Shown here piece after piece: positions 1 through 64,000 of a stretch of 64,000 bases of DNA. Made by a program: the position numbers and the translations under genes. Numbering within the stretch: position 1 is the stretch's first letter; every line of letters starts with the position of its first letter. Origin of the DNA: a virus; the IMG/VR virus record IMGVR_UViG_3300042013_000045, positions 32,001 to 96,000 of that record; one strand, given 5' to 3'. The notes beneath the pieces were generated by a model. It did no database searches. It saw only the letters and a program-made list of their open reading frames with translations, and was not told the DNA's origin.

Positions 1-1
1 T

Positions 2-211
2 GATCTTGGGGGGTAACGGTTCGCTGTGGCCAATGTGCGGTTTTCGAGTGAATGCGCCGCAGCGCTGCTTGCCCGACTCTATCTCCAAGGAGTAGTTGAA
101 GGACCGGTTGTCTGTGTATTGAATGATGGCACATGAGCCAAGCGAGATCAAAACCAGAACCGTTGCCAATACCTTGGCGGATGCTGTCATATCCCTGAAT
201 GTCATCTGCAT
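2..211 (-). CDS. Lipoprotein, candidate o-spanin (3' end runs off window)
   Basis: Hand translation MQMTFRDMTASAKVLATVLVLISLGSCAIIQY... shows a hydrophobic signal with lipobox LGS|C; starts 4 nt after the stop of 216..671. Confidence 0.55.
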   Translation of the reverse strand, partial: MQMTFRDMTASAKVLATVLVLISLGSCAIIQYTDNRSFNYSLEIESGKQRCGAFTRKPHIGHSEPLPPKI

Positions 212-215
212 TACC

Positions 216-671
216 TTATTGTGGATTTAGCCGTTTCCATCGTTCTACGAAAGCTGCTGATGGAGGGCGTGTGGTTGGGGTCGGGTCTGGCTTAGGCTTA
301 CCCGGATCTGGTGTCTTCTGGATTGCGGCTCCAGTTGACTGACGTTTGTTTGGCTCGTCCTTAAGCGCAAGATACTTATCTCGCCACCAATCGATGTTGT
401 CCTTCTGTTCTGCCGCGTGGGCTGTCATGTCCGTGAGTTGCGAATTAACGTGGTTATACTTCTGTTCTGAGACTGCCAGCTGGGACTCTTGGTCCTTCAC
501 GATGATGTATAAGTTGACGAAAAGCACAGTCATCACGGTAAAGCCAATCGACACCAGGATAAATGACAAATTCTCACGAACAAACTGTCTGAAGGTCCTG
601 TCCCTTAGCCACATTTCCTTAACAAAGAGAAACAAAGCGTGAAACAGCTTCATCAATGAGAGAAGCGTCAT
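216..671 (-). CDS. Membrane protein, candidate i-spanin
   Basis: TM segment (FILVSIGFTVMTVLFVNLYIIV), then coiled-coil-like region and Pro-rich tail; directly upstream of a lipoprotein gene. Confidence 0.5.
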   Translation of the reverse strand: MTLLSLMKLFHALFLFVKEMWLRDRTFRQFVRENLSFILVSIGFTVMTVLFVNLYIIVKDQESQLAVSEQKYNHVNSQLTDMTAHAAEQKDNIDWWRDKYLALKDEPNKRQSTGAAIQKTPDPGKPKPDPTPTTRPPSAAFVERWKRLNPQ

Positions 672-754
672 CGGTTTCCTTAAAATGTTATGACTGGTTT
701 AGTTATTTTTAACGATTGTCATAGATTAGGTGGCGATCAATCCCGGAGAAACCA

Positions 755-2116
755 ATGTACGAGTTAAAGGCATTCGCCCATATCGGGGCGCTGGTTGATA
801 ACAACAGGGCAGTCGTCGCACCGATTGGTGAGCTGGCTCCAAACGCTATCACGTATTCCCGTGAAAAGGAGTACTACAGTACCGCAACAGCACCGGGCCA
901 GGGCCTTGTAGTCTTTTCCTCGAAACGTGACGGTGTGCCAGAGAAGACCAGTTCGGTCTTGGCTGAATCGCTGATCAACGTCTCGAAGTGGGCTTACGCT
1001 CAAGCACTGTCCGGTAGCTTCACCTCCAACCCTGAATCGTTCCGTACCCGCTTCATTGTAGAGTTTGGTCAGACCTACAGCTTGTACGCCACAGGTACCA
1101 TGGTTAAGGCGTCTGACAACGTCTACATGCCGAGCTACATCGAAGTCCGTGACGTCGTCGATGACGACCTGCGCTACCGTGTCTGGTACGCCTCGGAAGC
1201 CTTCGAGCAACAGTACGACGAATACGAGATCAAGGTCGTTGGTCCGATCGACGAACTCGACGTATTCTTCCAAGGTTCTGTGACCGTGGCAGAAGCGCTT
1301 GTCGCTCGTACGCAGGACGTGACGTTCGAACAAGTCCAAGCGGTCAAGGGCGGCTATCCTGAGACCTACGTGCGCAGTGAGATGTTCGAGTGGTACGACC
1401 CGAACAACGCCGCTATCGAAGCGCGTAAGCCGACTTACTGGAACGTCGTGATCTACGGTGTCGCCGGTAACAACATCGACGCCATCAAGGAAGCGCTGCG
1501 TGAGTACATCCTCTCGCACAGTACGCACACCAAGGACGAGTGGGCGGTCATCTTCCCGGAGATCTTCACGGCCACTGAGTTCATCTTCGTTCCGCTCTAT
1601 GGCTACCCATCTATCACCAACAAGATCCTCACCACTGGTCTGCTGAGCTCCATCACCAAGATGAAGAACGGCATGGCAGAGCTGAAGCGTCTGACTCGTG
1701 GTGAAGGCTATACTGACGAGTGGTTGGAAGAGCACGGCGAAATCGTGGGCATCAGTCACAAGGCTGCTAACGCTGCTGTGATCGGTGGTCCGAAGAACCG
1801 TGACGGCGTCGTCGAACTGTACATGCGTTACCCGGACTACATCAACGTGTTGTCCACGGGTAACGACTTCATGCGTATGAAGCCTGAGACCCGTCGCTTC
1901 GTGTTGGCTATGGAAGACATGTTCCGTACCGCCGATGACATGACTCCGGATTCGTCCATCCCTGTGAAGTTCTCTCGGATGACACGCGATGGTGTGCTGT
2001 ACCTTGTGCAGACCGTGGACAAGTTCCAGATGCTGGTCGTAAGCCGTTACTCCTATGAAGACGCTGGTATTGGTCTGCCTAGTGATGTCAACGAGCCACA
2101 GATTCCACCGATCTAA
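755..2116 (+). CDS. Probable virion structural protein (phiKZ-like)
   Basis: 453-aa ORF with GGAGA RBS and typical codon bias; function inferred from context only. Confidence 0.5.
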   Translation: MYELKAFAHIGALVDNNRAVVAPIGELAPNAITYSREKEYYSTATAPGQGLVVFSSKRDGVPEKTSSVLAESLINVSKWAYAQALSGSFTSNPESFRTRFIVEFGQTYSLYATGTMVKASDNVYMPSYIEVRDVVDDDLRYRVWYASEAFEQQYDEYEIKVVGPIDELDVFFQGSVTVAEALVARTQDVTFEQVQAVKGGYPETYVRSEMFEWYDPNNAAIEARKPTYWNVVIYGVAGNNIDAIKEALREYILSHSTHTKDEWAVIFPEIFTATEFIFVPLYGYPSITNKILTTGLLSSITKMKNGMAELKRLTRGEGYTDEWLEEHGEIVGISHKAANAAVIGGPKNRDGVVELYMRYPDYINVLSTGNDFMRMKPETRRFVLAMEDMFRTADDMTPDSSIPVKFSRMTRDGVLYLVQTVDKFQMLVVSRYSYEDAGIGLPSDVNEPQIPPI

Positions 2117-2168
2117 AGAGACGGCATAGAGCCCCGAGCGTAATGCTCGGGGCTCTATGCCGTCTCTT
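2116..2168. terminator. 24-bp perfect inverted repeat between convergent genes
   Basis: aagagacggcatagagccccgagc-gtaat-gctcggggctctatgccgtctctt. Confidence 0.8.
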
Positions 2169-2667
2169 AGCGCAGGACTGCGTTGAAGTGTATGGCCATC
2201 GTGATGTGGGTCGGATCGCTTTTCTGGTTCGGTGCGCCGGACTCGTCGATCGATGCGCCGATGATCAAGGCTTCAGTCAATAACCAATGGCCGATCAGGA
2301 CGTCAGCCATGTACTGGTTCATTTGACCAGAGATCACACCTTGACTGCTCAAAGCATTCTCGAGCGTGCCCTTACGGTTGGTCTCTTCGATGAACTCTTT
2401 GATGTCGACGTACAGTGTAGCCAGCCCGGTAGGACCAGCGAGATCGCCAGCGTGTACCGGATAGGTGAAGGTGATGCTCCAGCCTTCACGCCCTGGTTCT
2501 TGCAGTGTGGAGTTCGCGTCCGGGAACGAGACCTCAGGGTTACTTGGGGTGTAGAAGCTGATTTCAGGGCTACCGGACAACAAACGCTTGACGAGTGCGT
2601 GCTGTTTGGCGTTTGACCCAACCTGATCCAGTTCATCGAGAACGAACACTTGTTTAACGAGGCTCAT
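2167..2667 (-). CDS. Hypothetical protein
   Basis: 166-aa ORF with ATGA overlap to the upstream gene. Confidence 0.7.
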   Translation of the reverse strand: MSLVKQVFVLDELDQVGSNAKQHALVKRLLSGSPEISFYTPSNPEVSFPDANSTLQEPGREGWSITFTYPVHAGDLAGPTGLATLYVDIKEFIEETNRKGTLENALSSQGVISGQMNQYMADVLIGHWLLTEALIIGASIDESGAPNQKSDPTHITMAIHFNAVLR

Positions 2668-3104
2668 GAAAGTCTTTCTCCTTTGACATCTTTGATACGT
2701 GGGGATGACTGGCCTGCACCCGGCATGGGTACCGCACCGGCGTATGGATCTACTTCTACTTTCGGTTGCTCGAACTTCAAGTAGCCAGGCATGGAACGAC
2801 CCAACAACTTCTCGATACCTTCACGACCCATTACCTTGGCCACTTCAACGAAAGGACAGACAACATCAGACGATCTAGTGCTGATACACAGGCCGTGCTT
2901 CTCCCAGTACTCCCAGGGTGGTGTGACGATGCTGCCGTGGTAATGAGGGACGAACTCTTTATTGAAGAGGTGGCTGGCTTTATCCAAGTCGCACCACTTC
3001 TGTTCATCAGGGATCTGTGAACTGGTTCCCGTACAGCCAATGACGAATGACCACGTCGTCGGTTTAAGCAGGTTGAAGTGCCACTGGATCTCTTGGGGCG
3101 TCAT
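2664..3104 (-). CDS. Hypothetical protein
   Basis: 146-aa ORF with GAGG RBS, downstream of the SbcC-like gene. Confidence 0.7.
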   Translation of the reverse strand: MTPQEIQWHFNLLKPTTWSFVIGCTGTSSQIPDEQKWCDLDKASHLFNKEFVPHYHGSIVTPPWEYWEKHGLCISTRSSDVVCPFVEVAKVMGREGIEKLLGRSMPGYLKFEQPKVEVDPYAGAVPMPGAGQSSPRIKDVKGERLS

Positions 3105-3115
3105 TGCTCACCTCG

Positions 3116-5587
3116 TTACGTGATCACCACGTGTTCATTGTAGACGCGCTTGAGCGTGACGTGAGAGTCATCGATCACCGCAATCTGGCTATTGGGGAAA
3201 CTGTTCTGACCTTCAAAGTCATGACTGATGTAGAAGATCTGCGAGAACCGCTCATCGTCAATCAGTTCCTTCATAGTCATGATCAGATTGTGGGCATGGA
3301 CCTGATCGAAGGCACGGGCAGGTTCATCAAGGTACAACGGATAGCCATCGAGGTTCATGAACTTGTACACGACTAACCGGAACGCTTGGTTAATGATGTC
3401 CAGGATGCTGTCTGAGCCGAGACTGATGTCAGGGATCATGTTCTCTTGGTTATGGATGTACATCGGGAACTTGTAGTCCAGTTCGCCCTCTTCCAAGTTG
3501 ATATTGTCCAGCGCAAGGTTGTAACCCCACACCGAAGCGATCACTTCGTTGATCTTGGCAATGAACGTGTTGATGAAAACCAGGATCTGCTCGGCAATGA
3601 GGCCATCCTTCGGAGAAAGCATCTTCTCCAAGATCCGCAGCGAGACTTCTTCGTTCTTTGCCTCTTCCAACGTCTTGGTGATGTCCTTCACGATCCCTGC
3701 CTGCATCTCTGCTTCGGTCAGGGAGGTTTCCAACATAGCCAAGGACACTTGGTACTTCTTAACGAGGCTGGTGATCTCTTCATTGAAGGTGAAGTCGATC
3801 ATCCGGGTGAACTGGCTCTCTTGCTGACCTTGCATGTCCAACAACTCACCTTGCAGTGTGTCGAAGTTGATGCGATCGCGGTAGTAACGCTCCACAACGT
3901 TCAACTGACGCTGTGTGACGTTGATGTTACCTTGGATGGTACTGATCCGGTTGGTCAGCGTGGTGTGTAACTCACGCAGACTGCCCGACTTGTCCATCTT
4001 CTCGATCTGGTTGAGCTTTTCAACCAAAGGCAGCAGTTCATACGTCAGTTGACCGATACGCATGGCCTTCTCAGAGTCCCGAACGTAGTCACGGCAGACA
4101 GGAATCAGCTCACGGCCACGAACAACGCCCCCATTCTCAATGAACAGGTTCCACAACCCAGCCAACCACGGGTATTCGTTACGCAACTGATCGATCACGT
4201 ACAGTTTGTCAGTCGCACCCTTCGCTTCTGTCAGGTAACCACGCACGTTAGCCATTTTGGCTTCCATGTTGGTCTTGAACATCTGACCTTTGCGCAGTGT
4301 TTCACGCAGATCGGTCTCTTCGTTCGCATTGACGCCTTCTTTGAACGTGTGTCCGCAGTTAGGACAGCCAATGTCGTGACAGTTAGCGATGTGATTGAGC
4401 CGGTACTCGACTTCACTGATCCGGCTAGTACCTTGAGCGTAAGTATCCTGATAACCCTGAAGCTCCTGCTGACGCTTGTAGACCTCGTCACGACTATAAG
4501 TCTCAGACAGGCCAGGCATCACGTCGTGCAGGGCTGTCATGACCTCATCAACGGCGCTCAGCTGCTGTGGAGTCTTGGCAAACAGCTCATGGTCAAGGTT
4601 CGTGGTGAAAGAACCCCGCAGTTTCTCGATCTCTTGCTGCCGAGTGTCGATTTCCTGCTTGAGTTCCACAGGATCGACGTCATCGAGGATGCTGATCTCG
4701 TGCATCTGCTTGTCAACCAACTGATGCTGCTCAGAAACCTCATGCAGTGCAGCCGTCAGAGCCCGTAACTCACCTTTGAGGTGGTCAACTTGCTCGGAGA
4801 CCTCATGCATCGACTGCCCAGTGACCTGCTTAGGCGGCTTCAGGTCGATGGCCAGCATCTGATCCACCGTGGATTCGATACGACCGTTCAAATAACTGAT
4901 GCCATCACGGATCGAGTCGTAACTGGTCTTGGCTAACTCCATGTCCAACTGGGTATACAACTCAGACAGACGATCACGCATCTCCAAGGACTGCTTGTTG
5001 AGCTGGTCGATGTCTTTGTCGTCGAGTTTCTTCGCCACTTCGTTGACCAGACGGCCCGATTGGTGGTTGATGATCACGCCAGCAGCATGCAGACCCTTCT
5101 TGACACGCTGGTGCAGCTTGATCACGTAGTCGAAGTCAGAGGAAGACAGCTTGGTGATCCAGTCACGGCGCTGTTGAGGCCCCATGGAAGTGAACTTGAG
5201 CTGACCGGACAGGACGTCGTGCAGTTCTTGGTTCATCTGGAAGTGTTGTTTGATCAATTCTTTCTGCGTAGCCCCGGTGAACCCTTCATTGAGGTTCTCA
5301 CCGTCGACAATGAACCAATGCTCAGGTGACTTACCGGTAAAGATGGTACGCAACTCGTACTCATGGCCGTTACCGATGCAGTGAAGGATCTTGTAACCGT
5401 CCTTGAGGAAGTCACTGGCTTGCGGTGCTACTACTGTGAAGCCAATTCGCAACAGGCTGGACTTACCAGACCCGTTTGTCCCCAGTACAATTTGAGTTTT
5501 CATCGATGGATTGATCTCAAGGGTTTCAATTCCCTTGACATGGAATCTCTTACAACGATGAAGAACGAGCTTTGTTATGAATAGCAT
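3116..5587 (-). CDS. sbcC: SbcC/Rad50-like SMC ATPase
   Basis: Walker A GTNGSGKS, long coiled coils, central CPNC zinc hook, signature-like SLGS, Walker B YLDE, H-loop ISH; start reassigned to MLFITK at 5587. Confidence 0.85.
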   Translation of the reverse strand: MLFITKLVLHRCKRFHVKGIETLEINPSMKTQIVLGTNGSGKSSLLRIGFTVVAPQASDFLKDGYKILHCIGNGHEYELRTIFTGKSPEHWFIVDGENLNEGFTGATQKELIKQHFQMNQELHDVLSGQLKFTSMGPQQRRDWITKLSSSDFDYVIKLHQRVKKGLHAAGVIINHQSGRLVNEVAKKLDDKDIDQLNKQSLEMRDRLSELYTQLDMELAKTSYDSIRDGISYLNGRIESTVDQMLAIDLKPPKQVTGQSMHEVSEQVDHLKGELRALTAALHEVSEQHQLVDKQMHEISILDDVDPVELKQEIDTRQQEIEKLRGSFTTNLDHELFAKTPQQLSAVDEVMTALHDVMPGLSETYSRDEVYKRQQELQGYQDTYAQGTSRISEVEYRLNHIANCHDIGCPNCGHTFKEGVNANEETDLRETLRKGQMFKTNMEAKMANVRGYLTEAKGATDKLYVIDQLRNEYPWLAGLWNLFIENGGVVRGRELIPVCRDYVRDSEKAMRIGQLTYELLPLVEKLNQIEKMDKSGSLRELHTTLTNRISTIQGNINVTQRQLNVVERYYRDRINFDTLQGELLDMQGQQESQFTRMIDFTFNEEITSLVKKYQVSLAMLETSLTEAEMQAGIVKDITKTLEEAKNEEVSLRILEKMLSPKDGLIAEQILVFINTFIAKINEVIASVWGYNLALDNINLEEGELDYKFPMYIHNQENMIPDISLGSDSILDIINQAFRLVVYKFMNLDGYPLYLDEPARAFDQVHAHNLIMTMKELIDDERFSQIFYISHDFEGQNSFPNSQIAVIDDSHVTLKRVYNEHVVIT

Positions 5588-5653
5588 TATTAAGACGCCT
5601 TCGTAAATCCTAAATAATAGGTAGACCGCGTTATCTTTAACAAAGGGTGGTTT

Positions 5654-6496
5654 ATGGCAGATGAATCGAGCACTCCGTTTGACAATGGAGCCAGTCAGTT
5701 CCGTTGTGTAGCCCTTGGAGTGGCTGCGGAGAACAAGGCACTCAAGAGCAACATGCTCCAAGTCTCCCCGATCGAGAAACTCTCGTTCACTGACGGTGAG
5801 ATCACGCCCAAAGTTGACACGGTTGAGTACAACGGGCAGGACAGTGCAGGTAACCAGGTCAGTGGTAACGCGTTTGTGGGTGGGACGATCAATGCCACAT
5901 GGCTGCCTGACTCCAACCGCAGGACTCCTCCGGACATTCGGCGTTCCATGCGGATCTCCCTGTGGCAGTTTGCAGGCAACGATAAGTGGTACTGGCGGGA
6001 CATGGGTCTGGACAGCGACCAACTGCGCCTAGAGACCGTTGTGTGGGTCTTCAGCGCTGATCCTGGTGCTCCGATCGCAGACGACTTGAACAACTGCTAC
6101 TTCCTTGAGATCTCTGCACACAACAAGACGGTCACTTTCTCCACCTCGATGGCCAATGGCGAGTTCTGCACGTACGACACGCAGTACGATCTGGCCAATG
6201 GGAAGATCGTGACACAGGACAACTTGGGTAACAGCACGTTGTTCGACAGCAAGAACACCAACTTGCGCATGGTCAATGCTAACGGCACCTTCATTGAGTT
6301 GAACAAACAGGACATCAATGCCAAAGCCCCGATGAACATCAACGCTGAAGCTGGGCGTGATGTGAACATCAAGGCGGGGAACAACCTCAACGTGAAAGCA
6401 GGGGTCATGGCGGTCATTGATGGCGGTGGTTCTGTCCTCACATTGCAGGCTGGCGGCACAACCCTCAAGACACCGAAGTTCTCGGGAGTTAGTTAA
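5654..6496 (+). CDS. Baseplate central spike protein (gp5/gpV-like)
   Basis: C-terminal 8-residue beta-helix-like repeats (INAKAPMN-INAEAGRD-VNIKAGNN-LNVKAG); followed by a PAAR-like gene. Confidence 0.7.
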   Translation: MADESSTPFDNGASQFRCVALGVAAENKALKSNMLQVSPIEKLSFTDGEITPKVDTVEYNGQDSAGNQVSGNAFVGGTINATWLPDSNRRTPPDIRRSMRISLWQFAGNDKWYWRDMGLDSDQLRLETVVWVFSADPGAPIADDLNNCYFLEISAHNKTVTFSTSMANGEFCTYDTQYDLANGKIVTQDNLGNSTLFDSKNTNLRMVNANGTFIELNKQDINAKAPMNINAEAGRDVNIKAGNNLNVKAGVMAVIDGGGSVLTLQAGGTTLKTPKFSGVS

Positions 6497-6759
6497 TGGC
6501 ACTTGTATCCTTGATAGGCATCGACCAAGCAGGCGACACCATTGTCGGTCCGGGAAATCCCAACTGGACGTGGAACGGAGTACCGATCTCCATCGTAGGG
6601 GACACCATCAAACCCCACAAAGCGGGTCCACACATCGCAGCCAAGATTACAGTAGGCAGTCCATGGATGACCATTGAAGGGATTCCAGTCACACGCGCTG
6701 GCAGTGCTGCTTCGTGTGGAGACGTCGCCACTGGCTCTGCCCCAATGGACATTCCTTAG
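6496..6759 (+). CDS. PAAR-like spike tip protein
   Basis: 87 aa with NGVPISIVGD..PH...H and EGIPVTRAG...SCG motifs; TAATG coupling to the spike gene. Confidence 0.8.
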   Translation: MALVSLIGIDQAGDTIVGPGNPNWTWNGVPISIVGDTIKPHKAGPHIAAKITVGSPWMTIEGIPVTRAGSAASCGDVATGSAPMDIP

Positions 6760-6766
6760 CACGCGT

Positions 6767-6801
6767 CATAGAGCCCGGAGCATCACGCTCCGGGCTCTAT
6801 G
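6767..6801. terminator. Hairpin between convergent genes
   Basis: catagagcccggagc-atcac-gctccgggctctatg. Confidence 0.75.
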
Positions 6802-6804
6802 CTG

Positions 6805-8079
6805 TCACGGTGTCACAGGAGGCGGTACAATCGCAACCGATTCATTGCTCCACTGCACCAAGTCACCACGGTGATAACTCTGCGACCAGTCAGACTGACG
6901 GGCTTCAGTGGTCAAGAGACGATCCTCGTTCTCGATCTGTGTGAACACTCGGCGTTGCACCAAGTTGTTGTCGATACAAAGAACGAATACACCGTCTTCT
7001 TCAAAGCTCACGTACGAGGGCAACTTGCCCAGTTCAGTGCGCAGTGGGAACAACGGTTGTTCGTGCCAGTAGAAGCGCCCTGGAAGGGACGTGTTCTCGG
7101 TCTTGAAGTGTTTGACGGACAGGCCGGGGGTTTCGATCTCGATCAGGAACGACTGACTGAGGGTCAGCAGCTCTTTGATGCAGTCGTCGGAGTTGAACCC
7201 AATGCTGTCATAGATCGAAGGGTCATCGTCTTTCACGATATGGAAGCGTTCCATCGACGACATGTCAATCGTCCGACGCGATTCCATGTAACGTTCCCAA
7301 TACGGGATACGGTTCATGAGGACCTTGACCGATTTATCCCCGATCACCTTCAAGTCTTCAGTGACCATGTGCAGGTAACCACCGATGCTGATGGCCACCA
7401 CTTTACCCGTAGCGTCAAACGGTAGCTTAATGAAAGCCGAGTCGCTCAACTTACCCACAGGGTTCGGGTGGTAGATCATGTCCGCGGTGATCGTGTGCGT
7501 CTTGATCTTGCCAACGGATTCAAAGCTCAACAGGCCGAGGGTGGCGTTGTTACTCTTACGGAACGTGACGCCACCGTCTTTGATGTACAGACCATCTTGG
7601 TCGGCATCAACCCGGTGCATCAATCCATTGACCGTTGCCAACGCATGAGACTGTGAGGCGATGTAATCGGTCTTCTCACGGGTCAACCAGATGTCGGTCT
7701 TGTCAGCGTCGGTGGTGTCGTTGAACGGCGAGCCTAGGGCCACACAGAGCGTTGCAGAGAAACCTGCTTGCCATGGGTCGCGGGCCAAGACGTTCTTACG
7801 GATGATCTTCGGAATCCCGGATTGAGTCGGGAGTGCAGTGTTGGCGTTATCAGTTAACCATTCTGCCACGGTGGGGTCAGTTGCCAAGGTCACGATCAAC
7901 CGCTCTGCATCCTTCAGACGCAGAGTGATTGGTCCAGTGATGGCAAAGTGGGTGAGAACCAAGTAGGCCTCTTTATAGTCACGCAGCAGACTCTTTACCT
8001 TATACGAGGAGAGATCTTTTTCTTCGAAGGCGCTGCCACGAGCTCTGGACTTGAGCAGTCCTGCTGTTAATTGGTACAT
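6805..8079 (-). CDS. Probable virion structural protein
   Basis: 424-aa ORF with GGAGA RBS; function from context only. Confidence 0.5.
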   Translation of the reverse strand: MYQLTAGLLKSRARGSAFEEKDLSSYKVKSLLRDYKEAYLVLTHFAITGPITLRLKDAERLIVTLATDPTVAEWLTDNANTALPTQSGIPKIIRKNVLARDPWQAGFSATLCVALGSPFNDTTDADKTDIWLTREKTDYIASQSHALATVNGLMHRVDADQDGLYIKDGGVTFRKSNNATLGLLSFESVGKIKTHTITADMIYHPNPVGKLSDSAFIKLPFDATGKVVAISIGGYLHMVTEDLKVIGDKSVKVLMNRIPYWERYMESRRTIDMSSMERFHIVKDDDPSIYDSIGFNSDDCIKELLTLSQSFLIEIETPGLSVKHFKTENTSLPGRFYWHEQPLFPLRTELGKLPSYVSFEEDGVFVLCIDNNLVQRRVFTQIENEDRLLTTEARQSDWSQSYHRGDLVQWSNESVAIVPPPVTP

Positions 8080-8226
8080 TTATCGGTTCTCTCCCAATAA
8101 TGGTATGTTACTTGTTTAATAACCATATATTAAACAGCGATCTTTTTAAAAACTGATTCTGGAATCTGGGTGCATCGAGTCGGCTAAATCGCTACGAGAA
8201 GGTGAAACCGTAACGGAGAGTAATTC

Positions 8227-10602
8227 ATGAGTACTGTAATTCCAATCTACCCGTTCGACCCGGATGGTGATGCGGTCACGAACTTGGTGCACGAGCAACA
8301 GCCGCTGGAGTCCAATGGAGTCTTTGACAACTTCTACTTGATTCCACGTGCCGCACCGTTCTACGCAGGAAGCGTGCAGTTGGTTCTGTATCCAGGCGCC
8401 ATCCCGCTGATTGAAGGTAAGCACTACAACTTCGGTCACCACTTCAAGGATGCTTCGCATACCATTGGGCAGGCGATTTACGGCTCTATCACGTTCTATG
8501 ACCGTGACATGAAGGGCATCGTCGACATGACCTACCAGACCCTTGGTGGTGCATGGACTCTCGACGAGGCTACTATTCTCGAGATTCTCGAGAACGAAGT
8601 CCGTAACCCGCGCATCACGTCGTGGGAAACCATCGTTGAGTTGCCGTTCCAATTCCCGGTTGTCAACCACAAGTTCGACATTGAAGACTTCGTCGGCATG
8701 TCGGAAGTGACTACTGAACTGGCCGGTATCAAACAAGCCCTGGAAGACAAGGGCGGTGGCGCGATCGACGAGCACATTCAGAACAAGGCGAACCCGCACG
8801 AAGTGACCAAGACGCAAGTCGGTCTCGGTTTGGTGGACAACTTCCCGACAGCCTCTGTCGCTGAAGCCCAAGCGGCAACGCTCAACACCCGCTTTATGAC
8901 GCCTCTGCGTACCCGTCAAGCAATCGAGGCTGTCGCCTTGTCTGCCCTGACTGCGCACACCGGTGATCTGAACAACCCTCACCAAACCACCAAAGCCCAC
9001 GTCGGCCTCGGTCTGGTGCAGAACTACCAGCTGGCCTCTCAGGCTGAAGCTGAAGCTGCATCGAGCAACGCCCGTTACATGACTCCACTGCGAGTGCGTG
9101 AAGCGGTAGACGCTCTGGTAGGGACAGCGTTCACGGCTCACGTCGGTAACCTGAACAACCCGCACCAAGTGAACAAAGGCCACGTTGGTCTGGGCTCTGT
9201 CCAGAACTACGGTGTTGCGGCTCCAGCGGATGCGACCACCGGTACGTCCAACGTACTGTACATGACGCCTCTGCAAACCCGTAACGCGATTGCTGCGTTT
9301 GCCGGTAACAAGATTGACACTCACGCTGCTGACTTCAACAACCCACACGCGACTTCCAAGACGCACGTAGGTTTGGGGTTGGTACAGAACTTCGGCATCG
9401 CTACTGAAGCAGAAGCCCGTGATGCGACGTTGGCCACCAAGTACATGACGCCGCTGGGTGTCCGTCAGGCGATCAACGAACTGGTGGGTGATGCAGCCAT
9501 CGGTGAGCACGTTACCAACTTCAACAACCCTCACCAGGTCACGGCTGCTCAAGTCGGGGCTCCGTCGATTGCTGAGTTCAACAACGCTCTCGATCTCAAG
9601 CTGGACTCGGGTGATGCTGCGGCTAACGCCTTGGCTGTGTACGGCATGAACCAACCTGCTTTGCAGGCGTGGATCTATTCTCTGCCGTCGGGTAATGCTG
9701 ACAAGCTGGAGAACCGTTCGTTTGCTCAGGTCATGTCGGAAGTGCTGGCTGGTAAAGCGGCTGACTCCTTCCTGCTGAACGGCAAGACGTACGCTGACAT
9801 CTTGGAAGACATCGGTGATGCCACCGCGTCGAGCTCGATCCAGTACTCCATCCCTGATCTGCCTCTGGTAGTCGATGGGGCTAACGGTGAGATTGCTCCT
9901 CCTCCAAGCTGGTTGATGTTCGGTACGTTCAAGATCCCAGTCGGTTCTACCATCTGCGATCTGTCCCTGCACCTGACTGGGGGCCGTAACGATGAAGCAT
10001 TGATCGACGAGTTGCAGTCCAGCTGCTTCTTGAACGTCTCGGCGACCACCGAGTTCCCTGATGGCGGTGTGTTGACCATCGGTGTGAAGCACGCTCAGGT
10101 TCGTCACTTGAACAAAGTCGACAGTCCGATCACCCTCGCTTACCGTCCGGTGGGCAATGGTGCTAACGCTGCGGTCGAGCTGTGGATTCGTTCTGCCTCT
10201 ACCCGCACTCAGGTCACTGTCACTGAGTTGTCCTTGAACCGCTTCAACGTAGCAACGATGTCGTCGCCTGAGCTGTTGAGCGACTTGATCACCGTGCGTC
10301 CGGCGGGTGTGCTTGACTGTGAGGTCATCACTGACGGTAGCGCTGAGTTTGCTGCTGATAAAGCTGCACTCGCTGCGTTCATTGCTCGTCGTGATAACCC
10401 GCACGTGGTTACCAAAACCCAAGTCGGTTTGGGGAGTGTGCCTAACTACGCAGAGGCCACACAGGCTGAAGCCTTGGCTGGTACTGTCACCAACAAACTG
10501 ATGACGCCGAAGCTGACTAAGGATTCCATCGACGCCAGTAACGACGCGATCCTCACGGCGGTGACTGATACGCTGAACGAACTGATTCTGGACTTCAGCT
10601 AA
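8227..10602 (+). CDS. Tail fibre / baseplate-associated fibre with NPH repeats
   Basis: Six x7-NPH-x-(V/T)-x3-(Q/H)VG(LG) modules, the first five at ~61-aa period with (F/Y)MTP segments. Confidence 0.75.
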   Translation: MSTVIPIYPFDPDGDAVTNLVHEQQPLESNGVFDNFYLIPRAAPFYAGSVQLVLYPGAIPLIEGKHYNFGHHFKDASHTIGQAIYGSITFYDRDMKGIVDMTYQTLGGAWTLDEATILEILENEVRNPRITSWETIVELPFQFPVVNHKFDIEDFVGMSEVTTELAGIKQALEDKGGGAIDEHIQNKANPHEVTKTQVGLGLVDNFPTASVAEAQAATLNTRFMTPLRTRQAIEAVALSALTAHTGDLNNPHQTTKAHVGLGLVQNYQLASQAEAEAASSNARYMTPLRVREAVDALVGTAFTAHVGNLNNPHQVNKGHVGLGSVQNYGVAAPADATTGTSNVLYMTPLQTRNAIAAFAGNKIDTHAADFNNPHATSKTHVGLGLVQNFGIATEAEARDATLATKYMTPLGVRQAINELVGDAAIGEHVTNFNNPHQVTAAQVGAPSIAEFNNALDLKLDSGDAAANALAVYGMNQPALQAWIYSLPSGNADKLENRSFAQVMSEVLAGKAADSFLLNGKTYADILEDIGDATASSSIQYSIPDLPLVVDGANGEIAPPPSWLMFGTFKIPVGSTICDLSLHLTGGRNDEALIDELQSSCFLNVSATTEFPDGGVLTIGVKHAQVRHLNKVDSPITLAYRPVGNGANAAVELWIRSASTRTQVTVTELSLNRFNVATMSSPELLSDLITVRPAGVLDCEVITDGSAEFAADKAALAAFIARRDNPHVVTKTQVGLGSVPNYAEATQAEALAGTVTNKLMTPKLTKDSIDASNDAILTAVTDTLNELILDFS

Positions 10603-10610
10603 TAGTGCCA

Positions 10611-10649
10611 GGCTCACTGCATGTAACAGTGCAGTGAGTCTTTGTTTTT
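10611..10649 (+). terminator. Intrinsic terminator
   Basis: ggctcactgca/tgcagtgagtc stem followed by tttgttttt. Confidence 0.75.
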
Positions 10650-10678
10650 GACAGCTCAACCGACGATGGAGTCGTACA

Positions 10679-12127
10679 ATGAGTACCCGACCTTTAATTG
10701 CTAAGTACCCGTTGGATAAGACGGGTACCTCGCCGACGAACAAAGTCATCGGCGAGGTCCGTGAACTCAACGGTTCGCGCGATCGTGCTTTCGTTCCATT
10801 CGGTGGGCCGTTCTACACCGAAAGCTTTAAGATCATCAACAACGACACTGGCCTTCCGCTGGTTCCGGTTGATGACTACATCCTGTGCCAACCGTTCCAA
10901 CAAGCGGCGCTGCGTACCGGTAAAGATGTCCAGTGCGTGGTCTGGATCAAACTGCCTGCACCGATCACCGTTCGCTACGAGTATCAAGTAGTCGGTGGTG
11001 AGTACAGCTGGAACATCGAAGCCTTGGTGCAGATGATCAACGAGATCGATCTCGATGGCCGTCCTGTACAATGGGGTTCGATCATTGGTAAGCCTACTGC
11101 TTATCCGCCGGCTCCTCACATCCACGACATCGGCGACAGCTACGGCTGGGAATACGTGGTCTTCCAACTGGAAGGCATCCGTAATGCGATCCTCGTAGGT
11201 GACGAAGCGTCTCACGATGAACTGCGTCAACAGATGCAAGCGATTCGTGACGAATTGGAGTTGCTGATTGCAGCGGTGGACGACAAGGTCGATCTTCACA
11301 TTGCGGACTATGCTAACCCACACCGGGTGACCAAGCTGCAAGTGGGGTTGGGTCAGGTCCAGGACTTCCCGATTGCGTCTGCCTCGGAAGCGTTGGCTGG
11401 TACAGCGACTAACCGTTACATGACGCCAGCCCTGACCACCACGCTGATCAACCGTCTGATCGACGAGCAACTCGGCGCTCACATCGCTGACAAGAACAAC
11501 CCGCACAACACCACCAAAGCACAGGTGGGTCTGGGTTCGGTCTTGAACTACGGTGTGGCTACCACTGGCGAAGCACAAGCCGGTGCGGTCAACGACAAGT
11601 ACATGACTCCTGCGCTGACCAAGGCTGCGATCATGTTCGTTGTGGGCGATGCGTTCAACACTCATGTGGCGAACACCAACAATCCTCACGGTACCACTGC
11701 TACTCAAGTGGGCTTGGGTCTGGTACAGAACTACGGCGTAGCAACAACCGCTGAAGCTCTGGCAGGGACTGCGACCAACAAGTACATGACGCCTCAGTTG
11801 ACGAACGCGGCTATCAAGGCAACCGCCTCGGATGCTCTGATCGCCCACATCGCGGACAAGGGTAACCCACACGGTACTACGGCAGCTCAGGTTGGTCTCG
11901 GTAACCTCCCGAACGCCATCACCCGGAGCCGCTTCAGTAACTCTGACGCTCAACTGCTGACCGCTGGCAGCATGTTCGATCACGTGAACTCGGGTGACCA
12001 CGATGCTCGTTACAACCCGAAAAACAACGTGAGCGTGGATGGTAGTATCCATATCTCCGGTGGTCGTGGTTACGTTGCGATCAGCGGCGGGTGGCGTCAA
12101 TTCTGGCCGGCTCAGTGGGTCGGTTAA
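10679..12127 (+). CDS. Tail fibre with NPH repeats, paralogue of 8227..10602
   Basis: Similar N-terminal domain (YP.D..G....N.V..E, PFY..S, YQ..GG), four NPH repeats, short C-terminus ending GGWRQFWPAQWVG. Confidence 0.75.
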   Translation: MSTRPLIAKYPLDKTGTSPTNKVIGEVRELNGSRDRAFVPFGGPFYTESFKIINNDTGLPLVPVDDYILCQPFQQAALRTGKDVQCVVWIKLPAPITVRYEYQVVGGEYSWNIEALVQMINEIDLDGRPVQWGSIIGKPTAYPPAPHIHDIGDSYGWEYVVFQLEGIRNAILVGDEASHDELRQQMQAIRDELELLIAAVDDKVDLHIADYANPHRVTKLQVGLGQVQDFPIASASEALAGTATNRYMTPALTTTLINRLIDEQLGAHIADKNNPHNTTKAQVGLGSVLNYGVATTGEAQAGAVNDKYMTPALTKAAIMFVVGDAFNTHVANTNNPHGTTATQVGLGLVQNYGVATTAEALAGTATNKYMTPQLTNAAIKATASDALIAHIADKGNPHGTTAAQVGLGNLPNAITRSRFSNSDAQLLTAGSMFDHVNSGDHDARYNPKNNVSVDGSIHISGGRGYVAISGGWRQFWPAQWVG

Positions 12128-12171
12128 ATAGAGCCTCATTTTATAGTTAAGTCTATAGTGAGGAGTATCCC

Positions 12172-12681
12172 ATGTTACGCAAGTTGACCGATTTCCAGTT
12201 TATAGGTATCACCGAAGAGCGGTTGGCGGTTGACGCGCTGTTGGACAGTCTCTACCCGTACGATCAGGGTTTGATCAAGATCGTACGGGACGGGGGCATG
12301 CACGACGCATTCAGTATCATGGATGTGCTGGAACATGAAGACAAGCCGTTGAAGATCGAAGGGATTGAACGGTTGAACCGCATTCTGTATTCAGAGTGCC
12401 AACGACTGGGCGGCAACTTCGGTCACTACGGGCCTGTCACCTGTCATCTATTCAGGTCCCCTAAGGACTCCATCAGTTTCCCCATGCATGAGGATCTCGA
12501 CGATGTCGTGGTTCACATGGTCAAAGGGAAGAAGATCTTTGAATCTCCCTCAGGCGACCTCGAGTTACTTGAGGGGGAATCCATTTTTATCCCACGTGGC
12601 ACTAAGCACCGGGCGATCAACGTCGAAGCGTCAGTGATGTTGAGTTTTGGTATTGAGCGCTTCATCGTCGAGAAACTCTGA
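12172..12681 (+). CDS. Cupin/JmjC-like Fe(II)/2OG oxygenase
   Basis: FPMHEDLDD (HxD), MVKGKK, LLEGESIFIPRGTKHRA (distal His). Confidence 0.75.
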   Translation: MLRKLTDFQFIGITEERLAVDALLDSLYPYDQGLIKIVRDGGMHDAFSIMDVLEHEDKPLKIEGIERLNRILYSECQRLGGNFGHYGPVTCHLFRSPKDSISFPMHEDLDDVVVHMVKGKKIFESPSGDLELLEGESIFIPRGTKHRAINVEASVMLSFGIERFIVEKL

Positions 12682-13719
12682 ATGCAATCGAAAACGATCT
12701 ACGTCAAAACCACAGGTACATGCAACCTCAACTGCTCCCACTGCTTTACCAACGGGAAGTCTGGCGACAAGACCCAGTTCTGCCCCGATAGCGTGGGAGA
12801 CTGGGTTGCTGACTTTATGTCACGTTACCCGGAAGGTACGCACTACCACATGGAATTCCATGGTGGCGAGCCGTTCTTGGTTCCGGTTGCTAAGCTGAAG
12901 CAGTTTGCAGACAAGTTCCACGACAATGAAAACGTTTCCATGTGCGCCAACAGTAACCTGACGTTTAAAATTACAGATGAGCACATTAATTTCATTAAAA
13001 CATATTTTAACAGTTATATAGGCACAAGTTGGGATCATTGGATCAGATGGTCCAATCAGAAACAACTCGACCTGTGGAAGAGCAACCTCAAGTTGCTGGG
13101 TAGTCACGGGATTGGGATTGGTCTGAAGGTCTCGGTTAGCCGTGAACTGATTAAGATGTCAGCTGACTGGTTCATTGATCAGCTGGAAAGCTTCGGTGTA
13201 GAGGAAGCGTCCCTGGAGCGGTTGACCTTGGATGGCAGTGCTAACGAGAACCCAGACATCTTCCCCGATAACGAGGAACAGGATAACTGGTATCTGGCAG
13301 TGTATCAGCGCTACCACGAACGCCAGCCTACTGTCCGTATTCGCACCATGGACATCATCAAGGCAAAGCTCAAGCACAACATCGTCAAAGTCGACACCAG
13401 TTGCCGCAACTGCGAGCAGAACTTGGTGACGATCAACTCCAGCGGTACGTTGGGTGGCTGTCCCAACGTGGCTACACAGAAACACCACGCAAAACTCTCC
13501 GATGGCGTTACTGCTTTCCTTGAGTCAGACAGCCGCACGGATGACATCGTCAAGGAACTCTCCTTTGGCGAGACGTGCATGACCTGTGACGTGTTCGATC
13601 TGTGTGGTGGTGACTGTCACCGGTTGCCGTGGCAAGGTTCGCGCTGTGGGGGTTTGAAGAATACCTTGCGCTTCCTGTCCGGTCGTGTGCAGACCACCAA
13701 TCTAATTTTCAAGGGGTAG
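12682..13719 (+). CDS. Radical SAM/SPASM-domain protein
   Basis: CNLNCSHC, FHGGEP, C-terminal CRNC..GGCP..CMTCDVFDLCGGDC..C. Confidence 0.9.
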   Translation: MQSKTIYVKTTGTCNLNCSHCFTNGKSGDKTQFCPDSVGDWVADFMSRYPEGTHYHMEFHGGEPFLVPVAKLKQFADKFHDNENVSMCANSNLTFKITDEHINFIKTYFNSYIGTSWDHWIRWSNQKQLDLWKSNLKLLGSHGIGIGLKVSVSRELIKMSADWFIDQLESFGVEEASLERLTLDGSANENPDIFPDNEEQDNWYLAVYQRYHERQPTVRIRTMDIIKAKLKHNIVKVDTSCRNCEQNLVTINSSGTLGGCPNVATQKHHAKLSDGVTAFLESDSRTDDIVKELSFGETCMTCDVFDLCGGDCHRLPWQGSRCGGLKNTLRFLSGRVQTTNLIFKG

Positions 13720-13722
13720 AAC

Positions 13723-14259
13723 ATGGCTACTGATATTCTTCGGCAACATGTGGCGAACGTGGCGAACGCCTACGTCCGTAACAATGCCAACTCGGGCATC
13801 TCTTGGGGGACGAACAACTACCCAGGTGGTTCCCTAGGGTGGTTTGCTGGCGACACTAACGGTATCGCACAGGCGTTCGATGCTAACTGGATCGCTGGGG
13901 GTGATGCTTCGGCATCCAACGTCGCGGCGCACCTGCGTAACTTCGCGAACCTCTTCGGCGGTATCCGTCTTACACGCATCGTGATCTATTACCTGGACTA
14001 TCGTTACGGCACCACGGTGCAGTACGACGGTACAGCAATTGCCAACACGATCTACGGTGTGGGCGATTACGCTTCTGGTGCTGCGCTGCCTGGTTTGGCT
14101 GGCGGTGCTGACATGGACTTGAACAACCTGAACGCCTGTGGCAATAGCCTGTGGAACAGCTACTACGCTAACGCCCGGAACACAGTCCTTACTCTTACCA
14201 ACACTATCTGCCACACCAGCTGCCATGACAACTGTCACTGTGCACGCGGGCGTCGCTGA
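13723..14259 (+). CDS. Asn/Gly/Ala-rich protein with C-terminal Cys/His repeat; candidate substrate of the radical SAM cluster
   Basis: 178 aa ending ICHTSCHDNCHCARGRR; no Lys or Glu. Confidence 0.6.
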   Translation: MATDILRQHVANVANAYVRNNANSGISWGTNNYPGGSLGWFAGDTNGIAQAFDANWIAGGDASASNVAAHLRNFANLFGGIRLTRIVIYYLDYRYGTTVQYDGTAIANTIYGVGDYASGAALPGLAGGADMDLNNLNACGNSLWNSYYANARNTVLTLTNTICHTSCHDNCHCARGRR

Positions 14260-14271
14260 GGAGCCATTGTC

Positions 14272-15039
14272 GTGACAGACCTCGCCCCAAGCAATCCCAA
14301 TGAAGTGCTGGTAACCATCCCAATCCCTCCGGCCATCCTGCGTCGTAAGTTCACAGAACCGGACTTGCTGTTCGTCATTGATTACGACAACAGCAAGTTC
14401 AAAGGTAAGATGATGATCACTTACCTGTCCAACCTGAACATCAATTGCAAGTTGCAGCTGAATGACTCGGTGAATGCGTTGGAGCTGCTGTCGCAGTACT
14501 TGCGGATCACTACACTGGTCACCATTAGCGACATGGAACACCTGGCCATGCAGATGCTGTTGGCCTATTGCGGTAAACCTCACATGTTGGACTTCGACCC
14601 TGCGGAGTTCATTGCAGCGAACGATGACATCCTGACTGTGTGGAAACGTCGCTTGTTCCAACTGCCGTTGTTTGCCATGCACGTCCTGAAGAAGTTCGAG
14701 GATTACCTCGAGCAGTTCCCAGAAGACGATGATGACGGGATGTACGGTATCAACTACGTGCACTTGATCAAGCATGAAGACTTCGCCATCCTGATGCACG
14801 GTTACACCGATGACCTGCTGACCAAGAACACCACGCTCTTCAACGAGTACCTGTTCGCCGGCAAGAACTTGTTCCACTACTTCGCAGTTCAAAGCAATCC
14901 GCTCTTCATGGGCGTGTTGTCGTTGCAGGACGAAGCATCCTTCAACCTGATGAAGCCTGCGCTGGCAGAGGCTGCTAAGCAGTTGGAGCTGGTAGTGCCG
15001 ACGATCCAATTGAGGATTGCCAATGTACCATCTATTTGA
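14272..15039 (+). CDS. Hypothetical protein of the radical SAM cluster
   Basis: 255-aa ORF, GTG start after GAGGAG. Confidence 0.75.
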   Translation: MTDLAPSNPNEVLVTIPIPPAILRRKFTEPDLLFVIDYDNSKFKGKMMITYLSNLNINCKLQLNDSVNALELLSQYLRITTLVTISDMEHLAMQMLLAYCGKPHMLDFDPAEFIAANDDILTVWKRRLFQLPLFAMHVLKKFEDYLEQFPEDDDDGMYGINYVHLIKHEDFAILMHGYTDDLLTKNTTLFNEYLFAGKNLFHYFAVQSNPLFMGVLSLQDEASFNLMKPALAEAAKQLELVVPTIQLRIANVPSI

Positions 15040-16075
15040 TTCGGTCTACGTCGATACGCACTCGCGCATTGATCGTACACAGGACGTTATCACCATCGGC
15101 AATCAACTGGGTTACGAATACTTCCCAGATGAACGTGCGGTGGTCGGTAAGCAACTGGCTTTCGCTGAGAGCCTGGACGACGTGACCCCTGAAGCCTTCG
15201 TAGAAATGTTCACGTTGGCCAAAGCGTCGAAGAAGGCCACGGTCTTCTGTTGCGGTGGAACGTACCTGAGGCTGTACACGCTGTTGGTGAAAGCTCTGCT
15301 GCCTGCGGTGGATCTGGAAACCTTCAAGTGGATCATGCTCTGCAAGAAGGCCACGTTCAACACCACCTTGACCAACATCCGCAAACCTGTGGTTGATGTG
15401 ATCGGTTCGGTGACGATCACTGGCAAAGTCATTGAAGAGCTGTACGCCTTCGAAGACCCACTGCTGCCTGCAATGCAGGAAGTGATCCTTCAGGACAAGA
15501 CCACCCTGTCGCTCGAATGGCGCATCTTGCGCTTGAAGACTGACCAACGGGTCGGCATGCTGCCAAAGGTGCTCAAACGCATCCTGCACCGCATTGCATT
15601 GGCTAACACGCATGACGCCTTGGATGTCTGGGGTCGTGTACTTACCGAACCAGAGAACTGGGAATTCGGTGGCTGTGACTTCGACAGTCTGTTGAACGCT
15701 CCTACGGTGTTCGAAGGGTCGATGGCGTTGCAGTTCTCCAACAACCCAATGTTCCTTCAACCGAACCTGTTCGATCAAGAACCGTCGGATGACTGGATCA
15801 AAGGTTTGTTGTCTGAACTGATCCCAATGCTGGCTCACTGTGACGAAGGCCCAACGGCCGGGCGCACCAAGTTGATCCTCAAGCTGTTGCAAGAGCAGGT
15901 CAACCTGTACAACCCAGAAGTTTGTCTCGAACGCGTGATGACCATGTTCCACGGTCCAAAGCGTCTGGCACTTCCAAACCGAGATTCCGGCAAGTACGAC
16001 GAGAACTTGATCCGGTACATCCTACGAACTGACGTGGTTATTTTGAAGGCCTGCGTCGAAGGAGCTGAATGGTGA
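15023..16075 (+). CDS. Hypothetical protein of the radical SAM cluster
   Basis: 350-aa ORF; ATG at 15023 preceded by GAGGA; overlaps both neighbours. Confidence 0.75.
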   Translation: MYHLFDSVYVDTHSRIDRTQDVITIGNQLGYEYFPDERAVVGKQLAFAESLDDVTPEAFVEMFTLAKASKKATVFCCGGTYLRLYTLLVKALLPAVDLETFKWIMLCKKATFNTTLTNIRKPVVDVIGSVTITGKVIEELYAFEDPLLPAMQEVILQDKTTLSLEWRILRLKTDQRVGMLPKVLKRILHRIALANTHDALDVWGRVLTEPENWEFGGCDFDSLLNAPTVFEGSMALQFSNNPMFLQPNLFDQEPSDDWIKGLLSELIPMLAHCDEGPTAGRTKLILKLLQEQVNLYNPEVCLERVMTMFHGPKRLALPNRDSGKYDENLIRYILRTDVVILKACVEGAEW

Positions 16076-17070
16076 GTAATCTTATCCCACTCGTGGACAT
16101 CTTGCAGGATAAGAAGGGCAAGTACAAGGAAGCTCACTTGATCCTTTTTGAGCGCTGCAACATGCGCTGCTCGTTTTGCCACCAGGACCACGACTCGGAA
16201 GTCGGGATGAGTGGGGAAGATGTACTTGCTAAAGTGGACACGTTCATCATGAACTCCGATCCTAATGACGCCTATGTGGTGAACATTACGGGTGGTGAGT
16301 TGTTCATGGACGACGTCCCTGATGAACTGTTCGAATACTACTTCTTGGCCGGTAAGGCGATCCTGCAACGCTTCGAGGACGTCAAGCTGGTCTTTGGTAC
16401 GAACCTCGTTTATCAGAACACGGCCCGCGTTCGTCGTTTGATGCAGCGACTGCATCCATTCGGTCACGCCTGTCTGGCAACCTCGTACGATCCTGCTGGG
16501 CGGTTCAACGGGGAGCAGCGTAAGTTGTTCCTTGAGAACCTGATGGAGTTCGAGGCGATGATTGAGACTGTCAACGTGGTCATCACACGACAGAACATCG
16601 ACATCTTCTTGAAAGGCCAAGAGGGGCCTGAGTTCGACGTCATGGTCGCAGGCTTCGATGTCTACTTCGACCATTACATCCCGAGTACGCGTTACGAAGA
16701 GCATCAGCCTACAGAACACGCGATCAGCGAACTGTACCTGAGGCTCAATGAACGTTACCCCAACTCCTATCCGATCAAAGCATGGAAAGAGAACCAATTC
16801 AACGACACCACTTGCCGGTCTACCAAGATCATCAACAGCAATGGCATCGTGACCACGTGTTGGTCTGAAGCGGGGAAAGACTCTGTGCTGGATGAAGGAC
16901 AGGGCTTGGCGTTGAAACAAGCGGCCGAAGATCGGTTCCTTGAGAAGTACAACTGTCTGGCGTGTGAGTATTACCAGCGGTGCGGTTTGCGTTGCTTCTT
17001 GCATCACAGCTTTGTTGAAGACGGCTCAGACGAGTGTCAGATCAAAGTTATGTTCGACAAGGTATTGTGA
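16069..17070 (+). CDS. Radical SAM protein with SPASM-like C-terminus
   Basis: CNMRCSFC, TGGEL, C-terminal C..TTC..CLACEYYQRCGLRC..C. Confidence 0.88.
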   Translation: MVSNLIPLVDILQDKKGKYKEAHLILFERCNMRCSFCHQDHDSEVGMSGEDVLAKVDTFIMNSDPNDAYVVNITGGELFMDDVPDELFEYYFLAGKAILQRFEDVKLVFGTNLVYQNTARVRRLMQRLHPFGHACLATSYDPAGRFNGEQRKLFLENLMEFEAMIETVNVVITRQNIDIFLKGQEGPEFDVMVAGFDVYFDHYIPSTRYEEHQPTEHAISELYLRLNERYPNSYPIKAWKENQFNDTTCRSTKIINSNGIVTTCWSEAGKDSVLDEGQGLALKQAAEDRFLEKYNCLACEYYQRCGLRCFLHHSFVEDGSDECQIKVMFDKVL

Positions 17071-17077
17071 AGTGTCT

Positions 17078-17103
17078 AGGACTAGGGGATATCCCCTAGT
17101 CCT
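17078..17103. terminator. 26-bp perfect palindrome inside the cluster
   Basis: aggactaggggat|atcccctagtcct followed by ctttatct. Confidence 0.65.
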
Positions 17104-17129
17104 CTTTATCTATTACTTGAGTAACTGCC

Positions 17130-17327
17130 ATGAACCAATTCGAATTGTCTGCTGATGGATACGAATCTGCTGTAGCTTGGTTGAACGACAATGGTCATAG
17201 TGCGCACCTAGACTCCGACCGGGCTCCGATGGATGGTTACACGATCATCACCCTGGCCAACTCGCTGAAGAACAACGCGACTGTACAGACCCAGGCTTTC
17301 CTGCGTCCAGTTCTGCAAGCCTGCTAA
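17130..17327 (+). CDS. Small hypothetical protein
   Basis: 65-aa ORF filling the gap between the hairpin and the next rSAM gene. Confidence 0.55.
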   Translation: MNQFELSADGYESAVAWLNDNGHSAHLDSDRAPMDGYTIITLANSLKNNATVQTQAFLRPVLQAC

Positions 17328-17338
17328 GAGGCAACACC

Positions 17339-18433
17339 GTGAACCTGATTATCAAACCGACCGTAGCGTGTAACTTTAAGTGCACGTTCTGTTCCAGCAC
17401 TCATCTCTCTGAAGAACCCAAAGACATCGTTGAGTTGGAGGACATCGAAGCCTTCATCAAACGTTATCCTCACACCAGCACCATCATCGTCAACGGAGGC
17501 GATCCGCTGATGATGCCTCCGTCGTACTACTACTCGATCATGGAGATCTTGGACAAGTACGAGTGTCCTGCCATTCTGTCGTTCACCAGTAACCTCTGGG
17601 CGTTCTACAAGAAGCCTGAGATGTGGGCACCTCTGTTCAAGCTTGACCGAGTAGGGGTGACCACCTCGTTCCAATACGGCGACAAACGCCTGAAGGGTGA
17701 CGGGACTGTGTTCACGGAAGAAGAGTTCATTGCTGTCAGTGATCTGTTCTTGGAGCACGTGGGTTATCGTCCGGACTTCATTGCCGTGATCGACACCGAC
17801 AACGCTCACACCGTTCTCGACACTGTACGGCTTGCTCAGCGACTGGACGTCGAAGCCAAGGTCAACTACGTCTCAGCATCCGGGCCAGAGGTGACCAAGA
17901 AAGGCATCACGATGGGCAGCATCAATCACATGTATGCTCAAGCGGATATCTACGAGCAGTACTTGTCGATCTACGATGCCGGTCTCATGAAGTGGGAATA
18001 CAACACCAAGCAGATGGTCAAGCGCCTGAACCTAGGTACCACGACCTGTCCCTTGGCGCGTCACTGTGATGAAGGCATTCGTGCACTGCAACCGGGGAAG
18101 AACTATTACTCCTGTGGCAGCTTTGGAGATGACAACGAATACCCAATCGACTTCGGCAAGGAAATGGCGGGTGAGTTCTTCACTCCACTGCGCAATGAGG
18201 AAGCGCTGCATTCCATGAAGGAGTCGTGCAATGTCTGTCCTATGTTCTCAATCTGCAATGGCTGTCGTAAGACCATCGCTGATACCAAACGCCTAGGGCT
18301 GGTTGAGCATCACTGCAAGAAGATGAAGTCCCTTGCTCCACGTATCATCGACGCCAACGGCATGACCGGCATTCTCGAGCCGACGCCGTACGAAGATGAA
18401 TCCATCCAACTGATTCCACTCATCGCAATGTAA
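17339..18433 (+). CDS. Radical SAM/SPASM-like protein
   Basis: IIKPTVACNFKCTFC, NGGDPL, C-terminal CPLARHC..YSC..CNVCPMFSICNGC..C. Confidence 0.9.
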   Translation: MNLIIKPTVACNFKCTFCSSTHLSEEPKDIVELEDIEAFIKRYPHTSTIIVNGGDPLMMPPSYYYSIMEILDKYECPAILSFTSNLWAFYKKPEMWAPLFKLDRVGVTTSFQYGDKRLKGDGTVFTEEEFIAVSDLFLEHVGYRPDFIAVIDTDNAHTVLDTVRLAQRLDVEAKVNYVSASGPEVTKKGITMGSINHMYAQADIYEQYLSIYDAGLMKWEYNTKQMVKRLNLGTTTCPLARHCDEGIRALQPGKNYYSCGSFGDDNEYPIDFGKEMAGEFFTPLRNEEALHSMKESCNVCPMFSICNGCRKTIADTKRLGLVEHHCKKMKSLAPRIIDANGMTGILEPTPYEDESIQLIPLIAM

Positions 18434-18443
18434 AGAGAGCACC

Positions 18444-19370
18444 ATGAAGCCAGCAATCAATGTCTCCCTCAACGTTTCGTATTACTGTAACTTCCGGTGC
18501 TCTTTCTGTTACTTGACTGAAGAACAACTTGGTGACCGTACCAAGGTGAACCTCGAGCTGCTAGCTTCACGGATCGATGAGATCTTGGCATACTACACCA
18601 TCGAGCACGTAGACCTGTATGGCGGAGAAGTCCTGCTGTTACCCAAGGCGTATCTGCTCGGCATCAAAGAGATCCTCCATGCACGCGGTATCACCGACAT
18701 CGTGTTGATCACGAACCTCTCGCTCGTCAATGAGATCGCTAACGATCCAGACTTTGAGATCTCGGTCTCTTACGACTTCGGGGCGAGAGAGAAGGCAGAT
18801 GAAGTCCTCGGTAATATGTTCATGCTGGAGAATCGGTTCACTGTCTTGACGCTGGCCTCTCGTGCGTTCTTAGACACGGTATCGGTCGACGAGTACGTTG
18901 ACACCATGAACCTGTTAAACCGTCTCAAAACGGCTGAGATCAAGCCGTACAGCAGTAACCAAGCCAACGATCACGCAGTACAGTTTGATGAATTCGAAAA
19001 CTTCGTCTGGGCAGTGATAAACCACCCTAACCGCGAGTTCTATTTCGAGAACCGCAGTCAGGTGAAAGAAGCTGTAGAGACTGGCAACCGTAATGCCTTC
19101 AGTGACAACCACATCTACATCACTCCGACGGGCGACTTCGCCGTCCTTGAGTTCGATGGTAAGGATCGTGAGTTCTTCCTGAAGGTAGACGGGATGGCGG
19201 GCTACCGGGCGTGGTGTGATGCAGAGAAGAAGCGGGTCAATGCGAACCCGTACTGCCAAGCGTGCCCTTACAATGGCAAGTGTCTCTCTGAGCACTTAAG
19301 AGAAGTCGTGACCTTGGAACATTCCTGTAATGGGTTCAAAGGTCTACTAGACAGGTGGGCAGCACAATGA
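18444..19370 (+). CDS. Radical SAM protein
   Basis: CNFRCSFC, YGGEV, C-terminal CQACPYNGKC..HSC. Confidence 0.88.
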   Translation: MKPAINVSLNVSYYCNFRCSFCYLTEEQLGDRTKVNLELLASRIDEILAYYTIEHVDLYGGEVLLLPKAYLLGIKEILHARGITDIVLITNLSLVNEIANDPDFEISVSYDFGAREKADEVLGNMFMLENRFTVLTLASRAFLDTVSVDEYVDTMNLLNRLKTAEIKPYSSNQANDHAVQFDEFENFVWAVINHPNREFYFENRSQVKEAVETGNRNAFSDNHIYITPTGDFAVLEFDGKDREFFLKVDGMAGYRAWCDAEKKRVNANPYCQACPYNGKCLSEHLREVVTLEHSCNGFKGLLDRWAAQ

Positions 19371-20404
19371 TGGTACAACACCGGCAACGGTTGGAGATCA
19401 CCCTCGATATCTTCCGGGGGTGTAAGCACGCTTGTTCGGGGTGCATGATCGACAAGGCTATCGGCGGGGATGTGACTGACATTCCTGAACTGTTGGACTT
19501 GATCAAGGAGATGACGGCTGCGGGTTACGTGGCATTCGACTTAGGTGTGGGTCCGACGGACTACATGTCTTCAGACAACACCGCGGAAGTCATGACCAAC
19601 CCGGTCTTCAACGAGATGGCTCAACTGTTTCACCAGATAACGTTTAACGCAGCCTTTCTTGAGAAGGACTTGGAACAGTACGCTAGCATGTGTGCTGACA
19701 TCGATGAGGCAGCACCGGGTAAGGCCATTCGTTTCCTTATTCCTGCTGCCCCGACGTTCTTCAAGTCTGACAAGTTCGGCAACATGATCAAGATGAAGCT
19801 TGAGTTTATCAAGAACGCTATGAAGTCAGCGTACTTGAACGAAGCTGGCTTTGTGGTGAACTGCACTACGGAGACGGTTGGTGAGGATTTCGATGTCCGC
19901 ATGATGGATGGCTTTGAAGTAGAGTTCCCGGTGGACAAGGATGACATCCTAAACATCCCTTACGGGCGCTCTCCGAACAAAGACCTGATGCTGGCACAGA
20001 ACATCAAGCGGATCAGTCACCGCATCAGTGAGTTCTATGCCAAGTTGAACGGTATCGATGAACGTCGACGCAACCCCGACCTCCATTACGACACGGGGAC
20101 GATGGTCAACCTGCTGTACACCGGCGGTAAGTTGTATTGGGTGCCGTTCCTTAAGGATGACTGTCCGTTCATTGACGACGACTTTACGATCCCACGCCCC
20201 TGGACTATGGATAACCTGCTGGCAGTCCGTAGCAAGGCTCTGGAGAGTTCTCTGGAGTACTTGGAGGACACGCCGTGCATGAACTGCGTCTATGTCAGTA
20301 GTTGTGCTGAGAAAGGCATCACCAGCATCATGAAGAAGATGGCGATCAAAGATTGCCTAGTGGGGTTACAACATGCTTTCCCAACAGATCTCGATGTCGT
20401 TTAA
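19367..20404 (+). CDS. Divergent radical SAM-like protein
   Basis: GCKHACSGC, GPTD in place of GGEP, C-terminal CMNCVYVSSC..C; ATGA overlap. Confidence 0.7.
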   Translation: MMVQHRQRLEITLDIFRGCKHACSGCMIDKAIGGDVTDIPELLDLIKEMTAAGYVAFDLGVGPTDYMSSDNTAEVMTNPVFNEMAQLFHQITFNAAFLEKDLEQYASMCADIDEAAPGKAIRFLIPAAPTFFKSDKFGNMIKMKLEFIKNAMKSAYLNEAGFVVNCTTETVGEDFDVRMMDGFEVEFPVDKDDILNIPYGRSPNKDLMLAQNIKRISHRISEFYAKLNGIDERRRNPDLHYDTGTMVNLLYTGGKLYWVPFLKDDCPFIDDDFTIPRPWTMDNLLAVRSKALESSLEYLEDTPCMNCVYVSSCAEKGITSIMKKMAIKDCLVGLQHAFPTDLDVV

Positions 20405-21407
20405 CATCTCGCTCGAGGTATTGACGGGGTGTCGTTACAGTTGTGCGGGGTGTACGGTTGAGAAGAACTTTGCACCCTTGGATGTGTCCGAGAAAGACAC
20501 CGACGATCTAGTAGTTATGCTCGATGATCTGATTGCTGATGGGTATCGGTTGTTGGAGTTCCGAGTGGGGCCGACGGATATCATCTCTGCGGATAATGGG
20601 TTCCCTGCATTGAAGCATCGTTTGACGCGTGAGTTCGGCAAGCGCTACAAGGCGTTGAACTTGAACATGGCGATGCTTCACGATGAAGGCTTAGTAGAGC
20701 TGGCAGAGATCTTGGACGAAGTCATTCCTGGAAAGCTGCTCAGCGTTACTCTACCCATCACATTAAAAAATACACACAACGACAAGTACATTGGTGAATT
20801 GAAAAAAAGAGTGCTGTATTTTAAGGGACTGTTGAAGACTGTAAACTTCAACAGGATCTATCTCACTTTGAATGTGGGGGAAGAAAACCTAAAGCACTTG
20901 AGCACTGAGAGTTATGATCATGCCCATGAACTTGACTTAGGTGTCGATCTTGTAGTGGAGTTCCCGTTCGCTCATTCAAGGAAGGGGTTCGGTAACCTGC
21001 TGGTCGTGGATGAGTTCAAGGCTGATCTGGTAGAGTTCGTGGACTTCATGAAGACACGGGTTAACACAAGGGGCTTTCGTCCATTGCAACCTGCAATCTT
21101 AGAAGGTTTCGAATTCACCTATCGGGGAGGGCTTCTGTACTCTGTCCCCGTGGTCGTGGAGAGCCTTCCGATGTTCCATCCGATGTTTGTGGTGGATCGT
21201 CCGTGGACCGCCCAGAGCATCTACGCCTACAAGGAGCAACATTACTACAACAACCTCGAGACGTTCCTAGAACACCCCGAGTGTGGTGACTGCATGTTCC
21301 TAGACCATTGCGCACGTGGGGACGTCCATCGGATCATGAACTTGATCGGGACTGACAAGTGCCTGACTGATTCCAAGAATAGATGGGAATACTTCCACCC
21401 GGAGTAA
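20373..21407 (+). CDS. Divergent radical SAM-like protein, paralogue of 19367..20404
   Basis: GCRYSCAGC, GPTD, C-terminal CGDCMFLDHC..C. Confidence 0.7.
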   Translation: MLSQQISMSFNISLEVLTGCRYSCAGCTVEKNFAPLDVSEKDTDDLVVMLDDLIADGYRLLEFRVGPTDIISADNGFPALKHRLTREFGKRYKALNLNMAMLHDEGLVELAEILDEVIPGKLLSVTLPITLKNTHNDKYIGELKKRVLYFKGLLKTVNFNRIYLTLNVGEENLKHLSTESYDHAHELDLGVDLVVEFPFAHSRKGFGNLLVVDEFKADLVEFVDFMKTRVNTRGFRPLQPAILEGFEFTYRGGLLYSVPVVVESLPMFHPMFVVDRPWTAQSIYAYKEQHYYNNLETFLEHPECGDCMFLDHCARGDVHRIMNLIGTDKCLTDSKNRWEYFHPE

Positions 21408-21410
21408 ACT

Positions 21411-21848
21411 ATGCTCAATCCTGATGACATCATGATCACTGACGGCGTCGAGATTCCGCACTGGTTGTTAGATGAAGCAATGTGCTTGGAGAACCGTAAG
21501 TTCATTGAGGTCGAGAACATCGTCGACTTCACATGGAACTACCTCCGTGCTTACGCTCTCAAGCACCCTCTCGTGAATAAGCCGATCCGTCCGTGTGCCA
21601 GTCACATCAACATTGGCCATCATGGGGTGACACCTCACAACCACGAACCCCATGCGTTCACCTCCGTCCTGTACTTATTGGATGCTGAGGGTGAGCTGCG
21701 GTTCTGGGATAACGTTGATCTGTCCATCACACCCAAAGAGGGACGGTTCGTTATGTTCCCTGGTCACATCACCCATTACGTCGAAGCATCCAAGCAAGCC
21801 GAACTTCGCATCTCGCTGGTAACCAACTATGAATACTACCCGACATGA
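21411..21848 (+). CDS. Fe(II)/2OG oxygenase-like protein (HxH...H type)
   Basis: PHNH..FTSVLYL, PKEGRFVMFPGHITHYV, RISL. Confidence 0.75.
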   Translation: MLNPDDIMITDGVEIPHWLLDEAMCLENRKFIEVENIVDFTWNYLRAYALKHPLVNKPIRPCASHINIGHHGVTPHNHEPHAFTSVLYLLDAEGELRFWDNVDLSITPKEGRFVMFPGHITHYVEASKQAELRISLVTNYEYYPT

Positions 21849-22275
21849 GTACAAGGATTACCAGGAGCTGTACCAACTCCTGGTGACCGACCATCCTGAT
21901 GCGTTTGCCAACATGGAGATCGTTGAAGAAGAAGAACTCGTGCACAACGCACTGAAGTACTTCGACCATGCGACCTTCCCTTTGATTTACCCGGCCAAGA
22001 GTTATGCCGTGGCGATCATCTACGCTTACAAGATCAAAGAGGTCTACGGTGTTCCTGTTCTTACTACCCTGGATGACCCGGATCTGTTCCTTGGTCAAGA
22101 CCCTTACTTCGTACCGTACTCAGCGGACAAGGCGACGTATACGGACATTATCGCTCATCTCCAGGATCGACCAAACTTCCTCAATGAAGGATGGGCACCC
22201 CAAACCGTGAAGTACTTCTACGCCGAGTGTACGGCTGAAGGGATTGAAAAGTTGCAAGAGGAGTTCTGCAAATGA
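21829..22275 (+). CDS. Hypothetical protein of the radical SAM cluster
   Basis: 148-aa Tyr-rich acidic ORF overlapping both neighbours. Confidence 0.7.
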   Translation: MNTTRHEYKDYQELYQLLVTDHPDAFANMEIVEEEELVHNALKYFDHATFPLIYPAKSYAVAIIYAYKIKEVYGVPVLTTLDDPDLFLGQDPYFVPYSADKATYTDIIAHLQDRPNFLNEGWAPQTVKYFYAECTAEGIEKLQEEFCK

Positions 22276-22838
22276 ACATCATCCAGCCATGGAAGATCGA
22301 GATCGGTCATGTCAACGTCAATGGCACCCCTTGGGACATGACTGAATTCGCCACAGAAGTGTTCAACCTGAACCTGATGACCGGTGGGCAACAAGAGACC
22401 CAGGTCAGCTTGGGTTCTGGCCTCTGTCCCATCATTCTGGAGATGCGTGACACTCTCATTACGCCGCTGGTCAAAGAGTTCGCACGGAATCAGCTTGGGT
22501 ACATCCTGCGAGACGGTGAGTTCGAAGTCGAGACCAACGCCAAGTGGATTCCCAAAGGCGAAGGTCTCTATCCTCACCAGCACTCCAGTTCGATCCTGTC
22601 GGTCATTGTCTACCCACAGGACTCCAAGTCTGGGTTGAACTTCTTTGACCCTCGCACGAATGCTGGTCGTGGGTTTCCTCGTGAGATCCGTGATGAACAC
22701 TTTGCCCGTTATGCCATCTCGCCTAAAGCCGGCGATGTGTTCATCTTCCCCAGTTACCTTCAGCACAGCGTTTCGTATGTAGAAGAAGACATCCGTCTCT
22801 CGCTGTTGCATGAATACTATCCACATTCCACTCGCTGA
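22272..22838 (+). CDS. Fe(II)/2OG oxygenase-like protein (TIGR02466-like)
   Basis: PHQH..LSVIVYP, FFDPR, PKAGDVFIFPSYLQHSV, RLS. Confidence 0.8.
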   Translation: MNIIQPWKIEIGHVNVNGTPWDMTEFATEVFNLNLMTGGQQETQVSLGSGLCPIILEMRDTLITPLVKEFARNQLGYILRDGEFEVETNAKWIPKGEGLYPHQHSSSILSVIVYPQDSKSGLNFFDPRTNAGRGFPREIRDEHFARYAISPKAGDVFIFPSYLQHSVSYVEEDIRLSLLHEYYPHSTR

Positions 22839-22846
22839 GAGCTCTC

Positions 22847-23395
22847 ATGGAAATCATACAACCTTGGCAAGTCAAGATTGCCCGTGTCAACATCGCTGAG
22901 TTTGTAGACCTCGAAGGTCTGGCTGGCGAGATCCATCAACTGCACTGCCTGTCCCCTCGGGAGTCTGCGACGCCGTACCCAGTCACACCCGCTGAGTTCC
23001 CGCTGATCTGCGCGGCACGTGACGGTATCATCACTGACAAGGTCAGCGAATACATCGAAGAAGCCTTCGGTGTAAGTCCTCTGGGGATGGTGATCGACAC
23101 CTTTGGCAAGTGGTTCGGTAAAGGGGAAGAGCTGGGTTCTCACCTGCACGGCAACTCCAATGTGACCAGTGTGTTCTATCCGTACGAATACAGCACGGGC
23201 ATGATGCTGATGGACCCTCGCTTCAACGCACAGCGCGGTTACTCGCGTCGTGTCCGTGATACCCACTTCGGGGATTACAATGCACGGCCTAAAGCTGGCG
23301 ATCTCTGGATCGTACCGAGCTACGTGCAGCACAGCATCCCTACGGTGAAGGACGATCTGCGTATCTCCCTCATCAACGACTTCCACTTCATTTAA
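22847..23395 (+). CDS. Fe(II)/2OG oxygenase-like protein, tandem paralogue
   Basis: SHLH..TSVFYP, LMDPR, PKAGDLWIVPSYVQHSI, RIS; N-terminus IIQPW shared with the previous gene. Confidence 0.8.
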   Translation: MEIIQPWQVKIARVNIAEFVDLEGLAGEIHQLHCLSPRESATPYPVTPAEFPLICAARDGIITDKVSEYIEEAFGVSPLGMVIDTFGKWFGKGEELGSHLHGNSNVTSVFYPYEYSTGMMLMDPRFNAQRGYSRRVRDTHFGDYNARPKAGDLWIVPSYVQHSIPTVKDDLRISLINDFHFI

Positions 23396-23404
23396 GGAAC
23401 GACC

Positions 23405-24052
23405 ATGTCTGAAGCAGATGAGCTTTACACTGGCGTTGACCGTGGCGAGTTCCTGATCTCCCGTCTTGCCACCGCTGACGGTGTGTTCACGGAAGTCAAT
23501 GCCCGCATCAAGAAGGTCTCGGTCTTCAACTACGGCAGTCAGTATGCGTACGCGCTACTCGGCTACCAGATCGAGTACTGGCTCAAGGATGAGAAGGCTC
23601 CGTACGACGGTGGCACTCCACGACTGTACCGTCCAGCAGGCCGTCCTGATTACACCACGTTGTACATGCGCATCAAGGTCAGCTCGACTGTCAAGATGCT
23701 GTACCTCGAAGACGCGATCATCAACGACTTCATCACCTCGAAGGCTCAGTTGAACTCGTTGTTCCTCGAGAGTTACGACGAAGCGGCTGCACAGCAAATC
23801 ACCAGCATGGGTATCTATCGCCGGGTGAAGGCTACTGACGTGGAATACAAGAACTGTTTCCACACCACACGCTATGAGTCTTCCACAACGGCACCCCTGA
23901 CGCTCACTGAGCAATGGATGTCGTACGTGGGCCGTGTCTATCTGACCGAAGGCGATGAACAGGTGCGTTACATCCGTGACAAGCCGTTCGTGAGCCTCAA
24001 GGACATGATCGACTCTTTGGTTGCTGACTTCACGGCATCCATCCCTACCTAA
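23405..24052 (+). CDS. Hypothetical protein
   Basis: 215-aa ORF with AAGGA RBS. Confidence 0.7.
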   Translation: MSEADELYTGVDRGEFLISRLATADGVFTEVNARIKKVSVFNYGSQYAYALLGYQIEYWLKDEKAPYDGGTPRLYRPAGRPDYTTLYMRIKVSSTVKMLYLEDAIINDFITSKAQLNSLFLESYDEAAAQQITSMGIYRRVKATDVEYKNCFHTTRYESSTTAPLTLTEQWMSYVGRVYLTEGDEQVRYIRDKPFVSLKDMIDSLVADFTASIPT

Positions 24053-24063
24053 AAGGAGGCGGT

Positions 24064-24825
24064 ATGGCCGTCGATTTGAAACAACTGCAAGCCGACCTGA
24101 AGAACGTGGGTCTCTTGCCTGCTGAACCGGATGGCAAGTGGGGTCCAAAGTCCCACGGTGCGTTCCTTAAGGCTCGTGCTCTGGTGGCACGCTCCGATGT
24201 GTCGGTCGCCAAGATGTCCGCTCAACTGGTCAGTCTCTGTAAAGCCCCTGCATGGTCGGCTAAGCAGACTCCTCAGTTCGTCTCCCGCGTCAAAGAGATC
24301 GTAGCAGCTCTTGGGATGCCGTCTACGGGCGTTGATGACCTCATGGCATGCATCGCATGGGAATCGGGTGAGTCCTTCTCTGCGGGCATCGTGAACAAGG
24401 CTGGGTCTGGTGCTACTGGTCTGATTCAGTTCATGCCAGGCACTGCGATCGTCTACTTCAACTCGGCTGCTGAGATTGCCAAGATGTCGGAGATCCAGAA
24501 GAAGGAAGCAGGTCTGAAAGCCTGCCGTACTCTGGCCGCCATGTCCGACGTGCAGCAACTGGACTACGTCCTCAAGTACTTCCAACCGTACAAAGGCAGG
24601 TTGAAGAATCTCGGGGATTTATACATGAGCATTTTATGGCCGCTGGGTATCGGCAAAGACGACAGCTACGTGTTGTGGACTGCCGAAGGTCGTCCGACCA
24701 CGTTCCGTCAGAACTCCGGTCTCGATGTGAACAAGGATGGCGCGATTACTCGTGCTGAGTGTCTGGTCAAGGTCAATGACAAGTTGACCAAAGGTCTGCA
24801 CCCTGACTACCTGCGTGCTGCATAA
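24064..24825 (+). CDS. Endolysin: peptidoglycan-binding-like N-terminus plus lysozyme/transglycosylase-like domain
   Basis: LQ..L...G....DG.WGP.S at the N-terminus; IAWESG catalytic Glu and GATGLIQFMPGTA; AGGAGG RBS. Confidence 0.8.
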   Translation: MAVDLKQLQADLKNVGLLPAEPDGKWGPKSHGAFLKARALVARSDVSVAKMSAQLVSLCKAPAWSAKQTPQFVSRVKEIVAALGMPSTGVDDLMACIAWESGESFSAGIVNKAGSGATGLIQFMPGTAIVYFNSAAEIAKMSEIQKKEAGLKACRTLAAMSDVQQLDYVLKYFQPYKGRLKNLGDLYMSILWPLGIGKDDSYVLWTAEGRPTTFRQNSGLDVNKDGAITRAECLVKVNDKLTKGLHPDYLRAA

Positions 24826-24881
24826 AGAAAAAAGAAAGAAGGCTACACCCACCAGCCATTGCGGCTGGTGGGTGTATGCCG
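24824..24881. terminator. Bidirectional hairpin
   Basis: tacacccaccagcc/ggctggtgggtgta stem; A-rich left flank gives a minus-strand U-tract; TATGCCG right flank. Confidence 0.75.
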
Positions 24882-24891
24882 TCAGGAGGGC

Positions 24892-24984
24892 TTATTTACG
24901 GAAGCGTGACTTGGTGCTGAACGCGATATCCATGGTGATGTACCATGCTACGCCGAGCGCGCCGATGATGATGATGTTACGCAT
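24892..24984 (-). CDS. 30-aa single-TM peptide
   Basis: Hand translation MRNIIIIGALGVAWYITMDIAFSTKSRFRK; AGGAG RBS. Confidence 0.55.
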   Translation of the reverse strand: MRNIIIIGALGVAWYITMDIAFSTKSRFRK

Positions 24985-25001
24985 GGTGAATCTCCTGATG
25001 C

Positions 25002-25229
25002 TTACGAGCAGATGGATAGTTCGGGTTCTTTGAGGAAGTTGCAGACACCGTCTTCACGACGGTAAGACAGTTCCAGGTAGTTGATCTCTTGAAGCAGCAC
25101 TAACATCTCTTGGAACTCCAAGGGACCAGCGCCACTGTCACGGCGAGCATCCTGACGGAGCTTGGCGTAACGGGCTTTCTTGAGGGCGACTTGGCGTTTG
25201 ATTTCTGTTACGTGCGGATCTACAGTCAT
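25002..25229 (-). CDS. Small hypothetical protein
   Basis: AAGGAG RBS before MTVDPH. Confidence 0.6.
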   Translation of the reverse strand: MTVDPHVTEIKRQVALKKARYAKLRQDARRDSGAGPLEFQEMLVLLQEINYLELSYRREDGVCNFLKEPELSICS

Positions 25230-25287
25230 GACTTGCTCCTTTTTATTCTTCATCTTTGTCTGCTAAGTAGTCGAGGTTAGAAGTTGA

Positions 25288-25779
25288 TTAGTGCTTGGTG
25301 AGTGAAGAGTCAAAGAACATGCGATCACCAACGAATGGCATGTTGTTAGCTTCAATCACCATACCCCACACGTCCAGATCTCGGAGATCCTTAACAGTGC
25401 CGTCTGGGGTAACGTAAGTACCCTTCAGGCCGATTGGTGGGACGTAAGGTTGAGCAGAGAGCCTGCCCACTGCCCATGCTGCCTTTACCATGTACGCCAT
25501 CTGTTCGTCAGCCAACGGAAGATCGTCTGGCCATACCGCGTAACGCAGTACCATGGCAGCACCGTAGAAGCGCTTGATGTCATCTTCTTCACGAGGGGCG
25601 AAGTTCATCTCCTTCACCAACATGCCCATCATCAGCTGGGCAGGGGTCAACACCGGCGAGGCGTTGTTAGGGAACAGCTCCAGTGCCACTCTCATGGCAT
25701 CGGTTTGACCACCGCAGAACATGGATTCGTAAGCGGTGCGGATAGCGAGTTGCAGGCGGATCTGGGTAAGGGTCATCAT
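25288..25779 (-). CDS. Hypothetical protein
   Basis: 163-aa ORF with GGAG RBS. Confidence 0.65.
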   Translation of the reverse strand: MMTLTQIRLQLAIRTAYESMFCGGQTDAMRVALELFPNNASPVLTPAQLMMGMLVKEMNFAPREEDDIKRFYGAAMVLRYAVWPDDLPLADEQMAYMVKAAWAVGRLSAQPYVPPIGLKGTYVTPDGTVKDLRDLDVWGMVIEANNMPFVGDRMFFDSSLTKH

Positions 25780-25811
25780 TGGGTTGAACTCCGGGATAGA
25801 TCAAAGGTTAG

Positions 25812-26003
25812 TTATTGTGCAGCGGTGAACTTGATGCCTTGCTTTGCCAGCTCTTCTTCGACGAGGTGCGGACTCTCGAACACAGCAGCATGGACTTCGA
25901 TCAAGGGTTTGCCTTCCTTAAGCAACCTGCTGGCGACATGCAGTTTAATCAACTGCAAAGCCATTGCGTAAGGAATCTCGGGGATGGTTTGGTTCTGTTG
26001 CAT
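25812..26003 (-). CDS. Small hypothetical protein
   Basis: 63 aa, GGAGG RBS. Confidence 0.65.
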   Translation of the reverse strand: MQQNQTIPEIPYAMALQLIKLHVASRLLKEGKPLIEVHAAVFESPHLVEEELAKQGIKFTAAQ

Positions 26004-26021
26004 GTTGCCTCCGATGGCAGG

Positions 26022-26294
26022 TTAGGGGTAAGTCACTTGTTGCAGGAAGTCAGGGGAACCGTCAGTCATACGGTACACACGGGCTTTGAAGCAGGTTTCT
26101 TGTTGCAGCGAATCAGTGAACTGATCGTACATCCAGAGATCGTATTCAGTTGCACTGTTGAAGTAGATGACAGCAGGCTCTATGACCCACTCACCATCCA
26201 AGGCATAGCTGTAGTACATAACTCTGTACAGTGCTTCCTTCGGCCACAAAGCGTTATCCTTGCGGATTGCTTCAAGGCAGTTGTGGTGAGTCAT
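26022..26294 (-). CDS. Small hypothetical protein
   Basis: Start moved to MTHHNC (GGAG RBS), which removes the overlap with the upstream ORF. Confidence 0.55.
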   Translation of the reverse strand: MTHHNCLEAIRKDNALWPKEALYRVMYYSYALDGEWVIEPAVIYFNSATEYDLWMYDQFTDSLQQETCFKARVYRMTDGSPDFLQQVTYP

Positions 26295-26304
26295 GACGGC
26301 TCCG

Positions 26305-26535
26305 TTAACTGCGTCTGGGTAAAGGGTTTTTCGACCGGTACTGTAATTGCTGGTCATGACGCCACAGACGAGCCGCTTCCGGATCAGTAGGGGTGTTATC
26401 CAGCTTTACGCGTTTGTCGCGCAGATCAGTTAGTACAGCAATGAGCGCGGTAAGATCAGCCGCATCCATGCCTTTGTACTTCTCACCGCACACGCAAACA
26501 GCGTCGTGACAGTTAGGACAATAGGTGTAAGACAT
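26305..26535 (-). CDS. Small Cys-cluster (CPNC..CVC) protein
   Basis: 76 aa, GGAGG RBS. Confidence 0.6.
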   Translation of the reverse strand: MSYTYCPNCHDAVCVCGEKYKGMDAADLTALIAVLTDLRDKRVKLDNTPTDPEAARLWRHDQQLQYRSKNPLPRRS

Positions 26536-26550
26536 CTAGCCTCCGTGTAT

Positions 26551-26820
26551 CTAGATTGTAAGCGCTCGTTCGTTAACCAATTCGAGGAATCGCTTAGTGA
26601 CCGTTGGAAGATCACTATAATGTTCCGTCTCGACAGCGGTGTTGTAGTACTCATTGGCCACCCGCCATCCGTGGTTGATCTTAAGATGAGTAACCTCAAG
26701 GTCGTACACCGGTGATTCTCCGATGTGATCCATCTGTACGTTGATCGTACAGATCCCTCGGACAGCGCAAGCGTGTTTGTAATGGTGCAGTGGGATACGC
26801 GGTTCAGGTTCCAGACTCAT
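26551..26820 (-). CDS. 89-aa hypothetical protein, paralogue of 26945..27214
   Basis: AGGAG RBS; LHHYxH..TI.V..GE..Y..Y.D...V...FLE pattern. Confidence 0.65.
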   Translation of the reverse strand: MSLEPEPRIPLHHYKHACAVRGICTINVQMDHIGESPVYDLEVTHLKINHGWRVANEYYNTAVETEHYSDLPTVTKRFLELVNERALTI

Positions 26821-26863
26821 GCTAGTCTCCTGAAGACTAAGGTTATTAGTTGTACTCACCGCA

Positions 26864-26895
26864 GTAATGTATTGCTGAAATAAAGTCGATTCAAA
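26864..26895 (-). promoter_or_regulatory. Candidate early (virion RNAP) promoter
   Basis: Minus strand tttgaatcgactttatttcagcaatacattac; near-copy at 51471..51502. Confidence 0.6.
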
Positions 26896-26944
26896 GAAAG
26901 AAAAAGAAACCATGTCCAGAGCCGAAGCCCCAGACATGTTTACG

Positions 26945-27214
26945 TCACTTGATGTGCATTCCAATCGCTTCAAGGAACTTCTCATTGACCTCCGCCGGGT
27001 CAGTGTAGAAATCGCTGAAGCTATCGGACTCGTAGTGCCCCAGTGTAAGCAAGCCTAACGTTGTAGCTGGGCGTTGTCGCATTGATCCCGTCTGGATCTC
27101 GTAGGTCACTGTTTCACCATCGACGATCTTGAACACGTCGATGGTGTACGTGACACCGTCATCGCCCTGATGTTGGTAATGGTGCAAGACTTTCTTTTCG
27201 TTTGGCTTAGGCAT
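26945..27214 (-). CDS. 89-aa hypothetical protein, paralogue of 26551..26820
   Basis: Same residue pattern and length. Confidence 0.65.
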   Translation of the reverse strand: MPKPNEKKVLHHYQHQGDDGVTYTIDVFKIVDGETVTYEIQTGSMRQRPATTLGLLTLGHYESDSFSDFYTDPAEVNEKFLEAIGMHIK

Positions 27215-27257
27215 GGATGTTCCCCTTGGGTTGATAGCTCAGGTTATACCACATCTA

Positions 27258-27273
27258 CAATGTAGGATTGAAA
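27258..27273 (-). promoter_or_regulatory. Candidate early promoter
   Basis: Minus strand tttcaatcctacattg. Confidence 0.5.
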
Positions 27274-27277
27274 CTTA

Positions 27278-27502
27278 TTACAATAGACCATTCAGGCAGA
27301 GCAGGTGACGGCCCAACGGTGCAATGATGGAGAACGCCAAGCAGGCTCCCATCAACAGGATAGACGCTACCATGTTCATCGACAGGTAGAAGGTCTCTCC
27401 GTGCTTCATCTGTTCTTTCTTGCGTTTCTCCACAACGTAGAACGTGACCACTCCCATGATCAAGAACATCGTTGCGAAGAATAGAGGCAGGGCAGCCTGC
27501 AT
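27278..27502 (-). CDS. Small two-TM membrane protein
   Basis: MQAALPLFFATMFLIMGVV... with two hydrophobic segments. Confidence 0.55.
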   Translation of the reverse strand: MQAALPLFFATMFLIMGVVTFYVVEKRKKEQMKHGETFYLSMNMVASILLMGACLAFSIIAPLGRHLLCLNGLL

Positions 27503-27507
27503 GGAGT

Positions 27508-27756
27508 TTATCGTACAAACCATGGCTGCACCTCCACCCACATGAACACGAGCTGACCCACGGCCATCAGGATCATCGCGTTCTTGACTAAGTGGATGAT
27601 CTCCCACCACACCGAGTCAGCGGTAACACGATAGAGGCCACGACTGTTGCGCAGCTTCTCTTCCCGGTAGGCAGTCATGTAAGTGATCCGCCACACCGAG
27701 GCAAAATAGATAACTAAGAAGAGTACTGCGAAGACTACGATACGATCAAACGACAT
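27508..27756 (-). CDS. Small two-TM membrane protein
   Basis: MSFDRIVVFAVLFLVIYF...; AAGGGG RBS. Confidence 0.55.
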   Translation of the reverse strand: MSFDRIVVFAVLFLVIYFASVWRITYMTAYREEKLRNSRGLYRVTADSVWWEIIHLVKNAMILMAVGQLVFMWVEVQPWFVR

Positions 27757-27980
27757 GTGTTTCCCCTTGTAAGCGCATAAGTGCACCCAGGAGCGACGGT
27801 GACTGTGCACCTGTCGCTTGCCTGGCATGCTCCGGGGCTATGTTTAGACGTCATCCCCTACATTATGGTCAGGGTTGGTTTTTATTTACCATTTCCCATC
27901 TATTACGTTAGCGAGGATTATCAACGACACCATCATAGCGCACAGTTGCAGCCAGACTACTGGGACGATTAAATGTTTCA

Positions 27981-28181
27981 TTAGAACACCACGTGAACAT
28001 GTCGCTGCATTAGCCGCACTGTACACACCAGTACGGTCATTGCCATGATGACAGTCATTACCCTTAGGCTACCAATGGCGTCGTAGTGCCCTACATACCG
28101 CGATTTGCGAATTACACCTATCCCTGAGAGCATTCCCCAGAGGTTTAGTGCTAACATAACGAGTAACCCAGGTGAACTCAT
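27981..28181 (-). CDS. Small two-TM membrane protein
   Basis: 66 aa, AAGGA RBS. Confidence 0.5.
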   Translation of the reverse strand: MSSPGLLVMLALNLWGMLSGIGVIRKSRYVGHYDAIGSLRVMTVIMAMTVLVCTVRLMQRHVHVVF

Positions 28182-28395
28182 GACGCTATCCTTAGTTTGC
28201 TTACCTATAGTGATCTAGAAGGCTCATTGTAAAATACCTTATAGTGGTAGCTACGCTACAGAGAAGCATCAGAAGTCGTCGCTTAAGCTCCTCCGCTAGC
28301 GCATTGCCTACACTACGTTCCGTCAATGCTTTTTATAGCACCAATTTAATCATTCAGAGGATTAGCCCAGACAGGATAAATTAACGAATAAGAAA

Positions 28396-28415
28396 GGAGG
28401 AGCCGAAGCTCCCCC
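28396..28415 (-). terminator. Intrinsic terminator after the portal-like gene
   Basis: GC stem with TTCG loop on the minus strand, followed by ttt. Confidence 0.6.
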
Positions 28416-28427
28416 AATCCAAAGGTG

Positions 28428-31400
28428 TTACTCGTCTTTATCTTTGTCCTTCTCTTCCTTCTCCTTCTTCGCTTTCTCTTCAGCAGTCGCAGCCTTATCA
28501 GCGTCGTCCAATTCCTTAGCGTCAGGGATCTCCACGTTACTGGCAAGATCAGCGTCGTCAGGCATTGGTTCGTCTGGTTCAGTCATGGTGCTCAGAGCAG
28601 CAGCCGCGTCTACGGTCTCCTGGTGCTCCTCGGGAAGCTCTTTCTCTTCCGCAGGTACTTCAGGTTCTACCGGTTCAGCGTCAGGAGCAGGTTCCTCTTC
28701 AACAGGAGGCTCAGGCTCTACAGGCGGTTCTTCCACAACAGGTTCTACCGGAGTCTCCTCAGCAACAGCTTCAGGTTCTTCGGCAGGCGGCTCTTCAGCC
28801 GGAGGTGCTTCTACATCAGGCACTTCAACGTCCGGTACCTCTGCATCCGGTTCTGCTGGTGGCTCCTCTACAACAGGGGCGTCATCAGCTGGCGGTTCTT
28901 CAGCAACATCAGGTAGCGGTGTATCTGTACCCAGATCCAGATCATCAGCAGGTGGAACTTCTGCTGCTGGTGCAGCGTCAGCGTCGGGGATAGGAACATC
29001 CTCAACCGGTGGCACTTCAGCGTCTACCTCTGGAATGGCTGCATTGTCTACCGCAGGGACTTCCGCATCAACAGCTGCGAGGTCATCAGCAGGAGCCTCA
29101 ACATCCGCAGGAGCAGCGAAGGCATCTACTTCAGCATCAGCACCCGGTTCAGCAGCAGCGGCTGCGTCATCGACTCCTGGCTCGGCGAGAGGATCAGTTG
29201 CATCCAGGCCATCTGCACTTTCAGCCAGAGCAGGATCTGCGTTTGGATCTGCATCAAGGCCAAGTTCAGCATTAGGATCGTCCAGGCCAAGCCCGTCATC
29301 GACGCCAGTGCCATCATCCAAGCCATCGCCACCGAGAGCATTTGGATCGGTGACATCGCCCAACTCAGCGTTAGGATCACCCAAACCATCATCACCCAGC
29401 TCGCCCGTACCGTCAAGACCATCTGTTCCTCCAGGGTTGTTAGCCAGTTCCTTGAGCTTCTCGATTTCAGCGATTTTAGCCGCCTTCTTCTCTTTGCCCT
29501 TCAGAGCCGACTTCATGTACTTCATGAGTGTGTTAGTGAGGCCTTCCATGTGCTTCTCGCTGACTTCCATGAAGTTGAACGACGGTGCATCGTCCTCATC
29601 CATGGTGGAGAAGATGTCCACTTCAGACATGATGTTACGCTGACGCAACCAGCGACGTTGGAACTCGGCCATGACGTTCTTCTTGACTGCCGGGAGAATG
29701 TCTTCCACGCCGACGTTGGCGTCGGTGATGAACATCTCTTCGGACAAGTGAGCGTCGATGATCTTTTCCAGACCCGCAGTGTAGGCGTCGTAAGCTTCCA
29801 TTTGCTTGGCGATGTCGTTGATCTCAGGACGAGGCAGCGACACTTCCAACGCCATGAGGAACTCATGGATGAACTCATCGATACCAGCTGAGTCGCGTTC
29901 GCCTTTGACGAGGTACTTCTTGTTCTCTGACACGATGTCACGCAGGAGATCCAAGAGGATGCCTGAGTTCAGGGAGTACTGACGAACGAAGTCGCACAGG
30001 AACGGTTCCAGCTTGTCCTGGTTCTGGATCACGCGCTTCAACAACATGAGGTTCTTCTGCACAACCGTAGTCGCGAAGTCCGCCTCGTTGATCCCGTCAG
30101 CCATTTCAGCACTGAGGCCAAACACTTGAAAGTGACGGTCACGGAAGGTCTTCTCAATCTCGCTGTCGATTGTACGAGCAGTGCCATCACGGCTGGAGAC
30201 ATCGAACTTGGTTTCAGGGTAACGGGTGTTCCCTTCGACGACCACGTTCACGCCATGGTTCTGGATCTGATCCGCCAAGCCCAGCGGGTGCGTCTGACCA
30301 ATGATCCGGGCAAAGCCTTCGGAGTTGACCTTCGCGTGTTCGCTGAGCAAGAACTCAACGGTTTCAGCCGGGTTCTCATCCTTAGGATCAAGGGTGATGG
30401 TGATGGTCTTGCCACCAGCAGCGTTGTTGATCGTGGCCAGCGTGTTCGACAGCATCAGAGCAGCACGGATCGAACCAAGGATCTTGGCATCTTCCAGCAG
30501 GGATTTACCCACACCGTATTCGTTGTACTCGAATGCGATGTACGTCAGCATCTCGGCAGGGACGTACAGCATGATCGTCTTCTGGCCTTTGAGGTGACGC
30601 GAAAACATGACCTGGTTGATGTGATCGGTACGGCTGATATTGTACTCACCTTCCATCACACCAGCACGCAGACGAGACAGCAGGTCACTTTCGATGGTCT
30701 CGGAGTGAATGCGGGTCATCTCTTCGATGATCTCGTTGTTGAGCGTGCCTTGACCCTCATGGCCACGACGAGCGGTCTGCAACACTTGGCTGCTGAACTG
30801 GTCGTTGCCATTAAGCTGATTGCGGATGTCGTCGTAGTAGTTATCGTGAGCCGTTACGTTCAGCGGGTTGCCGTTGATATCAAGCAGCACGAAGTACGCC
30901 ACGTGTTCAGCCGGGTTACCCGGTACGTGGATCGGGATCACCGACTCAGGCGACAAATGCATGACCACAGGGTGACCGTAGGTATCAGCCCCCACTTGGG
31001 TCTTGGTCAACACTGGCTGCACGGGGATGTGCTTGTAACGACGCTGACTGTAGAAGGCAGACTCGACTTCGTTCAGCGTGGACATCTTCTTATCAGAAGA
31101 AGCTTCCATCGACGGTGCAGATTCAGACGACGCTGACAACGACACGCTCTTGCCATCGTAACGGACAGTTGCGCCAGTCAACGGTTTGGCAGAAGCAGGC
31201 TGGGTAGGCCGCGCAGTGCGATTCAAACCACCCCGCAACTTGCCACCGTAGATACGACGGATCGACAACTTACGCTTGGTCTCGAGCACCATCGGACGCT
31301 TCAGGATGTTGGCGTTGTCGGTGACCACGAAGTTCTTGTCGTGTTTGCCAGCGATCAGGTTAAGTGCGTCGCAAGCACTCTTACGAGCGATGTTCTTGCT

Positions 31401-32102
31401 GTCATTGCTTTCCATCGATGGGAACGCAACGTGACTGTACTTGGCGTACTCCTCCACCTTCAAGCTTTCGAAGGAGACACCCGCTTGACCCTTGACTTGC
31501 GAAGGGAAGCCCAAAGCACCCCATGGAACATAGACGCCATCTTGACCCACCTCTTCTTTAAGGTGGTTCTCCAACGACACAACCGCAGCTTCCAGCGAAG
31601 CGCCCTTGTACTGATCCGTGTTGATGATCTGATCGATAGACGACTCAGGCATAATCAGGATCGGATACGAACCTTTCTCGAACAACACGTCATTAAGAAT
31701 CTTCGGCAAAAGCTTCGTAATTCTATAGGTGTCATCAAAGAACGACTGGACCTCCCGCAGCATGGGGCCAGTAAGGTTTGTATCCAAGTCATCATTGTTG
31801 ACGGAGTAGATGACCTTGGTGTCAGTCAGATCACCGGGAGAAATGGTAGCCGAGACGATGATCTGTCTGGCGTAGTCCATGTCCGGCAACACTTGGAACA
31901 TGTTCCGCGCGTCATTGATGCTGGCAATCGTTTTGTTGGCAACATGACTCAGCACACGCTGGTCAGGAATCCGGATGTTTTGACTGCCGCGGGCTGTCCC
32001 ATGTGGATCACGGGCGAGCTTACCGATAGTTGCTTTGATCTCGTCGGGAACTCTCCGACTAGAGGCGATCTTCGGAAAGACTCTCTTAATGGTTGCTGTC
32101 AT
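28428..32102 (-). CDS. Portal-like protein (phiKZ gp129-type) with ~330-aa acidic low-complexity tail
   Basis: 1224 aa from MTATIK (GAGG RBS); portal-like G.GKSLLE segment; divergent from a ~730-aa structural gene as in recalled phiKZ order. Confidence 0.6.
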   Translation of the reverse strand: MTATIKRVFPKIASSRRVPDEIKATIGKLARDPHGTARGSQNIRIPDQRVLSHVANKTIASINDARNMFQVLPDMDYARQIIVSATISPGDLTDTKVIYSVNNDDLDTNLTGPMLREVQSFFDDTYRITKLLPKILNDVLFEKGSYPILIMPESSIDQIINTDQYKGASLEAAVVSLENHLKEEVGQDGVYVPWGALGFPSQVKGQAGVSFESLKVEEYAKYSHVAFPSMESNDSKNIARKSACDALNLIAGKHDKNFVVTDNANILKRPMVLETKRKLSIRRIYGGKLRGGLNRTARPTQPASAKPLTGATVRYDGKSVSLSASSESAPSMEASSDKKMSTLNEVESAFYSQRRYKHIPVQPVLTKTQVGADTYGHPVVMHLSPESVIPIHVPGNPAEHVAYFVLLDINGNPLNVTAHDNYYDDIRNQLNGNDQFSSQVLQTARRGHEGQGTLNNEIIEEMTRIHSETIESDLLSRLRAGVMEGEYNISRTDHINQVMFSRHLKGQKTIMLYVPAEMLTYIAFEYNEYGVGKSLLEDAKILGSIRAALMLSNTLATINNAAGGKTITITLDPKDENPAETVEFLLSEHAKVNSEGFARIIGQTHPLGLADQIQNHGVNVVVEGNTRYPETKFDVSSRDGTARTIDSEIEKTFRDRHFQVFGLSAEMADGINEADFATTVVQKNLMLLKRVIQNQDKLEPFLCDFVRQYSLNSGILLDLLRDIVSENKKYLVKGERDSAGIDEFIHEFLMALEVSLPRPEINDIAKQMEAYDAYTAGLEKIIDAHLSEEMFITDANVGVEDILPAVKKNVMAEFQRRWLRQRNIMSEVDIFSTMDEDDAPSFNFMEVSEKHMEGLTNTLMKYMKSALKGKEKKAAKIAEIEKLKELANNPGGTDGLDGTGELGDDGLGDPNAELGDVTDPNALGGDGLDDGTGVDDGLGLDDPNAELGLDADPNADPALAESADGLDATDPLAEPGVDDAAAAAEPGADAEVDAFAAPADVEAPADDLAAVDAEVPAVDNAAIPEVDAEVPPVEDVPIPDADAAPAAEVPPADDLDLGTDTPLPDVAEEPPADDAPVVEEPPAEPDAEVPDVEVPDVEAPPAEEPPAEEPEAVAEETPVEPVVEEPPVEPEPPVEEEPAPDAEPVEPEVPAEEKELPEEHQETVDAAAALSTMTEPDEPMPDDADLASNVEIPDAKELDDADKAATAEEKAKKEKEEKDKDKDE

Positions 32103-32137
32103 GGCTACCTCTTTTTTATCCGTTTGGACAATACAAA

Positions 32138-34333
32138 ATGAGCACGAATTACGAAGTCTATTTAAGCTCGGTGAACCGACTTGTTGCGACACTGGTGCTC
32201 AAAGATGAGACAACCAGTGAAATCATCAACAGCCGGCTAAAGCGTTTGGGCAAGGAAGTTGACGAGCAGCGACCTGAAACCTGGAAGTACTACCTGAACC
32301 TCTCTGGACAGCCGCACGCGACTAACCGTCCGATGAAAGTCATCTCGATGGACGACGGCACGGAAATCGACTTTACACGTGAGAACATGCTCATTCACGT
32401 GAAGACGTGGCGTGAGTATCAGTACGGTTCTCGCTTCTATACAGAGCTGTGGGAAAAGTACTCCGATCAGGAGATGCTCATTGACGGCATATTGAATCCT
32501 GTTGATATCAATGAAGCGATCGCTGCTCCGGATCATAGTATTCTTTATTTTGACCCTTCATTAGTAGAAAGTCGTGAAACGAACCTGATCCCTAAGCTGC
32601 AAGAATGGATCACAGGACAGTTTGTACGCTATGCCAACGTGGACTACCGGATCAACAACCCCCTGTTCATTCAGTCGCGGTTGATGATGTTGTTCATGGC
32701 AATGCCATCGACTATCCTGAACTTGCGTACGGACAACTGCCGTACGCACATGGCCCACAGCTACCACATCAAGCGCTACTTGGCTTCGTTTGGTCCGCTG
32801 GATCAGTACTACGTCAACATGACGGAGTTCCAGCGGCTGTACTTCTACCGGGACATTCGTTTCCTTCGCCGCAATAACGGTAAGACCGAGACGTTTGAAA
32901 CACTGACTGAGAACGTCATGACCCGTCGCCGGTTGCCGGTGGCTGAATATGTCATCCAACAGAATGACGTCGAGATCCCAAACCAGTTCAACCCGACCAC
33001 GCAGTTCATGCGTCGTTCCCTGAACGGTATAGCGTCAGCACTGGGCGAAGACATCAAGAACACATCGCAGTTGCTGTACTTGGAACGCTCGGTAGCACGG
33101 GACAACGAAGAAGAGAACATGTACGCAGAGCTGTATATCCCTGCGGCCAACGAACTCAACCTCACCAGTGAAGCGAACACCAAGGTACTGGAGTCGAACG
33201 TCCTTGACCTTAAGGAGTCGGAACCGTACACGCTCGCTGAGATCCTGTTGAACCACTGGATCTACTTGTCCGACAAGAACCGCTACACCGCTGTGGTGAC
33301 ATTGAACCTGCCAGACGGTGGGGAAGCTTCGAAGCTGTCGATGAAAGATGCCTGGGTGCTTTACCAGTACATCTACATGCTGCGTTCTGGTTGGCAGATG
33401 ATTACCATCCCGCCGATCATGGCCAAGCGTATTCGTCGTATGCCGTTGCCAAGCTTCGAAGAGTTGCGTGGGATCTGCTCCTACGAGCACGTCGACGATC
33501 AATACGTCCATGAAGCCCTGCGTGGTAACGTGGCGATTGATGCGTACGTCTCGGTGGATACGTTCGTCATGGACATGATCCAAGTTCACCAACGCATGTT
33601 GCTGCACCGTGATCTCTACGTCTGGCGGAATGACTTCTACCAGTACGCCGAAATCAAGCAGATGACGGATCGGATCTACGCCGACTACCCCGTCGACATG
33701 TACAAGGGTGAGAACTACGCCGAGTGGCTGGGTGCACGTAACATCGCTCTGGACAAGTACACGCCGAACCAGCTGGATGAGATCATGCAGAACCTGCTGT
33801 CTCAAGCCACAGGTAAAGAGTTGCGGTTGACTCAGAACCTGAAGGATATCCATGCGGCCATGTTGGGCATCATGACCCAGCTGTCCAGCTACAGTGTTCA
33901 GTACATCCAGCAGATCAACGAAGAAGCCGTGGTCATGTTTGACTGGCCTCACTTGCGGTATCACTACGTTGGTGGACATGCTGCCAGTGATCTGCGGCTT
34001 GAAGTCCCTATCGCTAAACCTGAGAGATTGGACGGGCGTGGTAAAGACACCGCCTTCCAGGACATCAGCGAAGTGGGGATCGTTGACTTCGAAAGCTACA
34101 CCAAGCACCACACTGGCGTTCAGATCGGTGTGGGATTCGAGATGTCGGGTAAGAACGAGTTCATCGGTCACGGCATGATCATCGGCGCTACGATTATGAC
34201 TCTGGAAGTTCCAGGGGTGAATCTGGCTACAGCACTGACTGGCCAACAGATCGATGCCTACACCACGTTTGAATCCCGTCCAATCGCAGAGCTGTTCAAC
34301 AAGGTAACTACGGATGACTTCAGCGCCCCTTAA
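32138..34333 (+). CDS. Virion structural protein (phiKZ gp128-type)
   Basis: 731 aa with ETWKYYLNLSG motif; position next to the portal-like gene. Confidence 0.55.
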   Translation: MSTNYEVYLSSVNRLVATLVLKDETTSEIINSRLKRLGKEVDEQRPETWKYYLNLSGQPHATNRPMKVISMDDGTEIDFTRENMLIHVKTWREYQYGSRFYTELWEKYSDQEMLIDGILNPVDINEAIAAPDHSILYFDPSLVESRETNLIPKLQEWITGQFVRYANVDYRINNPLFIQSRLMMLFMAMPSTILNLRTDNCRTHMAHSYHIKRYLASFGPLDQYYVNMTEFQRLYFYRDIRFLRRNNGKTETFETLTENVMTRRRLPVAEYVIQQNDVEIPNQFNPTTQFMRRSLNGIASALGEDIKNTSQLLYLERSVARDNEEENMYAELYIPAANELNLTSEANTKVLESNVLDLKESEPYTLAEILLNHWIYLSDKNRYTAVVTLNLPDGGEASKLSMKDAWVLYQYIYMLRSGWQMITIPPIMAKRIRRMPLPSFEELRGICSYEHVDDQYVHEALRGNVAIDAYVSVDTFVMDMIQVHQRMLLHRDLYVWRNDFYQYAEIKQMTDRIYADYPVDMYKGENYAEWLGARNIALDKYTPNQLDEIMQNLLSQATGKELRLTQNLKDIHAAMLGIMTQLSSYSVQYIQQINEEAVVMFDWPHLRYHYVGGHAASDLRLEVPIAKPERLDGRGKDTAFQDISEVGIVDFESYTKHHTGVQIGVGFEMSGKNEFIGHGMIIGATIMTLEVPGVNLATALTGQQIDAYTTFESRPIAELFNKVTTDDFSAP

Positions 34334-35300
34334 CGGTTCCTCTCTGACAGTGGGAGCCCTCGAACAAGACGATGTGGGGGCGCTGCAAGCGCTCCTGAAT
34401 ACCATGGTGACTCGTGGCACACCGGTGACGATGTTCTCACGCACCGCACCGGTGCCTACAGGTGTGACGCCTGTGCAAGCCACGTTCACCGTCAGGGTTG
34501 CCAAGGAGAAGGCACCTGTGGACATGTGGGTTTATAAAGACACGCAAGTGATCACGTACAACCGAGTCCTGCTCTCGGCAGTTGCAGCGAAGTATGTGCC
34601 TACGATTTACACAGACTTCCCTGTCTCGAAGAATGAGCTGTTCTCTAAGTACCTGACCAAGAACGAACTGTACGACCGTGGGGCGGATGTGACTGCGGGT
34701 AACGTAACAGGTCCTGGCACTGTGCAGCTGACAGCAACGCCAAGCTCGTTCTTGCTCACCGGCTCGCAGAACTTCAACGTTAAGCAAGCGCCGAAGTATT
34801 TGGCTGAAGTCATTGAGGTCACACAGTTGACCACCTTTGACCCAACTAAGCACATGACCGGTCCGGCATGGGATCAAATGGTCGCCAGCGTGAACACGTT
34901 GAACGCTGGCACGATCCCTCGTCCTATCCTGCCTGCTGAAGTGAGGCCAGGAGCGGTCACTAAGCTCAACGAGTACGACGAGATCAACACGGAAATCGAG
35001 TTGGTCAACAACGGCTCAGAGGTGTTCTTGGATCGCGTCATGTTGTCCTACCACCGGGTGAACTTCTCGTGGTTGCTCAATGGCGAACAAATGATCCTCA
35101 AAGGTCCTCCGGTTGTGACCACGCAAGTCTTGCTGGACAAGATCCGGACGAAGACGGGTTACACCATGGACATGGATGATTTGGTTGCTCAGTCCTACGA
35201 CCCTGTGTCAGTAGGGACGACTACAACCCTGACCGTGTTCATTCAGGACACCTCCCTGCGCTACGTCGGCGAGATCACCATCGACTACACGGCGGAGTGA
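34314..35300 (+). CDS. Probable virion protein with two copies of a shared domain
   Basis: YNRV../YHRV.. ... SLRYVGEI pattern. Confidence 0.55.
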   Translation: MTSAPLNGSSLTVGALEQDDVGALQALLNTMVTRGTPVTMFSRTAPVPTGVTPVQATFTVRVAKEKAPVDMWVYKDTQVITYNRVLLSAVAAKYVPTIYTDFPVSKNELFSKYLTKNELYDRGADVTAGNVTGPGTVQLTATPSSFLLTGSQNFNVKQAPKYLAEVIEVTQLTTFDPTKHMTGPAWDQMVASVNTLNAGTIPRPILPAEVRPGAVTKLNEYDEINTEIELVNNGSEVFLDRVMLSYHRVNFSWLLNGEQMILKGPPVVTTQVLLDKIRTKTGYTMDMDDLVAQSYDPVSVGTTTTLTVFIQDTSLRYVGEITIDYTAE

Positions 35301-35304
35301 TGCC

Positions 35305-35748
35305 ATGAACTACTTCACCACTGAGAAACTCCTGACGTACCCACCGGTGAACGCGTTGCTGATTGCTGCCAACCAGAAGCTTGGTCTGTCGCTGCACCCT
35401 AGCTACGTGACTGTCGGTGAGGTCTACGAGCCTAGTGGCTTGTTGGCCAAGGTTGAGATCGCTGCCCGTACGGAAGTGCCTAACTCGGAAGAGGAACGGT
35501 TCTCTAATAAAGGATGGCTCACCATTGACCGCATCGACATCGGTGCGTTCTTCGATGGACAATACGTCATCACGTATGACGGCGCGATTACTGCCTATGA
35601 CGTGGGTAGGATCATCACTGAGCAGACAGGTATCCTGTTTGACGAACGTGACTTCCCTGACAGCGTCATCACGCCCCAATCGAACACACTGGTGGTCTCT
35701 CCACGCTCCCTTCGTTGGGTGGGTGAACTGACCATTATTTCGGCATAG
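35305..35748 (+). CDS. Probable virion protein
   Basis: DRIDI..F..TGILFDERD..SLRWVGEL, same domain family. Confidence 0.55.
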   Translation: MNYFTTEKLLTYPPVNALLIAANQKLGLSLHPSYVTVGEVYEPSGLLAKVEIAARTEVPNSEEERFSNKGWLTIDRIDIGAFFDGQYVITYDGAITAYDVGRIITEQTGILFDERDFPDSVITPQSNTLVVSPRSLRWVGELTIISA

Positions 35749-35756
35749 AGGTCATT

Positions 35757-36764
35757 ATGTACAAACGCCCCTTAAGGTATGATCTGCCGGCCGACGACCT
35801 GATGTTGCAGGTGTTGAACTTCACGAACAAGACGGCCTTTGAGAAGCGCCAGTTGACGTTCGGGGAACCGGTAGTCGTTACTGACGAAAACATTTATATC
35901 AAGCCTGACTACACCAACGACTACGACCTTAAGCGTCCTGCCGTTGGTACTCTGACCCGCATTGAAGTCCTGCCGACTCCGATCACGGGCTGGAAGAAGT
36001 CAAGCACTCTGTTGTACCGCCGCGAGATCATTCAGGATCATTTCATTTCGATCCCGTTCGTGGTGTATGGCAAAGAGAATACCAAGGCGGAAGTTCTCCG
36101 CTGTCTGCATCAGCAATACGGTCTGTTCCTTGATGACCACTTGTGTGACGTAGAATTCAAACCAGTCAGCCTGAAAGATGTGCTGTTTCATCGGCACATG
36201 GGCAGCATCGTGGACAGCAGCTGTAGCGACTACATGCCGCCTGCTGCGTGGAATGCCGTGGTCACGATTCGTCCAGAACACCCGTACTGGATGGGCGAGA
36301 TCAACGTGTATATCCGTGAAGCGGTCGAGTTCCTTGACCGTAACATTGCCACCACGTTGGAAATCAACCGCTACCTCGGTTTGGGAGATCACAACAAGAT
36401 CCCTGCTGAAATGGTACTGCGCATGACTGGGTACGTGGACCGTGACCATTACGTCCGCGACTTGAAAGAAGGTGATCTGGTTCTGCCAATGATCCTTGAG
36501 GCGGCTAAGTCTCTGACCGACGACCCTTGGGTCTTCAGTGAGAACCCTCAGCCATTCAACCTCTACGGCACTAAAGTAGTCCACAACGGCGTGAATACCG
36601 GTGACCTGTACATTGATGACCCTCGGGTAACCAACGTGCTCGTCCTGGAGTTTGGTGAAGAGAAATGCACCAACATTCGCGGCCAATGGGTGTTCGGTTA
36701 CTACAACGGCGAGACCTGGTTGAAACGTCAGCGTATTGATGCGCTGCCGATCCAAGACCAGTAA
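35757..36764 (+). CDS. Probable virion protein
   Basis: YRRE..YGLFLD..YWMGEI, same domain family. Confidence 0.55.
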   Translation: MYKRPLRYDLPADDLMLQVLNFTNKTAFEKRQLTFGEPVVVTDENIYIKPDYTNDYDLKRPAVGTLTRIEVLPTPITGWKKSSTLLYRREIIQDHFISIPFVVYGKENTKAEVLRCLHQQYGLFLDDHLCDVEFKPVSLKDVLFHRHMGSIVDSSCSDYMPPAAWNAVVTIRPEHPYWMGEINVYIREAVEFLDRNIATTLEINRYLGLGDHNKIPAEMVLRMTGYVDRDHYVRDLKEGDLVLPMILEAAKSLTDDPWVFSENPQPFNLYGTKVVHNGVNTGDLYIDDPRVTNVLVLEFGEEKCTNIRGQWVFGYYNGETWLKRQRIDALPIQDQ

Positions 36765-36810
36765 TCGCAATCGTATGACACCTTTTATCACTTTCCTCAA
36801 GGGCAGATAG

Positions 36811-37695
36811 ATGCAAAAGATCATCCCCACCCAACTCGCCAACTACCTTCAGGTAGTCTCGTACTTGGGCCTCCCGTTCGAAAAGATTGCAAACACCACG
36901 TTGAACCAGAAGTTCGACATCCAGCCCTCGGCCATTGTACCGCCTGCGGTCAAGCCATCGCTGAAGTTCTTCACCATCGGTATTGGTGGTCACACGTACA
37001 CCACTGGTGGCAACGGTATCCCGCTGAGCCAAGGCATCGACCACACGTCCGGTGACTTCGGCCTTTACGACCACCTGCCGTTCGTGTTGCGCCCAATCAA
37101 CAACGACCTGAGCGTGGAAGAGCGTAAGCGCTACTGCCTGCGTAAAGTCATGGAGTACGACGGCGTCAACTACTACGGCTACCTGGGCAAGCGTTTGCCA
37201 ATGGACGATATTGAGGTCAAGATGACCAAGCGCACGGTAGTTGACGGTGAAACCACCATCGACGAATACGTGCCAACGGAAGCCAACCTCAGTCCTACCC
37301 CGCCGTCGATTCCAACTACCGGCGTTATCACCACCAGCGGTGAATACCTCGCGACCAGTGCAATCATCCCGATGCCCTTCACTGAGAAGGACGTGCAGGA
37401 GTTGTACAACGTGGCGAAGATCATCTACGGTGACGAGCGCTATGCGATCATCAGTGAGTTCGGCTTCGGCACTGCCGTTGACGCAACCGTGTCGATCAAC
37501 ACCCCAGGTGGTCAGGTCAGTTTCCTCGAAGTGATTGGTGCGCAGATCTCTGCGATCATCAGCGGTCACTACGAGTTGATCTACAACAGCAAGGGCTTTG
37601 ATTTCAGCCTGGAAGTCGGTGCGGTACAGCCTCTGTTGGGCACCAGCACTCAGACCACCACGTTCATGAAGCTTATCAACCCGACAGCCAACTGA
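36811..37695 (+). CDS. Virion structural protein (phiKZ gp127-type)
   Basis: 294 aa with TTLNQKF, IGIGGH and PFVLRP..NDL; synteny. Confidence 0.5.
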   Translation: MQKIIPTQLANYLQVVSYLGLPFEKIANTTLNQKFDIQPSAIVPPAVKPSLKFFTIGIGGHTYTTGGNGIPLSQGIDHTSGDFGLYDHLPFVLRPINNDLSVEERKRYCLRKVMEYDGVNYYGYLGKRLPMDDIEVKMTKRTVVDGETTIDEYVPTEANLSPTPPSIPTTGVITTSGEYLATSAIIPMPFTEKDVQELYNVAKIIYGDERYAIISEFGFGTAVDATVSINTPGGQVSFLEVIGAQISAIISGHYELIYNSKGFDFSLEVGAVQPLLGTSTQTTTFMKLINPTAN

Positions 37696-37731
37696 TTTAA
37701 CGATTACCAGATCTAATAAGGTGGACACTTT

Positions 37732-38325
37732 ATGTTCAGACTACGTGACGATGACTATATCTACAGGATCATGGGCATCGACAACGGAAGTTCCAATCTG
37801 GGGATGGTTGTTCTAGACCTGGACCTTAGATCTGGTGTCTATACTCTCGTTCACTCGGAGACTTTCCTTGCCGAACGTCTTATCAAGAACCACAAGGGCA
37901 GCTTAACGAGCCATTCGGCACGCTGGGTGCGTGAATGCACCCTTCACGATAAGTTCGCAGACGCCCTCGAAGAGTTCCAGCCCAATGCAGTACCGGTTGA
38001 GAATGCGTTCTTTCAGCCTGGTCGTGTTACCTCGTTCGAAACACTGACAGAAATGAAAGTGTTCCTTCGCCACGCGGTAGCCGACTACGATGATCGGATG
38101 GACATCATTCTCGTGTCTCCAGGGGAAGCTAAAAGAGCGGTGCAACCGTCGAACTTCACCATGAAGAAGGTCGTGATCCGGGACTGCATCCTAGCCATGA
38201 GCGATAAAATCAGATGCACAAATGGGATAACACTCAATAGCCTCACGGAGCACGAGTACGATGGCATTGCAGTCAGCATCTTTCATGGAGAGACTGTTCG
38301 CAAGCGTTGCGGTTTCGTGAGGTGA
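37732..38325 (+). CDS. ruvC: RuvC-like Holliday junction resolvase
   Basis: IMGIDNGSSNLG, VENAF, PGEAK..V, HEYDGIAV acidic motifs. Confidence 0.75.
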   Translation: MFRLRDDDYIYRIMGIDNGSSNLGMVVLDLDLRSGVYTLVHSETFLAERLIKNHKGSLTSHSARWVRECTLHDKFADALEEFQPNAVPVENAFFQPGRVTSFETLTEMKVFLRHAVADYDDRMDIILVSPGEAKRAVQPSNFTMKKVVIRDCILAMSDKIRCTNGITLNSLTEHEYDGIAVSIFHGETVRKRCGFVR

Positions 38326-38343
38326 GGTAAACGGGGAACTGCC

Positions 38344-38787
38344 ATGTTACTGTCGGACGTAGTAAAAGTATTGGGGGATCGTACACTCGGGGAGTTTCCG
38401 TGGGGATGTGTGGTAAAGGATACGGTTAACCTCTTCGCAGAAGATACCCTCAAGCTTAAACTTACATCCACGGGCTCTGACCTGACACGAGCACTCGATG
38501 CCATGACAGAGACCAACCGCAATCTGCTGCACAACGCACAACTTGATACCAACCGTGCCTGCGTGATCACTCCAGTAGGGGGTGGTATGGTGGTTGAACA
38601 CGGTGACGACGCTACCGACCCTCCCGCGAAGTTCGGTTTCTTTCAAGCTTTCACCGCCTTGATCGTGAGCGTGGTTCTGATCGGCGCGTTCCTGATGTTC
38701 TCCAATCTCTCGATCAACGAGAAAACGGATTGGAAGGAAGTAGGGAAGATGGGCTGGAAAATCGTTAAAACAATCGCGGGTTTCTAG
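38344..38787 (+). CDS. Membrane protein
   Basis: C-terminal TM segment. Confidence 0.6.
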   Translation: MLLSDVVKVLGDRTLGEFPWGCVVKDTVNLFAEDTLKLKLTSTGSDLTRALDAMTETNRNLLHNAQLDTNRACVITPVGGGMVVEHGDDATDPPAKFGFFQAFTALIVSVVLIGAFLMFSNLSINEKTDWKEVGKMGWKIVKTIAGF

Positions 38788-38797
38788 GTAGGCAATC

Positions 38798-39022
38798 ATG
38801 GAAGCAGACGAAGCATTCACCCCTGAAGATGATGCACCAGAAAAGAAAAAGAAGAGCACGTGGTCTGGAAAGGCCAAACTCTACATCCTGTATACATTCC
38901 TTGCGATGGTTGGCGTCGTAGTCTTCGCTGAGGGTCTACGTGCAGTACTGCACGGCGAGTCCTTCAACATGGAGATCTTCACCAAGGTCTTGGACGGCAT
39001 CATTGCCATCCTCGGCGCATAA
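38798..39022 (+). CDS. Small membrane protein (holin-like topology possible)
   Basis: Charged N-terminus, one TM helix and an amphipathic helix. Confidence 0.5.
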   Translation: MEADEAFTPEDDAPEKKKKSTWSGKAKLYILYTFLAMVGVVVFAEGLRAVLHGESFNMEIFTKVLDGIIAILGA

Positions 39023-39036
39023 CCTACCCCAGACAA

Positions 39037-39085
39037 CATAGATCCCCTCACAGCTCCTTAGAGGGCTGTGAGGGGATCTATGCCG
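39037..39085. terminator. Hairpin between convergent genes
   Basis: catagatcccctcacagc/gctgtgaggggatctatg followed by ccg. Confidence 0.75.
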
Positions 39086-39090
39086 TATGC

Positions 39091-40104
39091 TTAACGGAAC
39101 TCGTGGTCACCATCACCACGGATACGTGCTTTGAGGTCATTGTGGAAAGTATCCGCATCGCTGCCTTTGTTGAGCAGGGCTGCTTGGATAGTATTCGTCA
39201 GACCGTGGAGGCTGGATTTCAGCGTGGCTTCACGGCGTGTGTCGTTATAGGACAGTACACCTGCCATCCCAGAACAACGATCAGCCAAGTCTACCAAGGC
39301 GTCTTTGTTCTTCTCGAGGTTTTCAGTAGAAGCCTTGGAATCAATCTCAGCTTCCTTCTGCTTACGTTCAACCTTACCAGGACAAACGCCACTGCCCCAA
39401 CCACACTTGCCGCACTCGCAGCTTGGTGGTGGAAACTCTTCCAACGACGCTACATTCTTACACTGGTTAGGTAGATCGTACTGGGTCTTGAACAACTCAC
39501 GCACGTAAGCCAGATCTTCGTCGCTCTTACGGCCAGGGGAGATGATACGGATATCAGTCATCTCGAATGGCAGCTTGACTTGACTGAAGTCAAAGCCTTC
39601 TGGTAGGGTGCCGCGCAGTTCAAAGTCGATCTTCACATGAGGCACAGGAGCTCCTGTAGGGCCAGTGAAGACGTCCACTTCGAATTCCAGGTCAGTACCG
39701 GGTAGAGGGAAGTAGTAGCGCTTCTTGCGAAGCCCAGAGCTTGCCAGCACCTTAAACAGATTGAACATGTCGATGCTGGAAGGAGCCTCGCATTCCAAGT
39801 TGCCGTTGGGTGCCTTTACCTTGGTGGTGAGGACGTAGACAGGCTCGCCAGTATTACGCTGACTCATGCGCACACGTACGTTACCCGAGCCTGCGTTCTC
39901 GTCACTGCCTGGAACGTACAGACCCCACTGCTCTTGGATCTCCCAGCCTGTAGCAGCGTCGAGGTCATCCATGTTACGCATGGTGCCGTAGATCTCAATC
40001 TCCTTCTCCACCTGAGTCTTGCCATCAGGGGTAGGAGCGGCTTCCATGCTGATCACCGGTAGGTTCACCGGGTTCAATGCAGCCATCAAGGCTTGTCTGC
40101 TCAT
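39091..40104 (-). CDS. CYTH-like (triphosphate tunnel metalloenzyme) domain protein
   Basis: EKEIE, RVR, LTTK, KKRY, EVDVF and IDFE motifs in CYTH order. Confidence 0.6.
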   Translation of the reverse strand: MSRQALMAALNPVNLPVISMEAAPTPDGKTQVEKEIEIYGTMRNMDDLDAATGWEIQEQWGLYVPGSDENAGSGNVRVRMSQRNTGEPVYVLTTKVKAPNGNLECEAPSSIDMFNLFKVLASSGLRKKRYYFPLPGTDLEFEVDVFTGPTGAPVPHVKIDFELRGTLPEGFDFSQVKLPFEMTDIRIISPGRKSDEDLAYVRELFKTQYDLPNQCKNVASLEEFPPPSCECGKCGWGSGVCPGKVERKQKEAEIDSKASTENLEKNKDALVDLADRCSGMAGVLSYNDTRREATLKSSLHGLTNTIQAALLNKGSDADTFHNDLKARIRGDGDHEFR

Positions 40105-40150
40105 CGGTCAATCTCACAAAAAAGAAAGGAAAGAAAAAGTTACGTCATAT

Positions 40151-40183
40151 AAAAAGGAGGAGAGAGCCGAAGCTCTCTCCTCC
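40151..40183 (-). terminator. Intrinsic terminator
   Basis: 12-bp stem ggaggagagagc/gctctctcctcc, TTCG loop, T5 tract on the minus strand. Confidence 0.85.
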
Positions 40184-40193
40184 CTATTGGGTG

Positions 40194-42179
40194 TTATGCG
40201 CGACGGACGCCAACGACGTCACGTGCACCGGCCATGCCAACCAATTCCAGAACGATGTTGTCAGCTGTCACGACATGAACGCGGCCAGGAGCCGAGGACT
40301 TGCGGGCGATCAGGTACAGACCGTTCAGGGCATCACGCAGTTCAGGATCGGCGCCAGCGCCAGAACCCTGTGCCACGCGAGGTTCAGCATCAACCATGCC
40401 GAAAGCTTCCAGATCAATGTTCACCGAGAGCGAAGCGGAAGGCTTCAGGATCACGACGACGTTTTCACGGTAGGCGATGTAGGCAGGGCTGTCTTCTTCG
40501 GCTTCAGGCAGGAGATCTTGAGAAGCGATCACGTCCTTACGGCCATCGGCTTCTTTCAGCACGACCAGAGTCGGCACCAAGTTACGGGTGCGAGCCAGGT
40601 ACTGCGCTGTGAAACCGGCGTTGCGTGCTTTGGTCATGATTTCAAGCAGGTCAGCGAAGTCGTCGATAAACGAACCCACTTCCAACTTGCCACCGAACCC
40701 GAACGCGTAACGCAGCGAGTGGTTCACTTCTTCAGTGTAGTGCTTGTCGATGTGATCCAGTACGGACTCATCAACCTTGCCGCGCAGACCTTGCAGACGC
40801 TTCTGCAAGATGTCCAGGCCACCGTCGCTACCGATCAGATTGCTCAGGCTTTCCAGCTCAGCGGTACCCTTGCCCGAGGAAGGCAGGATTTCCACGATCA
40901 TGTTCTGCGCAGCGGCAATGTTCTTGCCAGTTTGCAGACGCAGCGACGTCGCTTTGATCAGACCATCACGCAGAGTGGACGCAACCACTTGACCTTGGTC
41001 GACTTCAACGCTGGTCAGATCCATTTCGGTGATCAGGGTCAGGCGCGCTTGATCAACTTGACCAGTCAGCTTGTCCAGATCCACGGTGTCCAGGTCACTG
41101 CCCGGCAGAGAGATCTCGGAACCGATGGCACCACCGGTAGCGTTACGGGTACGGCGCTCGTCATTCGGACGCTTCAGCGCCTTGATTTCGTGGGCAGCAA
41201 AACTCAGATCATCAGTCATCGGCAAGAACTCCTCGCGCACTTTGCCATCTTGACCTTTCACCAGGAAGCGTACTTCCTGATCAGGGTCGTAGGAACGGCA
41301 GAACATTTGCTTCGGTGTCCAGGTCCATTCAAGGTCGGACACGTGGGCAAGCTGCCAGTTTTCGCCGTTGTCCCAGAAGCTGTCGAAGGGACGAGCCTTC
41401 GTGAAGTCTGGGCCAGCATTATCTTCGATTACGTCAACAGGTTCGCTGTGACGGTGCAGACGGGATTCTTGTTCCACTTCACGAGGCTCCTGTGTGCGCG
41501 AACCACGTGCCAGCGGCGAGCTGTTACGGGAATCACGCGATGGGGAATCATCAGCGTTACGGGCGGATTCACGAGGCTTATCGCGACCCCCACCAAAACC
41601 ACCAGTCATGCGGGTGTCATCACGACCCCCACTGCGGCTTGTACGGCCACCACGGCTGTCATCACGACCACCGCGGGATGCAGGAGGACGGGACTGGGTG
41701 TAGCCGATACCGGTATTACGGCTATTGCGATCGTTGTCGCGGCCACCACGGTCACGACGATCATCACGACCACCGCGGTCGCGGCTATTACTGCGGCCAC
41801 CACGGGTAGCACGCTCGTAATCGTCTTCGACCTTGTCCCAGTCACGGGCCGACGTTTGAAGATCACGCCATACGCGGTCGTCATCGATCGCGTTAGCCAG
41901 CTTCTTGTCGCCGATAACCCAGACGGCAATGCCCTGAGCCACAGCTTCGTCGGTGCACGATTCGATGAGTTTGTCTTCCTCACGATCGTTGCGGCAGTTT
42001 TCCCAGTCCAGCTCGACCATTTTCAACGTATGGTCAAACAACGTCTTCATGTCGCTGTTGTTGTAGTTGCGATCGCTCATGAACTCGTCATAAGCGTCGC
42101 GCAGGTCGTTATCTTTCGCACCGTTCTGAATGATGTCGATCAGGCGGTCGTAGATTACGTCTTCAAGTGTCTTTGCCAT
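40194..42179 (-). CDS. Hypothetical protein with RGG/RD-rich disordered segment
   Basis: 661 aa, GGAG RBS, downstream of the RNAP subunit gene. Confidence 0.7.
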   Translation of the reverse strand: MAKTLEDVIYDRLIDIIQNGAKDNDLRDAYDEFMSDRNYNNSDMKTLFDHTLKMVELDWENCRNDREEDKLIESCTDEAVAQGIAVWVIGDKKLANAIDDDRVWRDLQTSARDWDKVEDDYERATRGGRSNSRDRGGRDDRRDRGGRDNDRNSRNTGIGYTQSRPPASRGGRDDSRGGRTSRSGGRDDTRMTGGFGGGRDKPRESARNADDSPSRDSRNSSPLARGSRTQEPREVEQESRLHRHSEPVDVIEDNAGPDFTKARPFDSFWDNGENWQLAHVSDLEWTWTPKQMFCRSYDPDQEVRFLVKGQDGKVREEFLPMTDDLSFAAHEIKALKRPNDERRTRNATGGAIGSEISLPGSDLDTVDLDKLTGQVDQARLTLITEMDLTSVEVDQGQVVASTLRDGLIKATSLRLQTGKNIAAAQNMIVEILPSSGKGTAELESLSNLIGSDGGLDILQKRLQGLRGKVDESVLDHIDKHYTEEVNHSLRYAFGFGGKLEVGSFIDDFADLLEIMTKARNAGFTAQYLARTRNLVPTLVVLKEADGRKDVIASQDLLPEAEEDSPAYIAYRENVVVILKPSASLSVNIDLEAFGMVDAEPRVAQGSGAGADPELRDALNGLYLIARKSSAPGRVHVVTADNIVLELVGMAGARDVVGVRRA

Positions 42180-42204
42180 GTTGCATTTGCTCCAATTGGA
42201 TATA

Positions 42205-43848
42205 TTAGTTTCGCTGGATCAGACGTTGTACACCGTCTAGAAGTGGCTTAAACTTCTCTTTTCGCAACACAGTGTGGTGCGGACCCAACGCTACGCAGGG
42301 GTTGAGCCTACTGTTGCCAATAGGGTTGGACTTCGGCAAACTACAGAACCCGGTGACTTCAGCATAGCTGGCATCCAGGAACATTGTCGGTCCGACCGGT
42401 TTCGTTTCCTGACTCTTACCACGGCCATGCATGTCGCTCTGTTGAACGATGACTGAGGTAATCTTGAAGAACAAGTTGTCAGATGGATTCGATACCGAAC
42501 TCACTTCAGGGTGTTCAGACCCTGTGGTGATCCCATGGATCAGGCGGGGCTTAAAGTAGGTACGCAGGATGTCTTCGTAATCCTTGTTGGTAAATACCTT
42601 TTTCGTGTTGCTGGTGATCTTGAAGAGGAATTCGAACATGGCGTTGTTGATGTTACGCAAAAGGTAACGCAACACTTCCAGACGCTTGCCGTACAGACTG
42701 GCCACCTGAGTAGCGTTCTGCTCCAGCATGGACGGCATGTTCAGCATCATGTGCACGAAGAGATCGTAAAGATTCTCGCAGTACACCTCGACTTCCATCA
42801 GGGTTTTCTTGACTTCGTGGTCGACATAGCCGTCCAACGATTTCAAGTGAGTGTTCACATCCTCCACAAGCTTACCGTGGGATGGTTCGTCACCGAACTG
42901 GATGTAACCCATGAACACCTTCCACATGTCGCTGTCGCCGACGTCAGCAGGTTCGTTGACATGATCAGGGAAATGATCGATGACATAGAAGAACCCGACG
43001 ATGAGGCTTTCAACCAGCGGTGTGAAGTGTTGACGTTTCACCACCACGATCAGATCAGTTGCAATCTGAGCGTACTCACGCCGTCCACGCAAACCTTCAG
43101 GCTTGTTCTTCGCGGAGGAACACACGATGTATTCCGACTCAGGATACAGCTCTTTGTCGTATTCCGATTCGCGCATCACGATTGGCTGAGCATTGGTGTA
43201 CTTGTCAAAGGTCTCGTAGAAACCATACTTACAGAACAGATAGTGAGCGAGGGTGCTCTGAACCCGACCGAGGTAGATCAGGGTGCTTCTGTTCTTGGAT
43301 CGTTTACCACCCTTGTTGTGCAGCGATGACCAGATGACATACTTCGATACCCGGACCCCGTCTATTACAAGCCAGGATGTGGATCGATTGAATGTCACAG
43401 GAGCGCGAGGCATTCGAATGAACACGTCGTTTTCACTGGTCGAGAAGGCGATATCTCCCATCACGGGACTTACGGCGAATTGCTTGCCGGTGATGTAAAG
43501 CATACCTGCTTGTCGAACAAATGGGAGGTACATGTAGCAGGGAGGTAAGTCCTTGCCATGGTTACGGAACAGGTACTTCACCAGATAAACGTCGCTACGG
43601 GCTAAATCGAATACACGATTCGGGCCATTACGAGATTTAGTGACAACGTTGTACTCCTCTAATGGGTTGCACCGCTCGCTTCTGACAAACTCAAACCCCT
43701 CAGGGTATTGAGACACACCGCAATTGATGATGTTGTCGACATAAGCCTGTGCTGCCTTGATATCCAAGCAAGCCAGGCCCTTGACAACATCCTCGTTGAA
43801 TTTAGGACTACGCTTGCGGTGCATATAAGCGAACAAATCGGTGTCCAT
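42205..43848 (-). CDS. Non-virion RNA polymerase beta-like subunit (phiKZ gp123-type)
   Basis: 547 aa with YLPFV...G..YITG..F...PV, resembling the RNAP beta N-terminus; two genes from the capsid gene as in recalled phiKZ order. Confidence 0.65.
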   Translation of the reverse strand: MDTDLFAYMHRKRSPKFNEDVVKGLACLDIKAAQAYVDNIINCGVSQYPEGFEFVRSERCNPLEEYNVVTKSRNGPNRVFDLARSDVYLVKYLFRNHGKDLPPCYMYLPFVRQAGMLYITGKQFAVSPVMGDIAFSTSENDVFIRMPRAPVTFNRSTSWLVIDGVRVSKYVIWSSLHNKGGKRSKNRSTLIYLGRVQSTLAHYLFCKYGFYETFDKYTNAQPIVMRESEYDKELYPESEYIVCSSAKNKPEGLRGRREYAQIATDLIVVVKRQHFTPLVESLIVGFFYVIDHFPDHVNEPADVGDSDMWKVFMGYIQFGDEPSHGKLVEDVNTHLKSLDGYVDHEVKKTLMEVEVYCENLYDLFVHMMLNMPSMLEQNATQVASLYGKRLEVLRYLLRNINNAMFEFLFKITSNTKKVFTNKDYEDILRTYFKPRLIHGITTGSEHPEVSSVSNPSDNLFFKITSVIVQQSDMHGRGKSQETKPVGPTMFLDASYAEVTGFCSLPKSNPIGNSRLNPCVALGPHHTVLRKEKFKPLLDGVQRLIQRN

Positions 43849-43859
43849 ATTCCCTCTGG

Positions 43860-44930
43860 TTAGCTAGATGTCTTGAATTTCGACCACAGCCCGTAGATAG
43901 TGATGGCTGCCCCTAGCAGCCCTGCGATTGTTTTCGCCCCCTCAACCCAGTTGCGTCGAGAGTACATCTCCTTATCCTGGATGGCTTTAGCTATGGCCCC
44001 CTCGTTGCGTATCTGTTGAATGCGCTCGTCCGCTGTCAATTGATCCTGACGCATCTTCGCCTCTTCAACTTTCTTATTGGCAGTGATCAGCTCTACCATG
44101 TTCTTCGCCATGGCTTCGACTGGACCGCCGTTCTTCGCGTCCTCCACTGTACGGTGCAATGAGAATGTAGCATCAGCATCCTCAAAGGTGAATGACCGGT
44201 GAATGGTGTCAGAACACTGAGGTCCTTCGCCCACTGGAGTCCGCGTGACCAGGTGAACGCCGCTTGGATAACTCAAGTCTCTCTCCACTGGGATGAAATA
44301 GATCTGTCCCCCAATGTTGATGTACCTGTGAGCCCGCTGACTCCCAGGCTGGTTATCCACGGCCTTCAGCATCATGATGAATGTAACATCAGACACCCCT
44401 GGCACTATCGCTTCCATCACGGCCCTGTGACGCTGGCTACGGCAGAACGGATGATCCGCTCCACGGTCGCTGAACCACTCGACCAAAAGGTCAAGATCGG
44501 GCATATAGCAACGCCCGCCGGCGTCCAAGAGATCGCGATGGTAAATGACGTATTCCACACTCGCCTCAAGACGGGTGTTGTTATTGTTGTACAGCGCATT
44601 GTCATACGCTTTGATCCACTGATCCCGTTCGGTGTCATCACCAACAGAATCGGTACGCAATACTTCCAACGCTCGCTCCATCACGTCTCGCTGCATAAGC
44701 CGAGCGACGCAGATGACAATCTCATCAGCAGAAGAACGAGAGGTAGGTTGCAGGATGTTGACAGTCCCATCACGTTCGGTGATAGAGATCGCCCTGTCGC
44801 TATGGTTGAAATAACTCACGGTTACGCACGAGTCGACTTTACCGCTTACGTGACTACGGCTGGCAGTGCGAATACGGGTTGCTTGCTTGGGTTGATATGG
44901 TAGCGAAGTGTTACGTGCGTCCGCAGTCAT
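43860..44930 (-). CDS. Conserved phiKZ-like hypothetical protein with C-terminal hydrophobic helix
   Basis: 356 aa from MTADAR; coiled coil plus hydrophobic tail. Confidence 0.6.
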   Translation of the reverse strand: MTADARNTSLPYQPKQATRIRTASRSHVSGKVDSCVTVSYFNHSDRAISITERDGTVNILQPTSRSSADEIVICVARLMQRDVMERALEVLRTDSVGDDTERDQWIKAYDNALYNNNNTRLEASVEYVIYHRDLLDAGGRCYMPDLDLLVEWFSDRGADHPFCRSQRHRAVMEAIVPGVSDVTFIMMLKAVDNQPGSQRAHRYINIGGQIYFIPVERDLSYPSGVHLVTRTPVGEGPQCSDTIHRSFTFEDADATFSLHRTVEDAKNGGPVEAMAKNMVELITANKKVEEAKMRQDQLTADERIQQIRNEGAIAKAIQDKEMYSRRNWVEGAKTIAGLLGAAITIYGLWSKFKTSS

Positions 44931-45053
44931 AGAGAGACGACCTTTATTTAAAAAATGACATGATAAGGCAATCATCATGCCTTTAGTTCCAGTTTATAAT
45001 GTACGGCTGTAAACTGGTTGAGTCGTTCTCTATATAAAGGGAGGTGTACTTAT

Positions 45054-45098
45054 AAAAGAAATAAAAGACATCCGGGGACCCGAAGGCCCCCGGATGTC
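45054..45098 (-). terminator. Intrinsic terminator after the major capsid gene
   Basis: gacatccgggg/ccccggatgtc stem, TTCG loop, T-rich tail on the minus strand. Confidence 0.8.
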
Positions 45099-45131
45099 TC
45101 AAGTGCAGCAGGTGCGCCTAACCCTTACGGA

Positions 45132-47393
45132 TTAAGGGGCGGTAGTACCATTACCGGTGTCACCAGCGTCAGCGCCGTCGGCACCAGGGACGACAGGGGC
45201 AACTGGATCGGTGGTACCAGTGGTACCTTGAAATGTTTCCACCGGAATCTTCCAACCCTCCGACAGTACTTCCGCCAGGCCTTCGATCTTCACCTTGCCC
45301 CAGATTGGGAGGTGGTTCACGTGACGGCTGCGCGGCTGAACCATGGCTTCGCGGATCTGCGCGTCGTTGCGAGCAACGTTGACGTGCGAGATCAGCTCTG
45401 GAATCCACAGCATCGAACCGGAGTTCAGTGGGTCCAGGCCTTCGGTGTTACGGACGAAGGTCCAGTAGATCTCGCCACGGATACGGGCGTCCATGGAGGT
45501 CACTTTGTCGAACTCGACGCCGTCACCCAGAGTGCGGCTGTCGCCTGGCACTACGATGAAACGGTTGATCTTCGGATCGGTACCGATACGCACGTGGATA
45601 GCTTCACCGCTGTAGCCAGTGTAAGCGTCCAGAGCAGTCTGGTAGTTCGATTCGACGATAGCGTCGTACACGTCGTTGCGCAGAACGTTAACGATTGCAG
45701 CCTGGATGTCCAGAACGCGCTCGTGCGACTTCAGCGACACGACTGCTTTACGCAGGTCGAGAACGGTTTCGCGGAACCATGGGCGAACCAGGAAGCGAGC
45801 GATACCTTCAACTTCAGGCAGCAAGTCGTTGGCAGGCATCTCGTCAGCCAGGAACTTCCAGCGGGCCAGGTTTTCGGTGTAACGGATCAGCTGAGTCACG
45901 GCGTTGTTGCTGTTACGCAGGCGCGCAGCAGTGATCAACAGGTCGATGTCAGAGGCGTCACGCTGTTCGGCCAGCGGCGAAGGCATGGAGAACGGAGCAC
46001 CCAGCATTACTGGGTAGCGCTCGGTGTACTCGGAGCTGTTCAGTTGCAGACCGCGCAGACGACGGTTGGCGTTGGACAGACGAGCAGCAGGTTCCCAGCC
46101 CAGTGGCTTCAGGTCAGCCAGTTGAGCAACCAGTTCTTTGGCCGGGGAGGCTTCCAGATCCAGCTTCTCGCCAGCGGCGTTGACGATACCAGCGATGGTG
46201 ATCGGCATGGCGCTAACTTCGGCGTTGCCTTTTTCGGTGTTCACATCACCAGTGATGGTCATGTTCAGGGTAACGACGTAGTCGCCGTCAACGATCTGCT
46301 TCAGAACCGGATCAGTGAACGGCAGGCCCAGGTGGTCCAGGGACTTGCTGTTGATCTGGATCGAGCTGTTACGGAAGCTCAGCTCTTGTTCACGGGCCAA
46401 GCCCTGTGGCGGCTTGATGAACGCAGCACGCGGCATGTTTTCGGTATCAATGCGGATAACGTCGCCATCGCCTTTCTGGAGATAGACGGACTTCAGCGCA
46501 GTGGTACGGTCCAGGCTGTCGGTGTTGTCAGCTTGGCCGGCGATCTTGACCAGAGTGTTCTGGGCCAGGCCGATCAGGTTGACGCGCTTGCCGAACAGGA
46601 GCGGCGAAGTGGTGACGGTGCGGTTGCCCAGGTCGATGGTGCGGGAAGGAACGATGGCTTCGCTAACGAAGAGGTCCTTGTTACCGGCATGGATTTCTGG
46701 GATCAGCGTGGTGCTTTCGTCAGCCAGGATCTTGTAGTTGATCGCAGCTTCCAACAGACGGCGCTGTTTGAAGTCCTGGTGATCGCCCTTGGTGTTGTGC
46801 AGGAAGTGGTTCAGAACCAGCTGGCTGCGGATGGACAGGTCGGCGCCGCCGTTGTCCGGGGTCAGAACCACGGTACGGTAGTAGCCTTCACCGAAAGCGT
46901 CCTGACGGGCGGTTTTCAGGTTGTACATCATGGACAGACCGATGAAGTCGGTCAGGTTCGAGTTTTCGAACGCTTCCATGGCCGGAGCCATTTTGTCGAC
47001 GTAGTCGAACTCGCTCGGCGATTCGATGCCGACGATGTGCATGTTTTCGTTGCTGACGCTCATGTTCGGAGCTTTCATCGCCGCAGCGTGATAAGCTTTC
47101 GGATCAAGAGCAGCCATTGCGATTACAGCAGCAGCGTTCTTTTGGGTCTCGGACGGGCCATTGGCGCCGAACAGACCGTTAACAGCGTTGCCGATGTGGC
47201 TGGCCAGCATTTCGAGGCTGGTGGTCACGTTACCAGCAACAACAGCGTCCAGACCTTCCATGCTGGCCACTTGGCCGGACATTTCAGGAGTGTACGAACC
47301 AAAAGTACCTTGAAGGAGATCGTTCTGCATGGATGCGGCGCGAGCCGTCATCTCTTTGCTAACGCTCTCGGTATTCTTACCGACTACGGCCAT
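45132..47393 (-). CDS. Major capsid protein (phiKZ gp120-type)
   Basis: 753 aa, extreme codon bias, propeptide with SME/AME sites, QDAFGE..Y.TVV.TPD motif, next to the DnaB-like gene. Confidence 0.8.
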   Translation of the reverse strand: MAVVGKNTESVSKEMTARAASMQNDLLQGTFGSYTPEMSGQVASMEGLDAVVAGNVTTSLEMLASHIGNAVNGLFGANGPSETQKNAAAVIAMAALDPKAYHAAAMKAPNMSVSNENMHIVGIESPSEFDYVDKMAPAMEAFENSNLTDFIGLSMMYNLKTARQDAFGEGYYRTVVLTPDNGGADLSIRSQLVLNHFLHNTKGDHQDFKQRRLLEAAINYKILADESTTLIPEIHAGNKDLFVSEAIVPSRTIDLGNRTVTTSPLLFGKRVNLIGLAQNTLVKIAGQADNTDSLDRTTALKSVYLQKGDGDVIRIDTENMPRAAFIKPPQGLAREQELSFRNSSIQINSKSLDHLGLPFTDPVLKQIVDGDYVVTLNMTITGDVNTEKGNAEVSAMPITIAGIVNAAGEKLDLEASPAKELVAQLADLKPLGWEPAARLSNANRRLRGLQLNSSEYTERYPVMLGAPFSMPSPLAEQRDASDIDLLITAARLRNSNNAVTQLIRYTENLARWKFLADEMPANDLLPEVEGIARFLVRPWFRETVLDLRKAVVSLKSHERVLDIQAAIVNVLRNDVYDAIVESNYQTALDAYTGYSGEAIHVRIGTDPKINRFIVVPGDSRTLGDGVEFDKVTSMDARIRGEIYWTFVRNTEGLDPLNSGSMLWIPELISHVNVARNDAQIREAMVQPRSRHVNHLPIWGKVKIEGLAEVLSEGWKIPVETFQGTTGTTDPVAPVVPGADGADAGDTGNGTTAP

Positions 47394-47524
47394 TTCTTTC
47401 TCTCCGGAGGATTGCTGCTCGAGCAGCGGGTTTTGTCGTGTCGAATAGTGTTAAGAACTACGCAAAACGGCAATTTTTTACATACCATTATTTAATAAAT
47501 GGAAAATGCGTTGAATTCGTTGTG

Positions 47525-48055
47525 TTAGTTAATTTGTATTTCTCGTACATACTGTTTGAAAACGTTCGTGCGCACGTAGTCACGGAAGTTCATCAAACCA
47601 TGCAACTTCTCAGCGAATGTTTCTGCGAAGGTCTTGGAACGGGGTTCACCGTCCATACCCATATCGCATCGCAACAGGAGCACGTCTTCGTCAGCCAGTT
47701 CAATTGACAGGCCGTACTTGATACCATGACCTTCACCATTCTTGGTAGCAGTCGCTCCATAGATAAAGGTATCAACAGGAACGTTGGCGTAAGCAGCCCG
47801 CTTCTCGAGACCAAGGATAGGGAGGCAGCACCCGAAGTCGTAGGTCATCAAGCCTGCGGATTTCTGATCAATCCCGGCGACAGCCGCGACACACTCGATG
47901 ATGTTGAAATTGGCCATCTGGTAAAGTTCAACATCTCTTGTCGATAGTATGCACGACAACTTTTCCAAGCTAACGAGATCCTGGTTACTGATACCCATCT
48001 CTTTAGCTACTCGGTCAAGCCACCGAGGTACAAACACGATTTTGTACTGACTCAT
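47525..48055 (-). CDS. Hypothetical, probably head-associated protein
   Basis: 176 aa between the capsid and helicase genes. Confidence 0.55.
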   Translation of the reverse strand: MSQYKIVFVPRWLDRVAKEMGISNQDLVSLEKLSCILSTRDVELYQMANFNIIECVAAVAGIDQKSAGLMTYDFGCCLPILGLEKRAAYANVPVDTFIYGATATKNGEGHGIKYGLSIELADEDVLLLRCDMGMDGEPRSKTFAETFAEKLHGLMNFRDYVRTNVFKQYVREIQIN

Positions 48056-48094
48056 CTCTTTTTACCTCTGCGTAACCGCAGTTCTAGGACTGGT

Positions 48095-49681
48095 ATGGAC
48101 ATCAAGCTTTTTCTAGTCAAATCCATTTCGCTGCTCTACCTTGAGAGTCAACTCGAGAACTCGTCTAATTCTGGCGCTAAGCTGATTATCCGTGAACTCT
48201 TGGCAGACATCAAACTGCAAGAAAGCGCTGCCGATCACGGCACCGACCGGAACACGCTGAACAACCTCCGCACAACAGTCATGTGGATGCTGTCCAACGG
48301 AGAGTCTCAAACATATGATCTTGACACATTACTCCAGCGGCTGCGGCTAAACGTCCAAGGGGACGACGTCACATATAAGGCGCTGGAGAAAACGATCAAG
48401 CTCTATCCGGACGACGTCATTGCCCGGAAGCTGGCGAACAACATCGTCCGCGAGATGAAGAAGTTCAAGGCAAAAGAAAAGCTCAATGAAGTATTGCGTA
48501 AAGCCTCCTACACCGTTGCTTTTAAAGACACGGAAGTAGAAGACTGGGACAGCTTCATTCTGAACACGGCTCAAGACCTCCTGTCGATCGATATGGACAA
48601 CGATGAGCATCAGGACGCAGCTTTCCTTACGACAGTGAACTTCGCTGACGCAGGGAGCGTAGAGACCGCTTTCGAAGACATGGAACAAACCATGTCCACC
48701 GACGGTATCATCAAGTTCCCCTTTAAAGAGCTGAACAACCTGTTCGGTGTCCAACAAGGTGGTCGACGGGGTGAGTTCGGTCTGGTCAATGCACTGCCGG
48801 GTAACAACAAGTCTGGTACGCTGCTTGACATGTTCATGGGTGTCTGTCTGTACAACGACCCGTTTCTGTTCGACCCATCGAAGAAACCGCTGGTTCTTCT
48901 TTACTCGACGGAAGACGACGTCCCGACCATCATCCAGAAAATCTACATCGTCCTGAAACAGTTGGAATGTGGACACGCGGTGTCTGCACGTGGTTTGGAT
49001 GCCAAGGCTGCTACAGCGTATGTGATGGAGAGACTCAGGGCTCGCGGCTGGGAAGTGGAGATCCACCGCATCCAAGGGTCGTTGATGTCCTATGCCAAGT
49101 ACATCCAGCACATGGAGAAGTACAAGGCCAAGGGATACGAGATTGTAGCCTGCTTCTGCGACTACCTGACCATGTACAACAAAGATGGTTGTGCGTCAGG
49201 TTCCACAGGGGACGACCTGCAAGACTTGTACAAGCACGTCCGTGAGTACACCAACCCGAACAAGATCCTGCACGTGACAGCTCACCAGCTGTCCACCCAA
49301 GCCAAGGAGGAGAAACGTCAGAACCCTGGGAAGTTCATCCGCGACATGCCGGGCGGAGGATACTACCAAGGATGCAAGAAGCTGGACACCGAGGTTGACT
49401 GGGAGATCTACGTCAACAAGCAGGTGGTCAACGATGGGTCGTTCCTCGAATACGTTTGGGGCAAGCATCGTGGCGTAGTAGAGCCTACTCCAGAGAAAGC
49501 CAAGTACTTTGTGATGAAGTACCACGACTACCCAATGTACGGCATCCCGTACGACGTACACCTTGAGAAGTCTCTGGGTTACCGCGTCGTAGGTGGCAAG
49601 CCAATCAACGGGGGTGGTGGTTCTACATGGGATGACATCGATAACCGCGGTAGCGACTTCGGTGAAGACCTCGCAGCGTAG
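48095..49681 (+). CDS. dnaB: DnaB-like replicative helicase
   Basis: RRGEFGLVNALPGNNKSG Walker A variant, STED, FCDYL Walker B, TAHQLS, GKHRG arginine finger. Confidence 0.8.
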   Translation: MDIKLFLVKSISLLYLESQLENSSNSGAKLIIRELLADIKLQESAADHGTDRNTLNNLRTTVMWMLSNGESQTYDLDTLLQRLRLNVQGDDVTYKALEKTIKLYPDDVIARKLANNIVREMKKFKAKEKLNEVLRKASYTVAFKDTEVEDWDSFILNTAQDLLSIDMDNDEHQDAAFLTTVNFADAGSVETAFEDMEQTMSTDGIIKFPFKELNNLFGVQQGGRRGEFGLVNALPGNNKSGTLLDMFMGVCLYNDPFLFDPSKKPLVLLYSTEDDVPTIIQKIYIVLKQLECGHAVSARGLDAKAATAYVMERLRARGWEVEIHRIQGSLMSYAKYIQHMEKYKAKGYEIVACFCDYLTMYNKDGCASGSTGDDLQDLYKHVREYTNPNKILHVTAHQLSTQAKEEKRQNPGKFIRDMPGGGYYQGCKKLDTEVDWEIYVNKQVVNDGSFLEYVWGKHRGVVEPTPEKAKYFVMKYHDYPMYGIPYDVHLEKSLGYRVVGGKPINGGGGSTWDDIDNRGSDFGEDLAA

Positions 49682-49683
49682 CC

Positions 49684-49735
49684 AAAGAAAAAAGAAAGCT
49701 AGCACCCGGAGCCGTGAGGCTCCGGGTCTATGCCG
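49684..49735. terminator. Bidirectional hairpin
   Basis: aaagaaaaaagaaag, then acccggagcc-gtga-ggctccgggt, then ctatgccg. Confidence 0.75.
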
Positions 49736-49736
49736 C

Positions 49737-50120
49737 TTATGCAGTAAGGATGTTGAAGATCCGGCCTGGTTTAAGGGCTGGGTACTTCTCGATCATGGCT
49801 TGGTCGAAGCCAGCTTCCATCCGGCGCACGTCACCACGGATGTCCATGGTAGCGTTATGGATCATGCCACCGCAGGCGTTACGAGTAACGTGAGGCAGGC
49901 CGTCTTCTTTGATGGCGATCTCGTTGATGGTGTAGTAGTCACTGTAGGCTTTGGTGAACAGAGCCACAACCACTTGTTTGCCATCACGCTCGTAGACGCC
50001 GCACCCACCCAGCTTTATCTTCTCACCGCCGTTCTTGTGATCGTCCAGCAGGTGGAAGTCATTCATCTGAACAGCGCTCAGGGTCAGGGCGATGCTGTCT
50101 TGCAGTTGTACTTGGGACAT
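49737..50120 (-). CDS. Hypothetical protein
   Basis: 127 aa, AAGGAG RBS. Confidence 0.7.
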   Translation of the reverse strand: MSQVQLQDSIALTLSAVQMNDFHLLDDHKNGGEKIKLGGCGVYERDGKQVVVALFTKAYSDYYTINEIAIKEDGLPHVTRNACGGMIHNATMDIRGDVRRMEAGFDQAMIEKYPALKPGRIFNILTA

Positions 50121-50162
50121 GGTGAATCTCCTTCGATTGGGTTAGGGTTTGTTGCAGGGTGG

Positions 50163-50324
50163 TTATTTAACGACGTGCATCGCTGCACGACGGGCTTTTA
50201 CTTCGTTGCCGCCGAAGAGGTTGCTGTTGGTCTTAGCCAACGAGTCCATCATCTTCAGGGTTTTGCGGTGACCCCAGTATGCAACTACGCCACCGATTGC
50301 TGCGCCGATAAGGAACTTCTTCAT
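50163..50324 (-). CDS. Small N-terminal TM peptide
   Basis: MKKFLIGAAIGGVVAYW...; GGAG RBS. Confidence 0.6.
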   Translation of the reverse strand: MKKFLIGAAIGGVVAYWGHRKTLKMMDSLAKTNSNLFGGNEVKARRAAMHVVK

Positions 50325-50389
50325 GATGAATCTCCAGTAGATCAGGGTAGGTTTGTAGCAGGTTAGGAAACAGACGACGTACGAGATCA

Positions 50390-50515
50390 TTACTTACCAG
50401 AAGTGCAGGCGGTAACGATTGGCTCGAGAGCCTTCTTCATTGCCTCTACGCGGGCAGGGCGGGTAACAGCGCTAACAACGATGATGCCAACTACGAAGCC
50501 AAAGAAACCTTTCAT
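50390..50515 (-). CDS. 41-aa TM peptide
   Basis: Hand translation MKGFFGFVVGIIVVSAVTRPARVEAMKKALEPIVTACTSGK; GGAG RBS. Confidence 0.55.
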   Translation of the reverse strand: MKGFFGFVVGIIVVSAVTRPARVEAMKKALEPIVTACTSGK

Positions 50516-50530
50516 TTTGTGTTACTCCAA

Positions 50531-50719
50531 TTAGTTCTTAACGAACAGGTTACGGACATCCAGCTTTTCAGCGGAGATCATGTGGACGGAAGTGCCCAGT
50601 GGAAGTTCTGTACGTGCAGCAGCAGACTCGACGTCGGTCGAGTCTGCTGTGAAGCAGCTGATAGCCATCGAAGCGAATACGATTACCATCAAAGCGCCCA
50701 GCAGATTGCGACCGAACAT
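50531..50719 (-). CDS. Small signal-peptide or lipoprotein-like protein
   Basis: MFGRNLLGALMVIVFASMAISC...; AGGAG RBS. Confidence 0.55.
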   Translation of the reverse strand: MFGRNLLGALMVIVFASMAISCFTADSTDVESAAARTELPLGTSVHMISAEKLDVRNLFVKN

Positions 50720-50730
50720 GGTGTTGCTCC

Positions 50731-51054
50731 TTAGATATTGAAGCGCAGTGCGTCGGACTCGGCGGCCAGAGCTACTGCTTCTTCGAACAAGCGGTCGGAT
50801 TTGACCTTGTCTGTGCGTTTGCACATTACGCACTCGGTGAGGAGTGCTTCGGAACGGGCTTCCATCTCGTCAGCCAGTTCAATGTTGGTTTTAGCCACAG
50901 CAGCTTTCTCTGCACGCTTAGCGATAACCAGTACCTGGTAAGCACGCTTGTTCTTCCGGGCTTGAAAGAGACCTTTCAGTTTCTGGATGAACGAGCGTTT
51001 TGGAACTGGCATCTCAATGCGGTTAGCTTCGAGTTGTTTGATGATAGCGAACAT
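50731..51054 (-). CDS. Hypothetical helical protein
   Basis: 107 aa, GGAG RBS. Confidence 0.65.
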   Translation of the reverse strand: MFAIIKQLEANRIEMPVPKRSFIQKLKGLFQARKNKRAYQVLVIAKRAEKAAVAKTNIELADEMEARSEALLTECVMCKRTDKVKSDRLFEEAVALAAESDALRFNI

Positions 51055-51076
51055 GGTTAGTCTCCAATGACTAGGG

Positions 51077-51247
51077 TTAGTATTTCTTTGCTACTTTCGC
51101 AGCGATGATCTCTTCGGCAGTAGCGCCGGGTTTAGCAGTTGGTTCATCAGAGCTAGCGCAGCAAGCTGCGATGAGGAGAGTCGACAGGATCACCACGACA
51201 ACCGCAGAGATCAGTTTACCCGTCCTCGACATTTCGTTGGCGTCCAT
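51077..51247 (-). CDS. Small TM or lipoprotein-like protein
   Basis: ...LISAVVVVILSTLLIAACC...; AGGAG RBS. Confidence 0.6.
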   Translation of the reverse strand: MDANEMSRTGKLISAVVVVILSTLLIAACCASSDEPTAKPGATAEEIIAAKVAKKY

Positions 51248-51257
51248 GGGACACTCC

Positions 51258-51413
51258 TTACTTAGTGGCTTTCTTCTTGAAAGAGAACTTCGGACCCCAC
51301 GGGATGTTGATGCTGAACTCATCGGGCATGTTAGCCGAGAGGGTTTTGCCAGCATAACGACCCAATACATAACCAGCTACAGCAGCACCGCCAAACAGAA
51401 GTACATTCTTCAT
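51258..51413 (-). CDS. 51-aa TM peptide
   Basis: Hand translation MKNVLLFGGAAVVAGYVLGRY...KKKATK; GGAG RBS. Confidence 0.55.
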   Translation of the reverse strand: MKNVLLFGGAAVAGYVLGRYAGKTLSANMPDEFSINIPWGPKFSFKKKATK

Positions 51414-51470
51414 GATGATCTCCAAGATCTAGGGTAGGAGTAGAAAGATTAGTCTCTCTATTCACGTGTA

Positions 51471-51502
51471 CAATGTATTGCTGAAAATAATTCGAATCAA
51501 AA
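51471..51502 (-). promoter_or_regulatory. Candidate early promoter
   Basis: Minus strand ttttgattcgaattattttcagcaatacattg; near-copy of 26864..26895. Confidence 0.6.
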
Positions 51503-51513
51503 ATAAAGGCACC

Positions 51514-51557
51514 CGGCATACAGCCCTCCTAGCTATCACGGCTAGGAGGGCTGTATG
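51514..51557 (-). terminator. 17-bp stem hairpin ending TATGCCG on the minus strand
   Basis: catacagccctcctagc/gctaggagggctgtatg. Confidence 0.75.
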
Positions 51558-51558
51558 T

Positions 51559-51705
51559 TTAGAGATCGGCAGTGTCGAGTAACACACCCGCAGCACGGGC
51601 TTCTTGGTACAACACTTCTTTGGAGGTGGGTTCTTCACGGTAGAAGATCAGGGTTAGTACCAGACAGACGCAAAAGGTGATGATCAGCTTAGCTTCTGGT
51701 TTCAT
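51559..51705 (-). CDS. 48-aa TM peptide
   Basis: Hand translation MKPEAKLIITFCVCLVLTLIFYREE... Confidence 0.5.
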   Translation of the reverse strand: MKPEAKLIITFCVCLVLTLIFYREEPTSKEVLYQEARAAGVLLDTADL

Positions 51706-51727
51706 GGGTTGCAGGTTCTCGGTTAGG

Positions 51728-52363
51728 TTAAGGATCGACGGGGGTTGTGAGGTCTATGATGATGAGTTCTTGCTCAGCGATGCGGTCGTTAGCCTTTTGC
51801 AACTCGGCAGTCAGACGCAGCACTACAGCACGATCGGTCTCGCGGTTCTTCACCGCTTCATTCCGGGAGATGGTCAGTTGTACATGACGCTCTTCGGTAA
51901 TGATGTCACTGATCTCACCACGGGTGATGAAGACCGTAGGTTCTACACCGATGAAGTCAGAGACTGCACTGGCGATTACCTGTTGCAGCTGAGTGGTATC
52001 CAGGCTGTCAGGGATCATCCCCAACGAAGCACTGGCAATCAGGTGGCTGTAAGGCACGCTGCCCATGTACGGGTAGCTATCGATGTACGTGTCAGGCACA
52101 TACATCAGTTCTCCGGCACGCGTCGCCAGCACGACGATAGCCGCGCCTTCGTCGATGTCCGCTTGCATGAAGGATTCGTCATCAATCCCGACGGGGTTGT
52201 AGATGAGCTTCATTGGATCAGAGTTACGAGCCCTGATCTCAGCAAACGACCGGATGGCCGTTACGGTATATTCAATGTCCGCAACAGTTTTAAACGGTAG
52301 CCTTAGAAGAAAGGCACCCTTGATGCCAGGGGCTGGAGTCAATCGTGCCATGTGGTCCACCAT
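51728..52363 (-). CDS. Hypothetical protein
   Basis: ~207-211 aa with C-terminal coiled coil. Confidence 0.7.
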   Translation of the reverse strand: MVDHMARLTPAPGIKGAFLLRLPFKTVADIEYTVTAIRSFAEIRARNSDPMKLIYNPVGIDDESFMQADIDEGAAIVVLATRAGELMYVPDTYIDSYPYMGSVPYSHLIASASLGMIPDSLDTTQLQQVIASAVSDFIGVEPTVFITRGEISDIITEERHVQLTISRNEAVKNRETDRAVVLRLTAELQKANDRIAEQELIIIDLTTPVDP

Positions 52364-52408
52364 TGAGAATAAAAAGGTATGGGGTTGTCAGTCCCATACC
52401 ATTCACCC

Positions 52409-52666
52409 TTACTTATCACGCAGTCCGACAGGGTTGTCGTTGACGTCGTAACAGATCGGGTATTCGCAATAGCCCCCGGCAGCGCTGACCTTATCCGCAT
52501 TCACCACGGGCAGGTACTTCTTCAGGTCGTCGATGGGGACCTTCTTGTTGTTGACAGTGCACGCATCATCCATCTGCGGTTCACAGTGGGCTTCTTTAGG
52601 AAGATCCATTGCGAGTGTCGAGGTAGACACAGTCAGGCAGAACAGTGCAGCGATAAGCTTTTTCAT
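52409..52666 (-). CDS. Small exported Cys-containing protein
   Basis: Sec signal MKKLIAALFCLTVSTSTLA, four Cys in the mature part; AGGAG RBS. Confidence 0.65.
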   Translation of the reverse strand: MKKLIAALFCLTVSTSTLAMDLPKEAHCEPQMDDACTVNNKKVPIDDLKKYLPVVNADKVSAAGGYCEYPICYDVNDNPVGLRDK

Positions 52667-52677
52667 GATGACTCTCC

Positions 52678-53547
52678 TTAACCGCGCAGGATTGCGCCGA
52701 TGCGCACTAAGGCGCCTTGAATGTAATCGACTTCCGCTTGAGTCGCCCCTTCGAACTCGACAGGACGTTGATTGCGGGATTCGCCGAACTTCTTCATTGC
52801 TTTATTCCATTCCAACTCAGTACCAAAATTGGAGCTGTGTGCCCAACCAGCATGTTGGTCAGCAATGGCAAACACGCCAATGTCACAGACTTCATTGTTG
52901 CCGCCGACGGTATTGACGCCGGTGACTTGTACCACGTGCGCCGCGGTGACCTTGTCAGGGTTACGCAGGCTGTAGACCAGAGCACCTTCTTTGAACTGTT
53001 TAGCGTTCGGCTGGGTGCTTTCTGGGATGGCTTTCATCATCACGTCGGTGGTGACCGTAGCCAGAAGCTCAATGAACATAGCCAACGCTGCGGGATCGAA
53101 GTCTTCAGCACGCAGGCGGTTTGGCATCTGTTGCCGTTCACGACGTTCGTTACGCTTGTCTTCTTCGGTCTCTTCTTTGCGAGTGTGGCCGGTGTCAGGC
53201 ATCGGCGCGGTGTTGATGATCATCAACAAGAACGAAGGGGTGACTTGGAACTCGAATTGAGCACCGACCATGTCTTCGTCGTAGAAGCTGCACTGCATCT
53301 GAGCGCGATACTCAGGATGACCGACAGTGAAATTGAAGAACGTGACTTCAGGAGAGTCTTTGAGGAACTCACCGCGTTCGCCACGCTTGATGAAACCGAA
53401 GGTGCCCATGCAGGCTTTGATCTTTTGCTCCAGGGTAGCGCCGATGTTGTCACGGATCAGCAGCTCCATTGGTTTCCATGGGCAGTTGTTGGGTACGTTG
53501 CGGGAGACTTGAGCAGCGAGTTCTTGAAACATGGCTTTGTTCAACAT
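52678..53547 (-). CDS. Hypothetical protein
   Basis: 289 aa, GAGG RBS. Confidence 0.7.
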   Translation of the reverse strand: MLNKAMFQELAAQVSRNVPNNCPWKPMELLIRDNIGATLEQKIKACMGTFGFIKRGERGEFLKDSPEVTFFNFTVGHPEYRAQMQCSFYDEDMVGAQFEFQVTPSFLLMIINTAPMPDTGHTRKEETEEDKRNERRERQQMPNRLRAEDFDPAALAMFIELLATVTTDVMMKAIPESTQPNAKQFKEGALVYSLRNPDKVTAAHVVQVTGVNTVGGNNEVCDIGVFAIADQHAGWAHSSNFGTELEWNKAMKKFGESRNQRPVEFEGATQAEVDYIQGALVRIGAILRG

Positions 53548-53572
53548 GTTGTAATCCTCGAGGGTTGCGAAT

Positions 53573-53603
53573 AAAAGACAGGGAGAGCACGTGCTCTCCC
53601 TGT
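53573..53603 (-). terminator. Palindromic terminator
   Basis: acagggagagcac|gtgctctccctgt with a T-tract on the minus strand. Confidence 0.65.
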
Positions 53604-53616
53604 GGGATGTATTACG

Positions 53617-54279
53617 TTAGACGCGGTGTTCGTCTTTCATGGACAGATTCTGCAACTGTTCTTGCTGATCGTAGTGTTGCATCCGGCGGTTCATCTCCAC
53701 GATGTGCTTACCGAAGAAGATATTCCGACGCTCACCTTCGAGCAGACGCTTCTCGACGTTGTCGTACATCATGTCACGAAGGAAGCAGTTGTACTCGGGG
53801 TAGCTGAGCGCATAGAGACTCACGTAACAGCCAGCCATTAAGGCCGCGCTCTCCATGATCTCGCCTAAGGGGTTTGTTTGCCCCATGTGGTCAATGTCCT
53901 CAATCGTCTTGGCCATCATGCCCATACGACGCAGGAGAAGCCCACAGGCATCCGGAACGGTCAGGCCGCGCACGTCAATGACGTCACCGAGCTTCTTGTT
54001 ACAGACGTTGGCCATGGAGAGGCAGATGATCAACCCGTCTACGGTCAGACGACGGATACGCTCACGTTGAGGAGCGTCGTGCTTCGTCCCGCCGATACCC
54101 TCCTGCATGAACATACGGTACAGCTCAGACACGTACTTACAATGGTGAAGCACAAGGTGGGTCAACCGGCGTGGTTTGGACAGGGTGTAGATGTCCGAGT
54201 GAAACACCACGTCATGCAGCTCTTGTCGGAACTGCATGCGGTTGAACACTTGAGCTAAAGTGACAGTCTTGATACCCAT
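53617..54279 (-). CDS. Hypothetical all-alpha protein, possibly MazG-like NTP pyrophosphohydrolase
   Basis: Helical Q..HD..FH.DI..LHH.KY..D..I..LS.AN pattern; neighbours are nucleotide-metabolism genes. Confidence 0.35.
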   Translation of the reverse strand: MGIKTVTLAQVFNRMQFRQELHDVVFHSDIYTLSKPRRLTHLVLHHCKYVSELYRMFMQEGIGGTKHDAPQRERIRRLTVDGLIICLSMANVCNKKLGDVIDVRGLTVPDACGLLLRRMGMMAKTIEDIDHMGQTNPLGEIMESAALMAGCYVSLYALSYPEYNCFLRDMMYDNVEKRLLEGERRNIFFGKHIVEMNRRMQHYDQQEQLQNLSMKDEHRV

Positions 54280-55280
54280 TAATTACCTCGCAGAATTCGC
54301 CAGATAGTTTTCAAGCGATAGCGCCATGTAGGCGCGCCGTAGATCATAGAGTGCTTATAGGTTTCCAGCCACGTGTGGTCCTTTGCAAAGGCCGAAGCAA
54401 ATGCATGTCCCCCACCACCGTTGGCAGCAGCGATCTGGTCTACTGGCCAGTCAGAGGACCGCAAGCTGTAGATCGTTTTGCCGTTGCGCTCAGTGTAAAG
54501 CACCACGTACGGGTACTTCTTGCCGAGCCGATCACCGATCTCGTTACGCAGGTGATGCGGGGCATTAACGAACGGGACCTCTACCCCACCGATGTCGATC
54601 AGCTGGATGTACTCACGGATCACCGAGTTGATGATCTTGTTGTCGTACGCCATCAACATGTTGCCCTGATTGACGATGTGCATACGAGCATCGCCTTTAG
54701 CAGTAGCAACCTCGTTGAATCGCTCGATGGTCAGAGGACCATTGATCAGCCACGCATTGAGCGCCTTACCTTCAGGGATGTGATGCTTCCACAGATCGTA
54801 GTCTTCGATCCACAGCAGCACCTCAGGTACTTGAATGGTAGGATCGCCAGTGAAGTACAGCGTACCGATGTCATTGAAGAAGCGCCATGTCAACACCGCT
54901 CCGGAGCGCGTGAGGTCTGTGCAGAGGAAGACAGGACGTCCTTCGGCCTTCATTACCATCACTGGCAACTCACTGACACCCTTGCACTGAGGGTACCGGT
55001 ACTCCAGGTTCTCGATCGCCGACTTGTGATGGTCGATGATCATGATGAACTGGACGTCATCGATTACGGACTTGATCTGCTCTTCAGTAAAGGACAGGTC
55101 AACAAGGAAGACCTTCTTACCTCGCAGGTCAGGCATTGGATCACCGTACTGCCAGGCGAGGTAGTCTGCGTCTTCACCGAGATGCCCATAGGCTACCCAT
55201 GCCGACGCGATGCCGTCATTGCAGCCACGGTGATAAAGAACGATGGTGTCACGCAGATACTGTTTAGGGATACTAGCCAT
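54279..55280 (-). CDS. DHH-family phosphoesterase
   Basis: YH..C.DG, VDLS, IDHHKS, YSLRS, GGGH. Confidence 0.85.
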   Translation of the reverse strand: MASIPKQYLRDTIVLYHRGCNDGIASAWVAYGHLGEDADYLAWQYGDPMPDLRGKKVFLVDLSFTEEQIKSVIDDVQFIMIIDHHKSAIENLEYRYPQCKGVSELPVMVMKAEGRPVFLCTDLTRSGAVLTWRFFNDIGTLYFTGDPTIQVPEVLLWIEDYDLWKHHIPEGKALNAWLINGPLTIERFNEVATAKGDARMHIVNQGNMLMAYDNKIINSVIREYIQLIDIGGVEVPFVNAPHHLRNEIGDRLGKKYPYVVLYTERNGKTIYSLRSSDWPVDQIAAANGGGGHAFASAFAKDHTWLETYKHSMIYGAPTWRYRLKTIWRILRGN

Positions 55281-55337
55281 ACTGGCTCCTAGCGGAATAA
55301 GTGAGGTAGACGGTTGCCCGTCTACCTTTATACGGTG

Positions 55338-56063
55338 TTACTTGCCGAGTGCAGACCAGTACTCGAATACCTGCTGTTGCAGTGAACGTGTGTACCGGCG
55401 ACGGTCTTCGATGGTCTCAACTGCGAGGGCAGGGTGCTTGTTGTACAGCGCCCAGAAGCCGTTACCCGGCAGGTCTTTGTGCTCGCCCGACTTACGCACA
55501 ACAATCACCGTCAGCATCGGTTGGTGGTGCGTCTCGCAGAACTTGTAGATGCTCGACAGCAGCGGGGACAATGTACTGCCCAGCTGATTGCCCTTATTCG
55601 GCAGACCGAACTCATTGGCAATGTTCTCGTAGGTAGTCGTGTGACCTAAGAACGCTTTACCTACCAAGTAACTGTAGATCTGGCGGATCAGGAACGGACG
55701 GAACTGCGACTCTAGGTTTTCACGAATCTGCTGCTGTTCAGCTTGTTTATGCATTACATCGGTGTTACTCACCTTCTTCACGGTATCCGCGAGTTCTGGC
55801 GTGACTGCGTATTTCACACCACCCATGGTCATGGTTGTTACGGGTGGCAGCGCAAGCTTCTCGTTTACATACACCGACAACACATCAAGCATCTCTTTAC
55901 GGTCGGCTTCAGGCACCATCGAGGTGTCGGCAGTAGTGACCACCTTACAAAGAAGCTTTGCAAACTCCGACTCAGACACTGGCCCTGCGGCATTGAGTGC
56001 TTCGGTCAGTTTATCGTCGATTTGCTTGATGTAAGCGGTCAGTACAGGGTTTACAGTTTTCAT
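55338..56063 (-). CDS. Hypothetical protein
   Basis: 241 aa, GGAG RBS; C-terminal TYENIA..L..I...C....PMLTVIVVRK..LPG.GF segment (helix-turn-helix-like). Confidence 0.65.
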   Translation of the reverse strand: MKTVNPVLTAYIKQIDDKLTEALNAAGPVSESEFAKLLCKVVTTADTSMVPEADRKEMLDVLSVYVNEKLALPPVTTMTMGGVKYAVTPELADTVKKVSNTDVMHKQAEQQQIRENLESQFRPFLIRQIYSYLVGKAFLGHTTTYENIANEFGLPNKGNQLGSTLSPLLSSIYKFCETHHQPMLTVIVVRKSGEHKDLPGNGFWALYNKHPALAVETIEDRRRYTRSLQQQVFEYWSALGK

Positions 56064-56131
56064 GGTGTATCTCCAGCCACGTTGTGTGGCGTTACAACAG
56101 GGACGTTAGTGTCCCTGAATTCGGGTGGGTG

Positions 56132-56485
56132 TTACTGAACGGTTTCGAGTGTATCGGTCTTGTCCACCAGTGTGCCGGCGTTGAAGTCAAGCACCCAGAA
56201 CACTTGTACGATCGCGGTGGTAAGGCCTTCGACAGCTTCCTTGTCACCCATGTCGAGGATGTTGAGGAGCCACACACCTTCAGGAAGGGCTTCAGCACCG
56301 CTGCTCAGCAGCGAAGCGTCGTTGGACATGCGAGTAACCAGTCCACGAGTCCGCCCACGTTTAGCAGCCAGTTCCTTGATGGTCTTGTCCAGCTTCTCAC
56401 GGAACTCTGGATAGATCGCAGGGCACTGTTTGTGCACCATGTCAAACATGGCGTAGATGTCGTACTGCGTAGTGACTTCAGGCAT
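56132..56485 (-). CDS. Hypothetical protein
   Basis: 117 aa, AAGGAG RBS. Confidence 0.65.
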   Translation of the reverse strand: MPEVTTQYDIYAMFDMVHKQCPAIYPEFREKLDKTIKELAAKRGRTRGLVTRMSNDASLLSSGAEALPEGVWLLNILDMGDKEAVEGLTTAIVQVFWVLDFNAGTLVDKTDTLETVQ

Positions 56486-56495
56486 GGTTCGCTCC

Positions 56496-57323
56496 TTACT
56501 TCATTCGTGGGACGTTGACACCGCTCTGGCCTTGGTACTTGCCACCGCGATCTTTGTAGGAAGTGAGGCACTCTTCGTCGCTTTCGAAGAACAGCATCTG
56601 TGCCACACCTTCGTTAGCGTAGATAACCGCCGGCAGAGTCGTAGTGTTACTGAACTCCAGCGTCACGTGACCTTCCCACTCTGGTTCAAGTGGGGTGACG
56701 TTGACGATGATGCCACAGCGAGCGTAGGTGCTCTTACCCAGACAGACAGTCAGCACGTTACGAGGGATCTTGAACCACTCGGCAGTACGTGCCAGCACAA
56801 AGGAGTTCGGCGGGATGATGCACTGAGGACCTTTGTGATCGACGAAGATCTTTGGATCGAAGTTCTTCGGGTCGATGGTCTTGCTATTGATGTTAGTGAA
56901 GATCTTGAATTCATCCGCACATTTCACGTCGTAGCCGTAGCTGGACACCCCGGAGGAGATGACCTTCTGACGCATGAACAGCTGCATCGCGCCGTCGACG
57001 ACACGTTTAATGACCACGCCGCCTGGGAAGACATGTTGGTCGTCGTTGTAGTACTCGATCTTCTCGAGATCGGTCAACGGTCGCTCAGTGAACGCCTCTT
57101 GTTCTGGCAGGAACGGCGCGATCATCGGGAACCACGGGTTCTGCTTGAGGAACATGTCGAGATCAACAGCAGTGATCGGCCGGATCTCGTTTACAGTGTG
57201 GCCGTCAGGGGCACTGCCCTCAAAGAAGTCAACGCCCTGCCAGAAGAACCCAGTACCACGAGTACTGATGTGGGAAGGGGTGAGGCTTTTCTTGATCATC
57301 CAACGATCAGCTTTGATACTCAT
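56496..57323 (-). CDS. dcd: dCTP deaminase with two N-terminal insertions
   Basis: [53 protein letters not shown]. Confidence 0.92.
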
Positions 57324-57613
57324 GCTGTTTCTTTCTCCCGAATAACGGTTGTGTAATTAATGCGCAGTACTCGGCCGAGCTTACGCCGGTTCGCATAGTT
57401 CTGCGAGATAAGTATAATTTCATCGGCGACCTTCTTCTTAGTCGCCTCGTCAGGGTGGCGATTATAGAAGCCACCAGCGTAGTACAGATCAAAGATCTTT
57501 GTTTCAGCGTCTGGAGTGCGCACGACTACAGCGCCAAGCTTCCCAAAGCCCGGCAGCTTAGAAGTACTAACTACAAGGTTCTCGTCGACCTTATGCACAG
57601 CGAACGTTTCCAT
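57320..57613 (-). CDS. Hypothetical protein
   Basis: 97 aa, ATGA overlap with dcd. Confidence 0.6.
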
Positions 57614-57614
57614 G

Positions 57615-58019
57615 TTATCTCTTTCCCCCGAAAGAATCTGGTATCAGACCGGTGTCCTTGTACTCTTTAAGGAACTCGATGACCTGAGTGGTGGTATTGA
57701 TCATTTGCTCAAAGGCCTCCAGCGCCTCATCCAGTGCCTTCTGGTGCTTGTGCACTTGTGGGCTATAGATGAGGTTCTCCAAAGCCCCCATGGCGTGCAA
57801 GGTAGCCAGGTAGCTCATCTTGTCGACGAGTAGCAGCAGATGGGCTTGGCGCAGCCCTTGTACCATCTCATCTAACTCAGGGACGGTCTTCTTCTGCCAG
57901 TTCGGTAGGTCTAGTACCAACGGCTTCACTGTCTGGAGATTAGTGAAGCAGTTCTCGTAAGCGGCTAAGCGTCTAGCGGTGTTTTCCTGTATAGCGCGTA
58001 TCCACTGCGGTAGGTACAT
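57615..58019 (-). CDS. Hypothetical protein
   Basis: 134 aa, GGAG RBS. Confidence 0.65.
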   Translation of the reverse strand: MYLPQWIRAIQENTARRLAAYENCFTNLQTVKPLVLDLPNWQKKTVPELDEMVQGLRQAHLLLLVDKMSYLATLHAMGALENLIYSPQVHKHQKALDEALEAFEQMINTTTQVIEFLKEYKDTGLIPDSFGGKR

Positions 58020-58084
58020 ATTCCTGCTCCCTTCAAGTCTTAGAATTAGTCTGCGCTATTAATTTTTACTGTCTATCTAAAGCA

Positions 58085-58104
58085 GTAATGTAGGGTTGAG
58101 TTTT
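58085..58104 (-). promoter_or_regulatory. Candidate early/middle promoter
   Basis: Minus strand aaaactcaaccctacattac at the head of a minus-strand operon. Confidence 0.5.
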
Positions 58105-58237
58105 AGTTGAATGTACCATAAATGTCGGTTTTTGAGGAGTCCATTTTTTAGTAACTAGAAGGCCCCTAATTATGTGCATAGAGAAAAAGATACCCCAACA
58201 CATTTAGCTGCAACAGACCAGACATCGGAGTCAACGA

Positions 58238-60565
58238 ATGAATATTGAGACCATCTCCACCGCGAAGAACATGTTATCTGAATCGAAGTTTTTCATGGGT
58301 TACTCGCGATGGGATGAGAACCTGGGTCGCTACGAAGACTGGAACGAAGCCGTCGAGCGCGTCATGAACATGCACCGTCAGAAGTACGCGCATGTGATGA
58401 CCCCAGAATTGGAAGGCTACATCGCCTTCGCTGAACAAGCGTACAAAGAGAAAGCTGTGCTGGGGAGCCAGCGTGCACTGCAATTCGGCGGTGAACAGAT
58501 CTTCAAACACGAATCGCGTCTGTACAACTGCTCGGCTGCGTACGTCGACCGTCCTCGTTTCTTCCAGGAAGCCATGTACCTGCTGCTGTGCGGTTGCGGC
58601 GTGGGCTTCTCCGTACAAAAGCAGCACGTTGCCAAGCTGCCTCCACTGCGTGCTGTCGATCGTAAAGACTCGATGGTATACACCGTGCCAGATTCGATTG
58701 AAGGTTGGTCTGACGCGTTCGGCGTGCTGCTCTCGTCCTACTTCGTTGGCGGCGGTGAGTTCCCTGAATACGAAGGCAAGACCGTCCACTTCGACGTCAG
58801 CCAGATCCGTCCGCGTGGCGCACTGATCTCCGGCGGCTTTAAAGCCCCTGGCTCGAAAGGGCTGGTTAGCTCTCTTGAGATGTGCCGTCAGCTGCTCGAG
58901 CGTGAAACCGCTAACACCGGTTACATCAGCCAAGAGTTCAGCGAAGGCGTTGAAATCGGCACTACTCAGAAATACAACAGCATCGCCATGCGTCCTATCG
59001 TGGCTTACGACTTCGTCATGCACATGGCTGACGCTGTTCTGTCCGGCGGTATCCGTCGCGCTGCCTGCATCGCTCTGTTCGGCAAAGACGACGACGAGAT
59101 GATGAAGGCCAAGACTGGCGACTGGTTCATCGACAACGCTCAGCGTGGCCGTTCGAACAACTCCGTCATTCTGATCCGTGATGAACTGACCCGTGAAGAA
59201 TGGGCAGAGATCATGAAGTCGGTTAAAGACTTCGGCGAGCCAGGTTTCATCTTCGCTGATGACCTCGACGCTCTGTTCAACCCGTGCGTGGAAATCGGCC
59301 TGCGTGGTTACACCGAAGATGGTCGCTCTGGCTTCCAGAAGTGCAACCTGACCGAAACCAACGGCGCGTATTGCACCAGCCGTGAGAAGATGATGTACGC
59401 CACCAAAGCCGGGGCCATCTTGGGCACTCTGCAAGCGGGCTACACCAACTTCAGTTACCTCGACCAAGCCACTGCTGACATCACTGAGCGTGAAGCACTG
59501 CTCGGCGTCTCCATCACTGGCTGGATGACCAACCCGGACGTCCTGTTCAACGAAGACAACGCTCGTGATGCTGCTCGTCAAGCCGTTGCAGTGAACAAGG
59601 TCGTTGCCAAGCTGCTGGGTATCCGTCCTGCTGCTCGTGTAACCACCGCTAAGCCTTCGGGCAATGCGTCGGTACTGCTGGGCTGTGCATCGGGCATCCA
59701 CGGTGACCACGCGAAGCGCTACTTCCGTAACGTGCAGATGACCAACCAGGATGCCGTGACCCTGTTGATCGATCAGACCAACCCGAAAATGGTTGAACTG
59801 TCGGCCTGGAGCAAGTCTGGCACTGACGTGGTGGTATCGTTCCCTATCGTCGCTGGCGAAGGTACGATCTTCAAACACGAACTGTTGGGCGTGAAGCAAC
59901 TTGAATACGTGAAGAAGGCTCAAGAGATCTGGATCAACAATGGCCGTAACGATGAAGCTACCGTTGCCCCATGGCTGAGCCACAACATCTCCAACACCAT
60001 CACCGTTGATGACTGGGCTGAAGTAGAGCAGTACATCTTCGACAACCGTCAGAGCTTCGCCGGTATCAGCCTGTTGTCCGCAGCTGGCGATCGTGCGTAC
60101 GTTCAGGCTCCGTTCACCGAAGTCTTCACTGCTCAGCAACTGCTGGACATGTACGGTGAAGCAGCCATGTTCGCTTCGGGTCTGGTAGTCGATGGTTGCC
60201 ATGCATTCAACCACCTGTGGGAAGCGTGCGACACTGCGATGGGCTTTGGCGTCACTCTCGATGAAGAAGACTCGAAAGACCTGACTCGTCGTGACTGGGT
60301 GCGTCGTGCCAAGAAGTTTGCCAAGCAGTACTTCAACGGCGACCTGGGCAAGATGTCCTTCTGCCTGAAAGATGCCCACAACCTGCACAAGTGGGAATCG
60401 ATCACTCGCAACCTGACACCAGTGGACTTCACTGTGGAGTTGACCCAACAGGTCTACACCGAAGTGGACACCATGGGTGCTCAAGGGTGCGCTGGTGGTG
60501 CGTGTGAAGCTCCTGAGTGGTTGGTTAAGGCAGCAGACGCTCATGCGGCGGCTACTCTGTCGTGA
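58238..60565 (+). CDS. nrdJ: Class II (adenosylcobalamin-dependent, monomeric type) ribonucleotide reductase
   Basis: YNC, GCGVGFSV, DSIEGW, GIRRAA, NPCVEI, CNLTE, KPSG, Y.QAPF, C-terminal CAGGAC; no class I YY pair and no adjacent beta subunit. Confidence 0.85.
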   Translation: MNIETISTAKNMLSESKFFMGYSRWDENLGRYEDWNEAVERVMNMHRQKYAHVMTPELEGYIAFAEQAYKEKAVLGSQRALQFGGEQIFKHESRLYNCSAAYVDRPRFFQEAMYLLLCGCGVGFSVQKQHVAKLPPLRAVDRKDSMVYTVPDSIEGWSDAFGVLLSSYFVGGGEFPEYEGKTVHFDVSQIRPRGALISGGFKAPGSKGLVSSLEMCRQLLERETANTGYISQEFSEGVEIGTTQKYNSIAMRPIVAYDFVMHMADAVLSGGIRRAACIALFGKDDDEMMKAKTGDWFIDNAQRGRSNNSVILIRDELTREEWAEIMKSVKDFGEPGFIFADDLDALFNPCVEIGLRGYTEDGRSGFQKCNLTETNGAYCTSREKMMYATKAGAILGTLQAGYTNFSYLDQATADITEREALLGVSITGWMTNPDVLFNEDNARDAARQAVAVNKVVAKLLGIRPAARVTTAKPSGNASVLLGCASGIHGDHAKRYFRNVQMTNQDAVTLLIDQTNPKMVELSAWSKSGTDVVVSFPIVAGEGTIFKHELLGVKQLEYVKKAQEIWINNGRNDEATVAPWLSHNISNTITVDDWAEVEQYIFDNRQSFAGISLLSAAGDRAYVQAPFTEVFTAQQLLDMYGEAAMFASGLVVDGCHAFNHLWEACDTAMGFGVTLDEEDSKDLTRRDWVRRAKKFAKQYFNGDLGKMSFCLKDAHNLHKWESITRNLTPVDFTVELTQQVYTEVDTMGAQGCAGGACEAPEWLVKAADAHAAATLS

Positions 60566-60765
60566 CCGAACGAATGGCGGTACTCCAACAAGTACGTCAA
60601 TCAGTGTCAACCCACGACTGTCCTCAATGCAAAGGGCCAGCGTACTGCGCTATGGAGGCTGGTAAGTCAGCCAACTTGTGTTGGTGCATGGAAGTTACAG
60701 CAAAGACTGTAGCGGACGCGGATCAATGCTTGTGTAAGACTTGTTTGAAACCAGTGACTCCTTAG
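60562..60765 (+). CDS. Cysteine-rich CWC-family small protein
   Basis: CPQC....C........CWC...CLCKTCL; GTGA overlap with nrdJ. Confidence 0.7.
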   Translation: MTERMAVLQQVRQSVSTHDCPQCKGPAYCAMEAGKSANLCWCMEVTAKTVADADQCLCKTCLKPVTP

Positions 60766-60773
60766 TACGATAA

Positions 60774-60813
60774 GCATAAATGCGACGGGGTTTTCCTCGT
60801 CGCATTTATGCCG
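60774..60813 (+). terminator. Hairpin ending TATGCCG
   Basis: gcataaatgcgacg/cgtcgcatttatgc. Confidence 0.7.
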
Positions 60814-60870
60814 TTATCCTATGTGCAGTTAAAAAATTACCTGCATGATACTCCACACGAGGAATGAAAC

Positions 60871-61398
60871 ATGAGCACCTTTGCTGCTAAATCCGGTCGT
60901 GGCCTGTTGCTGGCTGCTATCAACGCTGCCGCTCTCGGCGGCGTGTCCTTCGTCGACGAAGATCTGGTCTTCGTTGCTCCAGTTGTTGTGGAAGGCGAAG
61001 TCTACGACACCAAAGTCGTCTACTCGGCCCCAGCGCGCTACAGTGGCGACGCTGAAGCTCATTTCAACCGCCTTGATCTGGAAGGCATCTTCACTGCTGC
61101 CGGGATCACCGAAGTCAAAGTCCGTGCCGAAGCTGTAACCGGTACTTCGACCGCTGACGTGGTTACCGCACTGAATGCTCGCTACGGCCTGCAATTCGAC
61201 GAGACCGACATCGTTATCGAAGAGTTCGCCTCAGGTGCCGAATCGGTAATCTTGAAGGCTGCTCCGGGTTCGTTCGCGTATGCTGGTGAGCTGATCGTTG
61301 CTCTGCCGGTTGCTGTTGAACCTCTGAACGAGCAGGTTAACCCAGAACTGGGAAACCTTGAATCGCCGGCTCCAGTAGATAGCGAAGCCGGCGCGTAA
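60871..61398 (+). CDS. Probable virion protein
   Basis: FNRLDL..F..LNARYGLQFDETD..SFAYAGEL; same domain as the 34314-36764 genes. Confidence 0.6.
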   Translation: MSTFAAKSGRGLLLAAINAAALGGVSFVDEDLVFVAPVVVEGEVYDTKVVYSAPARYSGDAEAHFNRLDLEGIFTAAGITEVKVRAEAVTGTSTADVVTALNARYGLQFDETDIVIEEFASGAESVILKAAPGSFAYAGELIVALPVAVEPLNEQVNPELGNLESPAPVDSEAGA

Positions 61399-61419
61399 GT
61401 AACCCAGCAATAGGGGAAG

Positions 61420-61893
61420 ATGATGGGTGATCAAAACCTACCAGTCTCGATTGCCCAGCTCGATCCGCTTGAACTGGAACTGTTGTCTGGGGACGAGAGC
61501 ATCGAGATCACGATCTCGACTCGCCCTGATGGGGGTGGTACGGGGAAGAAGACTTTCCGTACCACCCTCAACAACGTCCTCGGTATTTACGCACGTCGGA
61601 AGGATAACCCGAACGACGTAACCGCCGAGCAGGTTGGCTCATTTACAATCGAGCAGATGACAGCGATCCTCAAGGAGAAGCTGGGTGTCGACGAAGTTGC
61701 TGTCAACTCGCTAAGACTTGGCGGTAGCACCAAAGAACAAATCATTGAAGAAGCACGGTCAGGGACGGTCAACGACTCTAACAACCTTGGCGGTCTGCCA
61801 GCAGCAGATTACGTCCTCAACTCCGAGCTTTCCAGCGCGTTTGAAAAGATGGCACAGTCTTTCGATGAAATGACTGTGAACATTAGCACCTAA
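61420..61893 (+). CDS. Short fibre-related protein
   Basis: ARRKDNPNDVTAEQVG and NS.RLGG/DS.NLGG modules shared with the fibres. Confidence 0.55.
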   Translation: MMGDQNLPVSIAQLDPLELELLSGDESIEITISTRPDGGGTGKKTFRTTLNNVLGIYARRKDNPNDVTAEQVGSFTIEQMTAILKEKLGVDEVAVNSLRLGGSTKEQIIEEARSGTVNDSNNLGGLPAADYVLNSELSSAFEKMAQSFDEMTVNIST

Positions 61894-61912
61894 ACCCTCC
61901 AAGGTAGAGATC

Positions 61913-64000
61913 ATGAACCTGACTCCCGAAAAACTTGCTTCGCTGCTTCAATCTATTGCAGCTTTCAACACCGCGCTGAAAACCCAACTGGGTCTGAAAC
62001 TCGGTATCAACGAGAAAGCTGGTGACACCTCCAAGTTCGACGGCAAGACCCTTGCCGAAGTCACCGCAGAAATCAATGCCGCCACTGGCGTTGAGCTCGA
62101 TGCGCTGGAACTGATCGTTAACACTTTCATCGCACGTCGTGATAACCCGCACGTCGTCACTAAAGCTCAGGTTGGTCTGGGTCTGGTGGATAACTTCGGT
62201 ACCGCCACTGGCGCTGAAGTCGTTACCGGTACCGCTGCTGACAAGTTCGTGACTCCTGCCGGTATCGCTGCGTTCTGGGCTGATAAAGTAGGCGCTGCCC
62301 CAGGTACCCTGGATACCATCGCTGAGATCGCTGCTGCCCTGCAAGACAACCCCGACGTTATCGATCAGATCCTGACCGGTCTGGGTAACAAGTTGGACAA
62401 GACCGCTCAAGCGGCTGACACCGTTCTCTTCGGTGGCTTCACTCTGGCCGAAGTTATCGCCCAAGCCAACGATGGCGTTGACCTCAGTCAAGTGCTGTTG
62501 AAGTCGGACGACCTCGGCGCAAGCAAGGTTGACGTTACTGGCGATGAACCTGGCACTGGTCTGACCCTGAAGCTGCACTTGGAAGGTATCGCTACCGACC
62601 TGGCTGCCGGCGTTACTGCAACTGAAGCCGCTCAAGCCGATGCTGACGCTGCACAAGTCGCTGCCGATGCCGCCTCTACTCTGGCCGGCACCAAGTTGGG
62701 CGCTACTGCTCAGGCTGTTGACTCGGCTAAGCTGGAAGGCAAGACTCTGGCTGAAGTTGTTGCTCTGGCACAAGACGGCGTTGATCTGGGCAATGTTGTT
62801 CAGAAAGACGACGACTTCTCCACTTACAAAGTTGGCGTTGATACTTTCGCCACTCTGTTCGCTGGTGTGCAGACTGACCTCGACGCACTGGAAGCCCTCA
62901 TTCCTGAGAAAGCTTCTCTGGCTGACGTCACCGCAGGTACCGACGACGCAAAATTCGTCACCGTTATCGGCGTTAAGCAAGCTGCTTCTGACGCTATCGA
63001 TGCCCTCATCGACGGCGCTCCTGATGCACTGAACACCCTGAACGAACTGGCTGTTGCACTGGCTGACCAGAACGACGCAGTTGCTGCAATCGTCTCGTCC
63101 CTGGCTGATAAGCTGGGCAAGCTGGAAACCGCTGCTGACTCCACCATGTTCGCCGGCAAGACCCTTGCCCAGTTCCTGACTGACGCGACCGCTGCCACCC
63201 ACGTCATCACCGATCCACTGCAAGCACGTATTGTTGCGCTGGAAGAAGCTACCGGCGGTGAAGGTGATTTCCTGAAGTCTACCAGCGACCTGGGTCTCAA
63301 CCCAGTAGCACTGACTTCGGACGGCGTAGAGCCAGCCAAGACCCTGAAAGTACACCTGGAAGGCGTTGAAGCTGATCTGGCTACTGGCGTTACTGCCACT
63401 GCTGCTGCTCAACAAGCCGCTGATGACGCCGCTGCCGCTGCACTGACTGCTGACGGTAAAGCCGTTACTGCACAGGCCGCTGCTGACGGTGCTCAAGCTG
63501 CTGCTGATGCTCTGGCAACCAGCAAGCTGGACGTTACCGGTATCGCTGCTGATTCCGATAAACTGGCCGGTCTGAGCCTGACTCAGATCCTGAGCCAGAT
63601 CCGCGGTGGTGAAGTTCAAACCATCCAGGCCGTACAAGACGCTCTCGATGCTTACATCGCGACCGCTCCTGTCTCCCTGACCAAAGCCACTGGCGCTGAA
63701 GCTATCGCCGGTACCGACGACGCGAAGTACATCACTGCTCTGGCCCTCAAAGCCAAAGTTGACGATGCCATCGCTCAACTGGTTGATGGTGCGCCAACTG
63801 CACTCGACACTCTGAAAGAACTGGCTGACAAGCTGGCCACCGACGGTGATGCACTTGCCGCCCTGGTCACCACTGTCGACGGTAAACTCGGTAAACTCGA
63901 GCAAGCAGCTGACTCCCTGAAACTGAACGGCAAGACCCAGGCCGAGCTGACTGCTAGCGAAGCTGAAGTAACAGCCGGTGTCGTTACTGACAAGTTCGTC
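61913..64000 (+). CDS. Long Ala/Asp-rich tail-fibre-like protein (runs off window)
   Basis: Hand translation MNLTPEKL...; RRDNPHVVTKAQVGLG, three (G/A)AP..L(D/N)T(L/I).E(L/I)A..L motifs, repeated DS.KL.GKT and T.GTDDAK modules. Confidence 0.75.
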   Translation, partial: MNLTPEKLASLLQSIAAFNTALKTQLGLKLGINEKAGDTSKFDGKTLAEVTAEINAATGVELDALELIVNTFIARRDNPHVVTKAQVGLGLVDNFGTATGAEVVTGTAADKFVTPAGIAAFWADKVGAAPGTLDTIAEIAAALQDNPDVIDQILTGLGNKLDKTAQAADTVLFGGFTLAEVIAQANDGVDLSQVLLKSDDLGASKVDVTGDEPGTGLTLKLHLEGIATDLAAGVTATEAAQADADAAQVAADAASTLAGTKLGATAQAVDSAKLEGKTLAEVVALAQDGVDLGNVVQKDDDFSTYKVGVDTFATLFAGVQTDLDALEALIPEKASLADVTAGTDDAKFVTVIGVKQAASDAIDALIDGAPDALNTLNELAVALADQNDAVAAIVSSLADKLGKLETAADSTMFAGKTLAQFLTDATAATHVITDPLQARIVALEEATGGEGDFLKSTSDLGLNPVALTSDGVEPAKTLKVHLEGVEADLATGVTATAAAQQAADDAAAAALTADGKAVTAQAAADGAQAAADALATSKLDVTGIAADSDKLAGLSLTQILSQIRGGEVQTIQAVQDALDAYIATAPVSLTKATGAEAIAGTDDAKYITALALKAKVDDAIAQLVDGAPTALDTLKELADKLATDGDALAALVTTVDGKLGKLEQAADSLKLNGKTQAELTASEAEVTAGVVTDKFV

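What the first reader, a model, noticed from the sequence alone, without database searches (positions are those of the whole stretch)
12172..24052. Phage-encoded radical SAM / Fe-2OG oxygenase cluster: candidate RiPP-like maturation system for a virion protein
Seen in sequence: 16 co-oriented, mostly overlapping or abutting ORFs between a tail-fibre gene and the endolysin. They comprise six CxxxCxxC proteins (12682, 16069, 17339, 18444, 19367, 20373), all with extra C-terminal Cys clusters; four cupin/2OG-oxygenase proteins (12172, 21411, 22272, 22847); five unknowns; and one 178-aa protein with a Cys/His repeat tail. Established knowledge: rSAM-SPASM enzymes typically act on peptides or proteins (sactipeptides, ranthipeptides, His-Xaa-Ser and triceptide cyclophanes, anSME), and JmjC/2OG enzymes hydroxylate protein side chains. 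From memory, the equivalent fibre and endolysin genes are adjacent in phiKZ, so this would be an inserted module. Inference: ten metalloenzymes dedicated to post-translationally building a modified structure on the 178-aa protein or the fibre. No transporter, peptidase or immunity gene is evident, which argues against a secreted bacteriocin and for a modified virion component, for example a metal-chelating or crosslinked receptor-binding tip. I know of no characterised system like this.
Basis: partly seen in the sequence, partly recalled or inferred. Interest (0 to 1): 0.95.

Follow-up and report, generated by a model that had tools for sequence, protein, structure and literature searches.

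The report
Radical-SAM cassette maturing a phage virion protein
Between its tail-fibre genes and its lysin, this jumbo phage carries an undescribed, widely conserved set of radical-SAM and iron-oxygenase enzymes around one small protein with an invariant Cys-His-x-Ser x3-RGRR end; the enzymes probably modify that end chemically before the protein joins the virus particle.

Summary
All 16 co-oriented ORFs exist at 12172-24052, between a phiKZ-gp135-like fibre gene and a transglycosylase. Four of the six CxxxCxxC proteins are HMM-supported radical SAM enzymes with SPASM-like Cys clusters. Two (19355, 20373) are too divergent to confirm. Four are cupin or 2OG oxygenases.

The key feature is the 178-aa protein. 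Its last 16 residues, (C-H-x-S/N)x3-R-G-R-R, lie at the extreme C-terminus in 507 protein clusters and are almost invariant, on bodies of about 130 to 533 aa. In 47 of 47 related loci with full flanks it travels with four rSAM enzymes and the 255-aa unknown. The cupin is present in 45 and the 148-aa unknown in 44. The other genes are lineage-specific accessories. A reverse scan anchored on one enzyme found no cassette without the tail gene.

In 39 of 47 loci a fibre gene lies directly upstream. The Agrobacterium phage Atu_ph07 counterpart (gp170) was detected in published virion proteomics. The enzymes were not.

No paper found describes the cassette. The nearest characterised analogue is the bacterial HXS antiphage system, but family thresholds are not met. 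The chemistry and role remain inferred.

Earlier agents of this scan reached the same reading on at least ten other genomes. One related claim was marked 'part of it fell'.

The parts
8227..10602 (+). 791-aa fibre-like virion protein, paralogue of the next gene (context)
   Evidence: 36.7% identity to the 482-aa protein with repeated units. Syntenic in DT01 and 22 viral contigs.
10679..12127 (+). 482-aa tail-fibre or virion structural protein, homologue of phiKZ gp135
   Evidence: phrog_2163 at 3.6e-130 plus many tail-fibre PHROGs. tblastn to PHIKZ135 at 2.7e-32. 290 phage records matched. No terminator-like hairpin before the cupin gene.
12172..12681 (+). 169-aa cupin/JmjC-like Fe(II) oxygenase (near-universal core, 45 of 47 loci)
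   Evidence: JmjC_2 at 23.1 bits (cut-off 22), weak Cupin_2. HxD...H seen in the sequence. Census.
12682..13719 (+). rSAM 1, 345 aa, full SPASM-type Cys pattern. Directly upstream of the tail gene in most loci, elsewhere in the cassette in a few rearranged ones (core, 47 of 47)
   Evidence: CX3CX2C at residues 14-21 and Cx2Cx5Cx3C. Weak full-length hits to PapB, anSME, DarE, DynA and cyclophane maturases. Family profile hits 8VPO, anSME 4K37, CteB and ChlB.
13723..14259 (+). 178-aa folded protein, the candidate substrate. The invariant tail C-H-T-S-C-H-D-N-C-H-C-A-R-G-R-R is encoded at 14209-14256.
   Evidence: Alignments A1-A3. 507 clusters with the tail at the extreme C-terminus. AF2 model pLDDT 86.8 with no fold match. 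Atu_ph07 gp170 found in virion MS.
14272..15039 (+). 255-aa unknown, core partner (47 of 47), directly after the tail gene in most loci
   Evidence: phrog_20767 at 3.9e-41. AF2 model pLDDT 90.7 with no fold match, best Z 4.0. No PDB sequence hit.
15017..16075 (+). 352-aa unknown (34 of 47 loci)
   Evidence: No Pfam, NCBIfam or PHROG hit. Census.
16069..17070 (+). rSAM 2, 333 aa, SPASM-type Cys pattern (core, 47 of 47)
   Evidence: Radical_SAM at 24.9 bits, below cut-off. Weak PapB, HxsC and SPASM hits. Motifs.
17078..17103 (+). 11-bp-stem hairpin between rSAM 2 and the 65-aa ORF. Possible internal terminator or processing site.
   Evidence: Terminator-like scan. Pattern match only.
17130..17327 (+). 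65-aa ORF, clade-specific (7 of 47)
   Evidence: Homologues at 33-74% identity in close relatives only.
17339..18433 (+). rSAM 3, 364 aa, the most conserved enzyme (50-77% identity across the family; core, 47 of 47)
   Evidence: Radical_SAM at 43.5 bits. Family profile aligns over the full length of anSME 4K36 (2-332 to 5-354, E 7.7e-6). 364 viral contigs encode a relative.
18444..19370 (+). rSAM 4, 308 aa, one C-terminal auxiliary Cys cluster (core, 47 of 47)
   Evidence: Radical_SAM at 39.6 bits. Motifs. Census.
19355..20404 (+). 349-aa divergent CX3CX2C protein, accessory (24 of 47), paralogue of the next gene
   Evidence: 24% identity to 20373, E 6e-32. No Pfam or NCBIfam hit. Profile comparisons inconclusive.
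20373..21407 (+). 344-aa divergent CX3CX2C protein, accessory (30 of 47)
   Evidence: As for 19355. phrog_31457.
21411..21848 (+). 145-aa 2OG-Fe(II) oxygenase, accessory (16 of 47)
   Evidence: 2OG-FeII_Oxy_5 at 30.1 bits and Oxy_3 at 29.4 bits. Weak FlmC hit.
21829..22275 (+). 148-aa unknown, near-universal core (44 of 47)
   Evidence: phrog_20737 at 1.1e-38. 16 invariant residues in alignment A5. No family, PDB or atlas match.
22272..22838 (+). 188-aa 2OG-Fe(II) oxygenase (this type in 37 of 47 loci)
   Evidence: 2OG-FeII_Oxy_5 at 44.5 bits. TIGR02466 weak.
22847..23395 (+). 182-aa 2OG-Fe(II) oxygenase, recent paralogue of 22272 (11 of 47)
   Evidence: 36% identity, E 1e-41. Pfam 30.2 bits.
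23405..24052 (+). 215-aa unknown, clade-specific (9 of 47)
   Evidence: No family hit.
24064..24825 (+). 253-aa transglycosylase/endolysin-like protein (downstream boundary)
   Evidence: tblastn to 242 phage records annotated as endolysin or transglycosylase. Strong hairpin at 24844-24876.

Best explanation
This is a conserved, phage-borne protein-maturation cassette.

Shown:
- A small folded protein ends in an almost invariant (Cys-His-x-Ser/Asn)x3-Arg-Gly-Arg-Arg tail.
- Its gene is always accompanied by four minimal rSAM enzymes (about 310-365 aa, no recognisable RRE, anSME-like layout) and a 255-aa protein of unknown fold. A JmjC-like cupin and a 148-aa protein are nearly always present too.
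- The tail-bearing protein of a distant member, Atu_ph07 gp170, is found in phage-particle preparations. The enzymes are not.
- The cassette usually sits directly behind a fibre gene.

Inferred:
- The rSAM enzymes act one after another on each C-H-x-S unit of the tail. They would abstract hydrogen atoms to form crosslinks or oxidised residues. Candidates are Cys thioethers of the sacti/ranthipeptide type, His-to-Ser cyclophanes as in His-Xaa-Ser systems, or anSME-like Cys oxidation.
- The cupin and the variable 2OG oxygenases then add hydroxylations.
- The finished protein is built into the virion, most likely at or near the fibre or baseplate.

The extra paralogues in this window (19355/20373, 21411, 22847) are lineage-specific tailoring enzymes. 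The exact chemistry and the role in infection are unknown.
For: 1. Tail invariance. C, H and R positions are identical in 24 full-length homologues and in 50 tails from diverse loci. A tail profile finds 507 clusters at 50% identity, always at the extreme C-terminus, on bodies of about 130 to 533 aa.
2. Obligate linkage. In 47 of 47 full-flank loci the tail gene co-occurs with rSAM 1-4 and the 255-aa protein. The cupin is in 45 and the 148-aa protein in 44.
3. Reverse test. Loci anchored on rSAM 3 (364 viral contigs, 80 examined) carry the tail or a close variant wherever the flank suffices. The one apparent exception has the tail gene about 1 kb outside the fetched stretch.
4. Enzyme number does not follow repeat number. 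Loci with 2, 3, 4 or 13 tetrads carry similar sets of enzyme families, as expected for enzymes working unit by unit.
5. Enzyme type. rSAM 1 and rSAM 3 profiles best match protein- and peptide-modifying SPASM enzymes: anSME over its full length, CteB and ChlB.
6. Virion evidence. Atu_ph07 gp170 has 8 unique peptides and 35% coverage. The neighbouring enzymes gp165, gp168, gp169, gp171 and gp172 are not listed. Identity was confirmed by the calculated mass of 31.89 kDa.
7. Fibre linkage. 39 of 47 loci have a co-oriented fibre gene ending within 2.6 kb upstream, and the fibres are of three unrelated types. Here no terminator-like hairpin separates the fibre gene from the cupin gene.
8. Precedent. 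rSAM maturation of an HxS-repeat protein effector has been shown experimentally (PMC13128918).
Against: - No modification has been observed on any member. Substrate status rests on gene linkage and conservation.
- The Atu_ph07 particles were only PEG-purified, and the list includes obvious non-structural proteins such as RecA-like, SSB and RNR. Virion membership is therefore probable, not proven.
- RSF1 ORF071 is not annotated as structural.
- All NCBIfam and PDB similarities are far below family cut-offs.
- Two of the six 'rSAM' proteins here cannot be confirmed as such.
- Nine of 47 loci lack a recognised fibre gene by the sequence census. One of these, L067, has fibre-like ORFs by Pfam.
- O2-requiring oxygenases sit beside O2-sensitive rSAM enzymes, which is unexplained.
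- An invariant Cys/His motif could equally be a metal site.
- An earlier check of the same claim on other DNA was marked 'part of it fell', with no detail given.
Confidence: 0.6

Rival explanations
1. The Cys/His tail is a metal- or Fe-S-binding site rather than a substrate. For example, it could be a trimer-interface metal site like the His-bound iron ions in the T4 gp37 fibre tip (recalled from memory, not checked here). The enzymes would then modify something else, such as the neighbouring fibre protein.
For: Three Cys and three His at a 4-residue period are modelled as a strand end plus a short helix, which would place like residues on one face. A fibre gene lies upstream in most loci. The family's bodies are Cys-poor, so the tail holds nearly all the thiols.
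Against: This does not explain why the tail, and not any fibre type, is the constant partner of the enzymes. The upstream fibres belong to three unrelated types, and 8 of 47 loci show none. Variants with 13 tetrads, or with His replaced by Asn in one unit, fit a repeat substrate better than a fixed metal site. The two readings are not exclusive: modification could create the metal site.
Confidence: 0.15
2. The protein is a scaffold for a small product, as PqqA is for PQQ or MftA for mycofactocin. The modified C-terminal residues would be cut off and act as a cofactor, metallophore or toxin during infection.
For: The core motif is invariant and sits at the C-terminus, as in cofactor precursors. 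There are several SPASM enzymes plus oxygenases.
Against: No peptidase, transporter or RRE was recognised in the cassette. The body is a confidently folded domain, varies greatly and is found in particles. The system is essentially confined to phages.
Confidence: 0.08
3. The enzymes modify DNA, nucleotides, RNA or another small molecule, and their linkage with the tailed protein is incidental or regulatory.
For: Some SPASM or twitch enzymes act on non-peptide substrates; there are weak NirJ, AhbC/D, MoaA and QueE hits. In RSF1, DHFR genes lie inside the block. The DT01 authors suggested DNA repair or metabolism.
Against: The DHFR and HNH genes are a lineage-specific insertion, absent here and in DT01. 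No nucleotide-handling domain occurs in the core. The 47-of-47 linkage with the tail gene and the fibre context point to a protein target.
Confidence: 0.05
4. The matured HxS-like, basic tail works on DNA passage. By analogy with, or as a counter to, the bacterial HXS defence, it would sit in the tail or ejection machinery and bind or escort DNA, rather than serve in receptor binding.
For: Matured HxsA binds DNA through basic HxS repeats and blocks phage DNA entry. The tail here is His-rich and ends in RGRR. HXS is common in Pseudomonadota, the hosts of the cultured carriers.
Against: The enzymes and substrate fail every HXS family threshold. The gene context is fibre genes, not tape-measure or ejection proteins. 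There are no data on DNA binding.
Confidence: 0.07

Closest known systems
HXS antiphage system (HxsA/B/C/D; TIGR03976-03979; Li et al., Nat Commun 2026, PMC13128918)
   Same: Both have a protein-sized substrate with short His-x-Ser repeats rich in basic residues, matured by two or more rSAM enzymes with a small helper protein. A covalent modification was mapped to an S-H-R-S-S unit in HxsA.
   Different: [quoted passage not shown] Here the system is phage-encoded, has tetrads with an invariant Cys, sits at the extreme C-terminus with an RGRR end, and has four core rSAM enzymes plus a cupin. The HxsB and HxsC models score 18-31 bits against cut-offs of 268-370, and there is no HxsA or HxsD match.
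Anaerobic sulfatase-maturating enzyme (anSME; TIGR03942; PDB 4K36-4K39) acting on sulfatases
   Same: It is a minimal rSAM/SPASM enzyme of about 370 aa without an RRE that modifies a Cys or Ser in a short motif of a whole protein. The rSAM 3 profile aligns over the full length of anSME. The last tetrad plus Arg (C-H-x-S-R) loosely recalls C-x-P/A-x-R.
   Different: Scores are 37-42 bits against a cut-off of 349. The target is not a sulfatase. There are four different enzymes and a repeated motif, and no evidence of formylglycine.
rSAM RiPP maturases forming thioethers or cyclophanes (CteB, PapB, triceptide 3-CyFE enzymes YhhB/AmcB/FxsB, DarE/DynA)
   Same: These are the best NCBIfam and PDB similarities of rSAM 1. 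They process short repeated motifs containing Cys or aromatic residues one after another. Clusters with co-occurring 2OG oxygenases are known (weak FlmC/FlmE hits).
   Different: Here there is no leader peptide or RRE, no protease or exporter, a folded substrate of about 130-533 aa, and an invariant rather than diversifying core. The system is in phages and the product stays on a particle protein. All scores are far below the family cut-offs.
QhpD/QhpC (quinohemoprotein amine dehydrogenase gamma-subunit maturation)
   Same: An rSAM/SPASM enzyme installs several intraprotein Cys thioether crosslinks in a small structural subunit that stays part of the final assembly. This comparison comes from my own knowledge and was not tested here.
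   Different: That system uses a single enzyme and a bacterial periplasmic enzyme subunit, with no Cys-His tetrads. No sequence comparison was made here.

Membership tests
Radical SAM superfamily (PF04055) | CX3CX2C cluster motif near the N-terminus | tested here: met
   Present in all six proteins by direct reading. It is invariant in family alignments A6, A7 and A8.
Radical SAM superfamily (PF04055) | Pfam score above the gathering cut-off of 29.5 bits | tested here: inconclusive
   Met for 17339 (43.5) and 18444 (39.6). Below cut-off for 12682 (23.7) and 16069 (24.9). No hit for 19355 or 20373. For that pair, profile comparisons match only the cluster motif.
SPASM domain (TIGR04085) | Seven-Cys pattern CX9-15GX4C ... 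CX2CX5CX3C ... C, and model score of at least 27 bits | tested here: inconclusive
   The pattern is seen in 12682 and 16069. 17339 has CX2CX5CX2C. Model scores are 24.5, 16.8 and 17.0 bits, all below cut-off. 18444, 19355 and 20373 have only CX2CX5C plus one Cys.
Anaerobic sulfatase maturase (TIGR03942) | Equivalog score of at least 349 bits; sulfatase substrate with C/S-x-P/A-x-R | tested here: not met
   42.0 bits for 12682 and 36.7 bits for 17339. There is no sulfatase gene in the cassette.
HXS / His-Xaa-Ser system | HxsB (TIGR03978, cut-off 370) and HxsC (TIGR03977, cut-off 267.9) maturases | tested here: not met
   Best scores are 30.7 bits (HxsB model, 12682) and 19.5 and 18.2 bits (HxsC model, 16069 and 17339).
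HXS / His-Xaa-Ser system | HxsA repeat protein and HxsD helper | tested here: not met
   There is no NCBIfam hit for the 178-, 255-, 148-, 352- or 215-aa proteins at E <= 0.01 to 1. The tail does contain H-x-S/N units, but at a 4-residue period with Cys.
Triceptide / 3-residue cyclophane maturases (YhhB NF041707, AmcB NF041718, FxsB TIGR04269) | Family score above cut-offs of 370-445 bits | tested here: not met
   43-50 bits for 12682. These are its best hits but lie far below threshold.
RiPP biosynthetic cluster (general definition) | Leader-dependent recognition (RRE/PqqD-like domain), leader protease, export | tested here: inconclusive
   No PqqD/RRE, peptidase or transporter family was found in any of the 16 ORFs. 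Five ORFs remain of unknown fold or function, so absence is not shown.
2OG-Fe(II) oxygenase, PF13759 (2OG-FeII_Oxy_5) | Pfam score of at least 27 bits | tested here: met
   21411 scores 30.1, 22272 scores 44.5 and 22847 scores 30.2 bits.
JmjC/cupin oxygenase (PF08007 JmjC_2) | Pfam score of at least 22 bits; HxD/E...H iron triad | tested here: met
   23.1 bits, a marginal pass. H-E-D and a distal His are seen in the sequence.

The most novel reading that the evidence does not exclude
Phages use a battery of radical-SAM and iron oxygenase enzymes to turn each Cys-His-x-Ser unit at the end of a fibre- or baseplate-associated particle protein into a new kind of crosslinked, possibly metal-binding or chemically reactive group. 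That group would be needed for adsorption or genome delivery. This would be the first enzyme-built prosthetic structure on a virion, and a new class of rSAM protein chemistry.
Probability: 0.3. Interest if true: 0.9.

Novelty: new variant of a known kind. Interest (0 to 1): 0.8.

Why it matters
Chemical modification of phage particle proteins by dedicated radical enzymes has not been described. Yet this cassette occurs in hundreds of uncultured large phages and in cultured jumbo phages of Pseudomonas, Ralstonia, Burkholderia, Agrobacterium and Sinorhizobium.

The substrate motif is short, invariant and C-terminal, and several carriers are culturable. The chemistry is therefore directly testable by co-expression and mass spectrometry. 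It could reveal new rSAM reactions on Cys, His and Ser.

If the modified tail acts in adsorption or DNA delivery, it bears on the host range and stability of phages considered for biocontrol and therapy. It would also give a phage-side counterpart to the recently described HXS defence.

Tried and rejected
- Fold searches for the 178-aa protein gave nothing meaningful: Foldseek PDB, best E 0.41; VIA wide, best Z 4.9; ESM Atlas, TM by query at most 0.32.
- Fold searches for the 255-aa protein were also empty: Foldseek, best E 0.31; VIA, best Z 4.0, N-terminal 64 residues only.
- Protein-atlas look-ups of the 255- and 148-aa proteins gave no usable hit.
- A PDB profile search of the 148-aa family returned only spurious pentatricopeptide-repeat rows with no passing stretch.
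- A complex prediction of the 255-aa protein with the 178-aa protein gave no verdict (score 0.00). It says nothing either way.
- The idea that the window is Ralstonia phage RP31 or RP12 was rejected. RP31 has homologous fibres but a different, non-homologous rSAM cluster (ORF72-76) and no CH-tetrad tail in the fetched 49 kb. Its virion protein ORF78 lies on the other strand.
- The idea that the 19355/20373 pair could be confirmed as rSAM by profile methods failed.
- Occurrence in cellular genomes: only 5 true loci among 185,579 species genomes, all MAG or short contigs. Three are binned as Bdellovibrio. Whether these are chromosomal or phage DNA was not settled.
- Literature searches for any description of the cassette found only gene lists.

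Full report
**1. What is in the window**

The window lies in a 172.8-kb viral record estimated 65% complete. Between 12172 and 24052 there are 16 co-oriented, abutting or overlapping ORFs on the + strand.

- Upstream are two paralogous fibre-like genes, 8227-10602 and 10679-12127. The second matches PHROG tail and virion families and phiKZ gp135 at E 2.7e-32.
- Downstream is a transglycosylase/endolysin-like gene, 24064-24825.
- No terminator-like hairpin separates the fibre gene from the first cassette gene. Strong + strand hairpins lie at 10610-10641 and at 17078-17103 (after rSAM 2). Another lies at 24844-24876, after the lysin.

**2. The enzymes**

- All six proposed rSAM proteins carry CX3CX2C near the N-terminus and Cys clusters near the C-terminus.
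- Pfam Radical_SAM passes its cut-off for 17339 and 18444. It is just below for 12682 and 16069.
- NCBIfam gives these four dozens of weak hits to SPASM peptide and protein maturases, all 5-10 times below the family cut-offs. The hits include anSME, PapB, DarE/DynA, cyclophane formers and HxsB/HxsC.
- A family profile of 17339 aligns along the whole of anSME (PDB 4K36, E 7.7e-6). The 12682 profile hits 8VPO, anSME, CteB and ChlB.
- The paralogous pair 19355/20373 (24% identity) has no family hit. Profile comparisons match only the cluster motif, so their rSAM nature is unproven.
- 12172 is a marginal JmjC_2 cupin. 21411, 22272 and 22847 are PF13759 2OG oxygenases, and the last two are recent paralogues.
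- No RRE, peptidase or transporter was recognised.

**3. The 178-aa protein**

- It ends in C-H-T-S-C-H-D-N-C-H-C-A-R-G-R-R.
- The C, H, R, G, R and R positions are invariant in 24 homologues. They also hold in RSF1 ORF071 and Atu_ph07 gp170, apart from Ser for Gly in gp170's R-S-R-R end.
- A profile of the last 40 residues, searched against 1.84 billion representative proteins, found 507 clusters. In every listed hit the motif ends at the last residue.
- The consensus is V-C-H-[SA]-S-C-H-[SN]-[SN]-C-H-[GS]-S-R-G-R-R. The bodies range from about 130 to 533 aa.
- Variants include one with 13 tetrads and ones with 2 or 4 tetrads or with one His replaced by Asn. Some loci carry two tandem tail genes. 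One body contains a Pfam Gly_rich_2 domain.
- The body folds confidently in AF2 (pLDDT 86.8) but matches no known fold.
- The body here has no Lys or Glu. The family is Lys-poor, with a mean of 2.0%.

**4. Conservation of the cassette**

- The whole block is syntenic in Pseudomonas phage pPa_SNUABM_DT01.
- Reduced or rearranged forms occur in Ralstonia RSF1/RSL2-like and Burkholderia FLC6/S13-like phages, in Agrobacterium Atu_ph07 and in Sinorhizobium Phosso.
- In 47 loci with enough flank, family HMMs gave these counts:

| Component | Loci (of 47) |
|---|---|
| rSAM 1, 2, 3, 4 and the 255-aa protein | 47 |
| cupin (12172 type) | 45 |
| 148-aa protein | 44 |
| 2OG oxygenase of the 22272 type | 37 |
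| 352-aa protein | 34 |
| 20373 type | 30 |
| 19355 type | 24 |
| 21411 type | 16 |
| 22847 type | 11 |
| 215-aa protein | 9 |
| 65-aa ORF | 7 |

- The loci are related to one another, so these are not independent counts. They do span identities down to about 25-30%.
- Other lineages add a B12-binding rSAM or many 19355-like paralogues.
- The reverse test asked whether enzyme sets occur without the tail gene. 364 viral contigs encode a relative of 17339. Among the 80 fetched, every locus with enough flank has the tail or a close variant. The remaining cases are rearranged loci where the tail block lies beyond the fetched end. One apparent exception has the gene about 1 kb outside the locus.
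- Among 185,579 prokaryotic species genomes only five true loci were found. All are MAG or short contigs with the full cassette. The system is therefore essentially phage-borne.

**5. Link to the virion and to fibres**

- In the published ESI-MS/MS list of Atu_ph07 particle proteins (PMC6102473, Table S5), gp170 has 8 unique peptides and 35.16% coverage. It was seen in gel bands 1-9 and was most abundant in band 1.
- I confirmed that gp170 is the tail-bearing protein: 296 aa, with a calculated mass of 31.89 kDa that matches the table.
- The adjacent enzymes gp165, gp168, gp169, gp171 and gp172 are absent from the list.
- Two caveats apply. The particles were only PEG-purified, and the list contains some non-structural proteins. 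The loading buffer as described names no reductant, so the high apparent mass could be a disulfide or an aggregate.
- In 38 of 47 full loci a co-oriented fibre gene ends within 2.6 kb upstream:
  - 23 are of the phiKZ-gp135 type.
  - 15 share a C-terminal domain (...ARYADLAEKY...) that matches phrog_22593 and phrog_19602 and weakly matches the Peptidase_G2 autochaperone. Atu_ph07 gp176, also a particle protein, is one of these.
  - A Bdellovibrio-binned locus has three Peptidase_S74 fibre-like ORFs upstream, which brings the total to 39 of 47.
- The remaining eight loci show no recognised fibre directly upstream.

**6. Comparison with phiKZ**

In phiKZ the gp131-135 fibre array is followed by eight small genes and then the gp144 endolysin, with no cassette. 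Serratia phage PCH45 has small unknown genes in that slot. RP31 has a different rSAM cluster there. The cassette therefore occupies a variable slot; it is not an insertion between two adjacent genes.

**7. Interpretation**

The most economical reading is that the tail is the substrate of the core rSAM enzymes. Four points support it:
- The motif is invariant, Cys/His-rich and C-terminal.
- It is obligately linked to anSME-like minimal SPASM enzymes.
- Enzyme number is independent of repeat number.
- The experimentally studied HXS system provides a precedent. There HxsB and HxsC mature an HxS-repeat protein and a +8 Da change maps to S-H-R-S-S (PMC13128918).

Invariance of the core argues for one conserved product, a prosthetic or structural group, rather than a diversifying antimicrobial peptide.

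The particular reaction (thioether, His-Ser cyclophane or Cys oxidation), the roles of the 255- and 148-aa proteins, and the function in the particle are inferences. Possible functions include fibre attachment, metal binding and DNA handling.

None of the family thresholds for anSME, HXS, triceptide or ranthipeptide maturases is met. This is an analogue of those systems, not a member of any of them.

**8. Status in the literature and in this scan**

Papers on DT01, FLC6, S13 and RP12/RP31 only list these genes. Targeted searches found no functional description.

Earlier agents of this scan reported the same cassette on at least ten other genomes, with the same reading. One related claim was marked 'part of it fell' without detail. 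These notes gave me the HXS reference. They are not independent evidence.

Noticed in passing
L062 (Ralstonia phage RP31, AP017925) 26100-36743: RP31 has homologues of both fibre genes, followed at the same genomic slot by a different rSAM cluster (ORF72-76). There is no CH-tetrad tail. The small ORF070 ends in ...SHTHYSPDGSY and might be an alternative substrate.
   Followed up: partly
L022 9995-10678 (also P0062): This is a tail-protein variant with 13 C-H-x-S/N tetrads separated by NV(P)V linkers. Its cassette has the same enzyme set as the 3-tetrad loci.
   Followed up: partly
L063 / L064: A variant cassette adds a 521-aa B12-binding rSAM and extra 2OG oxygenases. Its 453-aa tail protein has an N-terminal Pfam Gly_rich_2 domain. 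No fibre gene lies upstream.
   Followed up: no
L030 4850-6427 and L053: A tryptophan-halogenase-like gene (phrog_2928, E 1.7e-144) and three 2OG oxygenase genes lie directly upstream of the cassette, where a fibre gene would otherwise be.
   Followed up: no
window 17078-17103, 10610-10641, 24844-24876: These are strong hairpins. One splits the cassette after rSAM 2, one lies between the two fibre paralogues, and one lies after the lysin gene. They may be transcript ends or processing sites.
   Followed up: no
window 13723-14259: The 178-aa protein has no Lys and no Glu. Across 169 family members Lys averages 2.0% and is absent in 17, while Asn and Gly are each about 9%.
   Followed up: partly
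L067 4427-8169 (MAG binned as Bdellovibrio): Three tandem ORFs with Peptidase_S74 intramolecular-chaperone domains precede a full cassette on a 110-kb contig. It was not settled whether this is bacterial fibre machinery or a binned phage.
   Followed up: partly
window 8146-10770, 10694-12139, 13834-15009, 15835-17007 (- strand): Long antisense ORFs of 390-874 aa shadow the + strand genes. They have no homology support and look like composition artefacts.
   Followed up: no

Follow-up and report, generated by a model that had tools for sequence, protein, structure and literature searches.

The window, that is, the whole stretch of DNA that was analyzed, is 64,000 nucleotides long and belongs to a 172.8-kb virus record. 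Our analysis concerned a small gene in this window, here called X, and the genes that surround it. The relevant features are as follows.

8227-10602 (+), paralogue of the fiber-like gene at 10679-12127; phrog_2163 and many tail-fiber PHROGs
10610-10641 (+), terminator-like hairpin before the second fiber gene; 13-bp stem
10679-12127 (+), tail-fiber-like gene directly upstream of the core; phrog_2163 and tail-fiber PHROGs
12172-12681 (+), first core gene, small cupin/JmjC-like Fe(II) oxygenase; Pfam JmjC_2 and Cupin_2
12682-13719 (+), rSAM1, radical SAM/SPASM enzyme directly upstream of X; CxxxCxxC motif and eight SPASM Cys
13723-14259 (+), gene X, from translation a 178-aa protein in which a predicted alpha/beta body is followed by a Cys-His tail at the C-terminus
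14209-14256 (+), tail of X, CHTSCHDNCHCARGRR; consensus C-H-x-S-C-H-x-[SN]-C-H-x-[SAN]-R-G-R-R-COOH
14272-15039 (+), Y, conserved 255-aa protein, found after X in nearly all loci; phrog_20767
15017-16075 (+), Z, poorly conserved 352-aa protein in a conserved position
16069-17070 (+), rSAM2, second radical SAM enzyme and last core gene; CNMRCSFC motif
17078-17103 (+), terminator-like hairpin after rSAM2, from a consensus scan; 11-bp stem with 7 GC pairs
17339-21407 (+), four more radical SAM genes (starts 17339, 18444, 19355 and 20373); CxxxCxxC motifs

Gene X and its neighborhood

Translation of 13723-14259 on the plus strand confirmed the preliminary description of X as a 178-aa reading frame with three Cys-His pairs and an RGRR end; the C-terminus reads CHTSCHDNCHCARGRR and is followed by the stop codon. 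The protein contains 22 Asn, 21 Gly, 26 Ala and 11 Tyr but 0 Lys and 0 Glu, whereas every neighbor of X has 5–75 Lys or Glu residues. The start of X was said to lie 3 nt after a SPASM radical SAM gene, and this was also correct: the rSAM1 stop codon (TAG, 13717-13719) is followed by an AAC spacer and by the ATG at 13723, and the upstream gene carries the full SPASM Cys motif. An AAGGGG run resembling a Shine-Dalgarno sequence lies inside the 3′ end of the rSAM1 gene, ahead of X. This run, together with the 3-nt spacer, suggests that rSAM1 and X are translationally coupled. A degenerate DNA pattern in which Cys-His pairs recur three times, every 4 codons, matched once in the window and in 0 of 100 shuffled sequences; it occurs a single time in the entire 172.8-kb record, which holds one copy of gene X. 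An antisense reading frame of 391 aa (13834-15009, −) overlaps X and Y, and is most likely spurious because hundreds of homologues back the plus-strand reading.

We compared the region with related loci (58 from IMG/VR plus several metagenome contigs) that were annotated with iterated HMMs derived from the proteins of the window. Nearly all 64 loci showed the series cupin, rSAM1, X, Y, Z, rSAM2, which held down to 26% identity of X, with stops and starts that often overlapped. The association of X with a radical SAM/SPASM gene was thereby borne out, as X directly followed rSAM1 in nearly every one of the 64 loci. Homologues of rSAM2 were present in 53 of them, usually directly after Z. The homologue P0198, whose tail lacks R-G-R-R, has the same neighbors as other X loci.

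Most loci have a tail-fiber gene immediately upstream of the core, and two distinct fiber types occupy this slot. Relatives of the window’s fiber genes were upstream in 26 loci, mostly those of closer relatives. In many loci of more distant phages the fiber is of another type, whose members share a ~190-residue C-terminal domain with matches to phrog_22593 and phrog_19602 and a weak one to Pfam Peptidase_G2 (IMC domain; 23.2 bits against a cut-off of 25). This second type lies upstream of the cupin gene in seven loci (L029, L032, L037, L040, L048, L049, L002), and in five others (L057, L058, L060, L061, L064) it abuts X, with no enzyme gene between. In the window, the two strong terminator-like hairpins bracket the genes from the second fiber gene to rSAM2, a span that coincides with this fiber gene plus the six conserved core genes and that may form one transcription unit, judging from the DNA.

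Protein Y was predicted with high confidence by AlphaFold2 (pLDDT 90); fold searches and a profile search gave no PDB match for it, and an atlas look-up was also empty. Protein Z had no Pfam, NCBIfam or PDB sequence match and an empty atlas look-up, and its sole invariant residue was E167.

Among isolated phages, DNA-level similarity to the window was seen only in Pseudomonas phage pPa_SNUABM_DT01. The gene order of DT01 is identical, and its X protein (PA10_00065) shares 49% identity with that of the window and ends CHTSCHTSCHSARGRR. The paper describing DT01 merely lists six radical SAM genes (PMC8541153).

The four peripheral radical SAM genes of the window are less widely conserved than the core. 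Two of them (starts 17339 and 18444) belong to PHROG 1802. The other two (19355-20404 and 20373-21407, +) are paralogues with 24% identity over 328 aa and the motifs CKHACSGC and CRYSCAGC; neither had an NCBIfam match at E ≤ 0.01, and the pair is conserved in ~30 related loci. Beyond these, window positions 21411-23395 (+) hold small paralogous genes (22272 and 22847 share 36% identity, and 21411 is distantly related) that correspond to annotated 2OG-Fe(II) oxygenase genes of DT01. In total, the island encodes six radical SAM enzymes and several oxygenases. Small reading frames between rSAM2 and rSAM3 (window 17130-17327, +, 65 aa; DT01 PA10_00061, L001 15494-15673, 59 aa) were considered as a second substrate and rejected: their sequences are unrelated between the window and DT01, and they are probably not a conserved gene. 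We concluded that the window region is a structural and tailoring block of a jumbo phage.

Conservation of the tail and predicted fold of the body

A word-indexed search returned 50 homologues of X (164–192 aa), several of them on contigs of 200–275 kb. The residues invariant in their alignment included C163, H164, S166, C167, H168, C171, H172, R175, G176, R177 and R178. A profile search over 1.84 billion cluster representatives then extended the family to 536 matches at E ≤ 0.001, of which 209 were at E ≤ 1e-10. The family is PHROG 35144, annotated ‘unknown function’, and its hundreds of members come from jumbo and T4-like phages of soil, compost, fresh water and sea.

Nearly all of 198 sequences ended in C-H-x-[SN]-C-H-x-[SN]-C-H-x-[SNA]-R-x-R-R. 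In an alignment of 189 homologues, ten tail residues (C163, H164, S166, C167, H168, C171, H172, R175, R177 and R178) were 91–100% conserved, and the entropy per column was 0–0.4 bits at the tail positions versus a mean of ~2.7 bits in the body. The 43 distant members shared only 21–46% identity with the X of the window, yet all ten tail residues were invariant among them. Whether the tail stays constant while the N-terminal domain varies had been proposed in advance as a test, and the 189 homologues gave the predicted outcome of a nearly invariant tail on a divergent body (22–46% identity), so that it is the tail that defines the family. In contrast, a fourth Cys (C173) that had been noted in the tail does not belong to the motif; it falls in a column that is not conserved and is most often Ser (28%).

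Codon usage in 56 distinct tails indicated that the constraint acts on the peptide. Both Cys codons (TGC and TGT), both His codons (CAC and CAT), both Ser families (AGY and TCN) and both Arg families were used about evenly, and every invariant tail position showed synonymous variation, as expected from selection on the peptide.

The absence of Lys and Glu held for X itself and not for the family. Only X and the two relatives closest to it, P0003 and P0004, lack both residues; most homologues contain both, and several others lack Lys only. The suggestion that a Glu-free protein would resist a Glu-specific protease was therefore rejected, the composition being a quirk of three close relatives and not a conserved property.

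The number of repeats varied by whole C-H-x-S units, with two units in P0096 and P0129 and four in P0128, P0134, P0158 and P0198. The tail block is duplicated in P0054, and locus L065 has a long array of many C-H-x-S units. Such whole-unit variation in repeat number is as in multi-core substrates.

Several unusual members deserve separate mention. In P0054 and in the expanded X of L065 (3-362; contig labelled Dysosmobacter segnis), the C-H-x-S units are split by short V/P linkers; in L065 the expanded gene is followed by Y, Z and two radical SAM genes, and this contig, of 4.3 kb, has the look of phage DNA that entered a bacterial assembly. Short X paralogues (129–140 aa) arranged as tandem pairs, each copy with a (CHxS)3-RGRR tail, occur in L057, L058, L060 and L061 (~5270-6090 in L060 and L061) and in L066 (6053-6879). 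The homologue P0007 (WP_252940927.1, labelled Streptomyces sp. CHB9.2) is 62% identical to X and lies on a contig of 241,743 bp, the size of a jumbo phage, so it probably comes from a phage whose genome was assembled along with bacterial DNA. A scan of the genome_contigs set found three loci only, which resembled phage contigs within bacterial assemblies.

The body of X (~160 residues) is predicted to be an alpha/beta domain without a known fold. AlphaFold2, run with the family alignment, gave a compact model (pLDDT 86.8, pTM 0.80) in which confidence dropped across the last 14 residues. The preliminary view that the core is carried on a folded domain and not on a leader peptide agrees with this model; that is, X is 178 aa long and confidently folded in the model, unlike a short precursor with a removable disordered leader. 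The proposed likeness of the body to a fiber adhesin, in contrast, was not upheld: Foldseek gave no match in the PDB, and hhalign comparison of X with both fiber proteins of the window showed no profile similarity (probability <1%). An exhaustive wide VIA-align search reached a best Z of only 3.8, with nothing usable, and a search of the ESM Atlas was equally unproductive. Searching BFVD returned uncharacterized phage proteins only, including the homologues from DT01 and Atu_ph07. The protein had no Pfam domain and no NCBIfam match; rare longer forms of X are fused at the N-terminus to Pfam Gly_rich_2.

In the AlphaFold2 model, tail residues 165–174 form a short helix that would put Cys, His and Ser on one face. 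This geometry raises the question of whether the tail is a metal-binding motif. That is, its three Cys and three His could bind Zn, Fe, Cu or an Fe-S cluster, perhaps across the subunits of an oligomer, and thereby stabilize or activate a virion protein, while the island enzymes act elsewhere, for example on the fibers. Three Cys-His pairs make a good metal site, the 4-residue period would align them on one face of the predicted helix, and the enzymes of the island outnumber the apparent needs of the tail. Phage fibers, moreover, do use His-coordinated metal ions, as in T4 gp37 and gp12. We nonetheless consider this explanation unlikely, because the spacing and the flanks of a metal-binding tail can usually vary, whereas in this family there is hardly any change at the Ser/Asn position or in the R-G-R-R end, and the repeat number changes in whole-unit blocks. 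The translational coupling of X to rSAM1, suggested in nearly all loci, argues in the same direction. A metal site would in any case be compatible with covalent modification of the tail as well, which is the reading that we prefer and that the enzymes and particle proteins described below bear upon.

Core enzymes and comparison with known systems

The rSAM1 protein has the hallmarks of a radical SAM/SPASM enzyme. Among 33 orthologues, the CxxxCxxC residues C14, C18 and C21 were invariant, as were eight C-terminal Cys (C241, C244, C260, C299, C302, C308, C312 and C322) that include the SPASM signature C299-x2-C302-x5-C308-x3-C312. The TIGR04085 domain scored 24.5 bits, just below its cut-off of 27. 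The best NCBIfam matches were YhhB (49.9 bits, cut-off 445), AmcB (48.0, 425), FxsB (42.8, 370), PapB (42.7, 340), anSME (42.0, 349), DarE, DynA and HxsB (30.7, 370); as a group they scored 31–50 bits against cut-offs of 340–650. The nearest PDB structures were 8vpo, anSME, CteB, ChlB and YydG, and the nearest named relatives are peptide or protein maturases. Because these matches fall far below the cut-offs, rSAM1 belongs to the superfamily and to no named family, and its chemistry cannot be read from its sequence.

The conserved core includes two further enzymes. The cupin is probably active as an Fe(II) oxygenase, since its H106-x-D108...H146 triad and K121 were invariant in 58 orthologues. 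Judged by their intact catalytic motifs, both rSAM1 and the cupin look active. The second radical SAM protein, rSAM2, scored 19.5 bits against HxsC (cut-off 267.9). A complex prediction for rSAM1 and X with SAM and three 4Fe-4S clusters gave a score of 0.02 (mark 0.32), which neither supports nor opposes binding. The locus shows the general features of a radical SAM/SPASM enzyme with an adjacent substrate, namely the CxxxCxxC motif, the SPASM Cys motif and a conserved neighboring gene, X, with a conserved tail motif.

We compared this arrangement with known systems. In the HXS system, the radical SAM enzymes HxsB and HxsC, with HxsD, mature the protein HxsA, with a covalent change of +8 Da located in the motif S-H-R-S-S (Li et al., Nat Commun 2026, PMC13128918). 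Like HxsA, X presents His-x-Ser units on a folded protein (a predicted fold in the case of X) among two radical SAM enzymes and small helpers. However, HXS is a bacterial, periplasmic system of antiphage defense, whereas X is encoded by a phage and has a homologue in virions; and the HXS repeat has a period of 3 without Cys, whereas the C-H-x-S units of X have a period of 4, lie at the extreme C-terminus and finish in R-G-R-R. Both rSAM1 and rSAM2 fell below the HxsB and HxsC cut-offs and are not members of the HXS families (TIGR03976-03979).

The enzymes of triceptides and three-residue cyclophanes (YhhB, AmcB, FxsB, HaaB and HtkB) are SPASM radical SAM proteins that act on aromatic-x-x repeats, including those with His; these cyclophane synthases link C2 of His to C-beta of residue i+2 (PMC11499958). 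YhhB, AmcB and FxsB are the top NCBIfam matches of rSAM1, and the units H-x-S, H-x-[SN] and H-x-[SAN] of X fit the aromatic-x-x rule, which is a match of pattern and not evidence of a cross-link. On the other side, rSAM1 scored about 43–50 bits against cut-offs of 370–445, and the triceptide precursors are short peptides, made up of leader and core, that yield released natural products, whereas X is 178 aa long and has an invariant Cys in front of every His of the tail repeat.

Thioether chemistry offers another parallel. The ranthipeptide and sactipeptide enzymes PapB and CteB are SPASM enzymes that make Cys thioethers in periodic Cys motifs; PapB aligns along all of rSAM1, and the CteB structure (5wgg) ranks among the closest in the PDB. 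However, the tail of X has no Asp/Glu acceptor at a fixed distance from Cys, and Cys-X3-Asp is absent. Thioether chemistry alone would also leave the invariance of His and Ser in the tail unexplained. Two systems act on whole proteins: QhpD modifies a protein subunit, QhpC, that is encoded next door, and anSME (PDB 4K36-4K39), which also aligns along the full rSAM1, is a minimal radical SAM/SPASM enzyme modifying Cys or Ser in a whole folded sulfatase. The sulfatase motif C/S-x-P/A-x-R is missing from the X tail, however, and rSAM1 reached 42.0 of the 349 bits needed for anSME.

Particle evidence and proposed role of X

We used rSAM1 as a route to isolated phages, since tblastn with two distant members of the X family found nothing among them. 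Orthologues of rSAM1 (~37% identity) were present in the isolated Ralstonia jumbo phages RSL2 and RSF1, the FLC4 phages and RsoM3USA, and further in the isolated jumbo phages Burkholderia FLC6, FLC8 and SURPRISE13, Agrobacterium Atu_ph07 and Sinorhizobium Phosso. In RSL2, the gene after rSAM1 encodes an X family member (ORF068, 186 aa) that ends CHSSCHTSCHGSRGRR. In Atu_ph07, the gene after rSAM1 likewise encodes a family member, gp170, of 296 aa, with the tail FCHSSCHASCHNSRSRR and the end CHSSCHASCHNSRSRR. This is a distant homologue, found by the family profile and not by plain tblastn with P0001.

The preliminary description had called for virion proteomics, and published data on Atu_ph07 provided it. 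In purified particles, gp170 was identified by ESI-MS/MS with 8 unique peptides and 35% coverage (PMC6102473, Table S5). The neighboring cupin (gp172), rSAM1 (gp171), Y (gp169) and radical SAM protein gp168 were absent from the same list (Table S5). Our calculated mass for gp170, 31.89 kDa, equals the value in Table S5 of that paper; those of gp176 and gp177 match exactly as well, so the protein numbering is identical. The particles were PEG-purified, and a few non-structural proteins are also in the list (PMC6102473). This evidence that X-family proteins are virion proteins is good but not decisive, and it concerns a distant homologue.

The distribution of gp170 in the gel is of further interest. 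It was seen in bands 1–9 and was most abundant in band 1, where the other proteins are of 87–127 kDa (PMC6102473). A 32-kDa protein in such a band may be part of an SDS-stable species of high mass. However, no reducing agent appears in the description of the loading buffer, so disulfides could explain the gp170 of band 1.

Taken together, these results favor, slightly more than they leave in doubt, the reading that X is a fiber-associated protein of the virion and that the radical SAM enzymes encoded with it, possibly together with the oxygenase, modify its tail covalently. We infer the modification itself, the enzyme responsible, the chemistry and the location at the fiber; for the modification, the basis is gene neighborhood and conservation. 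Under this reading, X would be associated with the virion, probably with the tail fiber, and would expose its 16-residue tail, (Cys-His-x-Ser)x3-Arg-Gly-Arg-Arg, as the substrate of the co-translated SPASM enzyme rSAM1. The JmjC-like oxygenase, rSAM2, Y and Z may act on the tail too. Inside the infected cell, and ahead of assembly, every Cys-His-x-Ser unit would receive covalent changes, and the modified protein would then be built into the particle beside the fiber encoded just upstream. The changes could be cross-links of His or Cys side chains of the cyclophane, thioether or HXS type; a thioether from Cys is as possible as a His cyclophane. The HXS enzymes and the His-linking cyclophane synthases described above set precedents for such chemistry. 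A modified particle protein appears to be the simplest account because it brings together the selection on the tail at the peptide level, the apparent coupling to rSAM1, the conserved oxygenase and rSAM2, and the presence of an X protein in particles without the enzymes. One point against it is that six radical SAM enzymes and several oxygenases exceed the obvious needs of a 16-residue tail, and some of them may act elsewhere, for example on the fibers.

The wealth of enzymes around one invariant C-terminus (six radical SAM proteins, a cupin and 2OG-type oxygenases) would also suit a protein that serves as a scaffold for a small product of the PQQ, mycofactocin or pearlin type. In such a scheme, the enzymes would build on the C-terminal residues, the product would be cut off, and the body would be a recognition handle, a large predicted folded one in place of a leader peptide. 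We regard this as improbable: Pfam, PHROG and NCBIfam searches found no protease or transporter in the conserved core, the homologue gp170 is abundant in particles, and the link to fiber genes fits a structural role better.

Still less probable, in our judgment, is that X corresponds in the phage to the effector of HXS and, as a basic His-x-Ser protein in modified form, would act on DNA entry (for example in superinfection exclusion or in ejection of the phage’s own genome) and not as a fiber component, because the H-x-S units, the basic end, the weak HxsB and HxsC matches and the two radical SAM enzymes around X, like HxsB/HxsC around HxsA (PMC13128918), are outweighed by scores far under the cut-offs (30.7 versus 370 bits and 19.5 versus 267.9), by the lack of any HxsA match for X at E ≤ 0.01, by the lack of any Pfam domain, hence of a detected peptidoglycan-binding domain, and by a repeat period of 4 with an invariant Cys instead of 3.

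If X is indeed a modified virion protein, the consequence for the phage might be a chemically hardened or a metal- or redox-active fiber tip for attack on the host, and such a state could explain the peak of gp170 in the top gel band. The known roles of radical SAM/SPASM enzymes lie in making natural products from peptides and in maturing a small number of cellular proteins, and phage virion proteins mature by proteolysis and self-catalyzed cross-links; we know of no phage virion protein that matures via dedicated radical enzymes. Literature searches on jumbo-phage radical SAM/SPASM systems, phage-encoded RiPPs and host-recognition clusters turned up no account of the X protein or its motif in the papers that could be searched. 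X may be the first case of radical SAM maturation of a phage particle protein, with a tail cross-linked within itself or to the fiber by dedicated phage enzymes, although we put this stronger claim at somewhat below an even chance. The occurrence of hundreds of family members across phages and habitats would make the modification a common but unstudied stage in the construction of the apparatus that recognizes the host. Whatever its kind, chemistry on this tail would add a Cys-His-x-Ser substrate class to radical SAM enzymology.

The module is present in cultivable phages (Pseudomonas DT01, Ralstonia RSL2 and RSF1, Burkholderia FLC6 and FLC8, and Agrobacterium Atu_ph07), and because the motif is short and invariant, a single tryptic peptide reports on the tail. 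The virion proteome of Phi-RP31 (PMC5468394) was considered and set aside as evidence on X, because that phage has a different radical SAM cluster with no evident X. In Atu_ph07, two proteins encoded upstream of the module, gp176 and gp177 (66.07 and 21.66 kDa; NC_042013, L069 2962-5434), are also particle proteins (PMC6102473, Table S5) and could be partners of gp170.
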